Source: Bacteroidia bacterium (GTDB lineage Bacteria; Bacteroidota; Bacteroidia; SpSt-205). From it: a stretch of 64,000 bases of DNA. Positions 1 through 64,000 of the stretch are shown in pieces. Position 1 is the first letter of the stretch. Each line of letters starts with the position of its first letter. The notes under the pieces are model-generated. The model did no database searches. It was not told the origin of the DNA and saw only the letters and a program-made list of their open reading frames with translations. The DNA is taken from contig JAOAHZ010000009.1 in the NCBI GenBank assembly GCA_026414975.1, positions 8,038 through 72,037 on the forward strand, written 5' to 3'. The translations under genes and the position numbers were made by a program.

Positions 1-631
1 CCGATTTCGTCTCTCCTCCATTGAACCCAATCTACTCTCGGACGAGATACTGGACTTCGTGGCGAACCATCCCCGCTGGGCCCCTCACTTTCATCTACCC
101 CTTCAAAGTGGAAGCGACAAGCTACTGCGATCCATGCGGCGACGCTACCGACGCGCCCTGTATGAGAACCGCATAGAAACCATTCGTCGGTACTTTCCCA
201 CAGCAGGTATCGGCGTAGATGTCATCGTAGGCTTTCCCGGCGAAACCGAAGAGGACTTCAAGGAGACCCAGCGGTTCTTGGCAGACTTACCCGTAAGCTA
301 TCTTCATGTATTTCCCTACAGTGAGCGACCGGGTACGCCGGCAGCTACACTACCCGACTCGGTGCCTTGGGATCAGCGTCTTTGGCGCAGTGAAGTACTA
401 CGAGACCTCTCTCATCGTAAGCGGCGAGCCTTTGCTGAGAGCTGTTTAGGCAAAACCCTCCATACCCTCATAGAGACAGACGGTGAAGGCCTGACCGAAA
501 ACTACCTGCGAGTGCGGGTGGAGAATGCTCCAGCGGGCGAACTTATTGCCGTGCAACTCACTGGAAAAGAGGAGGAGGGGATTTTTGAAGCACAGCGAGT
601 GAGCTATTCTGTAGATTGTGGGGTCGCTTAA
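1..631 (+). CDS. Radical-SAM methylthiotransferase (MiaB/MtaB/RimO family), C-terminal part; the 5' end lies outside the window
   Basis: The reading frame is open from nt 2 with no stop before 631. It has the 'HFHLPLQSGSD' motif typical of MTTases, followed by a C-terminal TRAM-like domain (GKTLHTLIE...LRVRVEN). Confidence 0.75.
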   Translation, partial: RFRLSSIEPNLLSDEILDFVANHPRWAPHFHLPLQSGSDKLLRSMRRRYRRALYENRIETIRRYFPTAGIGVDVIVGFPGETEEDFKETQRFLADLPVSYLHVFPYSERPGTPAATLPDSVPWDQRLWRSEVLRDLSHRKRRAFAESCLGKTLHTLIETDGEGLTENYLRVRVENAPAGELIAVQLTGKEEEGIFEAQRVSYSVDCGVA

Positions 632-682
632 TGGCGGAATGTCTGAAGGGCATATGGGACGAAGCTCATTTGAAGCCGCCCA

Positions 683-1480
683 TTAGACCACCATGTACCG
701 CCGTCGCCGCCGCTCACTCAAAGCCACCACCAAAATGCTTAGCTCATACAACCCCCACAAAGGTATCGCCAAGAGAAGCTGGCTAAGCACATCTGGCGAA
801 GGCGTCAGAATCCCCCCCAAAACCACGGCGAGTAGAATGGCGTAGCGCCGCAGAGTTCTCAGCCCGCGAGCCGTAATGATACCCGCTTGACTGAGCCCCC
901 ATAGAAGCACGGGCAGTTGAAATACCAGTCCCACGGCCAAACAGGTTTGTACAATCAAGCTTATGACATCGCCAATGCGCCAGATATTTTCCACAGCCTC
1001 ACTTAGCCGAAATGTGGCAAAAAAGTACATCATGAAAGGCACCAGCACGAAATAAGCAAAGAGCACGCCCAGCAGGAACAGCCCCGATACATAGGCCACT
1101 ATGCCGCGAAGAGCTTGCCGTTCATGCTTATAGAGCCCGGGACGGACAAATCGCCACAGCTCCCACATCACATAAGGAAAGCCTAAAACCAGGCCTGTAG
1201 CTAAGGCTAAAACCATGGCTTTTAGAAACTGTTCGGACGGGTGCACTGCCTGCAGCCGCAGAGAGAGAGCAGGGGGACAGTGCCCGAGGTAACAAAGCAG
1301 CCGAGCTGTGGGAAAATCAGCTCGTAGCGGCCCTAAGAGCACCTCCCCCACTAACCATTCAATCTGCCAGAAGGCTATGACCGCTAACGCTACGATCACC
1401 CCTACACTGCGCCAAAGATGCCAGCGAAGGTCCTCCAAATGAGCCCAGAAAGGCTTTTCTCGTTCTTGATCCAAAGGCAT
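683..1480 (-). CDS. tatC: Sec-independent protein translocase TatC
   Basis: 265-aa polytopic membrane protein. The N-terminus 'HLEDLRWHLWRSV' matches the TatC signature 'HLxELRxRL', with about 6 TM segments. Its start lies 1 nt from the stop of the upstream gene. Confidence 0.8.
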   Translation of the reverse strand: MPLDQEREKPFWAHLEDLRWHLWRSVGVIVALAVIAFWQIEWLVGEVLLGPLRADFPTARLLCYLGHCPPALSLRLQAVHPSEQFLKAMVLALATGLVLGFPYVMWELWRFVRPGLYKHERQALRGIVAYVSGLFLLGVLFAYFVLVPFMMYFFATFRLSEAVENIWRIGDVISLIVQTCLAVGLVFQLPVLLWGLSQAGIITARGLRTLRRYAILLAVVLGGILTPSPDVLSQLLLAIPLWGLYELSILVVALSERRRRRYMVV

Positions 1481-1481
1481 C

Positions 1482-2873
1482 TCACAAGCGAATGTGATAG
1501 ATTTGGTAGCCGTTTTTAGCTGGAGGAGGCAAAGCGAAGCACACCACCTCAGTCGGGCCTAAGTAAGCCGCCTCCATCGGCAGAATAAGCAAATCGCCCG
1601 CAGCATTAGTGCCCATTTCTTTGGAGACCGCCTCTCCGGTTTGGTGGTTAATCTGGTAAGCAAGCAGTTTGCCCTTACCAGTGCGCTCGGTAAGAAACGC
1701 AATGGTCAGGAAAGTTGGACTCACCCCTCGGAGAAAAGACACCAGGCGAAGGTCTGGCTCTTTTTGGCGCTTCTCAATACGATAGGCCCATCCATAGGCA
1801 AGAGTATCCCCAGCTTTTTTCCAGCGAACCACCCAGACATCATACGCTAAAGCAGTCCCACCTCGCAAACGCAAGTCCTCCCATAGTACATACAACGCCG
1901 TATCGCCCAGCGACAAAACTTCTCTGACAGTGAAGCTAGTCGGTTCTTTGTAGAGATTATACCAGTCGGCTGGCAAAGGAGCTGTACTCCAGTAGAAAGC
2001 GCTGGTATCGCTCAGAGGAAAGGACAGACGCCCTATTATCCATCGCCCAAATCCCCCTTCTGTATGAGGTATAGTTTTTTGGTCGGGTGAGAAGCCTGCT
2101 ACATACACAGCCCGATTCGTGATGTGCAAATAGGGGGCGTAGAGAATCGTATCGGCGTTGAACTTCCACTGGCGGGTCGTGCGCGCTCGGGGGTCGTAAT
2201 ACATCACAGCGATAGATCGGTCAGCAGCCTGCTCAATAGTCCAAATGCCCTGCTTCCCATCCAAGGCGATAGCCAGTGGTACTCCACTCAAGGACCAGTC
2301 GCTGCTGCTACTGACTTTCCGCCCCATTTGGTTCCAAATCGCATACCAAGCTCGTTCAGGCAGTCCCTTCTTGCTCAACTGATAGGCATACCAAAGAAAA
2401 TGAGTGCTATCCGAAGCCACACGAATCCCGGCGGCCGTCGGGCTAACTGGGCGGTCGTAAGTGGAAATAATGGTCCACTTAGGCAGAATAGGCTGTCCTT
2501 TCAAGTCGTAGAAGCGAGCCACCTCTTGCTTAGCCCCCTTGGCTAAAGGGTCTTCATCGTAAGAAAAAAGTACCAGCCCCTCCTTTAGCGCTATGAGACG
2601 AAGGGAGCGCCCCTCCCCCTCCTGCGGCAGGTCAATATAATGAGACCACTGCGTGAAATAGTCTAAGTTGAGGCATTCTATGTACCAGCCCGGCTTGGGT
2701 TTATCTTGAGCCCAATACTCTATGTAGGCAAAACGCCCCTTTCCCGCTGGCACAAGCCCTCGAGGCAAACCCACTTTCTCCACCGAGTAGCCTTTCACCT
2801 CAATCTGAGTACGACTCACGATACGCTGCGCCACGACTATTCCCAACAGAAGAATCAACTTTACCTGCATCAC
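1482..2873 (-). CDS. Hypothetical secreted protein (463 aa) with an N-terminal signal peptide; no family recognised
   Basis: Long ORF with a hydrophobic N-terminus (MMQVKLILLLGIVVAQ). It sits tightly between the histidine kinase (18-nt gap) and tatC (1-nt gap). Rich in W/Y, possibly a beta-rich periplasmic protein. Confidence 0.55.
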   Translation of the reverse strand: MMQVKLILLLGIVVAQRIVSRTQIEVKGYSVEKVGLPRGLVPAGKGRFAYIEYWAQDKPKPGWYIECLNLDYFTQWSHYIDLPQEGEGRSLRLIALKEGLVLFSYDEDPLAKGAKQEVARFYDLKGQPILPKWTIISTYDRPVSPTAAGIRVASDSTHFLWYAYQLSKKGLPERAWYAIWNQMGRKVSSSSDWSLSGVPLAIALDGKQGIWTIEQAADRSIAVMYYDPRARTTRQWKFNADTILYAPYLHITNRAVYVAGFSPDQKTIPHTEGGFGRWIIGRLSFPLSDTSAFYWSTAPLPADWYNLYKEPTSFTVREVLSLGDTALYVLWEDLRLRGGTALAYDVWVVRWKKAGDTLAYGWAYRIEKRQKEPDLRLVSFLRGVSPTFLTIAFLTERTGKGKLLAYQINHQTGEAVSKEMGTNAAGDLLILPMEAAYLGPTEVVCFALPPPAKNGYQIYHIRL

Positions 2874-2891
2874 CTCAAATATAGGCTCCTT

Positions 2892-5800
2892 TCAAGAAAA
2901 GGATTTCTCCCCCTTGAGCGGAAAAGCTACATAAAAAGTCGTGCCTACCCCCACCTCACTAACGAATGAAATCTTACCATTCATGCGCTCCACGAGGCCC
3001 TTTGTAATGGCCAAACCCAAGCCTGTACCCGTACGGTGGGTAGTGAAGTAAAACTCAAATATCCTCTCCCTAACCTCGGGAGGAATGCCAGGCCCATTAT
3101 CTTGAATAGCTATGATTGCTTCACTGCCCTCTTGCATGAGAACCACCCGAATCTGAGGCGCTGCAGCCCCCTCCAGAACTTGAAGGGCATTTTGAAGCAG
3201 GTTGTTGAGGACTTGCTGGAGGGCATCAGGGTTGCCTTCTATCCAGAGAGGGGTAGGAGGCAGGTCTAAAGTGAAAGTGATATGAGGATTTTGAGTAAAG
3301 GGATGAAGCTGATCTTCTAAGAAAGCGTTGAGATTCACCGGCTGTAGAGCGAGTTCTTCGGCAGACCCGAGCTTAGCAAAGTTCATGAAAGCGTTAGCTA
3401 TCCTCACCAGAGCCTCTATACGCTGAAGGAGGCGCGTGGATATGTCTCGCAGCTTGTCAGGCTCTACCACAGGCATTCGCTGAAGGTGCTGAAGGTGTAT
3501 TTTGAGAGGGGTGAGCGCTGTCTTTATTTCATGAGCCGCTTGAAAAGCCATTTCTTGCTGGCTCACTCGGCGCAGGGTCCGCTCTAACTGACGCTGGCTA
3601 GCACGCAACCGCTCCACCATTTCGTTATAGGCAGTAACAAGGGTGGCTATTTCATCATTCCCACCCTTCCATACAAGCAAAGGAGGGTCTGGTGTCTCAG
3701 GAGCTGAACGCAATTGGGTCGCAACCCGCTGAAGCCCTCCCGCAAACCGCTCTATTAAAAGCAGCCCCAGCAAAATAGATACCAGAGAAAGAAGCAGATA
3801 AGCATTCACCGTATAACCTATGAAGTACCGAAGGGGCTCATAAAAGGAGCTCTTGGGGAGGGGTTGGGGGATATGTAGAATCCCTAAGAGTTTGCCCGTT
3901 TCGGTTCGGAGAGGGGCATATCCTACCAAGCGCCCCAGCCGGCTGTCTACTTCCACGATAGGGCCGCTCCCAGCTTGATACATCTCGTGAAGGATATGAG
4001 GGTCAATAAAAGGCGAGACCAGATGATCCCAGTAAGCTATGGGCAAAGTACTGCTATAAAGGGCCCCCTGACTCGTGTAGATAAATGCTTCGGATTGAGA
4101 AAGCGAACCGATGCGCCGCATCAAGTCCCTTACGAAAGACTCCTCACCAGCGAGGTAATTTTGTAGCCAGTAAGCCAGCTTCTCCAAAAGAATCGCCTCG
4201 CCCGACAGATAGCCACTGACCGTAGTGAGCTTCTGAATAAGCTCCTTCTTACGCTGATTTTCATTTATTCGCAGAAAAAGGAAAAAAGTTGCAAGCAGCA
4301 TCACGATAAGAGGTAGAAACACCAGGGAACCAAACAAGGCCTGGAATCTTTGCACAAAGGAAGCATCCCGTCTATACAAAGCTCGGAATATCAGGCAGAT
4401 TCTTTCAGACCTTTCCAGAAAGAGGCCTATAGCTAAAAGGGTGAGAAAAATAGGAAAAGTAGCTAAGTAGGCTGACCTATCCCGAGCCGGCAAACGAAGA
4501 TAGACGGTGAGGGTAGGAGAAATGGGAGCGATGTACTCGTAGCTGTTCTCTGTCTCCCGCCAAAAGGGTACGGCCTTAGGTTGGAAAGGTAAGAGAGTTG
4601 GAAATCTTTCGCTTCCCCACCAGCGGATAAGCCGTCCCTGCTCATAGAGAGCATATGGAGGCAGGGACGGCTCAGATATGGCCCTAACTCGGCTAAGGAG
4701 GGGTTGAGTCCGAGGATAAAGTTCTATCTGAACTTCTAAAGGGAGGATATCCGGAAAAGTAATAGGGATGCGAGCGATATAGATGTAGCGAGGCGTACCC
4801 TGAGTGACAAAGTACAGATGGGGGGCTAAGGGTATGGAGATGGCTTTACCGGCTATCTGACGCCAGTTGAGAGGCCGCAGTTCAAAGAGGTTATCGGCGC
4901 GCCCCCCTCCCTCTGAACGCCAGCAAGACACTACAACTTCGTAGGCATCCCCCAGCGAGAATAGATGCCGTTGGATGAGCTTTCCGATAAAGCGAGCATC
5001 TATGAGTTGATCTTCCACGCTGAGGCTCTGCCAAAGGACTGTATCGGAAGCTATCTTCGGTAGGATTTGAGCCAGACGATATTCCAAACTGGGCTCCCGC
5101 AATCGGGCCACCTGAGAGGCATGAGCTTCAGCAATGAGACGAGCTCGCCATTCTTGTCCCCAGCTTATCCAAGCGTTTATGCCGCCAATCAGCAAGAGAA
5201 AATCTAAGATATAGCCGACATACCTGGGTAAATGCTTAGTCAAAAGCGGCGATAAGCATAGAATAGCTAAAACTATGCTCCCACCTATAGAGAGACCTAA
5301 GGCTCCAAATAATAGACCTCCCACTCCAGCTACAGCGATATGGACGATAGGAGCTGGAAAAGGCTGAGTCTGTAGATACCCGAGAACCTGACGCGATATG
5401 CTCAAGGCCACGCCCCAGCATGCAAGCTGAGCCAGATTCGGTTCGCGTAGAGGGTCTATCTCCAACTGACTGTGCCTTGCTATCAGATAGACAGCTCCAC
5501 CAAATAGTCCCCAAAATACCCAATACCCAACGGGATAGGTCCACTTACTGGAGAGTGGAAGGGTCGGAAGCAGCTGAGCTATGCAGAAAAGTATGGCAAG
5601 GCTCCAAATAAGGTCCCATACACTAGTATGGAGCGGACTAATGGCAAAGCTTTCAGAAGAAAAGAGTTCTGAATCAATAAGGCGACCCGGAATATTTGTC
5701 CAGTGAAGAATTTGCCATACGATAAAGAGAACACCTGTATAGAGCAAGATAGCTTGACGATACCGAGCTCTCAGGTAATACCACAACCCAGTCAATCCGA

Positions 5801-6425
5801 ACAGCATGGCTATCCCCAAGAAGCTGAGATAGACCCAGCGCAGGGGAAGGCGTAAAGCTTCGCCACATCCTATGTACAGCCGCAGGAGGGGCTGACCCCG
5901 ATGATCCGAGAGCACAATAGCCCGGTCCCCTGACTGACGATGAAAGCATAAGGCTTGAATCCAAGCTGTGTTCCCCCACACAGGAAAATCCCACCGCTTG
6001 TGAATGCTCAGAGGCGGGGGATGAATCCAGATAGGCAGCAAGACCACTTGCCGCGTCGTATCGGAAAAAAACTTTAGCGCATAGTATAAGGCATGTTCAT
6101 CTGAGATGATCTCAGGGTCAGGGCTGACTAAGCTGGGAAGAGTCTGAGGGAAAAGCCAGCGGGTAGTATTCCAACGGCGCAGTTGTCCGCTGGTTTTATC
6201 GTATTCCAGAAAAAGAACCTCGGACTCCCTGTACCACCCTGCTGGATTATCCCGATAGGCATAGAAGAGCGCCAGGGTGCGACGGATTTTCTCCTGCCAC
6301 ATTTGGCTCACCAGACGCTGGAATAGCTCTTGGTGCCAGCGTAGGGGAGCGAGTTCGTTGAGAAGAGCTATAAGGATTCCCAATCCAGCTACCGAGGCGG
6401 CGAAGCGCAGAGCCCATTTGGGCAT
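2892..6425 (-). CDS. Large multi-TM sensor histidine kinase (1177 aa)
   Basis: C-terminal HisKA (AHEIKTALTPLKIHLQHLQ) plus HATPase_c (NLLQNALQ...DNGPGIP...GTGLGLAI). Upstream is an N-terminal TM segment, a ~190-aa extracytoplasmic segment, a 7-8 TM block, a second ~230-aa segment, a TM, a third ~170-aa segment, a TM, and a HAMP-like linker. Confidence 0.9.
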   Translation of the reverse strand: MPKWALRFAASVAGLGILIALLNELAPLRWHQELFQRLVSQMWQEKIRRTLALFYAYRDNPAGWYRESEVLFLEYDKTSGQLRRWNTTRWLFPQTLPSLVSPDPEIISDEHALYYALKFFSDTTRQVVLLPIWIHPPPLSIHKRWDFPVWGNTAWIQALCFHRQSGDRAIVLSDHRGQPLLRLYIGCGEALRLPLRWVYLSFLGIAMLFGLTGLWYYLRARYRQAILLYTGVLFIVWQILHWTNIPGRLIDSELFSSESFAISPLHTSVWDLIWSLAILFCIAQLLPTLPLSSKWTYPVGYWVFWGLFGGAVYLIARHSQLEIDPLREPNLAQLACWGVALSISRQVLGYLQTQPFPAPIVHIAVAGVGGLLFGALGLSIGGSIVLAILCLSPLLTKHLPRYVGYILDFLLLIGGINAWISWGQEWRARLIAEAHASQVARLREPSLEYRLAQILPKIASDTVLWQSLSVEDQLIDARFIGKLIQRHLFSLGDAYEVVVSCWRSEGGGRADNLFELRPLNWRQIAGKAISIPLAPHLYFVTQGTPRYIYIARIPITFPDILPLEVQIELYPRTQPLLSRVRAISEPSLPPYALYEQGRLIRWWGSERFPTLLPFQPKAVPFWRETENSYEYIAPISPTLTVYLRLPARDRSAYLATFPIFLTLLAIGLFLERSERICLIFRALYRRDASFVQRFQALFGSLVFLPLIVMLLATFFLFLRINENQRKKELIQKLTTVSGYLSGEAILLEKLAYWLQNYLAGEESFVRDLMRRIGSLSQSEAFIYTSQGALYSSTLPIAYWDHLVSPFIDPHILHEMYQAGSGPIVEVDSRLGRLVGYAPLRTETGKLLGILHIPQPLPKSSFYEPLRYFIGYTVNAYLLLSLVSILLGLLLIERFAGGLQRVATQLRSAPETPDPPLLVWKGGNDEIATLVTAYNEMVERLRASQRQLERTLRRVSQQEMAFQAAHEIKTALTPLKIHLQHLQRMPVVEPDKLRDISTRLLQRIEALVRIANAFMNFAKLGSAEELALQPVNLNAFLEDQLHPFTQNPHITFTLDLPPTPLWIEGNPDALQQVLNNLLQNALQVLEGAAAPQIRVVLMQEGSEAIIAIQDNGPGIPPEVRERIFEFYFTTHRTGTGLGLAITKGLVERMNGKISFVSEVGVGTTFYVAFPLKGEKSFS

Positions 6426-6426
6426 A

Positions 6427-7050
6427 TCAAGACTCTGGGTGATGACGACGTATCATTGGACCATACTTGTGTAGAAAGCTGTACTTTTCGGTGCTCAGTA
6501 ATATGACGCGGTCTATTATCTCTCGTAGAGGCATCGGTACCTCCAACACAACCTGTCGCCTGTCTCTCAGCAGAAGAACATACCGCGCCAGTCCTCCTTC
6601 TTCGTGATGATAGTAGTCGTAAACTTCCTCCCAAGGCACCAGCTCCACCATCCACTCTAAGCGACTCCAGTTGAACTTTATCAGGTAGACGCCTCTATCG
6701 GATAAAACGTGCAGGTGATGGGCCCGAAGCCCAGCGAAGAGTAGGATTAGGACAGACACCTCCAAGAAACACAAGGAAGCGATATCCCGCCAGAGAGGGG
6801 CTGAAAAAGAACCGGGGAAAAGCCGAATAGAAAAGGCATAGGAGAGCATGCCGGCGCTGAGGAAGATAAGCACGAACAAGAATATAACGGCTGTCCAAAG
6901 ACCAAAAGCAGGTTTGTCCCAGCGGACAAGGAGCCCTGTGAGACGCTTCTTCAGGCGGAATGTAGCCCACCAGGCCCCCACAGCTAAGAGGCCAGACAGT
7001 ACAACGAGAGCCTCCAGGGCATAGGTAACTCCCATCAAGACATCTGGCAT
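6427..7050 (-). CDS. Hypothetical integral membrane protein (207 aa, ~4 TM plus a C-terminal soluble domain)
   Basis: Four hydrophobic segments followed by a ~90-aa charged domain (YLIKFNWSRLEWMVELVPWEEVYDYYHHEE...). There is a 1-nt gap to the kinase start, so the two are co-operonic. Confidence 0.5.
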   Translation of the reverse strand: MPDVLMGVTYALEALVVLSGLLAVGAWWATFRLKKRLTGLLVRWDKPAFGLWTAVIFLFVLIFLSAGMLSYAFSIRLFPGSFSAPLWRDIASLCFLEVSVLILLFAGLRAHHLHVLSDRGVYLIKFNWSRLEWMVELVPWEEVYDYYHHEEGGLARYVLLLRDRRQVVLEVPMPLREIIDRVILLSTEKYSFLHKYGPMIRRHHPES

Positions 7051-7087
7051 ACGCAGGTATAGCTAAGATAGGGATTTCGGCTAAATC

Positions 7088-7987
7088 TTAGTGGGGTGGG
7101 TCTTCTCGGCGAATAGAACGCACATCGGGATAGATTCGCTGAGCGATAGCTTGGGCGGTGGGTGTAGCAGCCGTCCCTCCGAGAGCGGTCTCTTTGAAGC
7201 GCGGATCCATAGCAGCTCCAACCTGACCCATCGCCTCCACCATTTCATCTACTGGAATAACCGCTGTATCGCCAGCGAGTGCCATTTGAGCGGCCGCCGC
7301 AGCGATGACGACAGCCGACCCGTTTCGCTTAACACATGGAAGCTCCACCAATCCAGCTACGGGGTCGCATATGAGCCCAAGCATGTTCATGATAGTAAGA
7401 GCGACCGCTTCAAATGTCTGATTCACATCCCCCCCTAAGGCATAGACTATACCAGCGGCTCCCATGGCAGCGGCGGTACCCGTCTCAGCTTGACATCCAC
7501 CGACCGCACCTGCAATGGAAGCCTTCTGCTCAATGATCAGAGCCACGCCGGCCCCGATTAGCATCGCCTCATATATCGTCTGAAGGGGCACAGCGTGGTG
7601 CTTCTCTAAGAAGGTATATATCCCTGGCAAGATACCCGAAGCCCCAGCGGTGGGAGCGGCTACGACCCGCCCCATGCAGGCATTGGTCTCCTTAGCCGCT
7701 GTAGCATAGGCCAAAAGCAGACTAAACTCGGGGCTGATTACATGAAGGGAGGCGTCCTTAATCTTTTTACCTGTATCCCGCACCAGCCCACTCGGTGTTT
7801 GCCTCGGCTCCCGCAGCCCGCTCTCCACCGCATCGCGCATGACGGCATACACCTGAGCTAATCGCGCCCATATCTCTCCTTCTGAGCGACCCTTCTGATG
7901 CATCTCGTAAGCTAAAACCACCCGCCAAAGAGGGACGCTCTGCGACTCCGCCATCAGCCGCCAAGTAGTAAAACTATCCAACTTCAC
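7088..7987 (-). CDS. sdaAA: L-serine dehydratase (iron-sulfur-dependent), alpha subunit
   Basis: Near-colinear with SdaAA: 'AAPTAGASGILPG', 'GGCQAETGTAAAMGAAG', 'NMLGLICDPVAGLVELPCVKRN', 'LGGTAATPTA'. Length of 299 aa is typical. Confidence 0.8.
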   Translation of the reverse strand: MKLDSFTTWRLMAESQSVPLWRVVLAYEMHQKGRSEGEIWARLAQVYAVMRDAVESGLREPRQTPSGLVRDTGKKIKDASLHVISPEFSLLLAYATAAKETNACMGRVVAAPTAGASGILPGIYTFLEKHHAVPLQTIYEAMLIGAGVALIIEQKASIAGAVGGCQAETGTAAAMGAAGIVYALGGDVNQTFEAVALTIMNMLGLICDPVAGLVELPCVKRNGSAVVIAAAAAQMALAGDTAVIPVDEMVEAMGQVGAAMDPRFKETALGGTAATPTAQAIAQRIYPDVRSIRREDPPH

Positions 7988-8168
7988 CCTCCGAAAATAA
8001 CGGTTTTAGATTGAATCTCGGCTCAGCCCAAAAGCCCAGAACAGAAAGACCTTAGGCTCATTTATGATCTTGCGACGGTCCTCAAGCATTAGACCCCCCA
8101 TACAGACCTCACTGAGCGACAAGTACGGATTTTTGCATGCCAAAAAATTTTTTTGCCAACTTTGTACC

Positions 8169-10073
8169 ATGCAAAAAGGGGGACTGATCCTGCTTCTCGG
8201 TGTAGCTGCGGCTCAGAGCGATACAATAGAGTTCAAGCTCAATCCAATCCTGATTCATGCGGAACGGCATACTCTTCTTGAGCCAAAGCGAATCTTCATC
8301 ACAGAAGAGACAGGCAACCTGACTTTAGGAGAGGCTCTGACAAGAGTGGCTGGGGTTGATTGGATGCAAACAGGAGGTTTCTTGACAGGCCGGCCTGTGT
8401 TGAGAGGGCATTCTTACACGCGAGTGGGGTGGATCATGAGCGGACTTATCCGAGAGGGGGCTTATTGGGGCGAAGATCACGGCTACGAAACCCCTCCTCA
8501 ACTCCTAACTTTTGAAACCGAGATTCTCTTAGGTCCTCAAAGCGTGCGTTATGGAAGCGATGCGATAGGAGGTATAGTGCGATTTCAGCCACTTGTACCC
8601 ACGCAGCCCTTCATCCACCTGCAAGCAACAGCGTTTAGTAATCCGGCGGGGTTCCTTATACAAGGGGGAGGCAGCGTCGGGAATACAGAGCGTTTCCTGA
8701 TGGGTGAGGTTACTCTTCACACGGCGGAAAATTTCTATACCCCTCGCCATGGCTTTGTCTGGAATACAGGTATGCGGAGCGGCTATGCTTACCTCACGGG
8801 TCGTATCTCTCCTCGAAAGTACCTGGTAGAGTTTCAGGGTTTTCAAACAGCGCAGTTATTAGGTATCCCCTCCCCCATATGGAATACAACGAACCGCCAG
8901 TGGTATTCTGAAGCGCAAGGCAGATACATCTCTCGGAGGGAGGCTTGGCGTTTCCAACGCGATTTACCCTTTCAGCGGATACTGTCTAGTGGAGGGCAAG
9001 TGCGTATCCTCCGAGAGCATACCTCGGGATCTACCACAGCTTTGATATGGGGTGCCCAGAGGAATGAACGGGCCGAATACGGCGAGCATCCATCAGAACC
9101 CGAAGTTCGCCTGCTCACGACTCGCACTGATATAGACCTTTCTCACCGATGGAAAGCCGGGGAAGGTGGGATTACGGGGTTTGTCAGACAGACCCGTGAT
9201 GAAGGAGAAGAGCCCTTCTTACCCCGAGTCCTTCATGGAGAAGGGGGAATATGGTTCCGCCAAAGTTTCGTAGGAAGCAGGGGACAAATAGCTTGGGGAG
9301 GACGCCTTCACGGGGGATTTAGTCAAGCCCGCTCCCAACACAAAACCTATCTCACTTGGGCTGGAGAGCTCACCTATGCCTACGCAGGGCACACCCTTCG
9401 GCTGACCCGAGGCTTCCGTATCCCTCATCCAGCTGAACTTTGGGCCTCCGGTTTCCATGAAGGCGCTAAGCGCTATGAATATGGAAGCCCTGATTTACCT
9501 GTGGAAATAGCCTATACAGCCGAATATTTGCTGTCTCTGTCTTCTATGCAGGTCCGTCCTTTTTTTCAGTATGTTCCCCGATACATTTTTGCGGAGCGGA
9601 TACCTGATACTTTGCCCAGTGCTGTTGGGGCCGCCTTTATCTACCGAACCCGACGAGCTATTCTGACGGGTGCAGAGGTAGAGTGGCAATTAAACTGGTT
9701 CTCCGTCGGAGTATCCTACGTGTACGGGCAGTTTCTCCTTCAGCGACAAGCCTCGGAAAGATTCATTCCGCGAATGCCTCCCCTTCGGCTGCGCCTCAGC
9801 GGACGACACAGGCTGAAGACATGGGTTCTCTTGCCTGAATTGCTACTGTATGCGCCTCAAAATAGAGCTTACTCCGTCCATGGTACCGAAGTGCCTACGC
9901 CCGGCTATATCCTCTTCCACTTTACCGCTCAGTGGCGATTTTTAGCCTTCGGCATACAGAATGCCTTAAGTAGTCGATATCAGCCTCATCTTAGCCCCTA
10001 TCGCCAGTGGATACCAAGAGGGATAGACTTCCCTTCTCAAAACTTCTTTCTCAGGCTGAACCTAGTGAGATAG
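8169..10073 (+). CDS. TonB-dependent outer-membrane receptor
   Basis: Plug-domain motifs (GRPVLRG..., 'YGSDAIGGIV') followed by a ~500-aa barrel. The track ORF starts at 8064, but a signal-peptide-like start 'MQKGGLILLLGVAAAQS' is at 8169. Confidence 0.8.
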   Translation: MQKGGLILLLGVAAAQSDTIEFKLNPILIHAERHTLLEPKRIFITEETGNLTLGEALTRVAGVDWMQTGGFLTGRPVLRGHSYTRVGWIMSGLIREGAYWGEDHGYETPPQLLTFETEILLGPQSVRYGSDAIGGIVRFQPLVPTQPFIHLQATAFSNPAGFLIQGGGSVGNTERFLMGEVTLHTAENFYTPRHGFVWNTGMRSGYAYLTGRISPRKYLVEFQGFQTAQLLGIPSPIWNTTNRQWYSEAQGRYISRREAWRFQRDLPFQRILSSGGQVRILREHTSGSTTALIWGAQRNERAEYGEHPSEPEVRLLTTRTDIDLSHRWKAGEGGITGFVRQTRDEGEEPFLPRVLHGEGGIWFRQSFVGSRGQIAWGGRLHGGFSQARSQHKTYLTWAGELTYAYAGHTLRLTRGFRIPHPAELWASGFHEGAKRYEYGSPDLPVEIAYTAEYLLSLSSMQVRPFFQYVPRYIFAERIPDTLPSAVGAAFIYRTRRAILTGAEVEWQLNWFSVGVSYVYGQFLLQRQASERFIPRMPPLRLRLSGRHRLKTWVLLPELLLYAPQNRAYSVHGTEVPTPGYILFHFTAQWRFLAFGIQNALSSRYQPHLSPYRQWIPRGIDFPSQNFFLRLNLVR

Positions 10074-10159
10074 GGCGCCAGGGCTCGCCCGCACAACGCG
10101 ACGACCTCGGCACCCCGTTTATGCGCGCTACAGAACCGCTACCCCGAAATGAATTCCCC

Positions 10160-13100
10160 TCAACGAAGTAGCGTTACCGTACCATGCTTTCTGACTTCCC
10201 GTCCCTCTCCATCTACTCCGACGAATAGATAGATATAAACCCCCTCAGGGAGAGGTTGTCCATCTTTATTTCTCCCATCCCAAACCCTACTCATGTCCCC
10301 TCCGTTTGTCCAAACCTCCCCTCCCCACCGATCATACAACACGACGGTATAGCGCTGGAATCCAGGGGCTTGAATAGCCCAAAAATCATTAATACCATCT
10401 CCGTTTGGAGTAACAGCTAAAGGAATCGCAAGACCTGGACACGCTGGAAGTCGCACTTGGGTAGAACTCTCAGCGGTGCAGCCGCCAGCGGTGGTTACGA
10501 CTAATCTGACAGATAGATTTATTTGCTGCGGATCGGGGAATGTACGCTCTTCAACAGATTGGCCCGATACGTTTTGCACGCCATCGCTCCATATCCAAGT
10601 ATAACTGAAAGGAGGCGTCCCTTGAATATCCGCCCTCACCCGGACAGCCCGAGGAGGAGGACATTCAGCTGCGGGCTCTACTTGCAACGCTCGTATCTCC
10701 ACTTGGTTAGCATAAGGCACCTCTATAGACACCGGACCGTAGGTGCAACCATTCTGATCAGTAAGTGAGACAGTATAGCGCCCCGGACGAAGTCCAGAGG
10801 CTACATTGTTAGATGATGTGGCCAAGATATTTCCAGCTGAGTCTCGCCAAGTGTATGTGTAAGGTGGCGTACCTCCAGTAACAACCAGTTGAATCTCTCC
10901 ATCGGCAGCTTCAGGGCAGGAGGCAGGACGAATCGCACTATCGCTGATAGCGATTGGAGTTGGCTCAGGAAAATTAACGGTAGCCGTTCCCGTACAGCCC
11001 AAGTTATCCATTGCTTCAACAGTGTAAGTGCCAGCGGGTATATCGGTAAAGACACCCGTGGTGTTCGTGATACCCAGAGGCTGCAGAGTATAAGTAAAGA
11101 CATTTCCTCCATTTCCACTGGTAGCTTGAACCGTGAAGCTGCCCAAGCCCCCATGGCAAAGTATGGGCTGCGTAACCTGTTGAAGCTGCACCGATACCGC
11201 TGCGCCTGGAGATACCTCCACCACTCGGGATACCAGACACCCATTTGCATCCCTCACCTGAATGGTATAAGAACCCACACCCAGCCCTGTGAAAGTAGGA
11301 TTTGAGGTCCAGGTGGGATAGGTAGGAAGAACGCTGTACTCATAGGGGGGTGTTCCGCCCTGTCCTTGAAGAGTAACTCGCCCTGCTGGGAAAGCATCAC
11401 ACGAACTAAGAAAGGAATCTACCAACACAACCATCAGTGGATCCGGCTGAGGAAGGGTTACAGTCAAGGTGCCAGAACACCCCAACGAATCGGTGGCTCG
11501 TACAGTATAAGTACCCGCTGGAATCCCTGTAAAGATACCTGTAGTGTTGGTGAGACCTAAGGATGGGATGCTATAAGTAAAGGTAGAGCCCCCGTTTCCA
11601 CCACTGGCTTGAACCGTAAAGCCCCCTGTTCCTCCATTGCACAATATAGGCTGATGTATCTGCTGAAGCTGCACCGATACCGCTGCCCCTGGTGTAACGC
11701 TCACAGTACGAGAAAAGACACACCCCTTAGAGTCCCGAACTCGCAGGGTATATGTACCTACCCCTAAGCCCGTAAAACTGGGATTGGAGGTCCATGCAGG
11801 GGCTACAGGCAAGACACTATACTCATAAGGAGGAGTACCTCCCTGACCCTGAAGCACAACGAATCCTGATGACTGCCCCCCACAAGCAATCAAAAGGGAG
11901 TCTAAAAGAACTAAGGTCAAAGGAGGAGGGTCTTGAAGCTGAACAACCCGCCGCTGGATACATCCCATCCCGTCGCGTATCCACACAGTGTAGGTTCCAG
12001 CTGAACGGTTGCTCCACGTAGAAGTAGCGCTCCAACCACTTGTAGGGGGTATTGAGGCAGCCCCCGTTACAAGCACAAACTGATAGGGAGATAGCCCTCC
12101 ACTTACCTGAGCCGATATCTGACCCGTCGGTGTGCCAATACAGCTCGGAATAGATAGGCTTACCTGAATGTTCATCGTATCCAACACAGAGAAGACAAAC
12201 GTGTCCGCTGCTGCCCCTGGAGGGACCGTAGTAGTGGGAAGGGCTACGTTACATTGGTCCTGAATGGGGATATTGTTTGTTCCACCTGTGGGAGCACCGG
12301 GATCGTTTGGATCGTTGTAGTTGATATAGAGGGTATAGCTTCGATTGGGCACGAGCGGCTGTCCAACCGTAAGTTCTACCGTGTTTGTTTGAGGAGGATT
12401 GAGAGGTGTAGCCGCAGTCAAGGGTACTGGGAGATTGGTAGTGTTGTCAAACAGGGTAAAATCCGACCCATCCAGGGCTACGGATGAAGGCAGGATTAGC
12501 TCATTGAATCGCACCCGGAGACGAGAGAGAGCGGGCAGTTGTGTGTCATAGTCATCACTGCATACTCGGTAGACACTATCGATGCGTGGAGGACTATTAT
12601 CAAAGTACTGCGCAGTGCCGTAGAAAGTGATGGTAAAACCGACATTATTGTTGCTCCAGTTATCCACTAAGAGGAGAAAGGTTTGACCAGCTGTTACATT
12701 GAGTCCGGGCATCACAGCCGGACCAATGGCACCATGGAATATACTGCCCGGCTGTGGATTTGTATGGTCTAAACCCGTAAGACCATTATTGGAGCAGTTT
12801 ATGCCCCCACAGCAGGTAGTTACATTAGGCATAGAAAAGTTACAGCGTATCGGGGAGGGCACATTCCCTGTACCTTGAAAGATGGAGCAGGGGTTTTGCA
12901 GTCCGGTTACATCCCATAGAGCAAAGTCATAGTCATTTCCAGTTGCGGCATTAGGACAGATGAGAAATCCCAAAGTTCCTCCACTTTGTATGGTGAATAT
13001 GAACCAGACACTGCGATGCTCACCCCCTGAAAGGCAGGTACCTCGGCCATTGGTACTTAGCTCGGACACGAGCCCAGCGGAAGGGATTCCCCCCGGGTAA

Positions 13101-13297
13101 CTATAAGTTGCGCCGCATAGACGTATAGCTCCGCTACAATCGGACTCGGGCAGATTGAGGGGGGTAGGAAACCCTGGGGGAGAGGGCGGGGAAGCATAAG
13201 GATTAATCCCTTGCTCTTTGAGCCGAATATACACGCTATCTGGCAGCCCTTGTGCCATCAGTAGCCCAGCCGACACGAGCACAAGCAATCTATGCAT
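10160..13297 (-). CDS. Large secreted SprB-repeat adhesin-like protein with a T9SS type-B (gliding-motility-associated, CHU_C-like) C-terminal sorting domain
   Basis: C-terminus 'AVTPNGDGINDFWAIQAPG...YDRWGGEVW' is the type-B CTD. There are multiple SprB-type repeats (…QGQGGTPPYEYSVLP…GTYTV…D..GC…). The N-terminus is a Cys-rich domain. The likely start is the signal peptide MHRLLVLVSAGLLMAQG at 13297; the track ORF extends to 13345. Confidence 0.85.
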   Translation of the reverse strand: MHRLLVLVSAGLLMAQGLPDSVYIRLKEQGINPYASPPSPPGFPTPLNLPESDCSGAIRLCGATYSYPGGIPSAGLVSELSTNGRGTCLSGGEHRSVWFIFTIQSGGTLGFLICPNAATGNDYDFALWDVTGLQNPCSIFQGTGNVPSPIRCNFSMPNVTTCCGGINCSNNGLTGLDHTNPQPGSIFHGAIGPAVMPGLNVTAGQTFLLLVDNWSNNNVGFTITFYGTAQYFDNSPPRIDSVYRVCSDDYDTQLPALSRLRVRFNELILPSSVALDGSDFTLFDNTTNLPVPLTAATPLNPPQTNTVELTVGQPLVPNRSYTLYINYNDPNDPGAPTGGTNNIPIQDQCNVALPTTTVPPGAAADTFVFSVLDTMNIQVSLSIPSCIGTPTGQISAQVSGGLSPYQFVLVTGAASIPPTSGWSATSTWSNRSAGTYTVWIRDGMGCIQRRVVQLQDPPPLTLVLLDSLLIACGGQSSGFVVLQGQGGTPPYEYSVLPVAPAWTSNPSFTGLGVGTYTLRVRDSKGCVFSRTVSVTPGAAVSVQLQQIHQPILCNGGTGGFTVQASGGNGGSTFTYSIPSLGLTNTTGIFTGIPAGTYTVRATDSLGCSGTLTVTLPQPDPLMVVLVDSFLSSCDAFPAGRVTLQGQGGTPPYEYSVLPTYPTWTSNPTFTGLGVGSYTIQVRDANGCLVSRVVEVSPGAAVSVQLQQVTQPILCHGGLGSFTVQATSGNGGNVFTYTLQPLGITNTTGVFTDIPAGTYTVEAMDNLGCTGTATVNFPEPTPIAISDSAIRPASCPEAADGEIQLVVTGGTPPYTYTWRDSAGNILATSSNNVASGLRPGRYTVSLTDQNGCTYGPVSIEVPYANQVEIRALQVEPAAECPPPRAVRVRADIQGTPPFSYTWIWSDGVQNVSGQSVEERTFPDPQQINLSVRLVVTTAGGCTAESSTQVRLPACPGLAIPLAVTPNGDGINDFWAIQAPGFQRYTVVLYDRWGGEVWTNGGDMSRVWDGRNKDGQPLPEGVYIYLFVGVDGEGREVRKHGTVTLLR
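10952..11920 (-). repeat. Intragenic tandem duplication, two ~483-bp units (161 aa each, ~70% aa identity) within the SprB-like gene
   Basis: Protein residues ~476-637 and ~637-798 are colinear. 27-nt near-identical DNA cores sit at 11177-11203 and 11660-11686, an offset of 483 nt. Confidence 0.8.
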
Positions 13298-13396
13298 CTT
13301 GGCAAAGATAGACCTTCTACCTGAGACCTGAACTGGAGAGAACAACTACCCGAAGTCAGTGGTATTAGATTAGACCTGAGATGTTACTTTCGCTGC

Positions 13397-15457
13397 GTGA
13401 GAGGTATCTTATGGATAGCCGTCGCATTGGCTCAGGAGCTGTCTCTCACCCATATATGGCGAGAGTATCGGTACTATGCTCAAACTCATGATCTCGTTGC
13501 CGGCCCGAAAGGATGGTACGGTCAGACCGAGTCAGGCAAGGTATATCGCATCACCCAAGAGCTACGAGTGGAGACCTTAGGCACCGCTCCGCCTTTGGTG
13601 CGCTGGATACCCACGGATAACGGCTGGATAGCATGGGAGAAAATAGAGCCGGGCTTTCGGCGCTCGGTCTCTGGGCCCATAGGGTGGGCGAGAGCCGGCC
13701 TCTCTCAATCCCTCCCAGGCGAAGCTTGGCACGAAGCTGCCTTAGCACCCGATGGACAAACCCTCATCGCCGCCGATGCTCATAACCTCTACCGCTGGCG
13801 AGAAAGCCGCTGGGACACCCTCACCCGGTGCGCTGGCGCCCGCCAAGCTGGCACCACCGACTGGCTCTATGAAGAAGAGTTCGGATTTACCCGAGCTTTT
13901 GAAATAGCGCCCTCAGGTCAGTATGTTGCTTACCTGCTCTTTGACAATACCCGCACCCCAACCTATCCTCTCCTCGTGCCCAGCCACTCAGGCTATCCCG
14001 AGGTCAAACCGCTCGCTTATCCGCGAGTGGGCCAACCCAATCCGTATGTAGCCCTTCACCTATACCATCTGCCCACCCAGAAAGACCAGCTCATTTGGGT
14101 GGATAGCACAGGGGGGTATATTCCTTGGATAGGATGGAGCCCTATGGGCGATGAGCTGTATTTCACTCACCTCAATCGTCCGCAAAACCGATGTACGCTC
14201 TACCGCTACGAAGTGGGTCAAGCGGTTCCTACCCCTTTTTTCTCGGACAGCACGGATGGATTTTTCACATGGGATGATCGGCGGCTCCTCGTATGGGCGA
14301 CGGATCGGCCTGAAATCTTTTACCTATCTGGGGCAAAAGGTAAGTGGGAAATCTGGCGCTTTGATTACAAGGGTCGTCGCCTCATGCGCTATAGCCCGCC
14401 GGGTCTGCGAAGTCTGATTGGATACGCAGCTAAAAAGCTCTTTTTCCATGCAGAAGGCCAGACGCCTAAAGACCAGCGAATCGGCTACATTTCTATAGAT
14501 AGGGGCGGCGGCCAACCCGTCTGGATAACGCCCAGCACGGGATGGGCAGAAGGAGACCTCTCGGGAGACCTCCTTTGGATAAAGGAGAGCCGCTTCACAG
14601 AGCCCTATAGAGAGCGGATATGCTCGGCCTCTACCCCCGAGCGATGTCTCATTCTTCCCGATCTCAATGGAGAGCTGCGTCGTCAGATGCCCAAGGTCCA
14701 AGTACGGTTTTTCCCCTACCCCAGTCAAGAGGGACAGCTACGATGGGCCTATCTACTCCTGCCCGAGTCATTTGACTCTACCCGAACTTACCCTGTACTT
14801 TTCACCTTTTATGGCGGCCCAGGGTCCCAGCAAGTAAGCGAAGAGTTCAAAAACGTATCCTTTTTCTGGCAAGCCTATTTAGTTCAGCGGGGATATATCG
14901 TAGCCTGCGCAGATGGTCGCGGCACCGCTTTGTATCCTGCTGAGCGATTTTCTATCCACCGTCGGCTGGGTTTGATTGAGACGGAGGATTTCAGCGCTTT
15001 TTTACGCTATCTGCGGAAGCTACCGTATATAGGCAAGATAGGGGCCTTTGGCTGGAGTTATGGAGGCTACATGGCAATGCGGTTAGCATTTGCTGCGCCA
15101 GATGGATTAGCGGCGGCTGTGGCTGTGGCTCCTGTTACTGACTGGCGATTGTACGATAGCGCCTACACCGAAAGGTTCATGGATCTCTTGGAGACCAATC
15201 CTGAAGGTTACGAGCAAACCGCCCTACCACCGAAGGGGTCTCGTCTCCTCATACCGCTCCTCCTAATCCATGGAGAAGCGGATGACAATGTCCATCCACA
15301 GCATACTTACCAATTCTTGGAAAAACTTCTGCGAGCTCAGCCCGATGCCCCCGTAGAATGGCGCCTTTTTCCCAACCAGAATCATAGCCTTGCCCGGTAC
15401 CGCTACCGAGTGTTCTGGGAGGCTGAGCGGTTTTTAGAGCGTTACTTACGAGAATAG
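13397..15457 (+). CDS. Dipeptidyl-peptidase IV-like serine peptidase (family S9B)
   Basis: Catalytic 'GWSYGGY' Ser motif, a C-terminal Asp/His region ([13 protein letters not shown]), and an N-terminal propeller with '[11 protein letters not shown]'. GTG start. Confidence 0.85.
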
Positions 15458-15479
15458 AGAGGTTCCTACCTTTGAGGAA

Positions 15480-16208
15480 GTGAAGCTGCGAGCCGAGGGA
15501 TTAGAGAAAACCTACGGAAAGCGAAAAGTTGTGGATGGAGTTTCCCTGCATTTATCGCCAGGTGAGATTGTAGGGCTGCTCGGTCCAAACGGAGCTGGGA
15601 AGACGACAACTTTTTACATGATAGTTGGGTTTATTTGGCCAGATGCGGGAGAGATTTATTTAGGCGAGGAGCGCCTGACTAAGCTGCCCATGTATAAGCG
15701 AGCTCAGCGCGGTATTGGCTATCTTCCTCAGGAGGCGTCGGTTTTTCGCCGCATGAGTGTAGAAGACAACCTGCGCACGATTTTAGAGCTGCGTAAGGGG
15801 CTCAGCCGCCGAGCGATCCAGGAACGCATAGATCAGCTTTTAGAAGAGTTTGGATTGACCCATGTACGGCGCTCCTTGGGACAGCAGCTTTCAGGCGGGG
15901 AGCGTCGCCGTACTGAAATCGCTCGAGCCCTTGCCAGTGAACCCCGATACCTCCTCTTAGATGAGCCCTTCGCCGGGGTAGACCCCATCGCTGTAGAAGA
16001 GATTCAGTCTATCGTCGTCAAACTGGCTCAAAAAGGTATCGGTATCCTTATCACCGACCACAATGTCCATGAGACCTTAGGCATCACTCAGCGCGCCTAC
16101 CTCTTGTATGAAGGGCGAATCCTCAAGGAAGGGACGGCTGAAGAGCTCGCCGCCGACCCTCAAGTACGACGCGTGTATCTGGGCGAGAAGTTTCAGCTCA
16201 CTCGCTAA
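15480..16208 (+). CDS. lptB: LPS export ABC transporter ATP-binding protein LptB
   Basis: Walker A 'GPNGAGKTT', signature 'LSGGERRR', Walker B '[11 protein letters not shown]'. Length 242 aa. Preceded by GAGGAAG and a GTG start. Confidence 0.85.
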
Positions 16209-16349
16209 GCCAAGCCCCATAAACAGGCAGAAGCCGAGTCAAAGGTGTGGTTTTGATTGGTATCACCTCAATCGTACATAGACGACTGCGTCAAGCCAAC
16301 CCATTTTGCCCCTATTCATCATCCAAAGATAGAAAGGTATCTTTGCGGC

Positions 16350-18194
16350 ATGCGGCGAGTCGGCCGAGTGCCCCTCATAGAAGGGGAATGGGCTCTGAAG
16401 CGCGAGCTCATTCGCTCCACGACTTGGGGCGGCTTCGTAGCCACGACCCTATGGGGGTGCCCGACTCGTAAATATCATAGCTGGTTCTCGCTCTGGAAAG
16501 GCTTTCACCGCTATGAGCTAATGCCGCAAATGCAGGAGGAGCTGCATTTGCGAGATGGACGCTTTCTACTTACCACTCATTATTTCCATGGAAAGCGCAT
16601 TTGGGAAGGCTATCGGCATCTCCAGAGCTTCCAAAATGGCTCAATGTGGCGATGGGTGTATCAAATCGGCGAGCTTTCTGTAGAAAAATCTCTTTACCTC
16701 TCTCCCACAGAACCCCTCTGGCTTTTGAAGTACCGCTTCTCGCAGGATGTAGTATTTCGCTGGATACCGCTCTGGGCTGCTCGCCCTTGGCACACTTTGC
16801 GCTACGAATTCATCTCAGTAGAGAGACAAGGGCAACGAATCCGTCTCCCCGAAGGAATAGAGCTATACTTCTCGGTGGAGCCTGTACCGCGCTTCATTCC
16901 GTGGAGCTACCCGTATACGGGCAGCTATTATCCTGAAGAGCATGCCCGAGGTTATGAAGCTACTGAAACCCTCACCTCCGCTGAATGCTGGGAATGGCGC
17001 CTCCACCAACCTGATGACATCATCATAGCTTTGAGCCCCGTAGCTCCCCCCAACCCTCCAACAGACCTGCCTCACGAAAAGACTCTGCACCCCACCTTTA
17101 TTCAAAGCTTAGAAGAGTCAGCGGAAAACTTCTTCCTAAGGGATAGCACAGGTGAATACATCTTAGCAGGACATCCTTGGTTCGGTGTATGGGGTAGAGA
17201 TACATTCATCAGTTTGCCTGGTCTCACATTAGCTCGGGGTCAGGTAGAGCGCTTTCACTACATCATGGAAACAGCTCTGAGCTACCTTTCCTCCGACGGT
17301 CAGCTTCCGAATATTTATCCTGATGGCTATACAGCCGAAGACACAGGCTTATGGTTCATATGGGCCCTCCTCCAAGCGCATCGTATGGGAATCCCTGCAG
17401 ACGAGCTATGGAGTCGCTATGGAGAGGCTGTATTAAGCGTGCTGGTTAGCTACCTTCAGCGACTGGGACAAGAGGATGGCCTCCTTCATGTGGAGCCTTT
17501 CCCATCCGCCTCTTGGATGGATGCGGTCGTAGAGGGCCGTCCTGCGGTGGAGCGTCGGGGGACCCTCGTGGAAATGAATGCTCTCTGGTACGCCGGACTT
17601 CGCTTTGTGGCTGAATACGCCTCCACTGAGGGAATACGATGGCGCTGGGGGCTCTTAGCCCGAAGAGTATTAGAATCCTTCAAGCCTGCTTTCTGGGCCA
17701 AATCTCGCGGTTACCTCGCCGACTGGCGAGACACCGAGGAAACCAACTGGCAAATCCGCCCCAATCAAATCTTTACGGCTTCTCTACCCTACCGACCTAT
17801 CAGCGAAAAAATCGCTGAACTGGTCGTTGAGGTTGTAGAGAAACACCTCCTTACTCCTCGCGGACTGCGTACGCTCTCACCCGCAGACCCGGCTTATCAA
17901 GGCACTTATGCAGGTAACGCCGTGGAACGAGATCGCGCCTATCACAACGGCACGGCATGGCTTTGGCTATTGGGAAGCTACGCTGATGCCAAACTTAGTC
18001 TGTGGGGTGATAGCGCTCGTCCCGCCCTTCATAAGCTCTTACAAGGGCTTGAAGAGGATTTCTATTCATACGGCTGGGGGACATTAGCAGAAATCTATGA
18101 TGGGGACGCACCCCACACCCCCCGAGGGGCTCCCGCCCAAGCCTGGAGCGTCGCCGAAACCTTGCGCACTTTCTTTCTTCTGAAAGCTTTATGA
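16350..18194 (+). CDS. Glycogen debranching enzyme-like protein (amylo-alpha-1,6-glucosidase; GDE N-terminal and (alpha/alpha)6 catalytic domains)
   Basis: N-terminal 'EWALKRELIRSTTWGGFVATTLWGCPTRKYH' and the 'GHPWFGVWGRDTFISLPGL' motif of bacterial/archaeal GDE. I chose the start at M32 (16350) of the track ORF (16257). Confidence 0.75.
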   Translation: MRRVGRVPLIEGEWALKRELIRSTTWGGFVATTLWGCPTRKYHSWFSLWKGFHRYELMPQMQEELHLRDGRFLLTTHYFHGKRIWEGYRHLQSFQNGSMWRWVYQIGELSVEKSLYLSPTEPLWLLKYRFSQDVVFRWIPLWAARPWHTLRYEFISVERQGQRIRLPEGIELYFSVEPVPRFIPWSYPYTGSYYPEEHARGYEATETLTSAECWEWRLHQPDDIIIALSPVAPPNPPTDLPHEKTLHPTFIQSLEESAENFFLRDSTGEYILAGHPWFGVWGRDTFISLPGLTLARGQVERFHYIMETALSYLSSDGQLPNIYPDGYTAEDTGLWFIWALLQAHRMGIPADELWSRYGEAVLSVLVSYLQRLGQEDGLLHVEPFPSASWMDAVVEGRPAVERRGTLVEMNALWYAGLRFVAEYASTEGIRWRWGLLARRVLESFKPAFWAKSRGYLADWRDTEETNWQIRPNQIFTASLPYRPISEKIAELVVEVVEKHLLTPRGLRTLSPADPAYQGTYAGNAVERDRAYHNGTAWLWLLGSYADAKLSLWGDSARPALHKLLQGLEEDFYSYGWGTLAEIYDGDAPHTPRGAPAQAWSVAETLRTFFLLKAL

Positions 18195-19468
18195 GGGTTC
18201 TAATGTTGGGTTGGGAATTCCCCCCTCGCATTGCAGGCGGCTTAGCGGTGGCTTGTTATGGACTGGTTCGAGGGCTATCTCATCACGGAGTCAGTGTAAC
18301 GTTCGTTATGCCTTTGCGAACGGGAGAAGAACCGCCAGATGGTTACCGCCTGCTTGGCGCAAATGAAATAGATATTCCCTACACCCAGAGCTTATCTCTT
18401 CCGCCTTTTTGGCACACCGTCCGCTTCTATGGCGTCCAAACTACCTTAGGACCCTACTTGGAGCAGTTTCTAACCCCTGAGCTGCGTTTTGAGACAGTAC
18501 CCGAACCCGTCGTCTCAACAACCGAGAGCGCCCTTCGCTTAGAGTTTTCAGGTAAATACGGGCCAGACCTGCTTGATGAAGTGTATAAGTATGCCTACGC
18601 CGTAAGCCACTTAGCCGAAAGAGAAGAGTTTGACATTATACACGCTCATGACTGGCTGACCTACTTGGGCGGAGCGTGGCTCAAGGAAAAATCAGGCAAG
18701 CCCTTAGTGGTTCATGTGCATGCGACCGAATACGACCGCTCTGGCGAAAGCCCTAACCCCGCCATACTTGCTATAGAACGGTTAGGCATGGAAACAGCCG
18801 ATTTAGTGATTGCAGTGAGCTTTTATACCCGTTCGCTTATCGTGGATAAATACGCCATCCCCCCAGAGAAGATTTGGGCCATTCATAATGCGGTTCTACC
18901 CAAGGATCGCCAACCTATCCAACGCCCTCCATCGGAGCGGAAGGTCGTTACTTTTCTCGGACGGGTGACCCATCAAAAGGGACCGGAATATTTTGTGGAA
19001 GCAGCGGCTCGGTTGGCTCCTTACATTCCGGAAGCCCACTTTGTCATGGCTGGCACAGGAGACCTGCTCCGGAGTGTGATTCGGCGAGTTGCCCAGCTTC
19101 GCCTCGGAGCTCGGTTTAGTTTTACCGGATTCCTACCCCCTGCTGAGGTGGAACGCTTATTTGACCTGAGTGATGTGTATGTCATGCCTTCTGTATCGGA
19201 GCCTTTCGGTATCTCAGCTTTAGAGGCCTTGCGAGCAGGGGTGCCTGTGATTATCTCCAAGCAATCCGGTGTAGCTGAGGTCCTTCCGCATGCCCTGAAA
19301 GTGGATTTCTGGGATGTGGACGGCTTAGCTAACCTAATCTACGGGATTCTTCGGTATAAGGCTATCCGTCCGTTTTTCATTCGGTACGCCCAGGCAGAGC
19401 TATCCCAGCTTCAGTGGGAACGCTCCAGTGCCCGCGTGATTGAAGCCTATCAATCCATACTCGGATGA
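18191..19468 (+). CDS. GT4-family glycosyltransferase (glycogen-synthase-like alpha-glucan transferase)
   Basis: Glyco_transf_4 N-terminus 'MRVLMLGWEFPPRIAGGLAV' and a C-terminal GT1-fold Rossmann domain with E..G motifs. It has 4-nt ATGA overlaps with both neighbours. Confidence 0.75.
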   Translation: MRVLMLGWEFPPRIAGGLAVACYGLVRGLSHHGVSVTFVMPLRTGEEPPDGYRLLGANEIDIPYTQSLSLPPFWHTVRFYGVQTTLGPYLEQFLTPELRFETVPEPVVSTTESALRLEFSGKYGPDLLDEVYKYAYAVSHLAEREEFDIIHAHDWLTYLGGAWLKEKSGKPLVVHVHATEYDRSGESPNPAILAIERLGMETADLVIAVSFYTRSLIVDKYAIPPEKIWAIHNAVLPKDRQPIQRPPSERKVVTFLGRVTHQKGPEYFVEAAARLAPYIPEAHFVMAGTGDLLRSVIRRVAQLRLGARFSFTGFLPPAEVERLFDLSDVYVMPSVSEPFGISALEALRAGVPVIISKQSGVAEVLPHALKVDFWDVDGLANLIYGILRYKAIRPFFIRYAQAELSQLQWERSSARVIEAYQSILG

Positions 19469-20685
19469 AGCATATCTGCCTATACTTCCAAGTCCATCAG
19501 CCTTTCCGACTCCGCCTCTACCGGTTTTTTGATATCGGCATTTCCCATGATTATTATCATGAGCTGAACAATCGTACGCTCCTTCAGCGCATCGCTCGTA
19601 AATGTTATCTCCCCATGAATGCTCTCCTCAAAAAGCTGATAGACCACTGGGGACCTGAGCGGTTTTCGGTGGCTTTTGCTATCAGCGGGACTGCTCTGGA
19701 GCAAATGCGTCTCTACGCGCCAGAAGTTTTAGAGAGCTTCCAAGCCCTTCATCGTACGAAAGGGGTGGAATGGATAGGAGAAACCTACGGTCATAGCTTG
19801 GCTTGTCTCAAATCCCAAGATGAATTCAAGCGACAAGTGCGTCAGCACCAAGAATATATAGAGAAGCTCTTCGGTGTGCGTCCAACCATTTTTCGAAATA
19901 CTGAGCTGATCTACTACGATGAGTTAGCCCGCTGGGTGGCTGAAATGGGCTTCAAAGCTATGTTAGCGGAGGGAGCCGACACCTTGCTGGGCTGGCGCAG
20001 CTCTAACTATCTCTACGAGAGCGCTGTAGCCCCCCTCAAACTGCTCTTACGCAACTATAAGCTCAGTGATGATGTAGCCTTTCGTTTCTCGGATAGAAGA
20101 TGGAGCGAATGGCCTTTGACAGCTGAGAAATATGCCCACTGGTTCTCTGACATTCCTGCAGACCAGCGGCTTATCAATTTATTCATGGATTACGAGACCT
20201 TTGGCGAACATCAGTGGGCTGAGACGGGCATATTTGAGTTCTTTGAACATTGGGTGAATCAAATGATCTCAGAAGAACGAGCCATCTTTCTTACCCCGTC
20301 TCGGGTTATAGAGATGCACCAGCCCGTGGCTAAACTATCGGTTCCCATGCCTCTCTCTTGGGCGGATTCAGAACGTGATTTGACGGCTTGGTTAGGCAAT
20401 GAGCTTCAAACAGATGCCTTTGAAACGCTCTATGAATTAGAGCCTCTGGTAAGAGAGGAAGAAGACCCCTCTATCCAGCGAGACTGGCTGCGCCTTCAGA
20501 CCAGCGATCATTTTTACTACATGTGCACTAAGTTTTTTTCAGACGGCGATGTGCATAAATACTTCAATCCCTACAACTCGCCTTATGAGGCTTATGTTAC
20601 CTATATGAATGTGCTGGCCGACTTTCGTACGCGTCTGCGAGAGAAATCAGCGGAAGCGCTGAAAGTAGCGACAAAATCCCTGTGA
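19465..20685 (+). CDS. Glycoside hydrolase family 57 protein (short, ~400-aa subgroup; specificity unknown)
   Basis: GH57 region I 'VHQP' at the N-terminus, a 'WVAEMG' region (putative nucleophile Glu), and 'DYETFGEH'. Confidence 0.7.
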   Translation: MKHICLYFQVHQPFRLRLYRFFDIGISHDYYHELNNRTLLQRIARKCYLPMNALLKKLIDHWGPERFSVAFAISGTALEQMRLYAPEVLESFQALHRTKGVEWIGETYGHSLACLKSQDEFKRQVRQHQEYIEKLFGVRPTIFRNTELIYYDELARWVAEMGFKAMLAEGADTLLGWRSSNYLYESAVAPLKLLLRNYKLSDDVAFRFSDRRWSEWPLTAEKYAHWFSDIPADQRLINLFMDYETFGEHQWAETGIFEFFEHWVNQMISEERAIFLTPSRVIEMHQPVAKLSVPMPLSWADSERDLTAWLGNELQTDAFETLYELEPLVREEEDPSIQRDWLRLQTSDHFYYMCTKFFSDGDVHKYFNPYNSPYEAYVTYMNVLADFRTRLREKSAEALKVATKSL

Positions 20686-20728
20686 GCGTCTTTCTTTTCT
20701 CTATCGCTTTACTGCGACTAAAGCTGTC

Positions 20729-21973
20729 ATGTTCCGCTGGAAAGGGCGACTTCTTTGGATGGGGTTTTGGGTAGGAGTGAGCGGCATAGGCAGAACCTTC
20801 CCCCAAGAAGTTAGGTACGAGGGCCCTCGTACCGAATCGTTTCCTGACTTCACCGATTCTCTGCGGACGCTGCAGCAGCTAAAAGCCAGAGCGGCTCGGT
20901 TGTCAGCTTTCAAGGGACGCGCGCATGGTACCCCCTACGCGGCGAAAGCCACCCGCTATCTTGCCCGAACATTTCAAAAAATGGGGTATGTAGTGCGAGT
21001 AGATACCTTCCCCCTTGTCGTTTATCGGATCATCTCAGCTCACCTCTCGGTAAGCTCGGATGGTCGACACTGGCGGGCGCTTCGGCTGGGACGCGATTTC
21101 GTACCCAGCGGGAGCTGCCCTCCTATCCGAGGCTCATGGCAAGTAGATACAGCTCGTCGCAAAGGCTATGCGTGGCGAACCCTTAACTTCTCCCCCGAAG
21201 TCTCGGTTAGAGCCCAGCGAGAAGGCATTCCCCTGATCCTCATACCCCGCCCCAAGCTCATTGCTACAGTCTCTACTAAGAGCGAACTGCAACCCATTTT
21301 GTATATCCGCGATACGCTTCCTTCCTTCAGCCATGTACGCTTAGAGGTAAAGGGCAGATTGGAGCAGACGATTGGATGGAATGTATCGGCCAGGCGAAAG
21401 GGAGATTCGTCAGACTCTGCTTGGGTCATAGGCGCCCATTATGATCATTTAGGGTATATAGGGAATGCGGTCTTCTGGGGAGGTAACGATAATAGCTCTG
21501 GCGTGGCTATGCTGCTTGTTTTGGCTGAGCGACTAAGTCGGAGCGCCCCTCCTCCCTATGATGTGTGGTTTGTAGCATTTGGGGCGGAGGAATTAGGGCT
21601 AATAGGATCGCAATGGTGGGTCAACCACCCCCCTTATCCCCTTCGTCGGCTCAGAGGCATGCTCAATTTGGATTTGATGGGATTTGGCGAAAAAGGTGTA
21701 GCGGTAGTGGGCGCGGCTGATCAGCCTGCATTCTGGCAGCGAGTAGATCATATACGGCGGGTTCAGGGATGGGATGTACCGCTTCACCTCCGCCCTATGG
21801 CACCGAATAGCGATCAGTATCCATTCTATCTGGCTGGGGTCCCTGCTCTTTTCTTCTACTTGGAAGGCGGACCGGGCTACTATCACGACGTATATGACCG
21901 TCCCGAGACCTTATCGTGGCACGCTGCCTATCCTTTCCTCCGCTGGATAGCATCGGTCCTAAGCCTTCCCTAG
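20729..21973 (+). CDS. M28-family zinc aminopeptidase, secreted
   Basis: 'AHYDHLGY...GGNDNSSGVAMLLVLAERL' and 'FVAFGAEELGLIGS' are the M28 metal-binding motifs. Signal-like N-terminus. Confidence 0.8.
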   Translation: MFRWKGRLLWMGFWVGVSGIGRTFPQEVRYEGPRTESFPDFTDSLRTLQQLKARAARLSAFKGRAHGTPYAAKATRYLARTFQKMGYVVRVDTFPLVVYRIISAHLSVSSDGRHWRALRLGRDFVPSGSCPPIRGSWQVDTARRKGYAWRTLNFSPEVSVRAQREGIPLILIPRPKLIATVSTKSELQPILYIRDTLPSFSHVRLEVKGRLEQTIGWNVSARRKGDSSDSAWVIGAHYDHLGYIGNAVFWGGNDNSSGVAMLLVLAERLSRSAPPPYDVWFVAFGAEELGLIGSQWWVNHPPYPLRRLRGMLNLDLMGFGEKGVAVVGAADQPAFWQRVDHIRRVQGWDVPLHLRPMAPNSDQYPFYLAGVPALFFYLEGGPGYYHDVYDRPETLSWHAAYPFLRWIASVLSLP

Positions 21974-21984
21974 CCAGAAAGGGT

Positions 21985-22275
21985 ATGATCTGGCGCTGGG
22001 TAGAAATGTTCATTCAGCCGGAGTGTTTCCAGACAGCTCGCCAGCTTCTCCTGAGACAAGCCGACCGCGTGCGATCGTTTTCTGGCTGCTTTTCCCTCTG
22101 GCTATATGAAGGCGATAGCTTCACTCTCTATTCCTTGAGCCTGTGGGAAAGCGTAGAAGCCTTAGAAGCCTATCGGAATAGCCGAGTCTTTCGGGACTTT
22201 TGGGCACAAATACGCCTCTGTTTCCGAAAGCGTGCCCGAGCGATAACGCTGACCCGATTTCCTATTGAGCGCTGA
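21985..22275 (+). CDS. Small ABM-domain (antibiotic-biosynthesis-monooxygenase-like) protein
   Basis: The 96-aa product matches the ABM pattern (…RVRSFSGCFSLWLYEGDSFTLYSLSLWESVEALEAYRNSRVFRDFW…). I used the internal ATG at 21985, since the track ORF start at 21916 overlaps the M28 gene. Confidence 0.45.
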   Translation: MIWRWVEMFIQPECFQTARQLLLRQADRVRSFSGCFSLWLYEGDSFTLYSLSLWESVEALEAYRNSRVFRDFWAQIRLCFRKRARAITLTRFPIER

Positions 22276-22385
22276 GGCGCATCCATAGCCGGATCAAGCG
22301 ACACCACGAAAGGAAGGCGCTATCCTCAAGCCGAAACGCAAGAAAATGCCCTTGAATCCGAGACAGTAAAGCCATCGGAGTACCT

Positions 22386-24146
22386 TTGCGCATGCCTTTC
22401 TGGCACGCTCTCCTAAAGCAGTGGGAACAGGCTTGGCGTAACGCTGATCTGCCGGTAATACCGCGCGTATCCCTTACTCCTCCCGACCAACAAGGTATCC
22501 TCACCCTTAACGTATTCCCCCTTCTAAAAGCTTATGGAGGCGATACGAAGAGAGTTATAGAATCGGTAGTTCATCCCTTGGGCAATGCCGTAAAACAAGC
22601 TGAGCTCATAAAAGGGTTTATCAACCTTAGCTTCACCCCTAGCTTCTGGAGAGAGTTCCTGATAAGTGCACTGCATGAGCCCCTGGGCTATACTCACTTA
22701 GATTTAGCTCAGGGACAGCGCCTGATGATAGAATACCCCTCACCCAACACCAATAAACCCTTGCATTTAGGACACTTGAGAAACTTATGCTTAGGGGAAT
22801 CGGTGGCCCGCCTTTGGGAGCGTTTAGGAGCCAGTGTCCTCCGAGTCAATCTCGTCAACGACCGCGGTATCCACATTAGCAAGTCTATGCTGGGATGGAA
22901 AAAGTTCTTTGCTCCCCAAACGCCCCGAGATGCTGGCCAAAAAGGTGATCATTTTGTCGGGGCCTGTTATGTAGCCTTTGAAAAGGCTTACAAAGCCGAA
23001 GTAGAGACTCTAATAGCAAGGGGCATGTCGGAGGCCGATGCACTCGTACAAGCGCCTCTTTTCCAAGAAGCCCAAAGTCTGCTTCAAGCCTGGGAAGCAG
23101 GCGACTCTGAGGTTCTCGCTTTGTGGAAAACGATGAACGACTGGGTATATGAAGGCTTTGAAGTTACATTCAAGCGGTTGGGGGTGAAGTTTGACCGAGT
23201 CTATTATGAGTCCGAAACTTACACCTTAGGTAAAGCGATAGTCCGAGAAGGACTCCAGCAAGGTATTTTTTATCAAGCTGAAGACGGCTCTATATGGGCA
23301 GACCTTACATCGGAGGGACTCGGACGAAAAGTCCTCCTAAGACGCGATGGGACCTCCGTTTATATCACCCAAGACCTCGGCACCGCCGATCTAAAGTTCA
23401 AAGAATATCCAGACCTCACCTATAGCGTGTATGTAATAGGAAACGAGCAAGATCACCACATGAAAGTGCTCATAGCTCTATTACGGCGCTTAGGGCGTCC
23501 TTGGGCGGACAGGATTTATCATTTATCCTACGGCATGGTAGAGCTTCCCACTGGGCGCATGAAGACGCGAGAAGGCTCAGTGGTAGATGCAGATGACCTT
23601 TTAGATGAAATGCACATGAGAGCTTATGAACTCACCGATGAAGGCGTATCGGATACCGAGCGGCATACCATCGCCGAAATGGTAGGACAAGGCGCCTTAC
23701 GATTTTATCTCCTACGAACAGACCCTAAAAAAACGATCGTTTTTGACCCAACCGAATCCATAGACCTCAAAGGCTTTACCGGACCTTTTTTGCAATATGG
23801 TTATGTTCGAGCTAAAAGGCTACAAGAAAAAGCAGGCGAAGACCCCTTAAGCCTCTCCAAAGCTCCAGCACCCGATACTCTATCACCTCCGGAAGAATCG
23901 CTCCTCCAACAGCTTTTTGCTTTGCCTTATTTTTTGGAGTCAGCCGCTCGCGGATTTGATCCGGCGATTTTAGCTCACTATGGTTATGAGTTGACTCGGC
24001 GCTTCAATGAGTTTTACCAAACTGTGCCTGTATTAGCCGCATCAGAGCCTGAACGAACTTTTAGGATAGCCTTGACTGCCGTTTACCGGCGAGCTATCCT
24101 TGCTGTGTTAGAAGGGTTGGCCATCCCACCACCTGAACGAATGTGA
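22386..24146 (+). CDS. argS: Arginine--tRNA ligase
   Basis: Class-I 'HLGHLRN' (HIGH) motif, the Arg_tRNA_synt_N region, and a C-terminal DALR-type anticodon-binding domain. Length 586 aa. Confidence 0.9.
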   Translation: MRMPFWHALLKQWEQAWRNADLPVIPRVSLTPPDQQGILTLNVFPLLKAYGGDTKRVIESVVHPLGNAVKQAELIKGFINLSFTPSFWREFLISALHEPLGYTHLDLAQGQRLMIEYPSPNTNKPLHLGHLRNLCLGESVARLWERLGASVLRVNLVNDRGIHISKSMLGWKKFFAPQTPRDAGQKGDHFVGACYVAFEKAYKAEVETLIARGMSEADALVQAPLFQEAQSLLQAWEAGDSEVLALWKTMNDWVYEGFEVTFKRLGVKFDRVYYESETYTLGKAIVREGLQQGIFYQAEDGSIWADLTSEGLGRKVLLRRDGTSVYITQDLGTADLKFKEYPDLTYSVYVIGNEQDHHMKVLIALLRRLGRPWADRIYHLSYGMVELPTGRMKTREGSVVDADDLLDEMHMRAYELTDEGVSDTERHTIAEMVGQGALRFYLLRTDPKKTIVFDPTESIDLKGFTGPFLQYGYVRAKRLQEKAGEDPLSLSKAPAPDTLSPPEESLLQQLFALPYFLESAARGFDPAILAHYGYELTRRFNEFYQTVPVLAASEPERTFRIALTAVYRRAILAVLEGLAIPPPERM

Positions 24147-24297
24147 AAGGTAGTCTCAAATAGCGCTCGGGGCTACTTGTACGGACAGTCGCCTGCTCAA
24201 AGGAACCGGTGAAGGTCATTTCGTTTCGGCATGAAGGGAAGGTAATCCTGCCTTTTGTACAGTTAGGTCTGGTAGGACGAAAAGGTGCCAAAATGAG

Positions 24298-24338
24298 CTG
24301 TGGGGCGGCAGCCTTCTACGAAGGCTGCCGCCCCACAG
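24298..24338. terminator. Perfect 16-bp inverted repeat (hairpin) between convergent argS and the T9SS cargo gene; likely a bidirectional terminator
   Basis: CTGTGGGGCGGCAGCC-ttctacgaa-GGCTGCCGCCCCACAG. On the minus strand the stem is followed by a T-rich tract (ctcattttggcacctttt). Confidence 0.6.
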
Positions 24339-24351
24339 CCCCGATTAACCG

Positions 24352-26943
24352 TCACTCCGTGATAAGCAGCTTGAAGCTGACAGGCTGCCGATCAGAAGAG
24401 CGAACCTGGAGGGTATACAGACCCGCAGGAAGGGAGAGAGGCAACCGAGCCGGTAAGCTCTCTATGGTATATTGAGCGGCGACCTGCCCCATCGGGTTGA
24501 TCACATATACCACCGCTTGACCTTGCATAGCTTGATCAGCGTAAAGGTAAACTTCACTGCGAGTTGGATTAGGGAAGAGATACCAACCTACTGTCCCTTC
24601 CCTATCCACCAAGGAGGTAGATATGTTTAGACTTTGCACCAAACTATCCTCACCACAGCTATTTTGGGCATAGACTTTCACGGTATAGTTTCCTGGCGCA
24701 GCGTAAGTATGCGTACCAGACGCACCCGTTGCGGTTTGTCCATCTCCGAAGTCCCATCGCACACTAGAAGTATGAGCGACACTCACACTGTAAGTCAGCG
24801 TCAACCCGCTAGCTTGGAGGGATAAGTTGCTTAGCTGCGGGAGTGGTCTTATGATTAGCGTATCTCGGAGTGTATCTCGGACCCCTCCGCACCCTTCAGC
24901 AATGGCTAATACAACAGTGGGCCCGTTGCCCTGAGGAACCCGAAAACTTCCATATGCGTAAAAACTCATAGGAGACGCCCAGCTTGTAAGCTGATAGGGA
25001 ACGCCTGATTCGTACACCAATGTATTCCCCACGAAAATCTTTACATTTTGAGCTTCCCTACCACTTAAGCCGATAGGAATGATGGAGCCCGCGCATACGT
25101 CTCGGAGCCCGATTTGGAAATAGTTTAGCTTCGGACTACCTTCTAAGGCGGGTACATTGAATACCTGGGTGTGCCGCACACACCCATAAGTCTTTTCTAC
25201 CAAGAAGTAGCTGAAATCACTCGCAGGATAAGTTAGGGTTACAGTGTCAGTAGGATCGTTAGGAGTCACGACACTTCCGTCAGGAAGGATATAACGGATC
25301 GTGTGGGGTGGTTCAGAAGAAAATGGAATACTCGTGACCTTTACAACCCCTGCGGACCCTCTACATGAAGCTCCAAGTACCTCCAGGCTCACGGAGCTAG
25401 TGTACCCCGGAACAGACAAGGGCCAGGAGTGGCTATATGCTTTTCCACATCCATTCAACAATAAAACATCAACAGAATACGAGCCGGGATTAGGTGGGGC
25501 AGGCAGAAGGGTGTCTAATTGACTCCAAAGACGGAAGGGTAATCCTCCATTGAGCCAGGAGGCCGTGATACGAATCTCCGAACCTGCCTGACTTAGGGAG
25601 AAGTTAGCTGAAGGAAGTATGGTTAGGTTTATATTCCCCCCTGGGCATATAGGCTGGGGAGTGATGATAAGGAAATAGTTAGGGAATGAGTCTAGGATAG
25701 GAGGCACCCAGTCAATCGTATCAATTCGGCTGAGGCAATCTAACTCTTGACGCACGCGAATGCGGTGGGGAAGATTACCCGAGAAAGTTACTCGAATCTG
25801 GTTGCCTGTGGTATCCCAGACTCCATCATAGTTTATATCCCAAGATATTTGTCCCACACCCACGGCATAAATCTCTACCGGCGTCCCTGAACATGAGCCT
25901 GCATTGTTGTTAGAGTTTAAGAAGATGGGGGGAAGGGTAGAAGAAGCATCATAAACTCGGACAAATATTGTATCCTCATCAGTTATCCAAGGTGAGCACG
26001 GATACTTGATCGCATATACCATCTTGTAAAGACCAGCTGCTGAGGGCCTCCAATAACGGGGCTCACCATTCAAGCGAACACCTCCGACGACCGTGCCATT
26101 ATGATTCAGAACGATCATACTATCAGAAAAGTAGCCTTGGTATGCATTGTAGTCGGATTGGATATAAAATGAGTCTCCTAAACAGAGCCCCATAGGCCAT
26201 ACATAGGGATTCAGGGGAAGAGGTGTATTGAGACTGAAGGGATCAGTAGTTATGCCGTAGAGACCATTCTGTGAAACACCGCAGACGTATGTCGTTATTT
26301 CAATATTCCATGGTTGCAAATTAGGGACAGTAAGGGTGAAGGTTCTCCGATTGCGGAGAGTATCGGTAGGATTAGGACCATACCTGACAATGAAGCTATC
26401 TACACCTAAAGGTACTTTTAGAACGAAACTTAGGCTGGAGCCAGGACAATACACTTCAAGTGAGGAGAGTTCAGGCGACTCAATCTGTACATAAGGCCTG
26501 TAGTTTCGGAGGCGTCTAACCGCCGTGGCCGAATCTCCATTCGCAAAACGCACGGTCAAGAGATAAGTTGGATCGTATACAGAAGGATTGACATCGATCC
26601 CTACTTTGCGTCGGTTAGGCAATCCTGAGAAAGGAAATGAAATCGGGTTGGACGGAGAAACAGTAGCATCCCGATCGTCATAGATAACCATACTAACAGG
26701 AAAAAAGCCCGTAGCCTCGTACAGCGTCCAGCCTGTGATTCCTCGAGCTTGCATGCCTACTGTATCCACGACTATCCAGAGTCGTTGATTGCAGACAAAT
26801 CGCCCTGAAATGGGGTTTTGTCCATTACCAAGGGAATCCAAGTACACATCCCAAGCTGTCCAAGGCTGACGATTCTGAGCCCATCCGAGGGCCGCAAGAT
26901 AAGCTACGAATCTGGCGAGTCGCATGGCTAGTTTTCTACACAA
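24352..26943 (-). CDS. Secreted PKD-domain protein with a T9SS type-A (Por_Secre_tail) C-terminal sorting domain
   Basis: The C-terminal ~80 aa 'WYLFPNPTRSEVYLY...GLYTLQV' is the type-A CTD. A PKD domain is present ('WDFGDGQTATG...HTYAAPGNYTVKV'), and there is a signal peptide. Confidence 0.8.
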   Translation of the reverse strand: MCRKLAMRLARFVAYLAALGWAQNRQPWTAWDVYLDSLGNGQNPISGRFVCNQRLWIVVDTVGMQARGITGWTLYEATGFFPVSMVIYDDRDATVSPSNPISFPFSGLPNRRKVGIDVNPSVYDPTYLLTVRFANGDSATAVRRLRNYRPYVQIESPELSSLEVYCPGSSLSFVLKVPLGVDSFIVRYGPNPTDTLRNRRTFTLTVPNLQPWNIEITTYVCGVSQNGLYGITTDPFSLNTPLPLNPYVWPMGLCLGDSFYIQSDYNAYQGYFSDSMIVLNHNGTVVGGVRLNGEPRYWRPSAAGLYKMVYAIKYPCSPWITDEDTIFVRVYDASSTLPPIFLNSNNNAGSCSGTPVEIYAVGVGQISWDINYDGVWDTTGNQIRVTFSGNLPHRIRVRQELDCLSRIDTIDWVPPILDSFPNYFLIITPQPICPGGNINLTILPSANFSLSQAGSEIRITASWLNGGLPFRLWSQLDTLLPAPPNPGSYSVDVLLLNGCGKAYSHSWPLSVPGYTSSVSLEVLGASCRGSAGVVKVTSIPFSSEPPHTIRYILPDGSVVTPNDPTDTVTLTYPASDFSYFLVEKTYGCVRHTQVFNVPALEGSPKLNYFQIGLRDVCAGSIIPIGLSGREAQNVKIFVGNTLVYESGVPYQLTSWASPMSFYAYGSFRVPQGNGPTVVLAIAEGCGGVRDTLRDTLIIRPLPQLSNLSLQASGLTLTYSVSVAHTSSVRWDFGDGQTATGASGTHTYAAPGNYTVKVYAQNSCGEDSLVQSLNISTSLVDREGTVGWYLFPNPTRSEVYLYADQAMQGQAVVYVINPMGQVAAQYTIESLPARLPLSLPAGLYTLQVRSSDRQPVSFKLLITE

Positions 26944-27000
26944 ATATCATGCCAGGAAGCCCGAGCCCAATACTTCAAGCATAGGGGCTACCTTTGGAGC

Positions 27001-30000
27001 ATGAAAGATGAGGTGGTGCTTCCCATGCGTAGTCCTCTTCTTTTTGAGGTGAGCTGGGAGGTCGCTAACAAAGTAGGGGGCATTTTTACGGTCTTAGTCG
27101 GCAAGGCACCGATTGTGTATAGGCAGCGGGAGGGCAAGTATTGGCTCATTGGTCCTTACCTATCTGGGCGCCTTATGCATTGGGAAAGCAGCCCCCATTT
27201 GTATAGGGATTGGTGTGAATATTTCCTACGGGAGCAGGGCATCCCCGTTCACGTAGGTCACTGGAAGATAGAGAACCTTCGCCTACCGACTTTGCTTATA
27301 GATTTCTACCCTGCTCTCAATAGGCGAAACGAACTTTTCAAACAGTGGTGGGAAAAGTATGGGGTAGAATCGCTATGGGGAGATTGGGATTACATTGAAC
27401 CGGCGATATTTGGTTACATAGCGGGGGAAGTTATAGCCAGTTTTCGTTCATTTTATTACGGAGAAGTAGAAACCATAGCCCATTTTCACGAGTGGCTCAC
27501 GGGTGCGGGCGTCCTATGCCTCAGGGAACGGGCACCTTCTATCGCTACGCTTTTTACCACACATGCAACGGTAGCTGGACGGGCTGCTGGGGGGGCGCTG
27601 ATTCCCCACACCGAACTCACGGAATGGCTGAAGATGCGCGGGCTGCTTAGCAAGCATACCTTAGAGCGAGCGGCGTGGCAGCAAGCGGATGCTACCACCA
27701 CAGTCAGCGAGATTGTCAGCCAAGAAGCAGCTCACTACTTGGGACATGGAGCCGATGTGATTACCCCTAACGGGTGGCAGCCCCCTAATGATTTACCCAC
27801 AAAGGCGGCTCGCGAATGGCTGAGTAGCCTCGCAGTACGCTGGGGATGGACCGAGTCTCCCGCTTGGCTTTTACATAGCGGTCGTCCTGAGCTAGAAAAC
27901 AAAGGGACCATCCCTCTCATAGAAGCTATTCGCCGATACAAATCCGAAGCTGCTCCTACGAGACCTCTCGGTGTGATATTCGCCATGCCGGGTGATGCCA
28001 TCGCTCCGCAGGAAGGTCCCAATTATCCCTTGTGGGTAAGCCACGCTTTACGCGCTCCCGAAGCCGACCGCCTCCTCCAACTTTTACAAAGTTTAGAGCT
28101 CTGTAACTCAGACCCTGTCCGAATCGCCTATCTCCCGGTGTACTTAGAAGGTAATGACGGCGTGGTCAATCTGCCTTATTATGCTCTACTTTCCGCAGTG
28201 GATTTTACAGCGTTTCCATCCAAGTACGAGCCTTGGGGCTACACGCCTCAGGAAAGTTTAGGAATGGGGATTCCTACCCTTTCGGCGTATCAAGCAGGCT
28301 TTGGACGGTGGATGTTGGAGCATGTCAAGCCGCTGCCTGAAGCGCTTTCTCTAATAGACTATGAGAAGCCAGACCCTGCCGGACAGATTCTACGCTGGAT
28401 TCGTCGTCGGGTGGATACCCCAGCGGAAAAACGAGAGACTTTACGACAAGAGGCGCGACGCTTAGCTGAATTCACGCTTTGGGTTCATTTCTTGCCTTTC
28501 TACCAGCAAGCCTACCAAGTTGCTCTCGCTAAATCTCAGGCGCGCCTATGGCATAGATTAGCCCCTCTCCCCTCACCCGAGAGGAGGAGCTTTATTTGGC
28601 ACCGGGCTTTTTTCCTTCCGAATCTGCCTGAACCTCTGCGTCCCCTACGCATACTCGCCTACAATCTCTGGTGGAGTTGGAATCCTGAGGCACAACAGCT
28701 ATTCCGCACCATTGATCCTGAAGCCTGGGAAGCCTATGAGAATCCTGTCTGGCTTCTGAATCATACCTCAAGCCAACGCTGGATGGCCCTCAGTCAAGAA
28801 GAGGATTTTCTTCGCCAGCTGCGCCAGGTTCTGCAACGATTCCAGAGTTATATGGCTCAACCCTCCGCTCCAGATAAACCAAAAGTGGCTTATCTATGCA
28901 TGGAGTATGGCCTGGCCAAATGCTTACCTTTTTACTCGGGGGGATTAGGGGTATTGGCTGGAGATTACCTCAAAGAGGCTAGCGATCAAGGCTATCCGAT
29001 CATAGGCATAGGCCTATTGTATCGGCGAGGCTACTTTCAGCAGCGAATCAGCCCCGAGGGAGAGCAGCTCGCAGAGGATACACCCCTTCGCTTTACAGAC
29101 CTTCCCATAGAGCCTGTACGAGAAGCAGACGGACGCTGGCTTCACCTACAGATTGAGTTAGGCGAGCAAATCTTGCTTCTCAAAGTTTGGCGCGTTCATG
29201 TAGGAAGGGTACCTCTTTATCTTCTGGATGCGGACCTCTCAGAGAATCCTCCTGAACTGCGGGAGGTTACGGCTCGTCTGTACGAAGGCGATATGGAACG
29301 CCGCCTCCAGCAGGAGCTCGTCTTGGGCTTTGGCACCCAAGCCTTAGTGCAAAGCCTGAATCTTTCCATAGACCTCTTTCATTACAATGAAGGGCACCCA
29401 GCCTTTCATCTCTTAGCGTTATGGACTGATCTGCGAGAGAAAGGCTATACTCTCCAAGCTGCTCAAGAGAAAGCTCGCTTGCGCACGATATTTACCACAC
29501 ACACCCCCGTACCAGCTGGCCATGATGTATTCCCATTTGACCTATTACGCCGCTATCTTTATCCTAAAGTTCGGACGCTGGGGCTGCCTTGGGAACAGTT
29601 CCTTAGCCAAGGGGAAATGCCAGACGATCCTGGTAAGTTTTCTCTCACCGCCTTTTGCCTGCGCTATGCGGGACGAACAAACGGCGTGAGTCAGCTTCAT
29701 GCGCAGGTATCCCGACGCATGTTTGCCGAACTCTATGAAGGCTATCTACCCCAAGAGATTCCGATTCAAGGCATCACCAATGGCGTTCACGTATCAACTT
29801 GGCGGGCACCAGAGTGGAACCGATCCCGACGCACTTGGGAAACACATCAAACCTTGCGTAATGCCCTAATCAACTATCTTAAGCGGCGATTATTACCTGA
29901 ACCGGGACCAGTGGACTACTTAGAAGCAGCCCGTGCATTTTTCACCGGCTTAGAAGAGGGGGTCCTTCTAATAGGTTTGGCGCGCCGATTCGCTACCTAC

Positions 30001-30981
30001 AAGCGACACAACCTCTTATTTGAGCAGGAGAGCCTGAAAAAGCTCTTCGCAGAGGAGCCCATACGCCTCATCGTAGCAGGAAAGGCTCATCCACGCGACG
30101 AAGCAGGAAAAAAGGTGCTAAAAGAAGTCTGGTGGCGCAGCTTAGAACCGCCCTTTTGGGGAAAGGTGCTTTTCGTGCCTGATTACGACATGCAGTTAGC
30201 CCGTTACCTGATTCAAGGTGTAGATTTATGGCTCAATCTCCCTATTTATGGGCATGAAGCCAGCGGTACAAGTGGCATGAAAGCCGCTCTCAACGGGGTC
30301 CTCCACCTAAGTGTACCCGACGGATGGTGGGCCGAAGTCATCCCTTCCGAAGCAGGCGGGTGGAGCATTCCAGTATGTCCGTCAGAGGAGCCTAAAATAC
30401 GAGACGCCTGGGAGGCTACGCAGTTAGCCTACCTTTTGCGAGAGGAAATAATACCCCTTTATCGGTCCCGCGACCCCCGAGGCATCCCCATGGAATGGGT
30501 GGCCCGGATGGAACGGGCCCAAACCTATGTCGTTTCGCGCTTCTCTACTCATCGCATGCTTGATGAGTATGAGGACTCGCTCTATCAACCCGCTCACAGA
30601 AGTTTGGCTAAACTTTCATCGGATGTTTTCCTGCGTAGGCTGTCCTTGATTGAATCTATCAAAGAAAACTGGTCAACCATACGTATTCGCTCAGTCGTCC
30701 TTCCGCCTTTCTCAGAAAGAGCACACTCTACCCGAGTGCCTTTCTCTGTAGAAGTGGTAGTAGAGACCGATAGCATACCTTCGGAAGTCCTTCGGGCAGA
30801 AATCGTCTTTGAATCAGCGAAGGGTGAAGTCCATGTCTTTCCCCTTAGCCTCGTAGAAGTGGGACGATTCCGGGGTGAGGTAACGATAGACGATGCAGGC
30901 GTATATCACTACGCTATACGGGTGTATCCTTGGGACCCATTTCTTGAGGAACGGCTTTGGAACTGGGTCAAAGTGGTTTAG
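27001..30981 (+). CDS. Bifunctional-architecture protein: N-terminal GT3 glycogen synthase fused to a C-terminal GT35 alpha-glucan phosphorylase (1326 aa)
   Basis: N-terminus: 'LFEVSWEVANKVGGIFTVL', 'HFHEWLTGAGV...FTTHATVAGR', 'KYEPWGYTPQESLGMGIPT' (GT3). C-terminus: 'KVAYLCMEYGLAKCLPFYSGGLGVLAGDYLKEASDQG', 'EASGTSGMKAALNGVL' (GT35 PLP-Lys region). No stop codon anywhere in between. Confidence 0.85.
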   Translation: MKDEVVLPMRSPLLFEVSWEVANKVGGIFTVLVGKAPIVYRQREGKYWLIGPYLSGRLMHWESSPHLYRDWCEYFLREQGIPVHVGHWKIENLRLPTLLIDFYPALNRRNELFKQWWEKYGVESLWGDWDYIEPAIFGYIAGEVIASFRSFYYGEVETIAHFHEWLTGAGVLCLRERAPSIATLFTTHATVAGRAAGGALIPHTELTEWLKMRGLLSKHTLERAAWQQADATTTVSEIVSQEAAHYLGHGADVITPNGWQPPNDLPTKAAREWLSSLAVRWGWTESPAWLLHSGRPELENKGTIPLIEAIRRYKSEAAPTRPLGVIFAMPGDAIAPQEGPNYPLWVSHALRAPEADRLLQLLQSLELCNSDPVRIAYLPVYLEGNDGVVNLPYYALLSAVDFTAFPSKYEPWGYTPQESLGMGIPTLSAYQAGFGRWMLEHVKPLPEALSLIDYEKPDPAGQILRWIRRRVDTPAEKRETLRQEARRLAEFTLWVHFLPFYQQAYQVALAKSQARLWHRLAPLPSPERRSFIWHRAFFLPNLPEPLRPLRILAYNLWWSWNPEAQQLFRTIDPEAWEAYENPVWLLNHTSSQRWMALSQEEDFLRQLRQVLQRFQSYMAQPSAPDKPKVAYLCMEYGLAKCLPFYSGGLGVLAGDYLKEASDQGYPIIGIGLLYRRGYFQQRISPEGEQLAEDTPLRFTDLPIEPVREADGRWLHLQIELGEQILLLKVWRVHVGRVPLYLLDADLSENPPELREVTARLYEGDMERRLQQELVLGFGTQALVQSLNLSIDLFHYNEGHPAFHLLALWTDLREKGYTLQAAQEKARLRTIFTTHTPVPAGHDVFPFDLLRRYLYPKVRTLGLPWEQFLSQGEMPDDPGKFSLTAFCLRYAGRTNGVSQLHAQVSRRMFAELYEGYLPQEIPIQGITNGVHVSTWRAPEWNRSRRTWETHQTLRNALINYLKRRLLPEPGPVDYLEAARAFFTGLEEGVLLIGLARRFATYKRHNLLFEQESLKKLFAEEPIRLIVAGKAHPRDEAGKKVLKEVWWRSLEPPFWGKVLFVPDYDMQLARYLIQGVDLWLNLPIYGHEASGTSGMKAALNGVLHLSVPDGWWAEVIPSEAGGWSIPVCPSEEPKIRDAWEATQLAYLLREEIIPLYRSRDPRGIPMEWVARMERAQTYVVSRFSTHRMLDEYEDSLYQPAHRSLAKLSSDVFLRRLSLIESIKENWSTIRIRSVVLPPFSERAHSTRVPFSVEVVVETDSIPSEVLRAEIVFESAKGEVHVFPLSLVEVGRFRGEVTIDDAGVYHYAIRVYPWDPFLEERLWNWVKVV

Positions 30982-31174
30982 CCGAGACAAAAAGCATAGG
31001 AGAGACTACCGCCCCTCTGACTGGGTCTTTCTCAGCATCTGCATAGATCCCTGACTCGGACTTCAACCCTGTAGCCGCCCAATACTCCCATTCATCTCAC
31101 TGCCTTGGCTTCCAGTGAACACTCGAGAGACTGCATTTTCCCATCGGCTCAACCGCTGGCCTCATCGCTCCATC

Positions 31175-31984
31175 TCACACCGCTACAGGAGCAGGTATGG
31201 GAGCGTGATGCTTGTAATCTATGAGACGAATATCCTCCGGAGTAAAATCCTCCAAGTCAAGACAGCGCGAATTCAGTTCTAGGCGGGGCAACGGGTAAGG
31301 CTCTCGGCTAAGCTGGAGACGAGCCTGGTCCTCGTGATTGCGGTATAAATGGACGTCTCCCAATGCGAAGATGACGCGGTGAGGCCTATATCCTGTTACT
31401 TGAGCCACCATGTGCAGCAGCAGAGCATACGAGGCGACATTGAAAGGAAGGCCTAAAAACACATCAGCGCTACGTTGATATACCTGAATAGAGAGATGAC
31501 CTGTATTCGGCTCAGCGTAGAACTGGAACAGCACATGGCAGGGAGGCAGCTTCATCTCGGGCAAATGCGCTACATTCCATGCGGAGACCAACAGACGACG
31601 ACTGTAAGGATTCTCGCGGAGGGTTTTCACGACGGCGCCCAGTTGATCATAATACTCCCCTTGATAACCTTGCCAACGCCGCCACTGGTATCCATAAATA
31701 GGACCTAAGTTGCCCTCAGCATCAGCCCATTCGTCCCAAATCGTAACTCCATGCCGATGGAGGTATTCAATGTTGGTTTCACCTCGCAGAAACCAGAATA
31801 GTTCGTATAGAATGGACTTGAAATGAACCTTTTTTGTCGTCAGCAAAGGGAACCCTTCGTGCAAGCTAATATCCAGCTGCACCCCGAATAGGCCGCGCAC
31901 ACCAACTCCAGTCCGATCCATGCGTACAGGAGCCTCCAACAGACGCTTCAGCAGAGAGAGGTAATCTCGCTCGTAGTTGCTCAT
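31175..31984 (-). CDS. thyA: Thymidylate synthase
   Basis: 'RTGVGVRGLFGVQL', 'LPPCHVLFQFY', 'SADVFLGLPFNVASYALL'. Length 269 aa. Confidence 0.9.
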   Translation of the reverse strand: MSNYERDYLSLLKRLLEAPVRMDRTGVGVRGLFGVQLDISLHEGFPLLTTKKVHFKSILYELFWFLRGETNIEYLHRHGVTIWDEWADAEGNLGPIYGYQWRRWQGYQGEYYDQLGAVVKTLRENPYSRRLLVSAWNVAHLPEMKLPPCHVLFQFYAEPNTGHLSIQVYQRSADVFLGLPFNVASYALLLHMVAQVTGYRPHRVIFALGDVHLYRNHEDQARLQLSREPYPLPRLELNSRCLDLEDFTPEDIRLIDYKHHAPIPAPVAV

Positions 31985-32032
31985 ATTATTTCAAAGTAAC
32001 GGCAAATTCAGTGCCAGATTTACACGATTCCT

Positions 32033-33568
32033 TCACAGGGCTCGGAGCCAGCTTGAGACACTCAGGTTATCCATGAGATACGAGCGGATTTGGCTCATAG
32101 GCAGACGCACTTGCTGGAGGTTATCGCGGTGGCGTACGGTCACTGTGTCATCTTCTAAGGTTTGTCCATCTATCGTGATAGCGAAAGGAGTGCCTTTGGC
32201 ATCATAGCGCCGATACCGGCGCCCAATGGAATCCTTCTCTTCATACGCTACCACAAAGTAGAACCGCAGTTCATCATACAAAGCCCGGGCTTTCTGAATG
32301 AACTCGGCTTTCCGCACTAAAGGGAAAACAGCGACTTGGATCGGAGCTATGAGAGGATGGAGCTTGAGAACGGTACGAAGCTCTTGGCCCCCTTCCGCTG
32401 TCGGGGCCATCTCCTCGGTGTAGCCTTGCGATAGGTGAGCTAAGACGAGCCGATCCAACCCTACCGAAGTCTCTATCACATAAGGAATGTAAGACCTACC
32501 GAGCGTTTCGTCGTAGTACTCTAACTTTTTACCACTGTACTGGGCGTGTCGGGAGAGATCATAGTCAGTACGCGAGTGAATCCCCTCTATCTCCCGAAAC
32601 CCAAAAGGAAATAAAAACTCTATGTCCGTGGCAGCTCGGGCATAATGCGCAAGATGGTCGTGGTCCTTGAAACGCAGCCTCTCCGGCGCAAGACCTAAAT
32701 GCTGATGCCAGCGGAGCCGTTTTGCCTTCCATTCGTGATACCAGTGGTCTTCCGTCCCTGGCTGCACAAAAAACTGCATCTCCATTTGCTCAAACTCCCT
32801 CATGCGGAAAATAAACTGCCGAGCTACAATCTCATTCCTAAAGGCTTTCCCTATCTGAGCGATACCAAAGGGGACTTTCAGCCGAGCGGTCTTTAGAACC
32901 AAGGGAAAATCCACAAAGATGCCCTGAGCTGTTTCGGGCCGAAGATAGACGGTTTGAGCTTCATCGGCTACCGCCCCTAAATGGGTAGAAAACATAAGAT
33001 TGAATTGTCGGACAGGCGTCCACTCGGTAGAACCGCTCTCAGGACAGGGAATTTTTTCCTCGTAGAGCAGTTGGGTAAGGGCCGACCAGTCCTTTTGATC
33101 TAAAGCCTTAGCAAGCTGCGCTCTAAGCCGTCGGGCCCGCTGAAAATCTTCATGCTTGTGGAGCTCGTCCGAAAGCCGCTCAAGCGGAAGTCCAGCCTTT
33201 TGCATCCGTTTTTCAACCTCTTTTTGGGCCCGATCCTCTAACCGCTGAGCGTACTCTTCTATAAGAGTATCCACCCGATAGCGTTTTTTGGAAACCTTGT
33301 TATCCACGAGCGGGTCATGGAAAGCCTCTACATGACCCGAGGCCTCCCATACACGGGGATGCATGAGAATCCCGGCATCCAGCCCGACAATGTTTTCATG
33401 AAGCTGGACCATAGCCCGCCACCAAAGGTCAGCGATATGTCGCTTGAGCTCCACCCCTAAAGGCCCATAGTCGTATATCCCCCCTATGCCCTCGTAGATT
33501 TCACTGCTGGGAAAAATAAACCCCTGTTCTTTGGCAAAAGCAGCCAGTTTTTGAAGGTCTAAACTCAT
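32033..33568 (-). CDS. glyQS: Glycine--tRNA ligase (class II, alpha2 type)
   Basis: N-terminus 'IFPSSEIYEGIGGIYDYGPLGVELK', a 511-aa dimeric GlyRS. It overlaps serS by 4 nt. Confidence 0.9.
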   Translation of the reverse strand: MSLDLQKLAAFAKEQGFIFPSSEIYEGIGGIYDYGPLGVELKRHIADLWWRAMVQLHENIVGLDAGILMHPRVWEASGHVEAFHDPLVDNKVSKKRYRVDTLIEEYAQRLEDRAQKEVEKRMQKAGLPLERLSDELHKHEDFQRARRLRAQLAKALDQKDWSALTQLLYEEKIPCPESGSTEWTPVRQFNLMFSTHLGAVADEAQTVYLRPETAQGIFVDFPLVLKTARLKVPFGIAQIGKAFRNEIVARQFIFRMREFEQMEMQFFVQPGTEDHWYHEWKAKRLRWHQHLGLAPERLRFKDHDHLAHYARAATDIEFLFPFGFREIEGIHSRTDYDLSRHAQYSGKKLEYYDETLGRSYIPYVIETSVGLDRLVLAHLSQGYTEEMAPTAEGGQELRTVLKLHPLIAPIQVAVFPLVRKAEFIQKARALYDELRFYFVVAYEEKDSIGRRYRRYDAKGTPFAITIDGQTLEDDTVTVRHRDNLQQVRLPMSQIRSYLMDNLSVSSWLRAL

Positions 33569-34833
33569 AGGTACTCCGATTTTAGGTAAGGCTGTAAAGC
33601 AGAGGGAATGCGGATGCGACCATCAGGAAGCTGATGGGTCTCTAACAAACTAGCAACTATTCGCGGCAAAGCCAGGGCACTTCCGTTGAGAGTATGGACA
33701 AGGGCCGTACTTTTTCCACGACGATAGCGTAGTTTCATGCGATTAGATTGAAAAGTTTCAAAGTTGCTAATAGAGCTCACTTCTAACCAGCGCTGCTGAG
33801 CAGGACTCCATACCTCCACATCGTAAGTTTTAGCCGAGGCGAAGCTCATATCTCCTCCACATAGCAAAACAGTCCGATAAGCCAGCTCCAGCTTTTCTAC
33901 CAGAGACTGCACATAAAGGCGCATCTCTTCCAGAGCTGGATAGGAGTTCTCTGGCGTGGTTATCTGCACAATTTCCACCTTATCAAACTGATGGAGTCGG
34001 TTGAGCCCGCGCACTTCTTTACCGTAGGACCCTGCTTCTCGGCGAAAACAAGGTGAGTATCCACAAATCTTGAGAGGCAGTTGAGATTCCTCTAATATCT
34101 CATCCCGGTAATAGTTAGTGAGGGGCACCTCAGCGGTCGGGATAAGATACAGCTCATCTAAGGGCACGTAGTACATTTGAGCGTCTTTGTCGGGAAGCTG
34201 GCCCGTTCCGAAGGCGGTGTCGGTATTGACGAGAAAAGGGGGCTCCATTTCCACATAGCCCGCCTTTTCCGCTTCATCCAGAAAAAACTGGATAAGGGCG
34301 CGCTGGAGCTTAGCCCCGGCCCCTACATAAAACGGAAAGCCTGAGCCGGTCACCTTCGCACCCCGAGAGAAATCTATAAGACCTCGTTTTTCAGCGAGCT
34401 CCCAGTGCGGCAACCGTCCGTCTGGAGGGAGGAGAGGTAAAGGACCCGTATGGACTACAACATTGTCCGCTGCTGAACTCCCCGATGGTACAGATTCATG
34501 CGGAGGATTAGGCAAGCGAACCAAAATTTCCTCCATTTTCGCTTCTAAGTTGCGCATTTCGGCTTCATAGCTGGGAAGCCTGTTTTTGATAGATTGACTC
34601 TCTGAGCGAAGCGTTTCAGCTTGGACCGCATCGTGGTTGCGCATGGCTTGACCGATAGCTTTAGACAGCTCGTTGAGGCGGGCTCGGGTATCATCTATGC
34701 GTTTTTGGAGCTTTCGTCGCTCTTCATCGTAAGCAAGAAGCTGCTCAATAAGGGGAGCTGCCTGTAGACCCTTTTTAGCGAGAGCTTGAACTATGAAGTC
34801 GGTTTCGGCCCGCAAACGGGAGATTTCTATCAT
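33565..34833 (-). CDS. serS: Serine--tRNA ligase
   Basis: N-terminal coiled-coil arm, class-II motifs, 422 aa. Confidence 0.9.
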   Translation of the reverse strand: MIEISRLRAETDFIVQALAKKGLQAAPLIEQLLAYDEERRKLQKRIDDTRARLNELSKAIGQAMRNHDAVQAETLRSESQSIKNRLPSYEAEMRNLEAKMEEILVRLPNPPHESVPSGSSAADNVVVHTGPLPLLPPDGRLPHWELAEKRGLIDFSRGAKVTGSGFPFYVGAGAKLQRALIQFFLDEAEKAGYVEMEPPFLVNTDTAFGTGQLPDKDAQMYYVPLDELYLIPTAEVPLTNYYRDEILEESQLPLKICGYSPCFRREAGSYGKEVRGLNRLHQFDKVEIVQITTPENSYPALEEMRLYVQSLVEKLELAYRTVLLCGGDMSFASAKTYDVEVWSPAQQRWLEVSSISNFETFQSNRMKLRYRRGKSTALVHTLNGSALALPRIVASLLETHQLPDGRIRIPSALQPYLKSEYL

Positions 34834-34956
34834 GATGGGGCAAAGTTAGAGGGGAAGGCGGGACTCATTTTGGAGAAAAATAGCTTAGGCCTTTCCTCAG
34901 CCAAAGAGATTATGACTCCAAGTATAAATCCATTTCTGAGCCTCCTTGGGTTGAGC

Positions 34957-35193
34957 TCAGCGAAAGGCATCTACCCAAACGAGGACTTCCACGGGTTGAG
35001 TTGTGCGCACGGCCACGACGTCTATTCGGGCTGTCAAATTCTCGTAGGAGGGGTTCTCGGCTAGAAATAGCTCTATAGCACGCCGAAGTCCCTTTTGCTT
35101 TCGCATGCTTATAGACGCCTCGGGATGCCAGGGGATGCCCGCTGTGAGCGTGCGCACTTCTACGAAAGCTAACTCCCCTTCATGCCAAGCCAC
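34957..35193 (-). CDS. UPF0102/YraN-family protein (endonuclease-like); the annotated ORF is N-terminally short and the family N-terminus is encoded upstream in frame (see findings)
   Basis: 'GELAFVEVRT...RIDVVAV' is the YraN core. Translating upstream in frame gives '...GERIAADFLRQRGYKILFQRWRYGIYEIDIV', with no ATG/GTG/TTG before the GTG at 35193. Confidence 0.6.
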   Translation of the reverse strand: MAWHEGELAFVEVRTLTAGIPWHPEASISMRKQKGLRRAIELFLAENPSYENLTARIDVVAVRTTQPVEVLVWVDAFR

Positions 35194-35291
35194 GATGTCT
35201 ATCTCGTAGATTCCATACCTCCAGCGCTGAAAGAGGATTTTATAGCCCCGTTGCCGAAGAAAGTCAGCCGCTATCCTCTCCCCCCTCCAGC

Positions 35292-36125
35292 TTATATCCC
35301 GCTTGGACGCAGACGGCGTAGCTCTTCCAGCAGTTCTTTTTCTTTGGGAGTTAGCTGTTTAGGCAAGCGCACTTGTACGCTCAAGTATAAGTCGCCTGGA
35401 GGATTCCCTGGCCATCCTTTGGATCGCAGACGGAAGGTATGCCCATTAGGGGTTTCTGGAGGAATATTGATGCGCAGGCGCTGCCCATCTAAGTGCCTGA
35501 ATTCCACTGTGCCACCTAAAAGAGCTGTGTAAAGAGGTACCTCTAAAGAGGCATGCAGGTCTTTCCCTTTCAAGGTGAAGATAGGATGCGGTTGGAGGTC
35601 TAAATATAGCAGAAGGTCGGCTCCGCCTGGGCCTCGTCCTCGTAACCTAAGCCTTGTGGTAGGTAGCGTACCAGGACGCAGAGGCACTTCTACGATCGGA
35701 CCGCCTACTTGAATCGTCTTTTTACCGCCGATATAAAGCTCTTCCAAAGTAACCGGCAAGCGGTATTCTACCTCCCGATTTCGCCGTAGGAAGTCCTCCC
35801 CAAAAAACATGCGGAAAAAGTCCGAAAACCCCTCAAACCCAGGAATATCTTGCCAGCGGCCTTGAGTAGAAGCCTGACCCATTTGCTCGTACAGCCGCCA
35901 ATCCCTGCCAAGCTGATCATACTTAGACCGGGTTTCGGGATTACTAAGAACCTCATAGGCTTCCTGTATTTCTTTGAATTTCTCTTCTGCTGCTTTGTTC
36001 CCAGGATTAGCGTCAGGGTGATACTGACGAGCTAATCGGCGGTAAGCCTTCTTTATTTCCTCTTGAGAGGCGTTTCGGGGAACGCCCAAGATTTCATAGT
36101 AGTCTTTGAAGCCTACGGATGCCAT
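35292..36125 (-). CDS. CbpA-like DnaJ-family co-chaperone (J-domain plus DnaJ C-terminal domains, no zinc finger)
   Basis: J-domain '[33 protein letters not shown]', with the HPD motif. Length 277 aa. Confidence 0.85.
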
Positions 36126-36177
36126 AAAAGTTTATCATAACAAAGGTACAGCCGACAAGCCCTATGGGCAAACTTAT

Positions 36178-36211
36178 ATGACTTTATGTCCGTTATTTGC
36201 CAAAAAGTCAT
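36178..36211. promoter_or_regulatory. 8-bp perfect inverted repeat ATGACTTT-N18-AAAGTCAT in the divergent cbpA/hsp20 intergenic region (candidate operator)
   Basis: Seen directly in the sequence. It sits ~40-70 nt upstream of the hsp20 start and ~55 nt upstream of the cbpA-like start. Confidence 0.3.
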
Positions 36212-36277
36212 GAAACCGCCTTATGGTACGATTTGTGCCGAAGACCTCCTATGCAAACTACAAAAAAGGAGAAGCCT

Positions 36278-36727
36278 ATGAGCAGCCTAGTCAGACTGAT
36301 GGATTGGACCGAATCGCTCCCTGAGCGAGTTCGCACGATGCAAGAGCTGGTAGAACGAATGTTCAATGAAACAGCCAGCAACTTCACGCGTTTGGAGACC
36401 TTTGTACCACGCGTGGATATCGTAGAGACCGACAAGTCCTACGAGGTCCACTTAGCTGTGCCAGGTATGAAGAAAGAGGACTTCAAGGTGGAGCTCACTG
36501 AAGGACGCCTCACGGTCTCTGGCGAAAGGAAGTTCCACAAAGAGGAGGGGGACAAAAAGACTTATCATCGGGTGGAGACGCAGTATGGTTCTTTCACCCG
36601 GAGCTTCATTCTCCCAGAGGATGTGAAGGTGGATGCGGTATCGGCTGAGTATGCGGACGGTATCTTGAAGCTCCACCTGCCGAAGGATGAAAAGAAGGCC
36701 CAAGTAGCTCGGATTGAAGTGAAGTAA
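36278..36727 (+). CDS. Small heat-shock protein, Hsp20/alpha-crystallin family
   Basis: Alpha-crystallin domain (PRVDIVETDKSYEVHLAVPGMKKEDFKVEL...GILKLHLPK). The ATG at 36278 is preceded by AAAAGGAG; the alternative ATG is at 36251. Confidence 0.85.
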   Translation: MSSLVRLMDWTESLPERVRTMQELVERMFNETASNFTRLETFVPRVDIVETDKSYEVHLAVPGMKKEDFKVELTEGRLTVSGERKFHKEEGDKKTYHRVETQYGSFTRSFILPEDVKVDAVSAEYADGILKLHLPKDEKKAQVARIEVK

Positions 36728-36749
36728 GACCGGATGGGCCGAAGCGCTT

Positions 36750-36784
36750 GCACCTGTCCCGAATGGGGCAGGTGCGTTTTTTTT
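36750..36784 (+). terminator. Rho-independent terminator after hsp20
   Basis: GCACCTGTCCC-gaat-GGGGCAGGTGC followed by G+T8. This 11-bp stem has one G·U pair. Confidence 0.75.
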
Positions 36785-36789
36785 GCCGT

Positions 36790-37398
36790 GTGGAAGCATA
36801 TGCCCGATTTCTATGGGATGCTCAGATTGTACAACTGCGCCTCATTCCCCCCTGGTTCAAATGGGTTTCAGGGATAGAAAGTCCTGTGTATGTGGATCAC
36901 AGAAGGCTGCTGGCCTACCCTGAGCAGCGAAAGTGGGCAATAGAAGAGCTGACAAGACGACTTACTCTCAACCCTCTAAGCTTTCAGGCCGTTGTGGGCG
37001 TGGCGACGGGGGGGATTCCTTGGGCTGCATGGCTTGGAGAACGCCTCCATCTGCCTGTGGGATACGTACGCCCCCACCCTAAGGGTCATGGCCTAAGCCG
37101 CCAAGTAGAAGGACTCACCCAGCCTACGAGCGTCTTAGTCGTAGAAGACCTCATTTCCACCGGAGAAAGCATGCAGCGAGCGACTGAAGCACTTCGAGCC
37201 GAGGGATTTTGTGTTTCGGCGGGAGCAGCCTTGTGGAGCTATGACCTCATCAGCTCTTCCCCTTTTACCCAGCCTGTGTATATCCTGCTGACCTTCCCCC
37301 AAGCTCTGCTTTATTGGGAGCGACTGGGGATATTGGATAGGGCAACTGTGGAGTTTCTAAAGCGATGGCACAGAACTCAGCAGCTCTCCCCTCCATGA
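36790..37398 (+). CDS. pyrE: Orotate phosphoribosyltransferase
   Basis: 'FKWVSGIESPVYVDHRRLLAYP' and the PRPP-binding 'VLVVEDLISTGES'. The GTG start at 36790 is 6 nt after the terminator T-run. The TTG at 36748 from the track lies inside the terminator and is rejected. Confidence 0.8.
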   Translation: MEAYARFLWDAQIVQLRLIPPWFKWVSGIESPVYVDHRRLLAYPEQRKWAIEELTRRLTLNPLSFQAVVGVATGGIPWAAWLGERLHLPVGYVRPHPKGHGLSRQVEGLTQPTSVLVVEDLISTGESMQRATEALRAEGFCVSAGAALWSYDLISSSPFTQPVYILLTFPQALLYWERLGILDRATVEFLKRWHRTQQLSPP

Positions 37399-37514
37399 AA
37401 AGCACCCTTGAACTGAAGGGGTTATCTGTGCTGAGCCTCCGCGAAAATGGAGCATGGACGGGTTATCTAAGCAGTCACTGTCTCCCTTTGACTTGAACCC
37501 TCTAAGAGAGGCGC

Positions 37515-37793
37515 TTAGCCCCGAATGTGAAAGTCGGAATCTCCTTGCAAAGGGAGCGCTTTTTCCACTTCCACCCGAGTCACTTGGGCTGCGGGAGAGC
37601 CCCGATGCGCCCACTGAACAAACCGCTCCAAGTCCTCCAGTACGCCTTCTACTTCGTTAAGCACCGAGCCGTCGGGCATATTTTGAGTAAACCCCGTAAG
37701 GCGGAGAGACCGCGCTGTCATCTGAGCATACTTACGAAAGAAGACGCCTTGGACTTTGCCGTACACCCGAACGCGCCAGCGCTCCCGAGTCAT
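37515..37793 (-). CDS. acyP: Acylphosphatase
   Basis: 'VRVYGKVQGVFFR...GFTQNMPDGSV'. Length 92 aa. Confidence 0.85.
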   Translation of the reverse strand: MTRERWRVRVYGKVQGVFFRKYAQMTARSLRLTGFTQNMPDGSVLNEVEGVLEDLERFVQWAHRGSPAAQVTRVEVEKALPLQGDSDFHIRG

Positions 37794-37794
37794 G

Positions 37795-38973
37795 TTAGTT
37801 TAGCCGCTCAAAGATGCCCGCAATACCTTGGCCTCCACCGACGCAAGCGGTAACCATCCCATATTTTTGGCCTCGCCGGCGCAACTCATTCAGAATCTGC
37901 ACTGTGAGCTTGGCCCCCGTACAACCCAGTGGATGCCCTAAGGCAATAGCCCCTCCATTGACATTCACTTTATCCATGGGCAGCTCAGCTTGCTGAATGA
38001 CCGCTAAAGACTGAGCAGCAAAGGCTTCATTCAGCTCTATCAAGTCTATATCCCCCAGTGAAAGTCCAGCCCGACGAAGGGCTTTAGGGATTGCTTCCAC
38101 AGGGCCGATGCCCATAATGCGTGGCTCTACGCCAGAGACAGCGTACCCTCGCAATACAGCCAAAGGAGTTAGATTGTGTCGCTTCAAGAAGGTCTCACTC
38201 ACGACTAATACAAACGCTGCTCCATCAGAGGTTTGAGAAGAGTTGCCGGCCGTAACTTGCCCATTCGCAGCAAATACAGGTTTCAGCTTGGCCAAGGCTT
38301 CTAAGCTGGTATCCGCCCGAGGTCCCTCGTCTGTATCATGCGTGTATTCCCGTGTTTGCTTTCGGCCGTTCTCCACCACAACTTCCCGGACGCGGAGGGG
38401 GACGATTTCCTCCTTGAACTTGCCTGCTTGAATGGCAGTGATAGCTTTTTGATGAGAGTGGAGGGCAAACTCATCGGCTTTTTCGCGTGTGATGCCGTAT
38501 TTTTTAGCAACCTCTTCGGCGGTCATGCCCATACCATAGTACCAGTCGGGCGCATGCAAGGCATATTCATAGTTAGGCGCAATCTTATACCCTCCCATCG
38601 GAACGAGAGACATGGTTTCTGTTCCACCTGCTAAGATGGCGTCGGCATCTCCAGAACGGATTTTGGATACAGCCATGGCAATCGCCTCTAAACCCGAAGC
38701 GCAGTATCGGTTGATGGTTACGGCGGGCAGCTCCTTGCCTACAGCACGCAGAGCGATATATCGCGCCATATTCAAGCCCTGTTCGGCTTCAGGAATAGCG
38801 TTGCCACAGATAAGATCGTCTATCTCTGTGGCGAAGTTGATTTGAGGCAAGGTTTGTTTGATCTTCTCTATAACGGCGACCGCCATGTCATCGGGACGGA
38901 CGGTGCGTAAGCGCCCTCGAGGGGCTTTGCCAACGGCCGTGCGAAACCCCGCAACGATGTAGGCTTCCTGCAT
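37795..38973 (-). CDS. Acetyl-CoA C-acetyltransferase (thiolase)
   Basis: Thiolase motifs 'NRYCASGLEAIAMA', the C-terminal 'GGGQGIAGIFE', and an active Cys near the C-terminus 'ACVGGG'. Confidence 0.9.
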   Translation of the reverse strand: MQEAYIVAGFRTAVGKAPRGRLRTVRPDDMAVAVIEKIKQTLPQINFATEIDDLICGNAIPEAEQGLNMARYIALRAVGKELPAVTINRYCASGLEAIAMAVSKIRSGDADAILAGGTETMSLVPMGGYKIAPNYEYALHAPDWYYGMGMTAEEVAKKYGITREKADEFALHSHQKAITAIQAGKFKEEIVPLRVREVVVENGRKQTREYTHDTDEGPRADTSLEALAKLKPVFAANGQVTAGNSSQTSDGAAFVLVVSETFLKRHNLTPLAVLRGYAVSGVEPRIMGIGPVEAIPKALRRAGLSLGDIDLIELNEAFAAQSLAVIQQAELPMDKVNVNGGAIALGHPLGCTGAKLTVQILNELRRRGQKYGMVTACVGGGQGIAGIFERLN

Positions 38974-38987
38974 GCAGCAAATATACG

Positions 38988-39665
38988 CTACCTATGCCAC
39001 GGGGAGAGCGCCTCGTGAGGCAGTTCTCCAGACAGTCGAAATATCTCGCCCTCGGGCTGTATCTCTATGCTTAGAATGCCGATGAGAGTGTATTTGATGA
39101 GAATTTTTCGCGCTTTCCACCCTTCGCGCGGACCAAGTAGCAGGCGCAAAGTCCTCTCATCAATGAAAGGATGCTTGCGAAGGTAGGTCAAGAGTCGCTC
39201 CTCAGCGCGCCGATAGTAAATGTGCTGGGGCAGTTTTTGGGCTTTCCATAAGGCTTCTAAAAGCCCACCAGCGAGGCGCGTTTTATCCCCTACTCGCACA
39301 TAAGCCCGAAGCGTCCCATCCTCTTCCCTCACGTAGTAGGGGCGCAGGTCGGGACGCATAGGCACTTGCACTTCCAAAACCTGCTTAGCTTCCCAATCAT
39401 GAACCGTCGTAGCGAAATGAATAGGGGGGACCACGTAGCGAGTCGCAGCTAACTCCACCATGTAGAATTCCTGCTCAGGGTCTACGCCGCAGATTTTACC
39501 GTTGTCTTTGACGCCGATTAGCAGAGCCCCTCCTTCTGTATTGGCAAAAGCAGAAAGGGTGCGAGCGATTTTCCGAGCGCTTTCTATGCGCTGCTTGAAG
39601 TCTAAGTGCAAACCCTCTCCCGCGGCTATGCGAGCCAGCAGGGGTGAGCTTTCCCACCCCGCCAT
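38988..39665 (-). CDS. AlbA_2 (Schlafen-like 'putative DNA-binding') domain protein, short form
   Basis: 'HLDFKQ...LSAFANTEGGALLIGVKDNGKICGV' is the AlbA_2/AAA_4 core. The start was chosen at M48 (39665) to avoid overlapping fabG; the track ORF runs to 39806. Confidence 0.55.
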   Translation of the reverse strand: MAGWESSPLLARIAAGEGLHLDFKQRIESARKIARTLSAFANTEGGALLIGVKDNGKICGVDPEQEFYMVELAATRYVVPPIHFATTVHDWEAKQVLEVQVPMRPDLRPYYVREEDGTLRAYVRVGDKTRLAGGLLEALWKAQKLPQHIYYRRAEERLLTYLRKHPFIDERTLRLLLGPREGWKARKILIKYTLIGILSIEIQPEGEIFRLSGELPHEALSPWHR

Positions 39666-39702
39666 ACCCCGAAGGTAGCAAATAACCATGTATGTTCGCG
39701 TC

Positions 39703-40425
39703 ATGCGTTTCTCGGACCAAGTCATTCTCGTAACGGGAGGTACTCGCGGTATCGGTAGAGCTATTGTGGAAAAGCTATTGGCTGAAGGGGCTCGAGTAGC
39801 CTTCACCTACCGAGGCTCTAAGGAACTTGCGGATTCCCTTATTCAACAAGCCCCTGACCGTCTCCTCGCCTTTCAAGCCGACGTAACCGATTCTTCACGC
39901 ACGGAAGCTGTCATCGCTGAAGTACTGAAGGCTTGGCAAAAAATTGACGGCCTTGTCAACAACGCCGGCATCACTCAGGATAACCTCCTCTTGCGCATGA
40001 GCGAAGCCCAGTGGGATACGGTCATTACAACGAATCTCAAGGGGCCATTCTTGTACAGCAAAGCGGTACTCAAGCCCATGCTCGCTCAGCGCCGAGGTTC
40101 TATCGTGAATATCACTTCTATTGTAGGCCTTCAAGGTAACCCCGGCCAAGCTAACTATGCCGCCGCTAAGGCTGGTCTCATCGCCTTCACGAAATCGCTT
40201 GCCAAGGAGGTAGGGTCCCGCAACATCCGAGTGAACGCCATAGCCCCTGGTTTCATTCGGACCGACATGACGGCGGATCTCCCCGCAGAAGAATGGAAGA
40301 AGCGTATCGCCTTGGGTCGGCTCGGCGAACCGCAGGAGATAGCTACGCTTTGCGCCTTTCTGTTATCAGACGAAGCTTCGTACATTACAGGACAAGTGCT
40401 CGTCGTTGATGGAGGCATGCTATAA
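39703..40425 (+). CDS. fabG: 3-oxoacyl-[ACP] reductase
   Basis: 'VILVTGGTRGIGRAI', 'NAGITQDNLLLRM', 'YAAAKAGLIAFTKSLAKE'. The alternative start is 39688. Confidence 0.85.
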   Translation: MRFSDQVILVTGGTRGIGRAIVEKLLAEGARVAFTYRGSKELADSLIQQAPDRLLAFQADVTDSSRTEAVIAEVLKAWQKIDGLVNNAGITQDNLLLRMSEAQWDTVITTNLKGPFLYSKAVLKPMLAQRRGSIVNITSIVGLQGNPGQANYAAAKAGLIAFTKSLAKEVGSRNIRVNAIAPGFIRTDMTADLPAEEWKKRIALGRLGEPQEIATLCAFLLSDEASYITGQVLVVDGGML

Positions 40426-40552
40426 GGAGCCGGGAGAAAGTAGTCGTTTCCGAGCCGACGCCTCTAACCTTGCAGGTCTGATGAGCTAAGGGATACCCTC
40501 TACCTTCTAACCTTTCTCAGAAGCGATAGCCCAACTGTCGTAAGTTTGCCAG

Positions 40553-41461
40553 ATGCGGGTCTTAGTTACAGGGGCAAGAGGTCTTATCGGGTATCATGTC
40601 GCCCAAGTTCTCACAGAGCAGAAGGTTGAGCCGGTCCTGACCAGTCGGGGCGAGGCCCCTTTCCCCAACCTTCCATACAGAGCTCTTGATCTGACTCAGC
40701 GAGACGCTGTCCATCAGCTTATCCGAGATACGAGCCCTGATGTGGTCATTCATAGTGCTGCGATGACCTTAGTGGATGCCTGTCAAGAGCAGCCAGCGGT
40801 GTGCTGGCTCCGGAATGTGACGGCTACCCGTTACCTTTTGGAGGCGCTGACAAAAGAAAAGCCTCAGGCTCATTTTATCTTTGTTTCCACGGACTTTGTG
40901 TACGATGGCTTTCCTGCTGAAGAGCGACCTTATGTAGAAGGGGATTATGAAGCTCCCCTATCGGTCTACGGAGCAAGCAAGTTAGCGGCTGAAGCATGGG
41001 TAAAGCTCTATCCGGGACCTTGGACTATCGCTCGTACAGCCCTCGTATATGGATGGACGCCTACTTTACCGAGAGATAACATCCTCCTGCGAGTGATTCA
41101 TCGCCTCAGCCAAGGTGGAGTCATCCAACTCTTTGCCAACCAGGTACGCACGCCAACATGGGCGAGAGATGTAGCAATAGGGCTCTTTCTCTTAGCTGAA
41201 AAAAGAGCCCAAGGACTCTATCACATAGCGGGTTCGGATATAGAGACGCCCTATACCTTTGGACAAAAGGTAGCTAAGGTTTGGAACCTGCCGGGAGAAC
41301 TGATCCAGCCCATTACGGAACTTGACTTCCGTTCTCCAGCTCCGCGCCCGCCTTATAGCCCGCTTTCAATAGCAAAAGCTCGTGCCATAGGGTACAACCC
41401 CCATACCACAGAAGAAGCGCTTCAGCTCTTACATAGTACTACGATATGGGTCAGAGGCTAA
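40553..41461 (+). CDS. rfbD: dTDP-4-dehydrorhamnose reductase
   Basis: Colinear with RmlD: 'VLVTGARGLIG', 'STDFVYDG', 'YGASKLAAE', 'RTPTWA', 'GLYHIAG'. Confidence 0.75.
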   Translation: MRVLVTGARGLIGYHVAQVLTEQKVEPVLTSRGEAPFPNLPYRALDLTQRDAVHQLIRDTSPDVVIHSAAMTLVDACQEQPAVCWLRNVTATRYLLEALTKEKPQAHFIFVSTDFVYDGFPAEERPYVEGDYEAPLSVYGASKLAAEAWVKLYPGPWTIARTALVYGWTPTLPRDNILLRVIHRLSQGGVIQLFANQVRTPTWARDVAIGLFLLAEKRAQGLYHIAGSDIETPYTFGQKVAKVWNLPGELIQPITELDFRSPAPRPPYSPLSIAKARAIGYNPHTTEEALQLLHSTTIWVRG

Positions 41462-41498
41462 TCATAGAATCAGCAGACGCTCCTGCTGATTTATAGAC

Positions 41499-43697
41499 AT
41501 GCCCCAGCGGGTAATCATAGCCTCAGCAGGCTCGGGTAAGACCCAGCGTCTTGCCCAGCTCGCCATAGAAACCCTCATCTCGGAGAAAGAGCCTCGTGGC
41601 GTCTTAGCTATTACCTTCACCCGCAATGCAGCCGCTGAATTGCGAAATCGTATCTTGAGCCTTCTTATTCAAGAAGCCGCTGCCAGCCCCTACCATCAGT
41701 GCCTCGCCCGCCTCATCATCCTCGGACAAGTCCCGCTCTACACCCAGACCATAGATAGCTTAGTCCGAGAGCTTTATCACAGAATCGCCCCTATGTTGGG
41801 TGTCGCCGTTTACGACCATCTCATCGTAGAAGAGGAAGAGTACATAGAAATAGCCCATACGCTGAGTCAAGCTATCCTAACCCACCATCACTCGCCCGAA
41901 ACAAAGCGCCTCTTACTCTTAAGCATTCAGAAAGAGATAGAGGAGCGGGCTCGACGCATAGACCCCGAAAATTTCCTTCAACGACAGCTCTTTCAGCTTA
42001 CCCGAGAAGGTCCCCTAAAGCTCACTGTGCGGAAAGCCCTCTATCATGCCATCCTATCCGGACGCCTGGACAACCTCAATCAAGAATGGCGAGAGGCCCT
42101 ATCCCTGGACAAGCGAGAAGCCCTTTTTATCCCGCTTCTTATACACGCCCTTGAACGCTATAGAGAAGAACATCAGCGATTATTCTTGTCGGACATCTCT
42201 GCACTCGTACAGCTTACAGCACGCCACCTTGGAGAGCTTATAGCGGAGCACGCTGCTTTCTACAGCCATCTCCTCGTGGATGAAGCTCAGGATACCTCAC
42301 CTCAGCAGTGGGACATACTACGCCCTATTATCCAAGAACTCCAAGGTTCTAATAAAGGCATGGTTACTCTTATCGGCGACCCCAAGCAATCCATCTACGC
42401 TTGGCGTGAAGCAGATTTCCGAGAGCTTCTCTCCTTTTACGAGCAATCCGATTATCCCGAAAATCTGACCGAGAACTTCCGAAGTGCCCCCGAAATAGTC
42501 CGCTGGAATAACGCCCTCTACTCTACTTTAGCCTCCTATCTTGAGCCGTTTTTAGATCAAAAGAGCCCTAAGAACCGCCGCCAAACCACTGCTGGTAGTT
42601 CCAAAACCCTGGCCGTACGATACATAGAGAATCTTTACAACACAGCCACAGCCTCTCAGACACCCGTTCAAACCGAATGGAGGGGTAAGGTACGAGTGAT
42701 TCGCCTGCCTTTTACGAAGGATCAAGAGGCACTCAAGCAACTAAGAGGCGATGAACTTAGAAAAATTTTAGAGGAGCTGAAATCCGAAGGCATCCCGCCT
42801 GAGGAAACGGCTTTCCTTGTGCGTAGAAATGACGATATACAAAGCCTTTTAGAACTTTTACCGGACCACCCTCTACAAGTCCAGCAGATATCCCTCGGCA
42901 GTTGTGCTTCTCTCGCTGTTACTATAAGCAGCATGTCAGGCGAGATAGACCCCGTGAAGCAAACCTACCTTGAGCAGCACGACTTCACGCACTTATCCTC
43001 TACCCTACAATCCGCTTTATCTGCAGCATTTACGCCTCTGGAAAAATGGCAAGCATTCTATGAAGTAGCGGAGATATGGATGAAGAAATTGCCCGAGGAG
43101 GCGCCTTTCTGGAAACTCTTTCTATCCCATTTGCACAGCTTTTTATATCGCCACCCGATGTATGGACCAGATGAAATAGAACGATGGTGGGACGCTAAAG
43201 CGCAGCATATCCCCTTAGAGACCCCTCCTAAGCCAGGGACTTATCCAGTCCTCACAATCCATAAATCCAAAGGACTCGCATGGGATGCCGTGATTATTCC
43301 CTTCGCAGAGTGGGGACTTTTAGATGTAAGGTGGCCCTATCCAAAATGGCGTCTTGTGAGACGAGAGCAGCTCCCCCCGCCCTTAGCGGAGGCATTTTCA
43401 GGAATGGAGTCGCTATTTCCTTCCGCCGTACCACTCCTTTTGAAGATTTCTGCCCAGACCGACTCCCTGAAGCCCTTGTACGAAGATTATGTGACCGAGC
43501 AAATCATAGAAAACCTCAATCTCCACTATGTAGCTACGACTCGCCCACGCCGATATTTATACCTTCTTGCGGCTGAACCCAATCCAAAGGCTCACAGCAT
43601 CAAGGGGCCTTACACATGGCGCGGGTTTTGGACAGACCCTAAGCTAAGCGGCCATTTGTGGTCAGACCCTTCTCCCCATGTCAGCGAAAGGTCATAG
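41499..43697 (+). CDS. UvrD/Rep-family (superfamily 1) DNA helicase-like protein, 732 aa
   Basis: Motif I 'ASAGSGKTQ', Ia 'ITFTRNAAAEL', II 'LLVDEAQDTS', V 'TIHKSKGLAWDAVI', VI 'LHYVATTRPRRYLYL'. Confidence 0.75.
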   Translation: MPQRVIIASAGSGKTQRLAQLAIETLISEKEPRGVLAITFTRNAAAELRNRILSLLIQEAAASPYHQCLARLIILGQVPLYTQTIDSLVRELYHRIAPMLGVAVYDHLIVEEEEYIEIAHTLSQAILTHHHSPETKRLLLLSIQKEIEERARRIDPENFLQRQLFQLTREGPLKLTVRKALYHAILSGRLDNLNQEWREALSLDKREALFIPLLIHALERYREEHQRLFLSDISALVQLTARHLGELIAEHAAFYSHLLVDEAQDTSPQQWDILRPIIQELQGSNKGMVTLIGDPKQSIYAWREADFRELLSFYEQSDYPENLTENFRSAPEIVRWNNALYSTLASYLEPFLDQKSPKNRRQTTAGSSKTLAVRYIENLYNTATASQTPVQTEWRGKVRVIRLPFTKDQEALKQLRGDELRKILEELKSEGIPPEETAFLVRRNDDIQSLLELLPDHPLQVQQISLGSCASLAVTISSMSGEIDPVKQTYLEQHDFTHLSSTLQSALSAAFTPLEKWQAFYEVAEIWMKKLPEEAPFWKLFLSHLHSFLYRHPMYGPDEIERWWDAKAQHIPLETPPKPGTYPVLTIHKSKGLAWDAVIIPFAEWGLLDVRWPYPKWRLVRREQLPPPLAEAFSGMESLFPSAVPLLLKISAQTDSLKPLYEDYVTEQIIENLNLHYVATTRPRRYLYLLAAEPNPKAHSIKGPYTWRGFWTDPKLSGHLWSDPSPHVSERS

Positions 43698-45618
43698 CAG
43701 GCGAGGCGTTATCTTAGCCTTGGGAATTGTATTTGGCGATATTGGCACATCCCCTTTGTATGCGTTGGATGCCCTGGCTCGTGGAAAGCCGATCACAGAA
43801 CCCCTCGTGTTAGGAGGGCTTTCTCTCATATTTTGGGCTCTGACCTTGATTGTCTCTATCAAGTATGTTCTTCTCGTGATGCGAGCCGACAATCACGGGG
43901 AAGGAGGCATTTTCGCTATGTATTCGCTTCTTCGGCATTATACGCCTTGGATCGTTCCCTTAGTGATTGTCAATGCAGCGATGGCTTTCTCCGATTCTAT
44001 TTTCACACCCGCCATCTCAGTATCCTCAGCCATAGAAGGTCTCCAGCTACATATACCGACTCTCCGAACTGTCCCTATCGTAGTAGCTATCATTATCGGT
44101 CTATTTTTGATCCAGCAGTTCGGTACGGAATGGATAGGAGGCATTTTCGGTCCCATCATGCTGTTGTGGTTTGTATTTATTGGGGGGGTGGGAGCGTGGA
44201 GACTCATAGAGTCTCCTCAGGTTTTGGCTGCGATTAATCCAGCTTATGCTTTAGACCTGCTGCGCACCCATCCAGAGAGCTTCCTGCTACTGGGAGCGGT
44301 ATTTCTGGCTGTGACGGGCGTAGAGGCTCTGTATGCAGATATGGGACATGTCGGACGAGATTCTATTCGGCGGGCTTGGCTCCTTGTAAAGCCAGCTTTA
44401 CTACTCTCTTACTTTGGACAGGGGTCTTGGATGCTTACCCAACGACAGGGAGCGATTTTAGGTGAAGCCGAGAAACCCTTTTTTGCTATGTTACCTGAAG
44501 GCTGGCTTTTCGTCGGCGTAGGTATCTCTACCATTGCTACCATCATCGCCAGTCAAGCTCTCATCACGGGAGCCTATACGCTATTTAGCGAAGCCAACCG
44601 ATTGGGCTTTTGGCCGCGAATGCGCGTGCTTTACCCTGCCACGACTCGTGCTCAAATGTATGTACCCTTCATCAACTGGGTTCTACTCACCTTAGTTCTA
44701 CTGATTGTTCTCACCATGCAGCGCTCCAGTGCGATGGAAGCGGCTTATGGCTTATCCATCAACCTCTCTCTTCTCATCACGACTCTGCTTCTGGCGATTT
44801 TTTTCTGGTGGAGACTGAGGTCCCTGCGTAGCTTAGCTCCTATCTTACTAAGTGTATTTCTGCCGATAGAGCTGGTCTTCCTGTATTCTAATCTCCACAA
44901 GGTTCCCGAGGGAGGATGGATAGCCTTGGCCTTGGGAGGGGGGGTAACGCTCATCATGAGCTTATGGCTATGGGGAGAGCGGGTCAAACGGCGATTCAGC
45001 GACCTGGTAGAGTTTCGCCCGTATGTGGAGCGGCTGGCAGCTCTCTCAGAAGAAGAAGCCCTGCCTTATTTTGCCACACATCTCATATGTCTCACGACCA
45101 GCCCTTCTGTGGAAAAGGTGGAACATCGCTTACTTTACGTCTTGCTACAACGACAGCCTAAGCGAGCCCGAACCTATTGGTTTGTCCACGTTGCTGTTAG
45201 TGAAACTCCCTACGAAGCCTCCTATCAGCTCCACACATATGTGAAGGGGAAACTCTATCGGGTTACCTTCTTCATTGGATTCAAACTTCAACCTCGGGTA
45301 GGGTTGCTCCTACGTCAGGTAGTGGGCGAACTTGCCAGCCGAGGGGAAATAGACCTTCTTAGTCCTTACCCTAAGCTGCGAGTTCATAACATTCAAGGTG
45401 ACTTCCGTTTTCTCTTTGTCCGACGGGTTATCAACTGGGACAGCCGATTTTCACCTCGGGAGCGTTTAGCTCTTCAACTTTATCAGCTATTGGATAAGTT
45501 GTCCCTGCCTGTGGAGAATGCTTATGGGATAGAGGTTGCGGCGCTAACTCAAGAACGGGTGCCTCTAACTACACCTGAGATTCCACCTAACTTACGATTG
45601 AAGCAGCGCTTGACCTGA
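43678..45618 (+). CDS. kup: KUP/HAK/KT potassium uptake transporter
   Basis: 'LALGIVFGDIGTSPLYAL' and ~12 TM segments. Length 646 aa. It overlaps the helicase 3' end by 20 nt. Confidence 0.85.
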   Translation: MSAKGHSRRGVILALGIVFGDIGTSPLYALDALARGKPITEPLVLGGLSLIFWALTLIVSIKYVLLVMRADNHGEGGIFAMYSLLRHYTPWIVPLVIVNAAMAFSDSIFTPAISVSSAIEGLQLHIPTLRTVPIVVAIIIGLFLIQQFGTEWIGGIFGPIMLLWFVFIGGVGAWRLIESPQVLAAINPAYALDLLRTHPESFLLLGAVFLAVTGVEALYADMGHVGRDSIRRAWLLVKPALLLSYFGQGSWMLTQRQGAILGEAEKPFFAMLPEGWLFVGVGISTIATIIASQALITGAYTLFSEANRLGFWPRMRVLYPATTRAQMYVPFINWVLLTLVLLIVLTMQRSSAMEAAYGLSINLSLLITTLLLAIFFWWRLRSLRSLAPILLSVFLPIELVFLYSNLHKVPEGGWIALALGGGVTLIMSLWLWGERVKRRFSDLVEFRPYVERLAALSEEEALPYFATHLICLTTSPSVEKVEHRLLYVLLQRQPKRARTYWFVHVAVSETPYEASYQLHTYVKGKLYRVTFFIGFKLQPRVGLLLRQVVGELASRGEIDLLSPYPKLRVHNIQGDFRFLFVRRVINWDSRFSPRERLALQLYQLLDKLSLPVENAYGIEVAALTQERVPLTTPEIPPNLRLKQRLT

Positions 45619-45642
45619 AGACAAGGATATTACCTTTGCCTC

Positions 45643-46569
45643 ATGCCGAAAGTTTCCATCATCGGAGCTGGAAATGTAGGAGCCACCGCTGCAGATGTCA
45701 TCGCTCGCTCTGGCTACTGCCATGAAGTCGTCCTCTTAGACATAAAGCCAGGATTAGCTGAGGGTAAAGCTTTAGATATAGCCCAGACGTCACCTCTATT
45801 GGGCTTTGACACCAAGGTACGGGGCGTAACAAACGAGTACAAAGCCATTGCAGATTCTGACATTGTGGTGGTCACCTCAGGGCGACCCCGAAGCCCAGGT
45901 ATGAGCCGAGACGACCTCGTCCATGTTAATGCTGAAATCATCAAGTCCGTCATGGAGCCAGCCGTATTCTACGCACCCAACGCTATATTCATCATCGTAA
46001 CCAACCCCTTGGACACAATGGCTTATTACGCCTACAAGCTCTCTCGCCTGCCCTCCCAGCGCGTGATAGGAATGGCAGGTGTTTTGGATACGGCTCGTTA
46101 TCGGTATTTCTTGGCTCAAGAGCTGAACGCCTCTGTACAAGACATACAAGCGATGCTATTGGGGGGACATGGAGACACCATGGTGCCTCTACCGCGTTAT
46201 ACCACTATCAGTGGCATCCCCGTCACAAACCTCTTATCCGAGGACAAACTTAATGCGATTATTGAACGGACTAAGTTTGGCGGAGGGGAGATTACCAAGC
46301 TCATCGGTACTTCCGCCTGGTATGCCCCAGGAACGGCCGTTGCGCAGATGGTGGCCTCTATCTTACTGGACCAAAAGCGCATCCTTCCCTGCAGCGTCTA
46401 TTTACAAGGTCAGTACGACCTACATGATATCTATGTAGGAGTCCCTGTAAAACTGGGACGAAACGGCGTAGAAGAAATCATCCAGCTCGCCCTCACCGAA
46501 AGTGAGAAGAAGCTCCTCCATACCTCAGCCGAAGCTGTGAGAGCCATGAATGCCGTACTGAAGTTCTGA
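45643..46569 (+). CDS. mdh: Malate dehydrogenase (LDH-like type)
   Basis: 'KVSIIGAGNVGAT', 'DIVVVTSGRPRSPGMSRDDL', 'IIVTNPLDTM'. Confidence 0.9.
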   Translation: MPKVSIIGAGNVGATAADVIARSGYCHEVVLLDIKPGLAEGKALDIAQTSPLLGFDTKVRGVTNEYKAIADSDIVVVTSGRPRSPGMSRDDLVHVNAEIIKSVMEPAVFYAPNAIFIIVTNPLDTMAYYAYKLSRLPSQRVIGMAGVLDTARYRYFLAQELNASVQDIQAMLLGGHGDTMVPLPRYTTISGIPVTNLLSEDKLNAIIERTKFGGGEITKLIGTSAWYAPGTAVAQMVASILLDQKRILPCSVYLQGQYDLHDIYVGVPVKLGRNGVEEIIQLALTESEKKLLHTSAEAVRAMNAVLKF

Positions 46570-46721
46570 CCAAGCTAATACCGGTCCCCACGAATAAGGC
46601 TTGTCCTGTCCGCCTGCGTGATTTGATTTCTGAGAGAAGGCAGGTTCAGACCTAAGCTGGCAGACCCTTAGCTGAGAGCAGGGGGCTTTATCACGGATTC
46701 AGACAGCGAAGACCTCAGCAT

Positions 46722-46750
46722 AAGAGGAGTAAGGCGAATCCTCTTTTTTC
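46722..46750 (+). terminator. Candidate intrinsic terminator ~150 nt downstream of mdh
   Basis: AAGAGGA-gtaaggcgaa-TCCTCTT followed by a T run (tttttt). Confidence 0.4.
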
Positions 46751-46851
46751 CAGTTCGCATCTGCATTCTTGCTTGGCCAGCTTATTAGCCAGCTTCAAAA
46801 CTCACAACCTTTCCACAGCTTAGTCCTAAGCTATGCCGCTACATTTGAAGG

Positions 46852-49800
46852 GTGCGACTACGAGCCTTAGAGCTGAGGGGATTCAAGAGCTTTGCGGAAA
46901 GGGTTAAGCTACCCTTAGATGCAAGACTCATTGGCATCGTAGGGCCGAATGGTTGTGGGAAGTCTAACATAGCCGATGCGCTTCGGTGGATCATGGGCGA
47001 GCAGAAAGGCAAGCTCTTGCGCATAGAAAAGGCAGATAACCTTATATTCAACGGCTCTCAGCATAGGAAGCCCCTTCCCTTCGCAGAGGTTACGCTGGAG
47101 ATAGAAGACTTCTCTCCGGAGCTTCCCCACTTGAGCTTCACACGGCGAGTCCATAGGAACGGGGAAAGTGAATACTTTCTCAACGGCACAGTCGCTCGGT
47201 TGAAAGATTTCTTCCAGTACTTCTGGCAAATCGGTTTGACGCCTCAAAGCATTTTAGATGGAGGGCAAGTCGAAGCTCTGATTCAGGACCGAGGGGGAGC
47301 TCGTCGCGCCCTAATAGAATCTCTCGCTGGGATTGAACGCTATCACCACTACAAAAAGGAGCTTCTCACCGAGCTAGAGAAAACCGAAGCCGCCCTATCT
47401 GAAATAGACCGCATCCTCGCTGAATTGCGCCAGCAGATACAGGCTTTTTCTGCTCAAGCCGAAAAGGTGGCCGAATACTACAAGCTCAAAGCAGCTTACC
47501 GAGACCTCCTCTCCGAGTGGATAGCTCAAGAACTCTCCAGCCTTAGCGAAGCAGAGAAAAATCTTACAAAAGAAGCCCAATCTCACCAAGCTGCGTTAGA
47601 AACCCTCAGAGAAGAGATAGAGCAGCTTGACGAGAGAGTCCGTTCTATGGAGAATAAAGAGGGACAGCTTGAGAGCCAGACTTTGGAGGGGGCCTATACG
47701 ACTCTACGCCATGAGCTGCAATCCATCCTCCAAGTAGAGGCCCGACTTCATGAGCGAATACGGCTTTTAGAGCAGCAAATCACCGAAGTAGCCGAGGAGA
47801 AGTGCCTGAGATTGCGACAAAAAACCGAATTGGTTCAAGAAGAGGAGAGTCTGCGTCATAAGAGGGAAGCCGCCGAGCAAATCCTACTTGAGAAACGAGA
47901 AGCCCTGAGCAAAGCTCTAGCCCGACTTCGGCAGGAAGAGCAAAGGGTAAATGAGATAGAAAGGGGCCTTCGTGAAAAATCCCATGACTATCGGCGAATG
48001 GAAACGTTACTCATGCAACTACAGCGTCAGAAAGCCGAAACGGAAGCAGCTCTACATCCTCTCCAAGAACGCCTTCGAGCCATAGACAAAGAACTTCAGG
48101 CCCTGAGAGAGCGCCGGTCCTACCTTTTGCATGAGAAAGAAAATCACCAGCTCCAGATTCATAGTCTGCAAGCCAAGCATCAGGAAGTACAGCAGACCTT
48201 GCGGGACTTAGTCACTCAGCGTGAAACGCTATTAGCTCAGCGCCAGAGCCTCTCTAAGCAGCTTCAAGATGTAGAAAACCGATTGCAAGCTCTCAAAGTA
48301 GAACGAGACACCTTAGAAGCCCTGTTAAACCGCAGCGACAGCTGGCCCAGCTACCTCAAACAGCTACGGGCATTAGGAGTAGATTTTTGGCGAACAGAAG
48401 ATATCTTCTTCGCTGAAGGAGAAGCTCTAAAGCGACTCGGGCTGCTCATGCGCCTTCTCCCCCCAACCCTCTGGGTGAAACATCAGGAAGAAGCGGAACG
48501 GATTCATACTTTCCTCTGCACTCAGAAAGAGGGATTCTTGGCCGTAAGGATGTATAAAAACCAGGAGGCAAGCCCTCATAGCGACTCAGATAAAGTACAA
48601 ACGCTGGAGGGATTTGAAGGACTGGAGTCATATTTGTGGAAGCAGATTTTAGGCGGTCATGAGCTGCCGACTTTTTCCCCAGATGGACCCGCTCTCATTT
48701 TACCCGATGGACGCATCTACTTTTTTTCCGACATACCGACCCAACACATCGGACTACCTCACCGGATTCGGCGCATTGAGATGGAAATGTCGGAATCCGA
48801 ACAAGCCTTAGTTGATTTACAAGCGGAAGTGCATAGGATTGATCAGGCAGTAGCTGGATTACCTATTGCTATCCATCAGCGTGAGAAAGAGACCCTGACT
48901 CAAGCGCTCCACACCGCTGAAAAAGCGCTCTCCATAACAGAGGCTCGGTTAGACGATGTAGAACAGCGTCGGTCCTCGCTGATTCGTGAACAAGAGCAGC
49001 TCATGATCAAGCAATCGGCTCTGCTGAAGAAGTTAGAAACCATAGAGCCTCAGCTGACAGAAGCCCAGACTCATTTCGCCGCTCTCAAGACAGAGACTCA
49101 ATCCATGGAGGCTCAACAAACGCAGCTTCGTCAGGCTCATGCAGGCCTACAAAAAGAAGCAGAAAGGCTGCGATTAGCCCTCATGGAGTCGGAAAATGAA
49201 CTGAAATCCACTGAGAATGCTTACAAGCTCATTCTCCGTCAGTTAGAAGAGGTGCAGAAACGCCTCGTTCTCTTAGGGGAGCGGGAAAAAATAACCGCCC
49301 AGCAGCTTGCCGAAGCCAAAGGCGAGTTAGAAACTTGCCGCCAGCGAAAGGCGGACCTTGAGCCTAAGCTAACTGAGCTTGCCCATAGGCTCTCCGCCCT
49401 CCGAAAAGCTCAGGAAGAACGCGAGCAAATCCTTACAGAGCTGCGACACCGCCTCGTAAGCAAACAGCGAGAGAAAGAGTCGCTTCAGAACACCATCTGG
49501 CGCTTACAAAATCGCCTCACAGAAATCACTCAGCGACGCCATTTACTTATCCAGCGGCTTACCGTAGAGGTAGAGCTGCAGCCTGAAGAGCTCCCTCCTC
49601 CTCCACCCCGTCGCCTCAAATCCGAAGAGGTAGAATCCCGCCTCAATCTTCTCAAAGAGAAGATGTATAGCTTAGGGGAGCTGAACTTCGAGGCTGCTGC
49701 AGCCCTAGAAGCTCTAAAACAACGAGAAGCTGATATCCTGCGAGAAAAAACAGATATAGCTCAAACCTTGACTCGTCTGCGGTCATTCCTCATAGAGTTA

Positions 49801-50295
49801 GACAAAGAGGCTCGAGAAAAGTTTTTAACTGCATTAGAGGCGGTGCGTGGGCAGTTCACCCAGCTTTTTCAGACCTTCTTTTCGGAAGGGGATACCTGTG
49901 ATATCGTACTGCTGCAGCCCGAGTCCCCCCTAACAAGCGATATTGATATCATAGCTCGTCCCAAAGGCAAGCGCCCTCTTTCTCTTCAGCAGCTTTCGGG
50001 AGGAGAGAAAGCCCTTGTCGCCTTAGCCCTTCTCTTTTCAGCTTTTGCTGTGCGCCCTTCCGCTATTTGCGTGTTAGATGAAGTAGACGCTCCCTTGGAT
50101 GACGTAAATGCTCATAAGTTTGGTCAGCTCATACGAAAAATGTCGGCTGAGACTCCTCTTATGGTGATTACCCACAATAAGATCACGATGTCTTATTGCG
50201 AACGATTGTATGGGGTAACGATGCCCGAAGCTGGTGTCAGCACTGTGTTAGCTGTAGAAATGGAACGGGCTTCAGCCCTTGCCCAGGCTGTATGA
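46852..50295 (+). CDS. smc: Chromosome segregation protein SMC
   Basis: 'LRGFKSFAERVKL...GIVGPNGCGKSNIADALRWIMGEQ', long coiled coils, and a C-terminal 'LSGGEKALVALALLFSAF...LDEVDAPLDD'. GTG start. Confidence 0.9.
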   Translation: MRLRALELRGFKSFAERVKLPLDARLIGIVGPNGCGKSNIADALRWIMGEQKGKLLRIEKADNLIFNGSQHRKPLPFAEVTLEIEDFSPELPHLSFTRRVHRNGESEYFLNGTVARLKDFFQYFWQIGLTPQSILDGGQVEALIQDRGGARRALIESLAGIERYHHYKKELLTELEKTEAALSEIDRILAELRQQIQAFSAQAEKVAEYYKLKAAYRDLLSEWIAQELSSLSEAEKNLTKEAQSHQAALETLREEIEQLDERVRSMENKEGQLESQTLEGAYTTLRHELQSILQVEARLHERIRLLEQQITEVAEEKCLRLRQKTELVQEEESLRHKREAAEQILLEKREALSKALARLRQEEQRVNEIERGLREKSHDYRRMETLLMQLQRQKAETEAALHPLQERLRAIDKELQALRERRSYLLHEKENHQLQIHSLQAKHQEVQQTLRDLVTQRETLLAQRQSLSKQLQDVENRLQALKVERDTLEALLNRSDSWPSYLKQLRALGVDFWRTEDIFFAEGEALKRLGLLMRLLPPTLWVKHQEEAERIHTFLCTQKEGFLAVRMYKNQEASPHSDSDKVQTLEGFEGLESYLWKQILGGHELPTFSPDGPALILPDGRIYFFSDIPTQHIGLPHRIRRIEMEMSESEQALVDLQAEVHRIDQAVAGLPIAIHQREKETLTQALHTAEKALSITEARLDDVEQRRSSLIREQEQLMIKQSALLKKLETIEPQLTEAQTHFAALKTETQSMEAQQTQLRQAHAGLQKEAERLRLALMESENELKSTENAYKLILRQLEEVQKRLVLLGEREKITAQQLAEAKGELETCRQRKADLEPKLTELAHRLSALRKAQEEREQILTELRHRLVSKQREKESLQNTIWRLQNRLTEITQRRHLLIQRLTVEVELQPEELPPPPPRRLKSEEVESRLNLLKEKMYSLGELNFEAAAALEALKQREADILREKTDIAQTLTRLRSFLIELDKEAREKFLTALEAVRGQFTQLFQTFFSEGDTCDIVLLQPESPLTSDIDIIARPKGKRPLSLQQLSGGEKALVALALLFSAFAVRPSAICVLDEVDAPLDDVNAHKFGQLIRKMSAETPLMVITHNKITMSYCERLYGVTMPEAGVSTVLAVEMERASALAQAV

Positions 50296-50350
50296 CGCAG
50301 GAGCCCTTGTACCTATAACCCTAAATGCTCCAAAGCCCTCTGATACTTGC

Positions 50351-51352
50351 TCAGTTCAAGGGTAGTCGCTTATCCATCACCCGCCGCCAAATAGGTGGAA
50401 TAAGGGCGAGGTAAATCATCCCAGCATACCCTGTAGGCAGGCGCGGTGCCTTATCCAAGGCGTTGAGGGTATGATACGATTTAGAGCCATGCAGATGGTG
50501 GTCCGAATGGCGCGACAGATCCACCAGAAAGAACCGACTGAAATACTTATTACTTTCCCAAGAGTGCCACGGGCGAATCGGCTCATCCACTTTGCGAGCG
50601 AGCCCATAGTGTTCTATGTAGTTCACATACTCCAGCAGAAAGTTAGCAACGACCGCTTGCAGGGCAAAAGCGAGTAGACCCCATACTCCCCCCGACAGAG
50701 TGAACACTAGAGCAGTTACGACTAAAATAGTAGCCTCCTGTAGCATATAGTTGCGCAGGCTGAATGGAGAGAGGCCAAGCCGACGAAGTCGATCCACTTC
50801 GGCGCGCCAGGCCCATTTTAGCTGTCCCTTTAGGGTACGCCAGAGGAAGCTGTAAAAACTTTCCCCTCGCTTAGCTGAGCTGTAATCTAGCTCTGTCCCA
50901 ACATACCGATGGTGCATCCGCACATGCGTAACGTAAAAGTAGATATTGCCGGCAACTCCTAAGAGCAGCTTAGCACCCCCTTGCCAGAAGCGTCCTTTCC
51001 GATGTAACATCTCGTGAGCGATGACAATGCCCGAAGCTCCCGCATTGAATCCGACGGCCAACGCGCTTACAAGTGCCTCCCAAGGCGCATACCGACCTTG
51101 AATAAAGCCTATCACCCAATACCCTAAAAGCCCCATATGAGCCAAGAGATGCACCACCAAAATCAGCGAGGGGAGGTTTTCGTCCTCGGAGTGGCGATTG
51201 TCTGTGTATTCAGGGAGTAAAAGCTCTATGAGAGCCATTATCCCGAATACTATACCCCAAGGCATGAGACCCCACCATCCCCCCTGAATCACCGCCACAT
51301 AAGCCATGGCAGGGAGAGCCAAGCTAATCGTGTATTGCAGATTACGATACAT
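50351..51352 (-). CDS. alkB: AlkB-like integral-membrane alkane 1-monooxygenase / fatty-acid desaturase family protein
   Basis: His boxes 'HEMLHRK', 'HVRMHH', 'RHSDHH', plus the AlkB 'NYIEHYGL' motif. Confidence 0.7.
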   Translation of the reverse strand: MYRNLQYTISLALPAMAYVAVIQGGWWGLMPWGIVFGIMALIELLLPEYTDNRHSEDENLPSLILVVHLLAHMGLLGYWVIGFIQGRYAPWEALVSALAVGFNAGASGIVIAHEMLHRKGRFWQGGAKLLLGVAGNIYFYVTHVRMHHRYVGTELDYSSAKRGESFYSFLWRTLKGQLKWAWRAEVDRLRRLGLSPFSLRNYMLQEATILVVTALVFTLSGGVWGLLAFALQAVVANFLLEYVNYIEHYGLARKVDEPIRPWHSWESNKYFSRFFLVDLSRHSDHHLHGSKSYHTLNALDKAPRLPTGYAGMIYLALIPPIWRRVMDKRLPLN

Positions 51353-51799
51353 AGGGCTCTGGAGATATGTTAGATGCGCTCACTCCCCAGATTTCAAATC
51401 CTATACGATAGCCATCTGCAGGTGTCCTCGGCCGAGTGGGCTGGATTAGGCTCAGAGCAGCTTGTGCTTCTATCAGCAGGAAGCCTACTCTGCTCCTTAT
51501 GGCTAAGCTGTAGCCTCCCAATGATGCAGCAGGAATGGCGCAACTCAAGCCACCACTCTGACCTAAAAGCAGCCCACATAGACTTACGACTATTCCACTC
51601 TTCATACCTCATGCTAAGATAAGGACTTTTTCGCTCGCCTCCAAAGTCATCTCCCTTGGTAGGCCTCAAAGAATGCCGACTACTCACGATAGGAATGAAA
51701 GAGAAGGCTTCCTTTTATGGAAAGGTTGAACCCCTAATCACTTTCGCGGCAACGCCGCTCCCTGATGCCTCCTCTCAGTTTTCTCTTATCTTTGCCTCT

Positions 51800-53104
51800 A
51801 TGGTAGACCCCATTTTTGGCTGGATAGAAGCGGAGCGTCGCCGTCAAGAAGAAGGGTTAGAGCTTATCGCTTCTGAAAACTACGCCAGTCCTGCTGTCCT
51901 TCAAGCGCTGGGTTCGGTCTTGAATAACAAATACGCTGAGGGACTGCCGGGACGCCGTTATTACGGCGGGTGCGAGTATGTAGATGAAGTAGAGCGCTTA
52001 GCTCAAGAGCGACTCAAGCTGCTCTTTGGAGCTGAATGGGTCAATGTTCAGCCACACTCTGGCGCTCAAGCGAACGCTGCGGTACTCTTGGCTTTGCTCA
52101 AACCTGGCGAGAAGCTACTCAGCTTTGAACTTGCTCATGGGGGGCACCTCACGCACGGCAGTCCCCTCAACTCGTCTGGAAAACTTTACACCGTCCAGCA
52201 TTACGGTGTGCGAGCTGATGTTTGCCTCTTAGATTACGACCAGATTCGCGATAAGGCCCGAGCCTTCCGACCTAAAGTCCTTATGGCGGGAGCCAGCAGC
52301 TACCCTCGCGATTGGGACTGGAAATGCTTGCGCGAAATAGCCGACGAAGTTGGAGCCATACTCGTAGCCGACATAGCCCACCCCGCAGGCCTTATCGCCG
52401 CTAAGCTCCTCAACGATCCTCTGCCTCACTGCCATATCGTAACCAGTACGACTCACAAAACGCTCAGAGGACCCCGAGGAGGCGTGATTATGATGGGAAG
52501 GGATTTTGAGAATCCGCTGGGTGAAAAAACACTCAAAGGCCACCTCAAGAAGATGAGTGCTCTTTTGGACAGTGCGCTTTTCCCCGGGATACAAGGCGGC
52601 CCCCATATGCATGCCATCGCAGCTAAAGCTGTGGCATTCGGAGAAGCCCTCCAGCCAGAATTTCGCAGTTACGCACGCCAAATCGTGCGAAATGCCCAGG
52701 TTCTATCTCAAGCCCTCATGGAGCGAGGGTATACCGTACTCACCGGGGGCACAGATAACCACATCGTCCTAGTAGACTTGCGTAACAAAGGGATTACTGG
52801 ACGCGAAGCCGAGGAAGGATTAGAAAAAGCGGGCATCACCGTCAACAAGAACCTTATCCCATATGACCCTCAGCCACCCCTTGTCGCCAGTGGTATTCGC
52901 TTAGGGACACCAGCCCTGACTACGCGGGGCTTCACTGAATCGGAGTTCAGGCAAGTAGCAGCCTGGATAGATGCAGCCCTCATGAGTCTTTCGGACCCCG
53001 AGAAGTTGAAGCGCATCCGAATGGAGATTCGGGCATTTCTACAGGCTTATCCTTTGCCCTACGCTGCTGCACCGATACCCGTACCTGACGAAGTTTCCGC
53101 CTAA
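51800..53104 (+). CDS. glyA: Serine hydroxymethyltransferase
   Basis: '[30 protein letters not shown]', and the PLP-Lys region '[12 protein letters not shown]'. The start was chosen at M49 of the track ORF, which matches the canonical SHMT N-terminus. Confidence 0.9.
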
Positions 53105-55379
53105 AGGTCCCTTCATCAGCTTGCCTAAAGGTAACAAGTAGAGCAGGTAGGAGAAAGATATTAGAAAAAAAGCCCATAGCCAGCGAAATAGCAGTCAGTA
53201 TTCCCAAAGCTCGCGTTCCCCCGAAAGATGAAAACGCAAATATCCCGAAGCCCATTAGCAAAACAAACGAAGTATAGGCTATCAAAGCTCCCGTATGATG
53301 GATACTTACGACCGCCGCTCGAGCTGGAATCGGATGCCGCCGATAGTACCACTGATACGAGCTCAGAAAGTGTATGGCACTATCCACGACAATTCCGAAC
53401 GCCATCTCATAGATCAGAGCCGTTGAAGGCTTAATAGGCATGTCTATATACCCCATGAGCCCTGCAACTAAAAAGAGAGGCAAAACATTAGCAGCCATGC
53501 TGATAAACATAATCCTTAGCGAGCCATAGAGCAAAAACATTTGAACGGCAACCAATACAAAAGTCGCCAGCAAACTCCAGATTAGATTATCTATGAGGTA
53601 GTCAATTGCCTTGAGGAAAATCAGCGTTGTGCCGGTTACATGCACGCGGCCAAGCTCCTCTTGAAAGGTGGCTTGAATATCCTTCTCGATCTCCCGCAAA
53701 AGGCGGGGCATGTCTGCCGAACCGATGTCTTTGACAAATGTGGTGATGCGTGTGCGCTGATAAGCCGTATCCACGAGGGCACCGATGAGGAAGAAATCTT
53801 GCGCCTGGTTGCGCAGAGCCCGTAGGAGTACGGGTAGCTCTTCAGGTTGGGGAATAGCGTAGGCTTGGGGAGCTCCTCCCCAAAACGCTTGTCGTCCAGC
53901 CTTGAGCAGATCGGCTATGCTCAAGCTGCGGGCTAACTCGGGGTATTTAGCTAAGCTATCTTGCAGAGCAGAAAGAGCCCGTAAAACTCGAAGGCGCCGT
54001 AATCCTTGGGGCTGCTTGGCTTCGATGACTATCTCAAATGGCATCGTCCCCCCATATCGCTCCTCAAAAAAAGCTTGATCCCGAACAAACTGAGCTTCGG
54101 AGGGAAGATCATCAGCCATGTAAGAAACTGCCCTGAGGCGAACAACGCCCGCCGCCCCAGCCACTAAAAGAACGCCCGTAATCCCATATATCCAGAGCCG
54201 ACGCTGCTCTACTTGGTTGCCGGCCCAGCGCATTACCTGAATGACCCACCGATTCGTAAGGTGACGCAAATGCCGCTCCTTCGGTTCGGGCAATAACATG
54301 AAAAACGACGGCAGCAGCAGAATAGTCAGAAAATAAGTTACCATCGTGCCCCAAAACGCCACTAACCCGAACTCTTGGAGGGTTACCACATTCGTGAGAT
54401 AGAGCGTGAGAAACCCGAAGGCCGTATTAGCATGGATCATGAAGGTTACAAGACCGAGCTGACGCAGCATCTCCTGGATGGCGGCTACTTTATGACCCTT
54501 TGCCACATAGAGCCGATGGTAATCCGAGAGCATGTAGATGCTGGGAGGAATCCCCAGAATAATAATCACGGGGGGAAGTAGTGCCGTGAGAAGGGTAAGT
54601 TTGAAACCGTATAGCCCGATGATACCCACCGTCCATAGCGAGGCTAATCCCAATAATATCACCGGAAAAACCGCCGCATACCACGAACGGAAATACACCA
54701 GCAAGGCCAGTACGGTAAGCAGGAGGGAAGCCCCCGTAAAAAGCCAAAGTTCGTGAGGTAGTAACTGCGCCACATAGTGGCGGAGGTAAGGCACTCCAGC
54801 AAAATACACTTCTACCTGTTGGGAAGCCGCCCAATGGCGACTGAGGGTTTCTATGGTCTCTATGAGAGCGTGTTTAGCGCGAGTATGGAGAGAGAGGGAG
54901 TCTATCTGAATGAGCAGCACAGTGCTCCACCCAGCGGTATCCCAGAGAAAGCGCTGATAAAGGGGGTTTTGGTGGCGTAGAATAGCCCAGCTTGAAGAGT
55001 CAGAGGGAAGCGGCAGCGGCTCCATTTCAAATCGCTCGCCTGTCCAGCGGGGCCGAACAGCCGTAGGTAGACCCAAAACCCGTTGAACACCCTTCAGCTG
55101 GGCAAGCTTATCGCTGAGCTCCTTGAGCCCCCGCCAGAAATCTCCCGGCGGCTGGACAGGCACACCGAAAGCTACAACTACCGTCGCCGCATCTTCTCCA
55201 AACTCTCGCTGGAAAGCCCGATAAGCCAAAAAATCCGGATCGTCCTCAGGCACGACCTTGATGAAATCCTGAGTGATCTCTGCCTTTTGGGCGTGCCACG
55301 CCATGAAAGCCGAGCCCAAGGCTACGAGGGCAAGCCACACATAACGCCCACGCAAAAGGAAAGCGGGCCAATCCTTCAT
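52980..55379 (-). CDS. MMPL/RND-superfamily membrane transporter (799 aa)
   Basis: Two 6-TM bundles, each preceded by a large extracytoplasmic loop; typical MMPL layout. It overlaps the upstream oxidoreductase by 4 nt. Confidence 0.7.
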
Positions 55380-56803
55380 TCCATGTGTAGCTCAGGTTTG
55401 AATATAGCTTCACCGAGCAAAGCTCGCGCACACTCTTGTATGCCTTCGGTCAAAGAGGGATGGGGCTGTAAAATCGTACATAAATCGCTCACTCGGCGAG
55501 AAAATCTAATCATCATCGCAATCAAACCAATGATGGAGGAAGCCTGAGGCCCAACGGCCCTGCAGCCTAAGATATAGGGGTCTGGCTCGTCTGTGGTTAT
55601 GAGCTTGAAGAAGCTGCGGCGCGTACGCATAGCGATGCCCCGAGCTGTGAGGTCATAATTATACCGAACGACGCGATATGCATATCCTTGAGCCCGAGCA
55701 CTCTGTTCATTGAGACCGATGCCTGCTACCTCTGGCCGCAAAAACATAATCCAAGAGAGATGGTCATACTCTAAAGGTCGCTTCACACGGCCAAACATCC
55801 GCTCAACGGCATACCGAGCTTCCTGCTCAGCTACATTCACGAAGCCGGCCCGCTGGGTATCTAAATCCCCCGCCACAAAAATATGGGGCACGCTGGTCTG
55901 AGTACTTTGGCTCACTACATGCCCAAATGAGTCTAACTTGACTCCGACTCGCTCCAAGCCTAAATCTTCTGAATTGGGCACCCGACCGATCGCTATAAGC
56001 ACATGGGACGCTGTTTCTCTGTGACATTTACCGTCGGCTGTCTCTATCTCATATTCAATGGCTGACTCTACCCTTCGCAACCCTTTGAGTTGAGACCGAG
56101 TGAAGAAGCGAACATTACACTCCGACAAGTTCTGCATAACAACGGCTGAAATATCGGCGTCTTCGTAAGGCAGGATACGATCGGCTTTCTCCACCATCGT
56201 AACGCGCACTTTAGGAAAGGTAGAAAAAATAGTGGCAAACTCGCAGCCGATTACACCTGAACCAACGATAAGCAAATCGGATGGAAACGCCTCTAAGTTA
56301 TCAATATGATCGCTCGTGAAAACCCGCTGCCCATCCAAGGGAAAGTCTGGAAGGGTACGCGGACGACTCCCCGTTGCCAAGAGGAAGTAATCAGCCTCCG
56401 CCACAAACGGGGAACCTTCTCTTGGATGAACCTCCAGCCGATGAGCATCTATAAACCGACCGGTTCCATACACCAACTCTAAAAGCCCCAAGCGCTGGTA
56501 ATGGGCAATCTGCCTTAGCATTTGCTGGCGGCGCTCCTCTACAGCTTGATCCACGATACGCTGAAAGTCAGTGAAAGAAAAGCTGAATTCCTTGACCTGA
56601 TATCCCCGATCCGTGAGGAAAAGTTTATCAAAGTCTTTCGCCAGCTCCCACCAAGTCTTAGAAGAGAGAGCACCTGAGGAAAGAGCTGCCCCCCCAACAC
56701 GCTCTTTCTCTATAAGGAGAGCTCGCTTACCAAAGTCCATCGCTCGCATGGCCCCTGCAAACCCCGCCGCTCCCCCTCCTAAAATAATCAGATCATATCT
56801 CAT
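55376..56803 (-). CDS. Class-I pyridine-nucleotide-disulfide-oxidoreductase-fold flavoprotein (dihydrolipoamide-dehydrogenase-like) that lacks the redox-active cysteine pair
   Basis: FAD-binding 'DLIILGGGAAGFAGA', an NAD-binding 'LLIVGSGVIGCEF', and a C-terminal dimerisation domain with 'HPSLTEG'. The segment aligned to the 'GGTCLNVGCIPSK' disulfide motif reads 'GGAALSSGALSSK'. Confidence 0.75.
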   Translation of the reverse strand: MRYDLIILGGGAAGFAGAMRAMDFGKRALLIEKERVGGAALSSGALSSKTWWELAKDFDKLFLTDRGYQVKEFSFSFTDFQRIVDQAVEERRQQMLRQIAHYQRLGLLELVYGTGRFIDAHRLEVHPREGSPFVAEADYFLLATGSRPRTLPDFPLDGQRVFTSDHIDNLEAFPSDLLIVGSGVIGCEFATIFSTFPKVRVTMVEKADRILPYEDADISAVVMQNLSECNVRFFTRSQLKGLRRVESAIEYEIETADGKCHRETASHVLIAIGRVPNSEDLGLERVGVKLDSFGHVVSQSTQTSVPHIFVAGDLDTQRAGFVNVAEQEARYAVERMFGRVKRPLEYDHLSWIMFLRPEVAGIGLNEQSARAQGYAYRVVRYNYDLTARGIAMRTRRSFFKLITTDEPDPYILGCRAVGPQASSIIGLIAMMIRFSRRVSDLCTILQPHPSLTEGIQECARALLGEAIFKPELHME

Positions 56804-56922
56804 ATAAGCCGAAGGTACAGAAACCGGGTAGCTGCTCGGGAAGGCAGCGCAGCCTCGGTGTATTCATGTCAGGGCTTTGGTCTGAGAAGCCCATGAGCCG
56901 AAAGAGCCCGCTCAATAAGGCA

Positions 56923-59250
56923 TTATTTTTTCCGACTAAGGCGTCGCTTGTGGCGTTGAGGCTTCTTCTCTATGAGCGCTTGACAAACTTCTAAGGTTAG
57001 GGAATCGGGAGAAATATCCTTTGGGACAGAACGCGTACCCCCAGGAAACCGAATATAGGGACCGTATCGCCCCCGTATGACTTCTATTTGGGCTTCTGGG
57101 AAGCTGCAGAGGACTGTTGATTCGGTATGGCGTCGGGTTTCTATAGCTTCTATCGCTTCAGAATCGGTGAGGTGAAACGGATCAGCCCCGGCAGGAAGGG
57201 GATAGTTCTTGCCTTTATGCCGAATGTAGTACCCATAAGGTCCTCGGCGTACCACAATGGGTTCGCCCTCATACACTCCTACCTCACGAGGAAAAGACAA
57301 TAGCTCCAGCGCTTGCTCTAAGGATATGTCCTTAGCTGAAAGGGTAGGAGGCAAGGAGGCCGTTTTGTAAGCTGGGTCTCCCTTCTCAGCCAAGGCAACA
57401 TAAGCGCCTCGGGGACTTAGATAAACGCTTACAACTTTGCCAGAGCTGGGATCTGTGCCTAAAACCCATGAGCGCTTCTCCATGCGTCCAGCTTGGGAGA
57501 GTTCATGGGTGAAGTGTTCGTAGAAAGCGCTGAGCATTCTCTGCCAATCCAGCTTTTCGGCGGCGATTTGATCCAGCTCTTCCTCTACCCGAGCTGTGAA
57601 GTCGTAGTCCATGATATCGGGAAACTGCGAAAGGAGAAAATCGGTAACCTGGATACCTAAGCGAGTAGGTATGAGCTTATTACGCTGTACCTCAGGGGGG
57701 GGCACGTGGCGACGTGAGGTTAGGCTTCCATCTGGGAGAAAGAGTATTTCTGTGTAAGCTGGACGGGGCACTCGGGCTTCGGTTCGCTCGGCGTATTGTC
57801 GCTTGAGGAGGGTCTCCACGGTAGGTGCATAAGTAGAGGGCCTTCCGATACCTCTGGCTTCCAACTCTCGAACAAGGGTGCCTTCGGTATAGCGCGCAGG
57901 AGGCGCTGGAAATCGCTCCCACAAACGAAGTCGTTCCCATTCCAATAGAACCCCTTCTTGCAGGGGAGGTAAAGTGGTCTCTTCGTCCTCCTCAGGGTCA
58001 TGACCATAGATCAGGAGAAAGCCCGGATGAGTCAAAATGCGACCCTTCGCTTCAAAATGCAGGAGAGGATCAGAGGTAGGCTCAGGGAGCAGCTTAACTA
58101 CTGTCTCCTCGTAGAGGGCGTCGGTCATTTGGCTGGCGAGGGTTCGTCGCCAAATCAGAGCATACAGCTTTCGTTCATCTGGCGTGTCGCCTGCTTCCTC
58201 TACGCTCGGGTCTGTCGGACGAATAGCCTCGTGGGCTTCTTGGGCATGCAGCGCCTTCTTATCTGCCCAAGTACGAGGCGCCACCTCCTTGGGTCCAAAT
58301 CGCTGAAGGATCACTTCATGGATGTTTTCCAGCGCTTCGGGGGCTAAATGCACCGAATCGGTGCGCATGTAAGTGATGAGACCTTTTTCGTACAAGTTCT
58401 GAGCGGCTCGCATGGTACGCTGCAGCGAGAAACCTAACCGCCGCTGAGCTTCTTGTTGTAGGGTAGAAGTGGTGAAAGGAGCTGAGGGACCTCGGCGTCG
58501 GGGTTTTCTCTGTACCTGGGCCACCCGTAGATGGCGTCCCACAAGCCGCCTAAGCCACTGACTTCCTAACTCAATGGAGGGTATCTCGGGCTCCACCAGT
58601 ACCGCCTTGAAAGCCGGAGAACTCGCTATGTAGGCTTCAGCCGCTATCGTGGGGTCAGGCCGAAAAGCTGCAATCTCTCGCTCCCGTTCCACTAAAAGCC
58701 TTAGCGCCACGGACTGTACTCGCCCAGCTGATAGAGCCGCTCGTCTCTTGCCACTTTGGGGGAAGGTACGCCAAAGCAAAGGTGATATTTGATACCCCAC
58801 AATCCGATCCAGAAAGCGCCGAGCTTGCTGGGCTTCTATCAGGTGAAAGTTGAGAGGGCGTGGCTTGCGCAGAGCCTCTTGAAGCGCTCTCTTGGTAATC
58901 TCATGAAAAGCAATTCGTACAGGCTCATGCCCATCTATACCTAACAGCTCACACAAGTGCCAAGCAATAGCTTCTCCTTCGCGGTCTTCATCCGTAGCTA
59001 AATACACTTGCGTAGCTTGCTCTACTGCCTGCTTGATTTTCTGGACAATAGCAGCCTTCTGAGGAAGCGGTTGATAAGTGGGGGTGAATCGGTATCCTTC
59101 GCTTACCTTATCTATACGCAGGCCCAGCCCTCGCTCTGGAAGATCGCGCACATGCCCCTGAGATGCAACGACTTCATATTTATTGCCTAAGAGGCGGCGG
59201 ATCGTTTGAGCCTTCGTCGGAGACTCCACAATAAGGAGCAGCCTATCCAT
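56923..59250 (-). CDS. topA: DNA topoisomerase I
   Basis: Toprim N-terminus 'LLIVESPTKAQTIRRLLG', a Topo IA core, and C-terminal repeats. Confidence 0.9.
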   Translation of the reverse strand: MDRLLLIVESPTKAQTIRRLLGNKYEVVASQGHVRDLPERGLGLRIDKVSEGYRFTPTYQPLPQKAAIVQKIKQAVEQATQVYLATDEDREGEAIAWHLCELLGIDGHEPVRIAFHEITKRALQEALRKPRPLNFHLIEAQQARRFLDRIVGYQISPLLWRTFPQSGKRRAALSAGRVQSVALRLLVEREREIAAFRPDPTIAAEAYIASSPAFKAVLVEPEIPSIELGSQWLRRLVGRHLRVAQVQRKPRRRGPSAPFTTSTLQQEAQRRLGFSLQRTMRAAQNLYEKGLITYMRTDSVHLAPEALENIHEVILQRFGPKEVAPRTWADKKALHAQEAHEAIRPTDPSVEEAGDTPDERKLYALIWRRTLASQMTDALYEETVVKLLPEPTSDPLLHFEAKGRILTHPGFLLIYGHDPEEDEETTLPPLQEGVLLEWERLRLWERFPAPPARYTEGTLVRELEARGIGRPSTYAPTVETLLKRQYAERTEARVPRPAYTEILFLPDGSLTSRRHVPPPEVQRNKLIPTRLGIQVTDFLLSQFPDIMDYDFTARVEEELDQIAAEKLDWQRMLSAFYEHFTHELSQAGRMEKRSWVLGTDPSSGKVVSVYLSPRGAYVALAEKGDPAYKTASLPPTLSAKDISLEQALELLSFPREVGVYEGEPIVVRRGPYGYYIRHKGKNYPLPAGADPFHLTDSEAIEAIETRRHTESTVLCSFPEAQIEVIRGRYGPYIRFPGGTRSVPKDISPDSLTLEVCQALIEKKPQRHKRRLSRKK

Positions 59251-59283
59251 CGCAGCAAAGATATCAGGAGTATCTTTGCTCGC

Positions 59284-59841
59284 ATGAAGCCCACCCTATG
59301 GCTCGTGGAAGACGATCCCGTCTGGACAGAGCTGATCCAATCCAAGTACAGCGAGAAGTATGCCATCCAGCACTTTCCTACGGTCTCAGCGGCTATAGAG
59401 GCGATGCGTTCTAACTCTCTGCCGAAATACATTCTCTTAGACTACCACCTACCCGACAAGCCAGGCACTGAGCTTCTCAAGGCGCTCCGCAAGCATGAAA
59501 ACCCAGACCTTCCACCTTATGTAATCATGCTATCGGCTCAAGAGGATGTACAAACCGCCGCAGACACTTTCACCTATGGGGCTTATGATTACGTCGTAAA
59601 GGGAGATCGAGTATGGGATCGGCTTCGTATCGCCTTTCGGAATATCCATCAGCAAGAAAAACTGGCCTCTCAAGTTATAGAGCTCCGCTTGAAAATAAAG
59701 CGCTCCCAGCTAATGGCATGGTCGGTGGTGCTGCTTGCCTTTCTAATCAGCTTGATGGTGTATCTTCAACTTTGCCCAGAAGATCGTCTGTGGAAATGGG
59801 ATCCCTTCGGTATGGGACAAAAGCCCTCCTGTGCGCCGTAG
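59284..59841 (+). CDS. Single-domain response regulator (CheY-like receiver) with a C-terminal hydrophobic helix
   Basis: 'LWLVEDDP', phospho-acceptor 'ILLDYHLPD', 'MLSAQED', 'YVVKG'. Then a coiled segment and 'LMAWSVVLLAFLISLMVYLQL'. Confidence 0.7.
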   Translation: MKPTLWLVEDDPVWTELIQSKYSEKYAIQHFPTVSAAIEAMRSNSLPKYILLDYHLPDKPGTELLKALRKHENPDLPPYVIMLSAQEDVQTAADTFTYGAYDYVVKGDRVWDRLRIAFRNIHQQEKLASQVIELRLKIKRSQLMAWSVVLLAFLISLMVYLQLCPEDRLWKWDPFGMGQKPSCAP

Positions 59842-60941
59842 TATCAGCTCAGACTCCCCTGCCCTATCAAAGCTCCTATCGGGAGCACGCCTTAGAAGCC
59901 TTACGCACTTTTTATGCAATGAACTTTCCCCGAGCCGAACAGCTTCTGTCTAAGTTGGACTCTCTTTTTGGGTTATATGTAGGCACCTCTTATCTGCGAG
60001 CCTTGGCTTATTCATGGCGAATAGAGTTGGACCCTTCCACGACCTGGTTTGATAGTTTTTGGGAAAGGGAGCTGCAACGCACCGACTCTCTACTCCGCTG
60101 CTGCGCCTCCCACCCTCTGGAGAAGTACTTTATTGGATTTGCTAACAAAGCTCTGGAAGTGCGCCGACTTTATGTGCGAGGACAGCTTATCCCCTCGGTC
60201 TGGAAAGCGCGCGAGCTTATCGGCCTTCTGGATGGAATCCGTCGATACGCTGACGCTTATCCTGAAATGCAGTTTGAGCTGGGACTGTACGAATATTACA
60301 TTGACTACTTCTCCCAGAACTACCCCATCATGCGCCCCATCCTATACTTTTTCCCCAAAGGCAACGAACGATCGGGTCTGCTGCGATTAGAGCGATGTGC
60401 TCGAGATTCCCTAAACTACACCCAGTACGAAGCCGCCTATTTCTTGGGGTACATCTACCTGTACCAAGCCAAACGACCAGCCCAAGCGGTCTATTGGCTC
60501 TCACAGCTTTCTGAGCGATTCCCAGCGAATCCCCTTTTTCGGCGCATGTGGGCCGAAGCCTTGTACCAAACTGGACGCTATCAAGAAGCTCGGGAGGCTA
60601 TCCGCCCCTGGATAGAAGCGTATGAACGAGCTTGCTCCCGCCCCCCCTGCTACCTCATTACAGGCTCTTATCCAACCTCGGAAGCCGTACAATCCTACGG
60701 GCTTCTGGGAATGTCCTTTCGGGAAGAAAAGCGTTACGCTGAAGCCCAGGCCGCCTTCGCCCGCATGGACAGCCTTCTCAAAACCCTGCGTCTATTCCCC
60801 GCACCAACTTGGGCGCGACTCATGCGTGAGGCCGCTATATTGGAGAAGCAAAGAGGAGATACCAGAGCCGCAGAAGCCCGACTGAGAGCCATACGAGAGC
60901 GAGACGATGTGCCCGCCTATCTCAAAGCTCCTTTACCCTAA
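59796..60941 (+). CDS. Hypothetical secreted alpha-helical (TPR-like) protein; the start is ambiguous
   Basis: Signal-peptide-like 'MGSLRYGTKALLCAVVSAQTP' at 59796, which overlaps the receiver gene by 46 nt. The next ATG is at 59919. Helical repeats run throughout. Confidence 0.45.
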   Translation: MGSLRYGTKALLCAVVSAQTPLPYQSSYREHALEALRTFYAMNFPRAEQLLSKLDSLFGLYVGTSYLRALAYSWRIELDPSTTWFDSFWERELQRTDSLLRCCASHPLEKYFIGFANKALEVRRLYVRGQLIPSVWKARELIGLLDGIRRYADAYPEMQFELGLYEYYIDYFSQNYPIMRPILYFFPKGNERSGLLRLERCARDSLNYTQYEAAYFLGYIYLYQAKRPAQAVYWLSQLSERFPANPLFRRMWAEALYQTGRYQEAREAIRPWIEAYERACSRPPCYLITGSYPTSEAVQSYGLLGMSFREEKRYAEAQAAFARMDSLLKTLRLFPAPTWARLMREAAILEKQRGDTRAAEARLRAIRERDDVPAYLKAPLP

Positions 60942-61129
60942 GGGCCACCTAAACCCAGTATTCACCCTTTTCAGGATGGAGAGGTGCGTTTTACCCCTCT
61001 GCGAGACATGTGAGGCTCTCAAGACCTACTCCCAAGTTTTATTGGGACATACTCACCCCAGATGGTTTCCAGAGGAGCTTTGAACGCAGCCGAAGCAATA
61101 GAAGAAAGTCTCATTTGTTTATTCGTATC

Positions 61130-61741
61130 ATGCTGATCTACACAGCCCGAGACCTTGAACGAGCTGACAGGGGATGGCGCATCAACTTTATCAACTGCCT
61201 GATTGGCGTAAAAAATCTTCATGTTCTCATCACTCGTAATACGAACCGAACTTACAATGCAGCCATTTTCAACTCGGGCCTCCATCTGGGCTCCTCACCC
61301 CCCTTCGTAGGATTTCTCTTGCGTCCTACAACTGTACCTCGCCATACCTATGAGAACCTTCGCCTCTATCCCTTTGCCACCCTGAATGCAGTAAGCGAAG
61401 GTTTCTATAAAAAAGCCCATCAAACCCACCTCAAGCTACCCTATGGAGAAAGCGAACTAGACCTGTTTGGGCTGGCCTTAGATGAGGGAATAGACGAGGA
61501 TATCCCTTATCTGACCGAGAGCCCTCTACGAGCCCGACTTCGTCTCGTGGAAGAGCACCTCTTGACGATGAATCAAACGCGCCTTCTTGTCTTCGCCGTG
61601 GAAACTGTGCACATAGCCATAGAGCCAGATAGCGATGGATTTTTCCGCTTGGACGACTTACATCTGGTTGCTGGCTCTGGCTGCGATGCTTACTGGCAGG
61701 TGAAGTACCTTAGTCGCGAACCTCTCCACCAGCGAAGATGA
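61130..61741 (+). CDS. Flavin-reductase-like / PNPOx-like split-barrel FMN-binding protein (tentative)
   Basis: The pattern '...NAAIFNSGLHLGSSPPFVGFLLRP...YENLRLYPFATLNAV' resembles the flavin_reduct fold. I used an internal start, since the track ORF begins at 61010. Confidence 0.4.
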   Translation: MLIYTARDLERADRGWRINFINCLIGVKNLHVLITRNTNRTYNAAIFNSGLHLGSSPPFVGFLLRPTTVPRHTYENLRLYPFATLNAVSEGFYKKAHQTHLKLPYGESELDLFGLALDEGIDEDIPYLTESPLRARLRLVEEHLLTMNQTRLLVFAVETVHIAIEPDSDGFFRLDDLHLVAGSGCDAYWQVKYLSREPLHQRR

Positions 61742-61747
61742 ACGCGT

Positions 61748-63439
61748 ATGCGATCTCTGATTAAGCTCCTTTTTCCCTTTTATCGCCGGCACGGAGGTTT
61801 ATTCATTTTAGGAGTGGTGGCGGTAGCGGGCGTAAATGCCTTGGCTCTCATACCAGGGTGGACAGCTGGTAAAGTCATAGATTTCCTAACGGAAGTGCAG
61901 CATGCTCAGACGATGGCAGCGGTCCTCCTACCTATAGCCGGATACCTCGGACTGCTATGGGGACTCTCTATAACCCGCGCCTTTCTGATGGTAGCGATGC
62001 GCCTCACCCTCGTCGTCGTGAGCCGACGCGTGGAACGCGATCAACGCGCCGCCCTCACAGCTCAGCTATTAGAATGGGACCTCACCACCCTCCAGAAGTA
62101 TCCTGTAGGAGATTTGATGACTTATTTCACCGAGGACCTCAACCGCCTTCGCAATTTTACGGGCCCCGTCATTCTGTATGGCCTTCAGGTGATCTTTCTG
62201 GTCCTTTTTACAGCCTCGCTTATGATAGCCATGCATCCGAAGTTAGCCCTTATCACCTTAGCGCCCTTGCTCTTCATAGGACCTATCAGCTACCTCCTCA
62301 GGAAAAAAGCTCTACAGCGAGGCCACATTCAGCAGGAGGCCTTCGCTCGCCTTAGTGCTTTCATCCAGCAAGTTTATCCCTATCTTCGTCCTCTACGAGC
62401 CATAGCTAATCCCATAGCTCTCAGTCAAGAATGGAACCGTCGCACTGACCGCCACACTCAAGCCAGCCTCGCTGTAGCAAGTGTGGAGGGGTACATTCAA
62501 CCTCTAATGACCCTCTTCATAGGACTAAGCCTCACCTTGGTGATCATCTATGGGGGGCTAGCGGTCCTAAATGGAGAGATCACCCTTGGTGTCGTCGGAG
62601 CATTCAGTTTGTACATCTTGCAGCTAATGTTTCCTTTGGGAGCGCTGGGGTGGCTGATCAGCTTAGTCCAGCAGGCGCGCGCCAGCGCCGAACGGCTCCT
62701 ATCTCTTCAATCTATTGAGCCTGAGCTGCGGTATCCTCGCGTATCCATCGCTCGGCCAGCTCATTCGGGCTGGTCTTGGGAAAACTTGGGATTCTATTAC
62801 GAACCAAGACGGTGGCTCTTCCGTCACCTCAACGGCTCCATACACGCCGGGGCCAAGGTAGCCCTTTCTATGCCCATGGGCTCAGGAAAGACTACCCTAG
62901 CGCGCCTTCTGATTCGCCAGTTAGACCCTAAAGAAGGCCAAATAGGATATGGAGGTGTAGTCCTCTCGTCCATGAGCCGCACAGACCTAAGGCGCTATAT
63001 TGGTTATGTGCCTCAGCAGCCTGTACTTCTGAGCGGCACCATCATAGAGAATCTGCGCTCGGTCAAGCCAGAAGCCTCTTTCTCGGAGATATGGAAAGTT
63101 TTAGAGATAGCAGGATTGGCAGAGGAGGTGAGCCGCCTCCCTAAAGCCTTACACACAGAGATTGGGGTTTGGGGGCAGCAAGTCTCTGGCGGGCAGCGTC
63201 AACGACTGGCCTTAGCTATGGTCCTTTTGCGCTCGCCCCAAGCCCTTGTATTAGACGAAACTTTCGCTCCCTTGGACGGAGACAAAGTGCAGGAGATTTT
63301 GACCTATTTACACAAGCACTATGCAGGCGCCACCTGGTTTATCATCACCCATCGGCAGGAAGTGAGACCCTTTGTAGACGTCTGGCTGACTGATTTTCAG
63401 GCCATCTCTCCGAAAGGCAGCGAAATAGGCGCCCGATGA
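61748..63439 (+). CDS. ABC exporter, fused permease/ATPase (MsbA-like)
   Basis: 6-TM N-terminal domain; Walker A 'MPMGSGKTT', signature 'VSGGQRQRLALA', Walker B 'LVLDETFAPLD'. Confidence 0.8.
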   Translation: MRSLIKLLFPFYRRHGGLFILGVVAVAGVNALALIPGWTAGKVIDFLTEVQHAQTMAAVLLPIAGYLGLLWGLSITRAFLMVAMRLTLVVVSRRVERDQRAALTAQLLEWDLTTLQKYPVGDLMTYFTEDLNRLRNFTGPVILYGLQVIFLVLFTASLMIAMHPKLALITLAPLLFIGPISYLLRKKALQRGHIQQEAFARLSAFIQQVYPYLRPLRAIANPIALSQEWNRRTDRHTQASLAVASVEGYIQPLMTLFIGLSLTLVIIYGGLAVLNGEITLGVVGAFSLYILQLMFPLGALGWLISLVQQARASAERLLSLQSIEPELRYPRVSIARPAHSGWSWENLGFYYEPRRWLFRHLNGSIHAGAKVALSMPMGSGKTTLARLLIRQLDPKEGQIGYGGVVLSSMSRTDLRRYIGYVPQQPVLLSGTIIENLRSVKPEASFSEIWKVLEIAGLAEEVSRLPKALHTEIGVWGQQVSGGQRQRLALAMVLLRSPQALVLDETFAPLDGDKVQEILTYLHKHYAGATWFIITHRQEVRPFVDVWLTDFQAISPKGSEIGAR

Positions 63440-63852
63440 AGTTCTAATCGCCCCTCTGGCAAAATGTGAAACACCGCTAACCCTCTTTGACTTAGCTCAT
63501 CTGACAAGCTATAGCGGTGGCAGCGATGGGGCTCTCCCTCAGCGCACAAAAGCGCCACATGGAGATGCTGAGCAAGTAGTTTCTCTATGGAACGGAAAAG
63601 ATGACGGGGATTAGGTTGCCACTCGTATGCGATACCAGCCTCATGAAGCGCCTTTTGAAGCTGACCTTGAGAGAACTGTGGCACATACTTAGAGTAAGGC
63701 TGGCGCCGAATATCTACCAAGGCATTTACCTCATAGCGCTGCAACAGAGCCAAAAAACCAGCCCAAGTATGCGTACTATGCCCTAGGGTAAAGAGAGCTG
63801 GGGTATTGGCACGACGCAACCGATCATGAAGAGCCTCGCCCAGGCCATCCAA
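63397..63852 (-). CDS. DUF488-family protein; the reading frame stays open upstream to the window edge at 64000
   Basis: 'LFTLGHSTHTWAGFLALLQRYEVNALVDIRRQPYSKYVPQF' matches the DUF488 N-terminal pattern. The TTG at 63852 is the first start in the track, but 49 further in-frame codons with no stop reach nt 64000. Confidence 0.55.
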   Translation of the reverse strand: MDGLGEALHDRLRRANTPALFTLGHSTHTWAGFLALLQRYEVNALVDIRRQPYSKYVPQFSQGQLQKALHEAGIAYEWQPNPRHLFRSIEKLLAQHLHVALLCAEGEPHRCHRYSLSDELSQRGLAVFHILPEGRLELHRAPISLPFGEMA

Positions 63853-64000
63853 GGTGGGAATTCGCTGAACTAAGATATAGTCCGTACCCTCTTGGTCGCA
63901 CTGATGGAGAATAGCGTATAGCGTCTGAGCTGCCTCTTGAAGGCTGCTGGATGGAGTGAGAACGTGACAATGAGATGCTTCAGAGGGAACTTCACTCTCG

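Follow-up and report, generated by a model that had tools for sequence, protein, structure and literature searches.

The five minus-strand genes near the start of the 64,000-nucleotide stretch of DNA analysed here (the window) very likely fall into three units, namely sdaAA, a pair formed by a membrane protein of 207 residues and a histidine kinase (U207-HK), and a pair formed by a protein of 463 residues and tatC (U463-tatC), which adjoin one another in a single shallow lineage of Bacteroidia from hot springs. The full explanation that we favour, in which this division is combined with a link of U463 to the Tat translocase, appears reasonably probable. ORF calling on the window gave spacings of 37, 1, 18 and 1 nt between the five genes (Table 1), and the re-derived coordinates all agree with those of an earlier note that had read the cluster as one signalling operon. 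The note's remark that two of the products carry no recognisable motifs was likewise borne out: neither U207 nor U463 matches a Pfam family even at E<=10.

Table 1. Genes, promoter-like boxes and predicted kinase segments of the cluster, in window coordinates.
Feature	Position (nt)	Residues	Strand	Description
sdaAA	7088-7987		-	299 aa, GTG start; Pfam SDH_alpha
U207-side box TATCTTAG	7063-7070		-	1-base variant of the sigma-A -7 box
U207	6427-7050		-	207 aa; membrane protein by hydropathy
Histidine kinase	2892-6425		-	1177 aa; HATPase_c, HisKA and HAMP at the C-terminus
Kinase periplasmic D1, after TM1	5865-6347	27-187	-	predicted layout
Kinase eight-helix membrane block		188-441	-	predicted layout
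Kinase periplasmic D2	4476-5093	445-650	-	predicted layout
Kinase TM pair		652-718	-	predicted layout
Kinase periplasmic D3, PAS/PDC-like	3810-4271	719-872	-	predicted layout
Kinase catalytic domain, after D3, TM, HAMP and DHp with H965	2895-3590		-	predicted layout
Sigma-A -7 box TATATTTG	2876-2883		-	consensus TAnnTTTG, before U463
U463	1482-2873		-	463 aa; AlphaFold2 propeller
tatC	683-1480		-	265 aa, six TMs; Pfam TatC, TIGR00945

A comparison of 30 loci related to the window split the cluster into these units. Apart from the window itself, only its three closest relatives (L004-L006) show the five-gene order, and there the kinase-U463 junction ranges from +4 to -8 nt; the remaining 12 loci of the close clade lack this order, as does every relative whose U463 is 62% identical or less. 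More distant relatives keep both U207-HK and U463-tatC, at separate places: in the MAG SKYB116, U463-tatC lies on contig 57 (L007) and sdaAA-U207-HK on contig 5 (L021), and in the MAGs with the prefixes RMK19_ and RMJ66_ the locus-tag numbers of the two units are thousands apart. Downstream of the kinase there is an unrelated gene of 1114-1116 aa in L018-L020 and nothing on the kinase strand in L021-L022. All of this weighs on the idea that the five genes are one operon for an integrated signalling module, in which U207 and U463 would be accessory partners and which TatC would serve. Tight spacing, the lack of a significant terminator and the identical order in the three closest relatives agree with such a module, but the dispersal of the genes described above does not, nor does the fact that U463 keeps with tatC rather than with the kinase across deep divergence and has a conserved -7 box of its own; synteny already largely refutes the idea, and we regard it as very unlikely. 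Of the single signalling operon proposed in the earlier note, the spacing and the link between U207 and the kinase stand, while the synteny on which the note had staked its proposal is lost in relatives, and the internal boxes and the attachment of U463 to tatC speak against the remainder, including the suggestion that U463 is an accessory partner in kinase signalling.

Internal promoters, which by the earlier note's own account would split the cluster, are suggested by boxes before both U463 and U207. The box TATATTTG is placed 13 nt ahead of the U463 start codon, and TAnnTTTG stands at -12 to -18 of this codon in 16 of 17 close-clade loci irrespective of the upstream gene, so that the U463-tatC pair appears to have its own promoter. 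TAnnTTTG occurs 37 times in the window, and 12 of these copies are placed 11-15 nt ahead of the ATG of an ORF with 100 aa or more, where chance would give 0.5. In Flavobacterium, the -7 box spans -12 to -5 relative to the transcription start site (PMC9723704). We predict that TATATTTG is the promoter of the U463-tatC unit and that the resulting mRNA would be leaderless or carry a 1-nt leader, probably as a leaderless bicistronic message. The box TATCTTAG is placed 20 nt ahead of the U207 start codon, and TA(T/A)CTTAG is found at a constant position before U207 in all seven of seven loci, including L019 with its different upstream gene; it may thus act as a promoter as well, where the -7 boxes discussed here are to be read as sequence motifs and not as mapped transcription start sites. 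The earlier claim of co-transcription is therefore qualified by these boxes, although part of its footing holds: no convincing terminator was found between the five genes, and a hairpin at the 3' end of the kinase gene does not stand out from shuffled sequences (z -1.1). Given the tight spacing, read-through co-transcription of all five genes is possible in this genome.

The first unit, sdaAA, is a housekeeping gene outside both conserved pairs. Its product is the alpha chain of an iron-sulfur L-serine dehydratase (Pfam SDH_alpha, PF03313, E 4.6e-72, 243 bits), scores 236.5 against TIGR00718, marginally short of the 243.2 cut-off, and is 83-87% identical to the copies in relatives. The gene lies upstream of U207-HK in seven of nine loci; in L019 and L020, uvrB takes its place. 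It had been described as an orphan, and indeed no SDH_beta turned up in a scan of the window's 46 long ORFs (those with at least 110 aa). In L002, where sdaAA was not located, an SDH_beta gene precedes U463 at a distance of about 6 kb, beside an unrelated 200-aa gene.

The second unit, U207 and the 1177-aa kinase, is a clade-specific sensory pair. The recognisable part of the kinase is confined to residues 920-1177, where HATPase_c is clear (Pfam, E 1.5e-25) and HisKA (22.9 bits) and HAMP (18.4 bits) stay under their Pfam cut-offs of 26.9 and 25, respectively. Across 12 sequences, neither H965 nor the motifs DNGPGIP, FEFYFTT and GTGLGLAI vary, so that the histidine and the N, G1, F and G2 boxes are kept throughout, and the kinase looks functional by this conservation; a DHp with the phospho-acceptor histidine together with the HATPase_c boxes places it among the HisKA-class sensor kinases. 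Its best NCBIfam resemblances are to AtoS (2e-40) and ZraS, over the C-terminal 250 aa only. As an AtoS or ZraS equivalog it was rejected, with scores over residues 926-1174 far under the cut-offs (AtoS 138.8 vs 646, ZraS 101.8 vs 479). Like kinases of the AtoS/ZraS/NtrB type, it thus has a HAMP, a DHp histidine and a full catalytic domain at the C-terminus; unlike them, it carries an 890-aa sensor region that, together with U207, matches no known family, and it has no response regulator beside it, either in the window or in its relatives (nine loci).

The sensor region is also where the earlier note had placed at least three extracytoplasmic segments between TM blocks, and hydropathy and AlphaFold2 secondary structure agree on these (about 27-187, 445-650 and 719-872). 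D1, D2, D3 and the TM block have no Pfam match at E<=10, whether to Cache or PAS models or to any other, and the N-terminal 894 aa have just 13 homologues, all within one clade of thermophilic Bacteroidia. In the AlphaFold2 model, the elements of D3 follow each other as is typical of the PAS/PDC fold (alpha-alpha-beta-beta-alpha-alpha-beta-beta-beta), at a pLDDT of only 59-74; since the model of the whole kinase reaches a pLDDT of 66, both the D2 topology and the folds of the domains should be taken as provisional. And what does the kinase signal to? The sole receiver domain in the window is at 59284-59841 (+), as distant as had been noted, no second kinase is present among the 46 scanned ORFs, and in L018-L022 the genes listed up to 8 kb from the kinase include no Response_reg gene. 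Since the core of the kinase is of the AtoS/ZraS/NtrB type, its unlinked response regulator is probably NtrC-like.

U207 is confirmed as a membrane protein; in place of the four TMs first assigned to it, hydropathy predicts three (about 4-33, 51-69 and 90-108), followed by a conserved cytoplasmic domain or tail of about 95 aa. It bears the conserved motifs WDKPAFGLWT and VELIPWEEVYDYY, has no match in NCBIfam or the PDB any more than in Pfam, and yielded 12 homologues, which like those of the kinase sensor region were found only in the thermophilic Bacteroidia clade. Its earlier description as being placed like an accessory partner is well founded: the two genes are adjacent in nine of nine loci, with 1-6 nt from the U207 stop to the kinase ATG. 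U207 therefore looks like a candidate dedicated accessory partner of the kinase. It would be translationally coupled to the kinase and would most likely bind the eight-helix membrane block, as a co-sensor or modulator. Small membrane accessories are also seen in LiaF-LiaS and YycHI-WalK; here, the gene would be coupled upstream of the kinase.

The third unit begins with U463, which founds a small, uncharacterised family of Bacteroidota. AlphaFold2 confidently predicts (pLDDT 89) an eight-bladed beta-propeller with 'velcro' closure by the N-terminal strand. The signal peptide reported earlier was found; it is of the Sec type, ends in A-Q and contains no RR, in keeping with the note's statement that U463 has no twin-arginine motif. 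Across 52 family members, the signal peptides are uniformly short, Sec-type and end in A/S/G-Q. No conserved cysteine at the cleavage site and no lipobox are present, as in a non-lipoprotein. U463 would accordingly be exported by Sec and cleaved before Gln16, with the propeller in the periplasm. Public annotation starts the gene at the ATG at 2870, which gives 462 aa. The propeller fold itself gives no pointer to function. BamB (YfgL) is an eight-bladed propeller too, a likeness at the level of fold that equals the likeness to eukaryotic WD40 proteins; unlike BamB, U463 is linked to tatC instead of bam genes, is 12% identical to it, lacks the lipobox and does not match the BamB or PQQ models in Pfam. 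As a BamB/PQQ-type propeller, U463 was consequently rejected on lipobox and sequence match while agreeing in fold, the best hit among PDB sequences being insignificant at E 0.059.

It is the gene that follows U463 that suggests a role. The tatC gene, which in the window starts 1 nt past the U463 stop, is directly downstream of U463 in all 16 evaluable close loci, and stop and start overlap by 1 nt in 12 of them. It is also downstream of the U463 homologue in six of eight distant loci at 19-25% identity (L023, L024, L025, L027, L028 and L029), the distant family members L026 and L030 having no tatC downstream, so that adjacency holds in 22 of 24 evaluable loci overall. The distant tatC-linked loci range in GC from 35% to 56%, their SHMT is only 62% identical to the window copy, and the flanking genes differ in every one of them. 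Because synteny splits the units and promoter boxes of their own precede them, U463 is better seen as a partner of tatC than of the kinase, and a gene order kept over deep divergence is generally accepted as a sign of physical or functional coupling. Having stayed upstream of tatC while diverging to about 20% identity, U463 most likely works with the Tat translocase, and we tentatively propose, on the basis of gene order, that it is a lineage-specific periplasmic partner of this machine. A core Tat subunit it cannot be, as the family is rare (57 representative clusters).

Two other explanations of the adjacency were weighed. It could reflect shared expression only, with U463 as an independent periplasmic protein such as a BamB-like scaffold, a lectin or a glycan-active enzyme. 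This is possible, if somewhat doubtful: the pair persists although none of its flanking genes stays the same, the overlap of stop and start points to coupled synthesis, conservation this deep is unusual where there is no functional link, and the missing lipobox and Pfam matches set U463 apart from BamB in particular. Alternatively, U463 could be a Tat substrate encoded beside its translocase, in the way that phoD adjoins tatAdCd in Bacillus. Substrate genes do adjoin tatC in Bacilli (PMC3827258), but this explanation is contradicted by the signal peptides described above, as none of the 52 family members has an RR or Tat motif in the first 35 residues, and it is extremely improbable.

For the proposed partnership between U463 and the translocase, the TatC sequence offers a possible contact site. 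The assignment of TatC is firm (PF00902, E 2.5e-60, 204 bits vs 25.1; TIGR00945, 176.4 vs 132.7), Aquifex TatC (4B4A) matches it over the full length (E 6e-33), and its six hydrophobic segments lie at 22-44, 88-108, 133-151, 175-193, 214-232 and 235-253. Relative to 4B4A, the first periplasmic loop (P1) has an insertion of about 15 aa (~nt 1250-1309) with a cysteine pair, C63 and C68, which TatCs linked to the propeller retain in close and distant loci alike. U463 would act with the translocase on the periplasmic side and could dock on TatC, possibly at this insertion, and there receive, release or proof-read folded proteins that have been exported; both the physical contact and an effect on Tat export are what we infer from the gene pair. 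On the propeller, the long blade-6 hairpin carries a conserved patch, E332/K368/Q370/N423. The most specific version of the model, in which the U463 family is a periplasmic Tat subunit or accessory of uncultured Bacteroidota that docks on the P1 insertion and whose patch serves in the capture, release or quality control of substrates arriving folded on the trans side, is speculative and, in all its details, rather unlikely. In concept, such a part resembles the periplasmic domains of SecDF or PpiD/YfgM, which likewise face the periplasm on an inner-membrane translocon and act on emerging substrates; unlike a homology, the analogy is inferential, with no sequence or fold relationship.

As stated in the earlier note, tatC has no adjoining tatA: neither a motif scan nor phmmer with TatA and TatB of E. 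coli and TatAd of B. subtilis detected a tatA/tatB-like ORF in the window or the 30 loci, which places none nearby. The arrangement reported as normal for Sphingobacteria has tatC apart from tatA ('C <-> A'; PMC3827258, Table 1). The window-type loci resemble the minimal TatAC-type loci of Sphingobacteria and other Bacteroidota in having a canonical six-TM tatC above the Pfam and TIGR00945 thresholds and no tatA nearby; they differ in that a Sec-exported propeller gene precedes tatC, usually overlapping it, and in the Cys-pair insertion of P1. We found no description of a Sec-exported propeller partner beside tatC in the literature that was searched.

Of these units, the kinase is the lesser part; what it contributes to the many orphan kinases already recorded is a sensor architecture specific to its clade, with a coupled partner of three TMs. 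The promoter analysis indicates that motif spacing can delimit transcription units in these unculturable thermophiles, which is useful for annotation, and hints that leaderless mRNAs are unusually common in them. To our knowledge, the Tat systems that have been characterised are built from TatA-family and TatC proteins alone, with no dedicated periplasmic component, and the release and checking of folded Tat substrates on the trans side are still unclear. A propeller gene kept before tatC down to about 20% identity provides a concrete candidate for a periplasmic Tat component. In Bacteroidota, machines of the envelope such as BAM, TAM and the T6SS are known to have gained subunits specific to the phylum, and a Tat-partner propeller, if true, would fit this pattern.

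The five genes sdaAA, U207, HK (the histidine kinase), U463 and tatC of a hot-spring 'Bacteroidia bacterium' MAG (locus tags N3E49_07335 and N3E49_07345) are, judged by gene order, a recent juxtaposition of independent units and not a conserved operon; the earlier note had read them as one operon. The layout itself was described correctly: an ORF check returned five minus-strand ORFs separated by 37, 1, 18 and 1 nt, with the public start of the U463 gene one codon downstream of that of the 463-aa ORF. Pfam and NCBIfam name three of the five, an L-serine dehydratase alpha chain, TatC and the histidine kinase. U207, U463 and the first 890 kinase residues, including the periplasmic domains D1, D2 and D3 and the TM block, match no Pfam family even at E<=10, and PDB profile searches yielded nothing significant.

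Homologous loci were gathered by exact protein look-up, a scan of GTDB species genomes and a metagenome scan, the last with a narrow alignment (A6) that gave three loci only, and their gene content was compared by tblastn with the five window proteins. Apart from the window, only its three nearest relatives (L004-L006) show the complete order, and their U463 proteins have 66% identity or more. The two pairs persist beyond this group: U207 and the kinase are adjacent in 9/9 loci, with 1-6 nt from the U207 stop to the kinase ATG, and tatC lies directly 3' of U463 in all 16 evaluable close-clade loci, in 12 of which the U463 stop and the tatC ATG overlap by one base. The surroundings vary. The gene 5' of U207-HK is sdaAA in seven of nine loci and uvrB in the other two (L019, L020); 3' of the kinase stands an outer-membrane-like gene of 1114-1116 aa (L018-L020) or nothing on the same strand (L021, L022), and the upstream neighbour of U463-tatC differs almost every time among the close-clade loci. 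In MAG SKYB116, U463-tatC (L007) and sdaAA-U207-HK (L021) are found on different contigs, and in MAGs with the prefixes RMK19_ and RMJ66_ the locus-tag numbers of the two units are thousands apart. Recent juxtaposition follows from this shallow five-gene order, the separately kept pairs and the separation of the units in other MAGs.

Outer-membrane barrels end in an aromatic residue, as does the 1114-1116-aa protein, which has a signal peptide and no Pfam match; no homologue of it was found in the window. No SDH_beta was found in the window either, and a 200-aa gene beside SDH_beta in L002 was considered as a U207 homologue and rejected, with no tblastn match at E<=1e-3. The earlier note had remarked that no tatA stands next to tatC, and the whole window has no tatA-like ORF; TatA and TatB were also looked for in 30 loci, with a negative result. 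This absence is not unusual, since a survey lists tatC and tatA at separate loci in Sphingobacteria (PMC3827258).

Transcription signals point the same way as gene order. A generic sigma-70 promoter scan was uninformative (6 sites vs 6.1 expected), and the Bacteroidota sigma-A -7 box TAnnTTTG, which in Flavobacterium lies at -12 to -5 from the transcription start (PMC9723704), was used in its place. Of its 37 copies in the window, twelve are followed, at a distance of 11-15 nt (mostly 12-13), by the ATG of an ORF of 100 aa or more; 0.5 would be expected by chance. One of these precedes U463, and 16/17 close-clade loci have a box at this spacing, whatever the upstream gene; in L005 and L006 the kinase gene itself holds the box, at its 3' end. 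A variant box, TA(T/A)CTTAG, is placed 20 nt upstream of U207 and kept in 7/7 loci. No such box precedes the kinase or tatC, in keeping with their place as translationally coupled second genes, and each pair would have its own predicted start signal. Internal promoters and terminators splitting the cluster had been named as evidence against a single operon: predicted promoter boxes do precede U463 and U207, but the kinase-U463 junction shows no significant terminator. A terminator-like hairpin at the kinase 3' end was rejected, as shuffled sequences fold as well (z -1.1) and it is not conserved in L005 and L006; an Rfam scan of window positions 1-12000 gave no matches. Read-through across the cluster is possible in this genome.

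Judged by the box-to-ATG spacing, about one in four window genes would give mRNAs that are leaderless or have a 1-nt leader; for Flavobacterium a share of about 5.5% is reported (PMC9723704). The boxes also suggest start codons later than those of the longest ORFs for GDE, ArgRS, SHMT, the receiver and the SprB-repeat protein. Two of them stand back to back and are the predicted drivers of a divergent topoisomerase I gene and a 185-aa receiver-only protein. The large SprB-repeat protein carries a CHU_C type IX secretion signal, which, with a Por_Secre_tail protein, confirms at the level of predicted signals that the source organism has a T9SS. A 1326-aa ORF, an unusual synthase-phosphorylase fusion, combines an N-terminal glycogen/starch synthase with DUF3417 and an alpha-glucan phosphorylase domain, within a glycogen-metabolism cluster that also holds GDE, a GT4 glycosyltransferase and a GH57 gene.

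Positions of the features discussed (window coordinates unless a locus is named)
Feature	Position	Strand	Detail
sdaAA	7088-7987	-	
U207	6427-7050	-	207 aa
HK	2892-6425	-	1177 aa
U463	1482-2873	-	463 aa
tatC	683-1480	-	
U463 -7 box, TATATTTG	2883-2876	-	13 nt before U463 ATG at 2870
ATGs with -7 box	16350, 22392, 27001, 40553, 45643, 51800, 59284	+	TAnnTTTG spacing
ATGs with -7 box	59250, 38973, 34833, 13297, 2870	-	TAnnTTTG spacing
Back-to-back -7 boxes	59250-59284		boxes at 59263 (-) and 59271 (+)
Rejected hairpin	2907-2926		kinase 3' end
Kinase, predicted N-terminal part			TM1; periplasmic D1 27-187; eight membrane helices 188-441
Kinase, predicted middle			periplasmic D2 445-650; TM hairpin 652-718
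Kinase, predicted C-terminal part			PAS/PDC-like periplasmic D3 719-872; TM, HAMP, DHp, catalytic domain
TatC insertion	1250-1309		TatC residues about 58-77; same region in L001-L029 TatCs
1114-1116-aa gene	L018 11503-14847; L019 11503-14853; L020 10169-13519		3' of kinase; overlaps kinase stop by 29 nt
glyA	L023 4637-5908; L027 4639-5943		directly upstream of propeller-tatC
tatC remnant	L031 2570-2947		C-terminal half only
Receiver domain	59284-59841		
SprB-repeat protein	10160-13297	-	
Por_Secre_tail protein	24352-26943		
1326-aa ORF	27001-30981	+	
GDE, GT4, GH57	16.3-20.7 kb		

The suggestion of an uncharacterised signalling module survives for U207 and the kinase, which form an uncharacterised sensory pair, but not for U463, which belongs with tatC. 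Recognisable kinase domains (HAMP, HisKA, HATPase_c) are confined to residues 920-1177, with the phospho-acceptor His965 and all ATP-binding boxes retained. A low-confidence AlphaFold2 model (pLDDT 66), read with hydropathy and the positive-inside rule, gave the layout of the kinase; the three extracytoplasmic segments noticed earlier fit both the hydropathy and the AlphaFold2 secondary structure. U207, previously read as a four-TM protein, is predicted to cross the membrane three times and to have a C-terminal domain in the cytoplasm. Homologues number 13 for the kinase sensor region and 12 for U207, all within this clade, in a word-indexed search that leaves room for remoter relatives. From translational coupling alone, we infer that U207 most likely contacts the kinase membrane block as a co-sensor or modulator. 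The core of the kinase is similar to AtoS, ZraS and NtrB-type kinases, and its scores fall far short of the equivalog cut-offs; this kinase group suggests NtrC-type partner regulators, and by this analogy the partner would be an NtrC-type regulator encoded at an unlinked site. The only receiver domain in the window, which the earlier note had already pointed out, is that of the 185-aa protein. At its C-terminus this protein is extended by about 75 aa without Pfam match, and its ORF runs into the beginning of an ORF for a TPR protein.

U463 is predicted to be a β-propeller. Its AlphaFold2 model (pLDDT 89, pTM 0.88; alignment of 23 homologues) has eight four-stranded blades, the last closed by the first strand after the signal peptide. 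Fold-level resemblances include DPP4, glycoside hydrolase and lyase propellers, all at identities of at most 13% and TM-scores of at most 0.5, so that the fold is clear but points to no particular relative. Among 1.84 billion representative proteins, a profile search returned only 57 matches, about 45 of them full-length (474-533 aa, 19-25% identical to U463); all source-named family members come from uncultured Bacteroidota. The family keeps six residues without exception: Gln16, which directly follows the predicted cleavage site between A and Q, Tyr29, Asn423, and Glu332, Lys368 and Gln370 on a long hairpin of blade 6. The twin-arginine pair, already reported missing from U463, is absent from all 52 family members inspected (0/52), which argues against a Tat substrate, and the same 52 have no conserved lipobox cysteine expected of a lipoprotein. 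These two absences indicate that U463 is, by its predicted signals, a soluble periplasmic protein exported by Sec, neither a Tat substrate nor a lipoprotein.

The link to tatC extends far beyond the close clade. In six of eight distant U463-family loci (L023, L024, L025, L027, L028, L029) tatC follows immediately 3', at gaps of 7-198 nt; it is missing after the propeller gene in L026 and in L030, which belongs to the most divergent subgroup. These lineages are far apart, as their GC content ranges from 35% to 56% and their SHMT shares just 62% identity with the window copy, and they share no neighbour other than tatC. The SHMT gene glyA directly precedes propeller-tatC in two of them; in the window it lies about 50 kb from the pair. 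The main rival to a partnership with the Tat translocase, and in our view only slightly less probable, is that the propeller is a functionally independent periplasmic protein sharing no more than its expression with tatC. In every propeller-linked TatC, close or distant, the first periplasmic loop is lengthened by about 15 aa that include two conserved cysteines (LLCxxxxxC), an insertion absent from Aquifex TatC. A search of viral contigs for propeller-free Bacteroidota TatCs gave only a truncated tatC (L031, IMG/VR contig 7000000181_000072), whose neighbours look like replication or excision genes of a mobile element; in this human-associated Bacteroidota contig tatC may thus serve as a target for integration.

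We found no report in the literature of a propeller linked to Tat. The propeller-tatC pair is deeply conserved and the most noteworthy element of the cluster, and we tentatively put U463 forward as a candidate lineage-specific periplasmic partner of the Tat translocase.

Follow-up and report, generated by a model that had tools for sequence, protein, structure and literature searches.

A gene of Bacteroidota that probably encodes a bifunctional glycogen synthase/alpha-glucan phosphorylase of the K16153 family

The 64-kb stretch of DNA that was analyzed (the window) carries a gene that most probably encodes a bifunctional glycogen synthase/phosphorylase of the Bacteroidota K16153 family, in which the products of a conserved gene pair are covalently joined. 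Translation of the window showed that its open reading frame (ORF) has an ATG start, a TAG stop and no internal stop over 1326 codons (Table 1). The preliminary description had proposed that a GT3 synthase is fused in frame to a GT35 phosphorylase, with no stop or frameshift between them, and HMM searches, matches to solved structures and the predicted structure all agreed with this. All the motifs quoted there were present: FEVSWEVANKVGGI, HFHEWLTGAGV (residues 161-171), TTHATVAGR (residues 186-194), KYEPWGYTPQESLGMGIPT, AYLCMEYGL (residues 630-638), YSGGLGVLAGDYLKEASD (residues 645-662) and EASGTSGMKAALNG. However, the sizes given for the halves, about 600 and 700 residues, were replaced by measured values of about 518 (GT3) and 785 (phosphorylase). 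In the database search, the full-length relatives listed aligned to the window protein at 98-100% coverage. From the sequence we infer that both activities operate in one polypeptide and in vivo; its donor specificity, oligomeric state and regulation we infer as well.

Table 1. Positions of the fused gene and its domains and motifs in the window.
Feature	Coordinates	Strand	Residues	Remarks
Whole gene, fused glycogen synthase/alpha-glucan phosphorylase	27001..30981	+		1326 codons then TAG
GT3 glycogen synthase half, GT-B fold	27028..28554	+	~10-518	PF05693
FEVSWEVANKVGGI, glycine-rich loop of donor site	27043..27084	+	15-28	aligned to GYS1 FEVAWEVANKVGGI
SGRPELENKG, R295 and K301	27877..27906	+	293-302	profile sGRyelenkG aligns to GYS1 aGRyefsnkG
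KYEPWGYTPQESLGMGIPT, E-X7-E pair E410/E418	28222..28278	+	408-426	aligned to GYS1 YYEPWGYTPAECTVMGIPS
Inter-domain linker	28555..28602	+	519-534	predicted disordered
DUF3417 alpha-helical domain of phosphorylase	28624..28926	+	542-642	PF11897
GT35 phosphorylase catalytic core	28885..30600	+	~629-1200	TIGR02094
RRFATYKR, phosphate/substrate residues R995, R996, K1001, plus Y1000	29983..30006	+	995-1002	
EASGTSGMKAALNG, pyridoxal-phosphate lysine K1094 (codon 30280-30282)	30256..30297	+	1086-1099	aligned to ScGP EASGTSGEKAEMNG with K609
C-terminal helical connector and beta-sheet domain	30601..30978	+	~1201-1326	clade 2-typical

The N-terminal half matched the Pfam model Glycogen_syn (PF05693) at 203 bits (E 1.2e-59, cut-off 27), and it matched human GYS1 (8cvx) at E 2.4e-54 as a single sequence and 8.4e-117 with a profile. 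The solved relatives, human GYS1 and yeast Gsy2, cover residues 9-512, and Foldseek aligned this half to them with a TM score (target) of 0.67-0.73; its pLDDT in the AlphaFold2 model was mostly above 85. The Glycogen_syn domain, the GT-B fold, the N-terminal KVGGI loop, HFHEW, TTHAT..GR, GRYExxNKG and the E-X7-E motif are common to this half and the eukaryotic GT3 enzymes (human GYS1, yeast Gsy2 and C. elegans GS; CAZy GT3), at an identity of about 25%. Fifteen residues, namely E16, W19, E20, G26, G27, H163, E164, W165, T186, H188, R194, N257, R295, K301 and E418, were invariant in 121 of 121 fused proteins, while K24 was found in 117 and position 410 was E in 119 and D in 2. R295 and K301 presumably form the donor-phosphate site, a role taken from work on yeast Gsy2.

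However, GYS1 residues ~379-437, which lie between two aligned blocks of the profile alignment, have no counterpart in the fused family. The fused protein is also without the N- and C-terminal phosphorylation tails of eukaryotic glycogen synthases, the latter because its GT3 half continues at the C-terminus into the phosphorylase. The arginine cluster of the eukaryotic regulatory helix is not kept in the family, where only R482 is well conserved, and, unlike in eukaryotic GT3, no sign of a glycogenin partner was found for the fused protein. The eukaryotic regulatory apparatus of GT3 enzymes is largely missing, and therefore glucose-6-phosphate control cannot be assumed.

The C-terminal half is a complete alpha-glucan phosphorylase of the TIGR02094/DUF3417 'clade 2' type. 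NCBIfam TIGR02094 matched at 631.8 bits (E 1.4e-189, cut-off 191.7) and DUF3417 at 111 bits over model positions 1-109 of 109, so that the HMM check suggested for the domains gave scores well above the cut-offs for all three, far more than chance would give. The canonical GlgP/MalP type was ruled out, as its model TIGR02093 reached 59 bits where 552.9 are required. The earlier assignment to alpha-glucan phosphorylases was correct, but the word 'canonical' was not, as the protein matches TIGR02094 instead and has an extra C-terminal beta domain. The closest solved phosphorylase, ScGP of Segatella copri (PDB 9L6I; PNAS 2026, PMC12912991), is of the same type; it matched at E 1.3e-158 and covers residues ~540-1317, with a Foldseek TM score (target) of 0.75, an rmsd of 2.3 A and 36% identity. 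ScGP residues 7-851 align to the family profile, almost end to end with the C-terminal half. The DUF3417 domain aligns to the N-terminal helical domain that builds the ScGP pentamer (PMC12912991). Residues ~1201-1326 align to ScGP residues ~700-841, the family profile reaching the end of ScGP, and a C-terminal beta-sheet domain is the hallmark of clade 2 phosphorylases (PMC12912991). The RRFATYKR motif aligns to the same eight residues of ScGP (R507, R508, Y512 and K513), whose roles, like that of the pyridoxal-phosphate (PLP) site K609, are described in PMC12912991. The PLP lysine, H316, R507, R508 and K513 of ScGP are the same in the window protein, and so are the AMP-site residues of ScGP, E278, Y512 and R583, which correspond to E797, Y1000 and R1068. 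However, a 28-residue segment at about ScGP 428-455 is absent from the window protein.

The AlphaFold2 model covered residues 1-1200, with the C-terminal domain beyond its end, and gave a mean pLDDT of 89.8 and a pTM of 0.61; at this pTM the model gives no prediction of how the two halves are placed relative to each other. ScGP and GYS1/Gsy2 were its best Foldseek matches, at the TM scores given above. In the model, two well-folded halves are connected by a linker of low confidence, residues 519-534; nowhere else in the interior did pLDDT drop below 50. This linker was the least conserved segment, with about 10% identity to distant fused relatives compared with 36-45% for the two halves, and in split-gene relatives the stop codon and the next start fall at its position. 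The junction is located at nt ~28555-28625 (residues 519-541). The preliminary description had placed it at nt ~28800-28950, about 250 nt downstream and already inside the phosphorylase helical domain.

Because fused opposing activities look wasteful, and a dead half would end the futile cycle, we considered whether one half is non-catalytic and kept as a glucan-binding or regulatory module, an option that the preliminary description had allowed for the phosphorylase half. The Pfam Phosphorylase model (PF00343) did match weakly, with 67.7 bits spread over two stretches, of which residues 1020-1112 scored best. However, given the TIGR02094 score, the weak match is due to divergence of the subfamily. 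The alignment showed that K1094 and the GT3 catalytic residues are both intact, and all catalytic and cofactor residues checked in both halves were invariant or nearly so among the 121 fused proteins. In the GT35 half, K658, E797, H799, H834, R995, R996, Y1000, K1001, K1028, E1086, T1090 and K1094, which include the PLP lysine and phosphate- and substrate-binding residues, were kept in all of them, and H841 in 120. The related stand-alone ScGP is an active phosphorylase (PMC12912991). The two halves were also similarly conserved, with 75% (GT3) and 79% (GT35) identity to the nearest relative, P0001, and 36-39% and 42-45% identity to distant fused relatives, which points to similar divergence rates. 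Since the catalytic residues are kept and the halves diverge alike, a dead or purely glucan-binding half is very improbable.

All 120 relatives among the database matches listed were full-length fusions. Some carry the name 'glycogen phosphorylase/synthase', which JGI uses for full-length relatives, and KEGG orthology K16153 is defined as 'glycogen phosphorylase/synthase [EC 2.4.1.1 2.4.1.11]' (PMC8307300). The GT3-GT35 fusion is common in Bacteroidota and already in public databases, which answers the earlier question whether the architecture is catalogued (no novelty had been claimed) and makes the window protein an unremarkable representative of an established family. In the searchable literature we found no paper on the fusion itself and no enzyme assay of any fused member. 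Among 80 genome loci, 44 had a single fused ORF, for example Chitinophaga rupis DSM 21039 (1388 aa) and Dysgonomonas sp. HGC4 (1415 aa); 20 had a GT3 gene directly followed by a separate GT35 gene, as in Phocaeicola vulgatus and Prevotella bivia DSM 20514 (553 aa, then 27 nt, then 852 aa); and 16 had a phosphorylase without a synthase within 8 kb. Where the two were fused or adjacent, the synthase always came first.

Some Bacteroidales thus have adjacent GT3 and GT35 genes, about 27 nt or more apart, and a sequencing or assembly error that erased a stop codon or frameshift could join such a pair. However, the 25 closest relatives among the matches listed (51-76% identity, 1321-1345 aa) were all uninterrupted, with a recognisably conserved linker, and P0001, 76% identical to the window protein, was identical in three separate NCBI assemblies; moreover, the gene was fused in 44 independent genome loci. 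A neighbour-joining tree, of unrooted quality and without support values, placed the split loci in one clade nested among fused forms, which suggests a single fission event. In the same tree the compact clade of the window protein, whose members measure 1321-1345 aa and are known from metagenome bins alone, branched separately from the main group of Bacteroidota. The comparison of sequences indicates that the fusion is no assembly artefact, an explanation with almost no likelihood left.

The K16153 fusions of C. rupis, Dysgonomonas sp. HGC4 and three JGI-named proteins (P0040, P0049 and P0073) aligned to 98-100% of the query and have the same catalytic residues and domain order, GT3, linker, DUF3417, GT35 core and C-terminal beta domain. 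However, they are only 33-39% identical to the window protein, and the compact clade is without about 13 residues of the GT3 half, part of the linker, about 28 phosphorylase residues after residue 941 and about 10 residues of the C-terminal domain. Glycogen genes are linked to the fused gene in other genomes: GH133 lies upstream in C. rupis, and in Dysgonomonas the gene has GH57 on its upstream side and a GH13/CBM48 gene on its downstream side. In the window, the fused gene stands by itself, its neighbours being a PKD-domain gene and thyA, and therefore the local context adds nothing; a GH133-GT4-GH57 cluster lies 6.3 kb upstream.

ScGP is a stand-alone 852-aa protein, whereas the window phosphorylase is fused to a synthase; the Prevotellaceae loci of this analysis encode the synthase in a gene of its own immediately upstream. 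The split pair of Bacteroidaceae, Prevotellaceae, Muribaculaceae, Tannerellaceae and Porphyromonadaceae consists of the same two proteins in the same order, and its combined length (553 + 852 aa) matches that of the fused proteins, but a stop codon and a short spacer lie between its two genes. Fused glycogen-pathway enzymes are also represented by GlgA-GlgB of Waddlia and Estrella and by TreS-Mak (PMC7935935, PMC11046441). They set a precedent for a single polypeptide that combines consecutive or related alpha-glucan enzymes; however, they join steps of the same direction, and the window fusion joins opposing steps.

The phosphorylase half might instead mainly serve synthesis, by anchoring the synthase on the glycogen particle or by making or extending maltooligosaccharide primers. 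In the priming variant, the reverse reaction may form short primers from glucose-1-phosphate and so replace the glycogenin of eukaryotic GT3. A 2024 review states that eukaryotic GT3 enzymes need a glycogenin-made primer and asks what replaces glycogenin in prokaryotes with GT3 (PMC11046441). ScGP also works in reverse, as a synthetic enzyme, with a good Km for glucose-1-phosphate, and its pentamer wraps the glycogen particle and bears aromatic residues on its surface that bind glycogen, but the kcat of ScGP in the synthetic direction is reported to be much smaller than those of other phosphorylases (PMC12912991). The constant gene order, synthase then phosphorylase, fits this role as well. 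However, the catalytic residues would be intact whichever way the reaction runs, and they are therefore no argument for synthesis. Phosphate in the cell is normally far above glucose-1-phosphate, an excess that favours phosphorolysis. Moreover, 16 of the 80 loci have a phosphorylase without a nearby synthase, so the phosphorylase also functions without a linked one. We consider a mainly synthetic role unlikely.

In the preferred reading, a bifunctional synthase/phosphorylase, the N-terminal GT3 would elongate alpha-1,4-glucan chains at their ends with glucose donated by a sugar nucleotide, which is most likely UDP-glucose. Prevotella bryantii has no glgC and makes glycogen from UDP-glucose via a eukaryote-type synthase (PMC7935935, citing Lou et al. 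1997). A flexible linker of about 16 residues would join GT3 to the phosphorylase, and the fusion, as the covalent form of the conserved synthase-then-phosphorylase gene pair, would set the two activities at 1:1 and keep both on the glycogen particle. ScGP is a glycogen-wrapping pentamer that is inhibited by AMP and forms AMP-driven decamers (PMC12912991). The net direction would be decided by metabolites and not by gene expression, with UDP-glucose supply, the ratio of phosphate to glucose-1-phosphate and probably the effect of AMP on the phosphorylase ring as the inputs. If both activities ran together, the sum would be a futile cycle, UDP-glucose + Pi -> UDP + glucose-1-phosphate, and therefore some reciprocal control must presumably exist.

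The 1326-aa product of the fused gene is probably a bifunctional glycogen synthase/phosphorylase; its sugar donor, oligomeric state and regulation, and the simultaneous activity of the two halves, are inferred. The gene is a single ORF without internal stops, open from ATG to TAG over all its codons, so the uninterrupted GT3-GT35 fusion proposed in the preliminary description was borne out, and all the peptide motifs quoted there were found at their places in the protein. Both halves scored above the cut-off of a family model. The N-terminal part matched Glycogen_syn (PF05693) in Pfam with 203 bits (cut-off 27, E 1.2e-59), and the C-terminal part matched TIGR02094, 'alpha-glucan family phosphorylase', in NCBIfam with 631.8 bits (cut-off 191.7, E 1.4e-189). 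The preliminary observation and its main interpretation were right.

The synthase half was compared with the human (GYS1) and yeast (Gsy2) glycogen synthases. Residues 9-512 matched both, with an E value of 2.4e-54 for the single sequence and 8.4e-117 for the family profile. The GT3 active-site motifs were aligned to GYS1, namely the KVGGI loop (K24-I28), R295 and K301 of GRYExxNKG, and the E-X7-E pair E410/E418. An alignment of 121 fused proteins (the window protein and 120 database relatives) showed that E16, W19, E20, G26 and G27 (KVGGI loop), H163, E164, W165, T186, H188, R194, N257, R295, K301 and E418 were invariant (121/121), while K24 was present in 117 of the 121 and position 410 was E in 119 and D in 2. 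The glucosyl donor is probably UDP-glucose, judging from family membership and from Prevotella bryantii, which has no glgC and produces its glycogen out of UDP-glucose by a eukaryote-type synthase, as stated in a passage of PMC7935935 that cites Lou et al. 1997.

Judged by its sequence, the window protein is a GT3 synthase but lies outside the eukaryotic regulated GYS1/Gsy2 subtype, for the following reasons. The GYS1 stretch ~379-437, which we take to be the tetramerisation insert, had no counterpart in the fused family, falling between two blocks of the profile alignment. In the arginine-rich regulatory helix only R482 was conserved (86 of the 121 fused proteins carry R there and 11 carry K), and the C-terminus of the GT3 half ran straight into the phosphorylase, with no phosphorylation tail at its end. 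The lack of conservation in the arginine cluster left eukaryote-style control by glucose-6-phosphate unsupported for the window protein.

The phosphorylase half is real, but its profile scores place it outside the canonical type to which the preliminary description had assigned it, because TIGR02094 was passed and the canonical GlgP/MalP model TIGR02093 was failed (59.3 bits, cut-off 552.9). Scores for the equivalogs PRK14985 and PRK14986 likewise fell far short of the required values. The equivalog model for the maltodextrin phosphorylase of Thermococcales, NF041129, gave 622 bits where 1500 are required, so that the protein is related to that enzyme but distinct from it. DUF3417 (PF11897) matched residues 542-642 with 111 bits, covering model positions 1-109 of 109, and Phosphorylase (PF00343) gave a weak Pfam match in the C-terminal part. 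Residues ~540-1317 matched ScGP, the stand-alone 852-aa glycogen phosphorylase of Segatella copri (PDB 9L6I), with an E value of 1.3e-158, and the family profile alignment spanned ScGP 7-851, nearly end to end. The C-terminal 126 residues aligned to the C-terminal domain of ScGP, a feature of the 'clade 2' glycogen phosphorylases defined in PMC12912991.

In ScGP, K609 is the PLP site, and H316, R507, R508 and K513 bind substrate and phosphate (PMC12912991). The PLP lysine K1094 of the window protein, together with R995, R996 and K1001, was aligned to the ScGP catalytic counterparts; ScGP H316 fell within the aligned THTPVPAGHD motif, and H834 and H841 are both kept in the window protein. Among the 121 fused proteins, K658, E797, H799, H834, R995, R996, Y1000, K1001, K1028, E1086, T1090 and K1094 were invariant, and H841 was found in 120. 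By alignment, the PLP lysine and the GT3 active-site residues are both intact. ScGP is an active phosphorylase that forms a pentamer wrapping the glycogen particle; AMP inhibits it competitively and via decamer formation, with a proximal site at E278, Y512 and R508 and a distal site at R583 (PMC12912991). The predicted AMP-contact residues E797, R996, Y1000 and R1068 were present in the window protein. At the position of R1068, equivalent to ScGP R583, 63 of the 121 proteins have K, 43 have R, 6 have H and 3 have A (K/R in 106/121).

Residues 1-1200, without the C-terminal 126, were modelled with AlphaFold2 on 44 sequences; the model had a mean pLDDT of 89.8, and its sole internal low-confidence stretch was 519-534. 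It showed two well-folded bodies, with a pTM of 0.61, so the relative position of the halves is not reliably fixed in the model. A Foldseek search against the PDB returned ScGP as the top match (target TM 0.75, rmsd 2.3 A), followed by GYS1 (8cvz) and Gsy2 (5sul), on which the synthase half superposed as a GT-B fold of two Rossmann-like domains (target TM 0.67-0.73, E about 1e-34). These structure matches and the low-confidence linker place the domain borders, and with them the junction, at residues 519-541; the position first suggested (nt ~28800-28950) was about 250 nt too far downstream. In the 121-protein alignment, identity to the nearest relative was 75% for GT3 and 79% for GT35, and identity to distant relatives was 36-39% and 42-45%, respectively, with about 10% in the linker. 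Because the halves diverge at similar rates and keep their catalytic sites, it is unlikely that one half has decayed or serves for glucan binding alone, and this includes the non-catalytic, glucan-binding phosphorylase half that had been offered as one option. That either half is a pseudo-enzyme is very unlikely, given catalytic residues that are invariant or nearly so in the fused proteins.

All 120 matches listed from a 5.8-billion-protein collection covered 95-100% of the query, were 1307-1437 residues long and had an identical Pfam set. Several have JGI names that combine synthase and phosphorylase: P0040, P0049, P0073 and P0082 are 'glycogen phosphorylase/synthase', and P0031, P0069 and others are 'phosphorylase/glycogen(starch) synthase', all aligning over 98-99% of the query. 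The NCBI name for matches, from Bacteroidia, Bacteroidales, Chitinophagales and Odoribacter, is 'alpha-glucan family phosphorylase', which conceals their synthase half. KEGG holds the entry K16153, 'glycogen phosphorylase/synthase [EC 2.4.1.1 2.4.1.11]' (PMC8307300, PMC11017998), which serves as an alpha-glucan synthesis marker in PMC11093988. The window protein has the features of this type, GT3 and GT35 in one polypeptide and full-length similarity to proteins so named. Since the architecture is widespread and already catalogued, the window gene encodes a further, somewhat divergent member and not a new architecture, and the preliminary description had made no claim of novelty. No paper characterising a fused member was found in the searched open-access literature, and a 2024 Chem Rev review that covers Bacteroidetes GT3 synthases does not discuss the fusion in the passages available. 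We suggest the name glycogen synthase/alpha-glucan phosphorylase (K16153-type); otherwise the annotation impact is little.

The arrangement of the two genes was determined by a genome scan with one genome per species, in which at least 80 loci were classified by tblastn and ORF tracing; the counts describe a sample, not a census, and the 80 loci listed contain no member of the window protein's own clade. A fused single ORF over both halves was found at 44 of the 80 loci listed, for example in Chitinophaga rupis DSM 21039 (1388 aa), Dysgonomonas sp. HGC4 (1415 aa), Alistipes, Rikenellaceae, Lentimicrobiaceae and Flavobacteriales. At 20 of the 80 (within L026-L079, e.g. L033, 8007-12254) the GT3 gene was followed directly by a separate phosphorylase gene, and at the remaining 16 no GT3 gene lay within 8 kb of the phosphorylase. 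The split taxa were Bacteroidaceae (e.g. Phocaeicola vulgatus), Prevotellaceae, Muribaculaceae, Tannerellaceae and Porphyromonadaceae. In Prevotella bivia DSM 20514 the genes encode 553 aa and 852 aa with a 27 nt gap, and the length of the second product is that of ScGP. A neighbour-joining tree built on the phosphorylase part (midpoint root, no support values) placed the split loci in one clade nested among fused forms, which suggests a single gene fission in part of Bacteroidales. Both genes shared one reading frame at 9 of the 20 split loci, not clearly above the one third expected by chance. Fused genes were also seen in bins labelled outside Bacteroidota, namely L032, L034 and L037 (Planctomycetota), L047 (Bdellovibrio) and L029 (Syntrophales). 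The genes of L032, L037 and L047 sit on deep branches of the tree and may truly belong to organisms outside Bacteroidota, and L027 ('Lachnospiraceae') and L077 ('Staphylococcus'), which nest in the Bacteroidales split clade, are probably mis-binned contigs.

The window protein falls in a compact clade whose members have 1321-1345 aa and 51-76% identity and, among the matches listed, come only from metagenome bins; this clade branches apart from the main group (neighbour-joining, midpoint root, no support values). That its single ORF is an artefact has a negligible probability: three independent assemblies encode an identical copy of P0001, the nearest relative, in a neighbourhood different from that of the window gene, which rules out an assembly artefact. 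In members of the compact clade about 13 residues are missing from the GT3 half and about 10 from the C-terminal domain, and the linker is missing in part. They also lack a ~28-residue segment after residue 941 (alignment columns 1032-1059), whereas this segment is present in ScGP (about 428-455) and in all longer fused proteins. Because of its absence, oligomerisation or regulation in the compact clade could differ from that of ScGP.

The fused gene stands alone between a PKD-domain protein gene and a thymidylate synthase gene. No synteny was found with the P0001 locus, which lies between SRP54 and citrate synthase genes, so the local neighbourhood of the window gene carries no functional signal. 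GC content was flat over 22-36 kb (0.48-0.53, about 0.51), giving no horizontal-transfer signal. An Rfam scan of the 64-kb window returned zero RNA families, rRNA included, and thus no riboswitch or leader. A scan around the gene for sigma-70 promoters and terminators gave counts no higher than those of shuffles, with a sigma-70 model that does not cover Bacteroidota promoters. The sequence TACCTTTG, 5 nt before the ATG, fits the Bacteroidota -7 box, which we take to be TAnnTTTG. A functional box here would put the transcript start at or within the start codon, giving a leaderless mRNA or a start at Met9 (27025), a residue that the nearest relatives do not conserve.

Features of the window around the fused gene
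Feature	Position (nt)	Strand	Remarks
Surface/secreted protein (predicted)	10160-13345	-	1061 aa; SprB repeat and CHU_C type IX secretion signal domain
Alpha-glucan cluster, three abutting/overlapping ORFs	16257-20685	+	6.3 kb upstream of fused gene; GH133 amylo-alpha-1,6-glucosidase (GDE_N + GDE_C) 645 aa, GT4/GT5-like transferase 425 aa, GH57 406 aa
PKD-domain protein gene	24352..26943	-	863 aa, predicted surface/secreted; upstream of fused gene, divergent
TACCTTTG	26989-26996	+
Fused gene	27001..30981	+	1326 codons
GT3-GT35 junction	~28555-28625
Site of the ~28-residue segment	~29821-29826
Thymidylate synthase gene	31175..31984	-	downstream of fused gene, convergent
Schlafen AlbA_2 protein gene	38988-39806	-	272 aa; between thiolase and RmlD-like reductase genes

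In other genomes the fused gene lies among glycogen genes. The families of the alpha-glucan cluster directly flank it in Chitinophaga rupis and Dysgonomonas, and in C. rupis the GH133 amylo-alpha-1,6-glucosidase gene is 21 nt upstream of it. In Dysgonomonas its neighbours are a GH57 gene upstream and a GH13/CBM48 gene downstream. The transferase of the cluster also matched the starch-synthase catalytic domain (best NCBIfam model glgA_Coryne, 96.6 bits, below cut-off) and could be a second glucan synthase. The SprB/CHU_C and PKD proteins point to Bacteroidota. The remaining window is chromosomal housekeeping (aminoacyl-tRNA synthetases, DnaJ, SMC, topoisomerase I, SHMT, malate dehydrogenase), and the Schlafen gene is unrelated to the fusion.

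As a bifunctional enzyme, the window protein would draw on a sugar nucleotide, probably UDP-glucose, to lengthen alpha-1,4 chains with its GT3 half and would trim them by means of phosphate and PLP with its phosphorylase half, the flexible linker allowing both to work on one glycogen particle. The fusion would then be a covalent version of the conserved two-gene unit with a 1:1 stoichiometry, and metabolites would set the net direction. Several rumen and non-rumen bacteria, e.g. Fibrobacter, make and degrade glycogen simultaneously (PMC4432691). A rather unlikely extension is that the tether builds a single glycogen-particle machine, a ScGP-like ring with a synthase on a flexible arm of each subunit, in which AMP-driven stacking would switch between building and mobilising; if true, this would be a reciprocal switch through quaternary structure instead of phosphorylation. 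A possibility related to this machine is that the phosphorylase ring acts as primer or anchor for the GT3 synthase in glycogenin's place. A priming or anchoring role of the phosphorylase half is quite unlikely.

To the question of control the window contributes only a compact divergent member, through which it is not newly testable. The family itself poses two questions, namely how a futile cycle is avoided when glycogen-building and glycogen-degrading enzymes share one protein, and how, in bacteria without glycogenin, a GT3 synthase of the eukaryote type is primed. Its members abound in Bacteroidota of the gut, the rumen and the environment, where its fused and split forms are a natural experiment.
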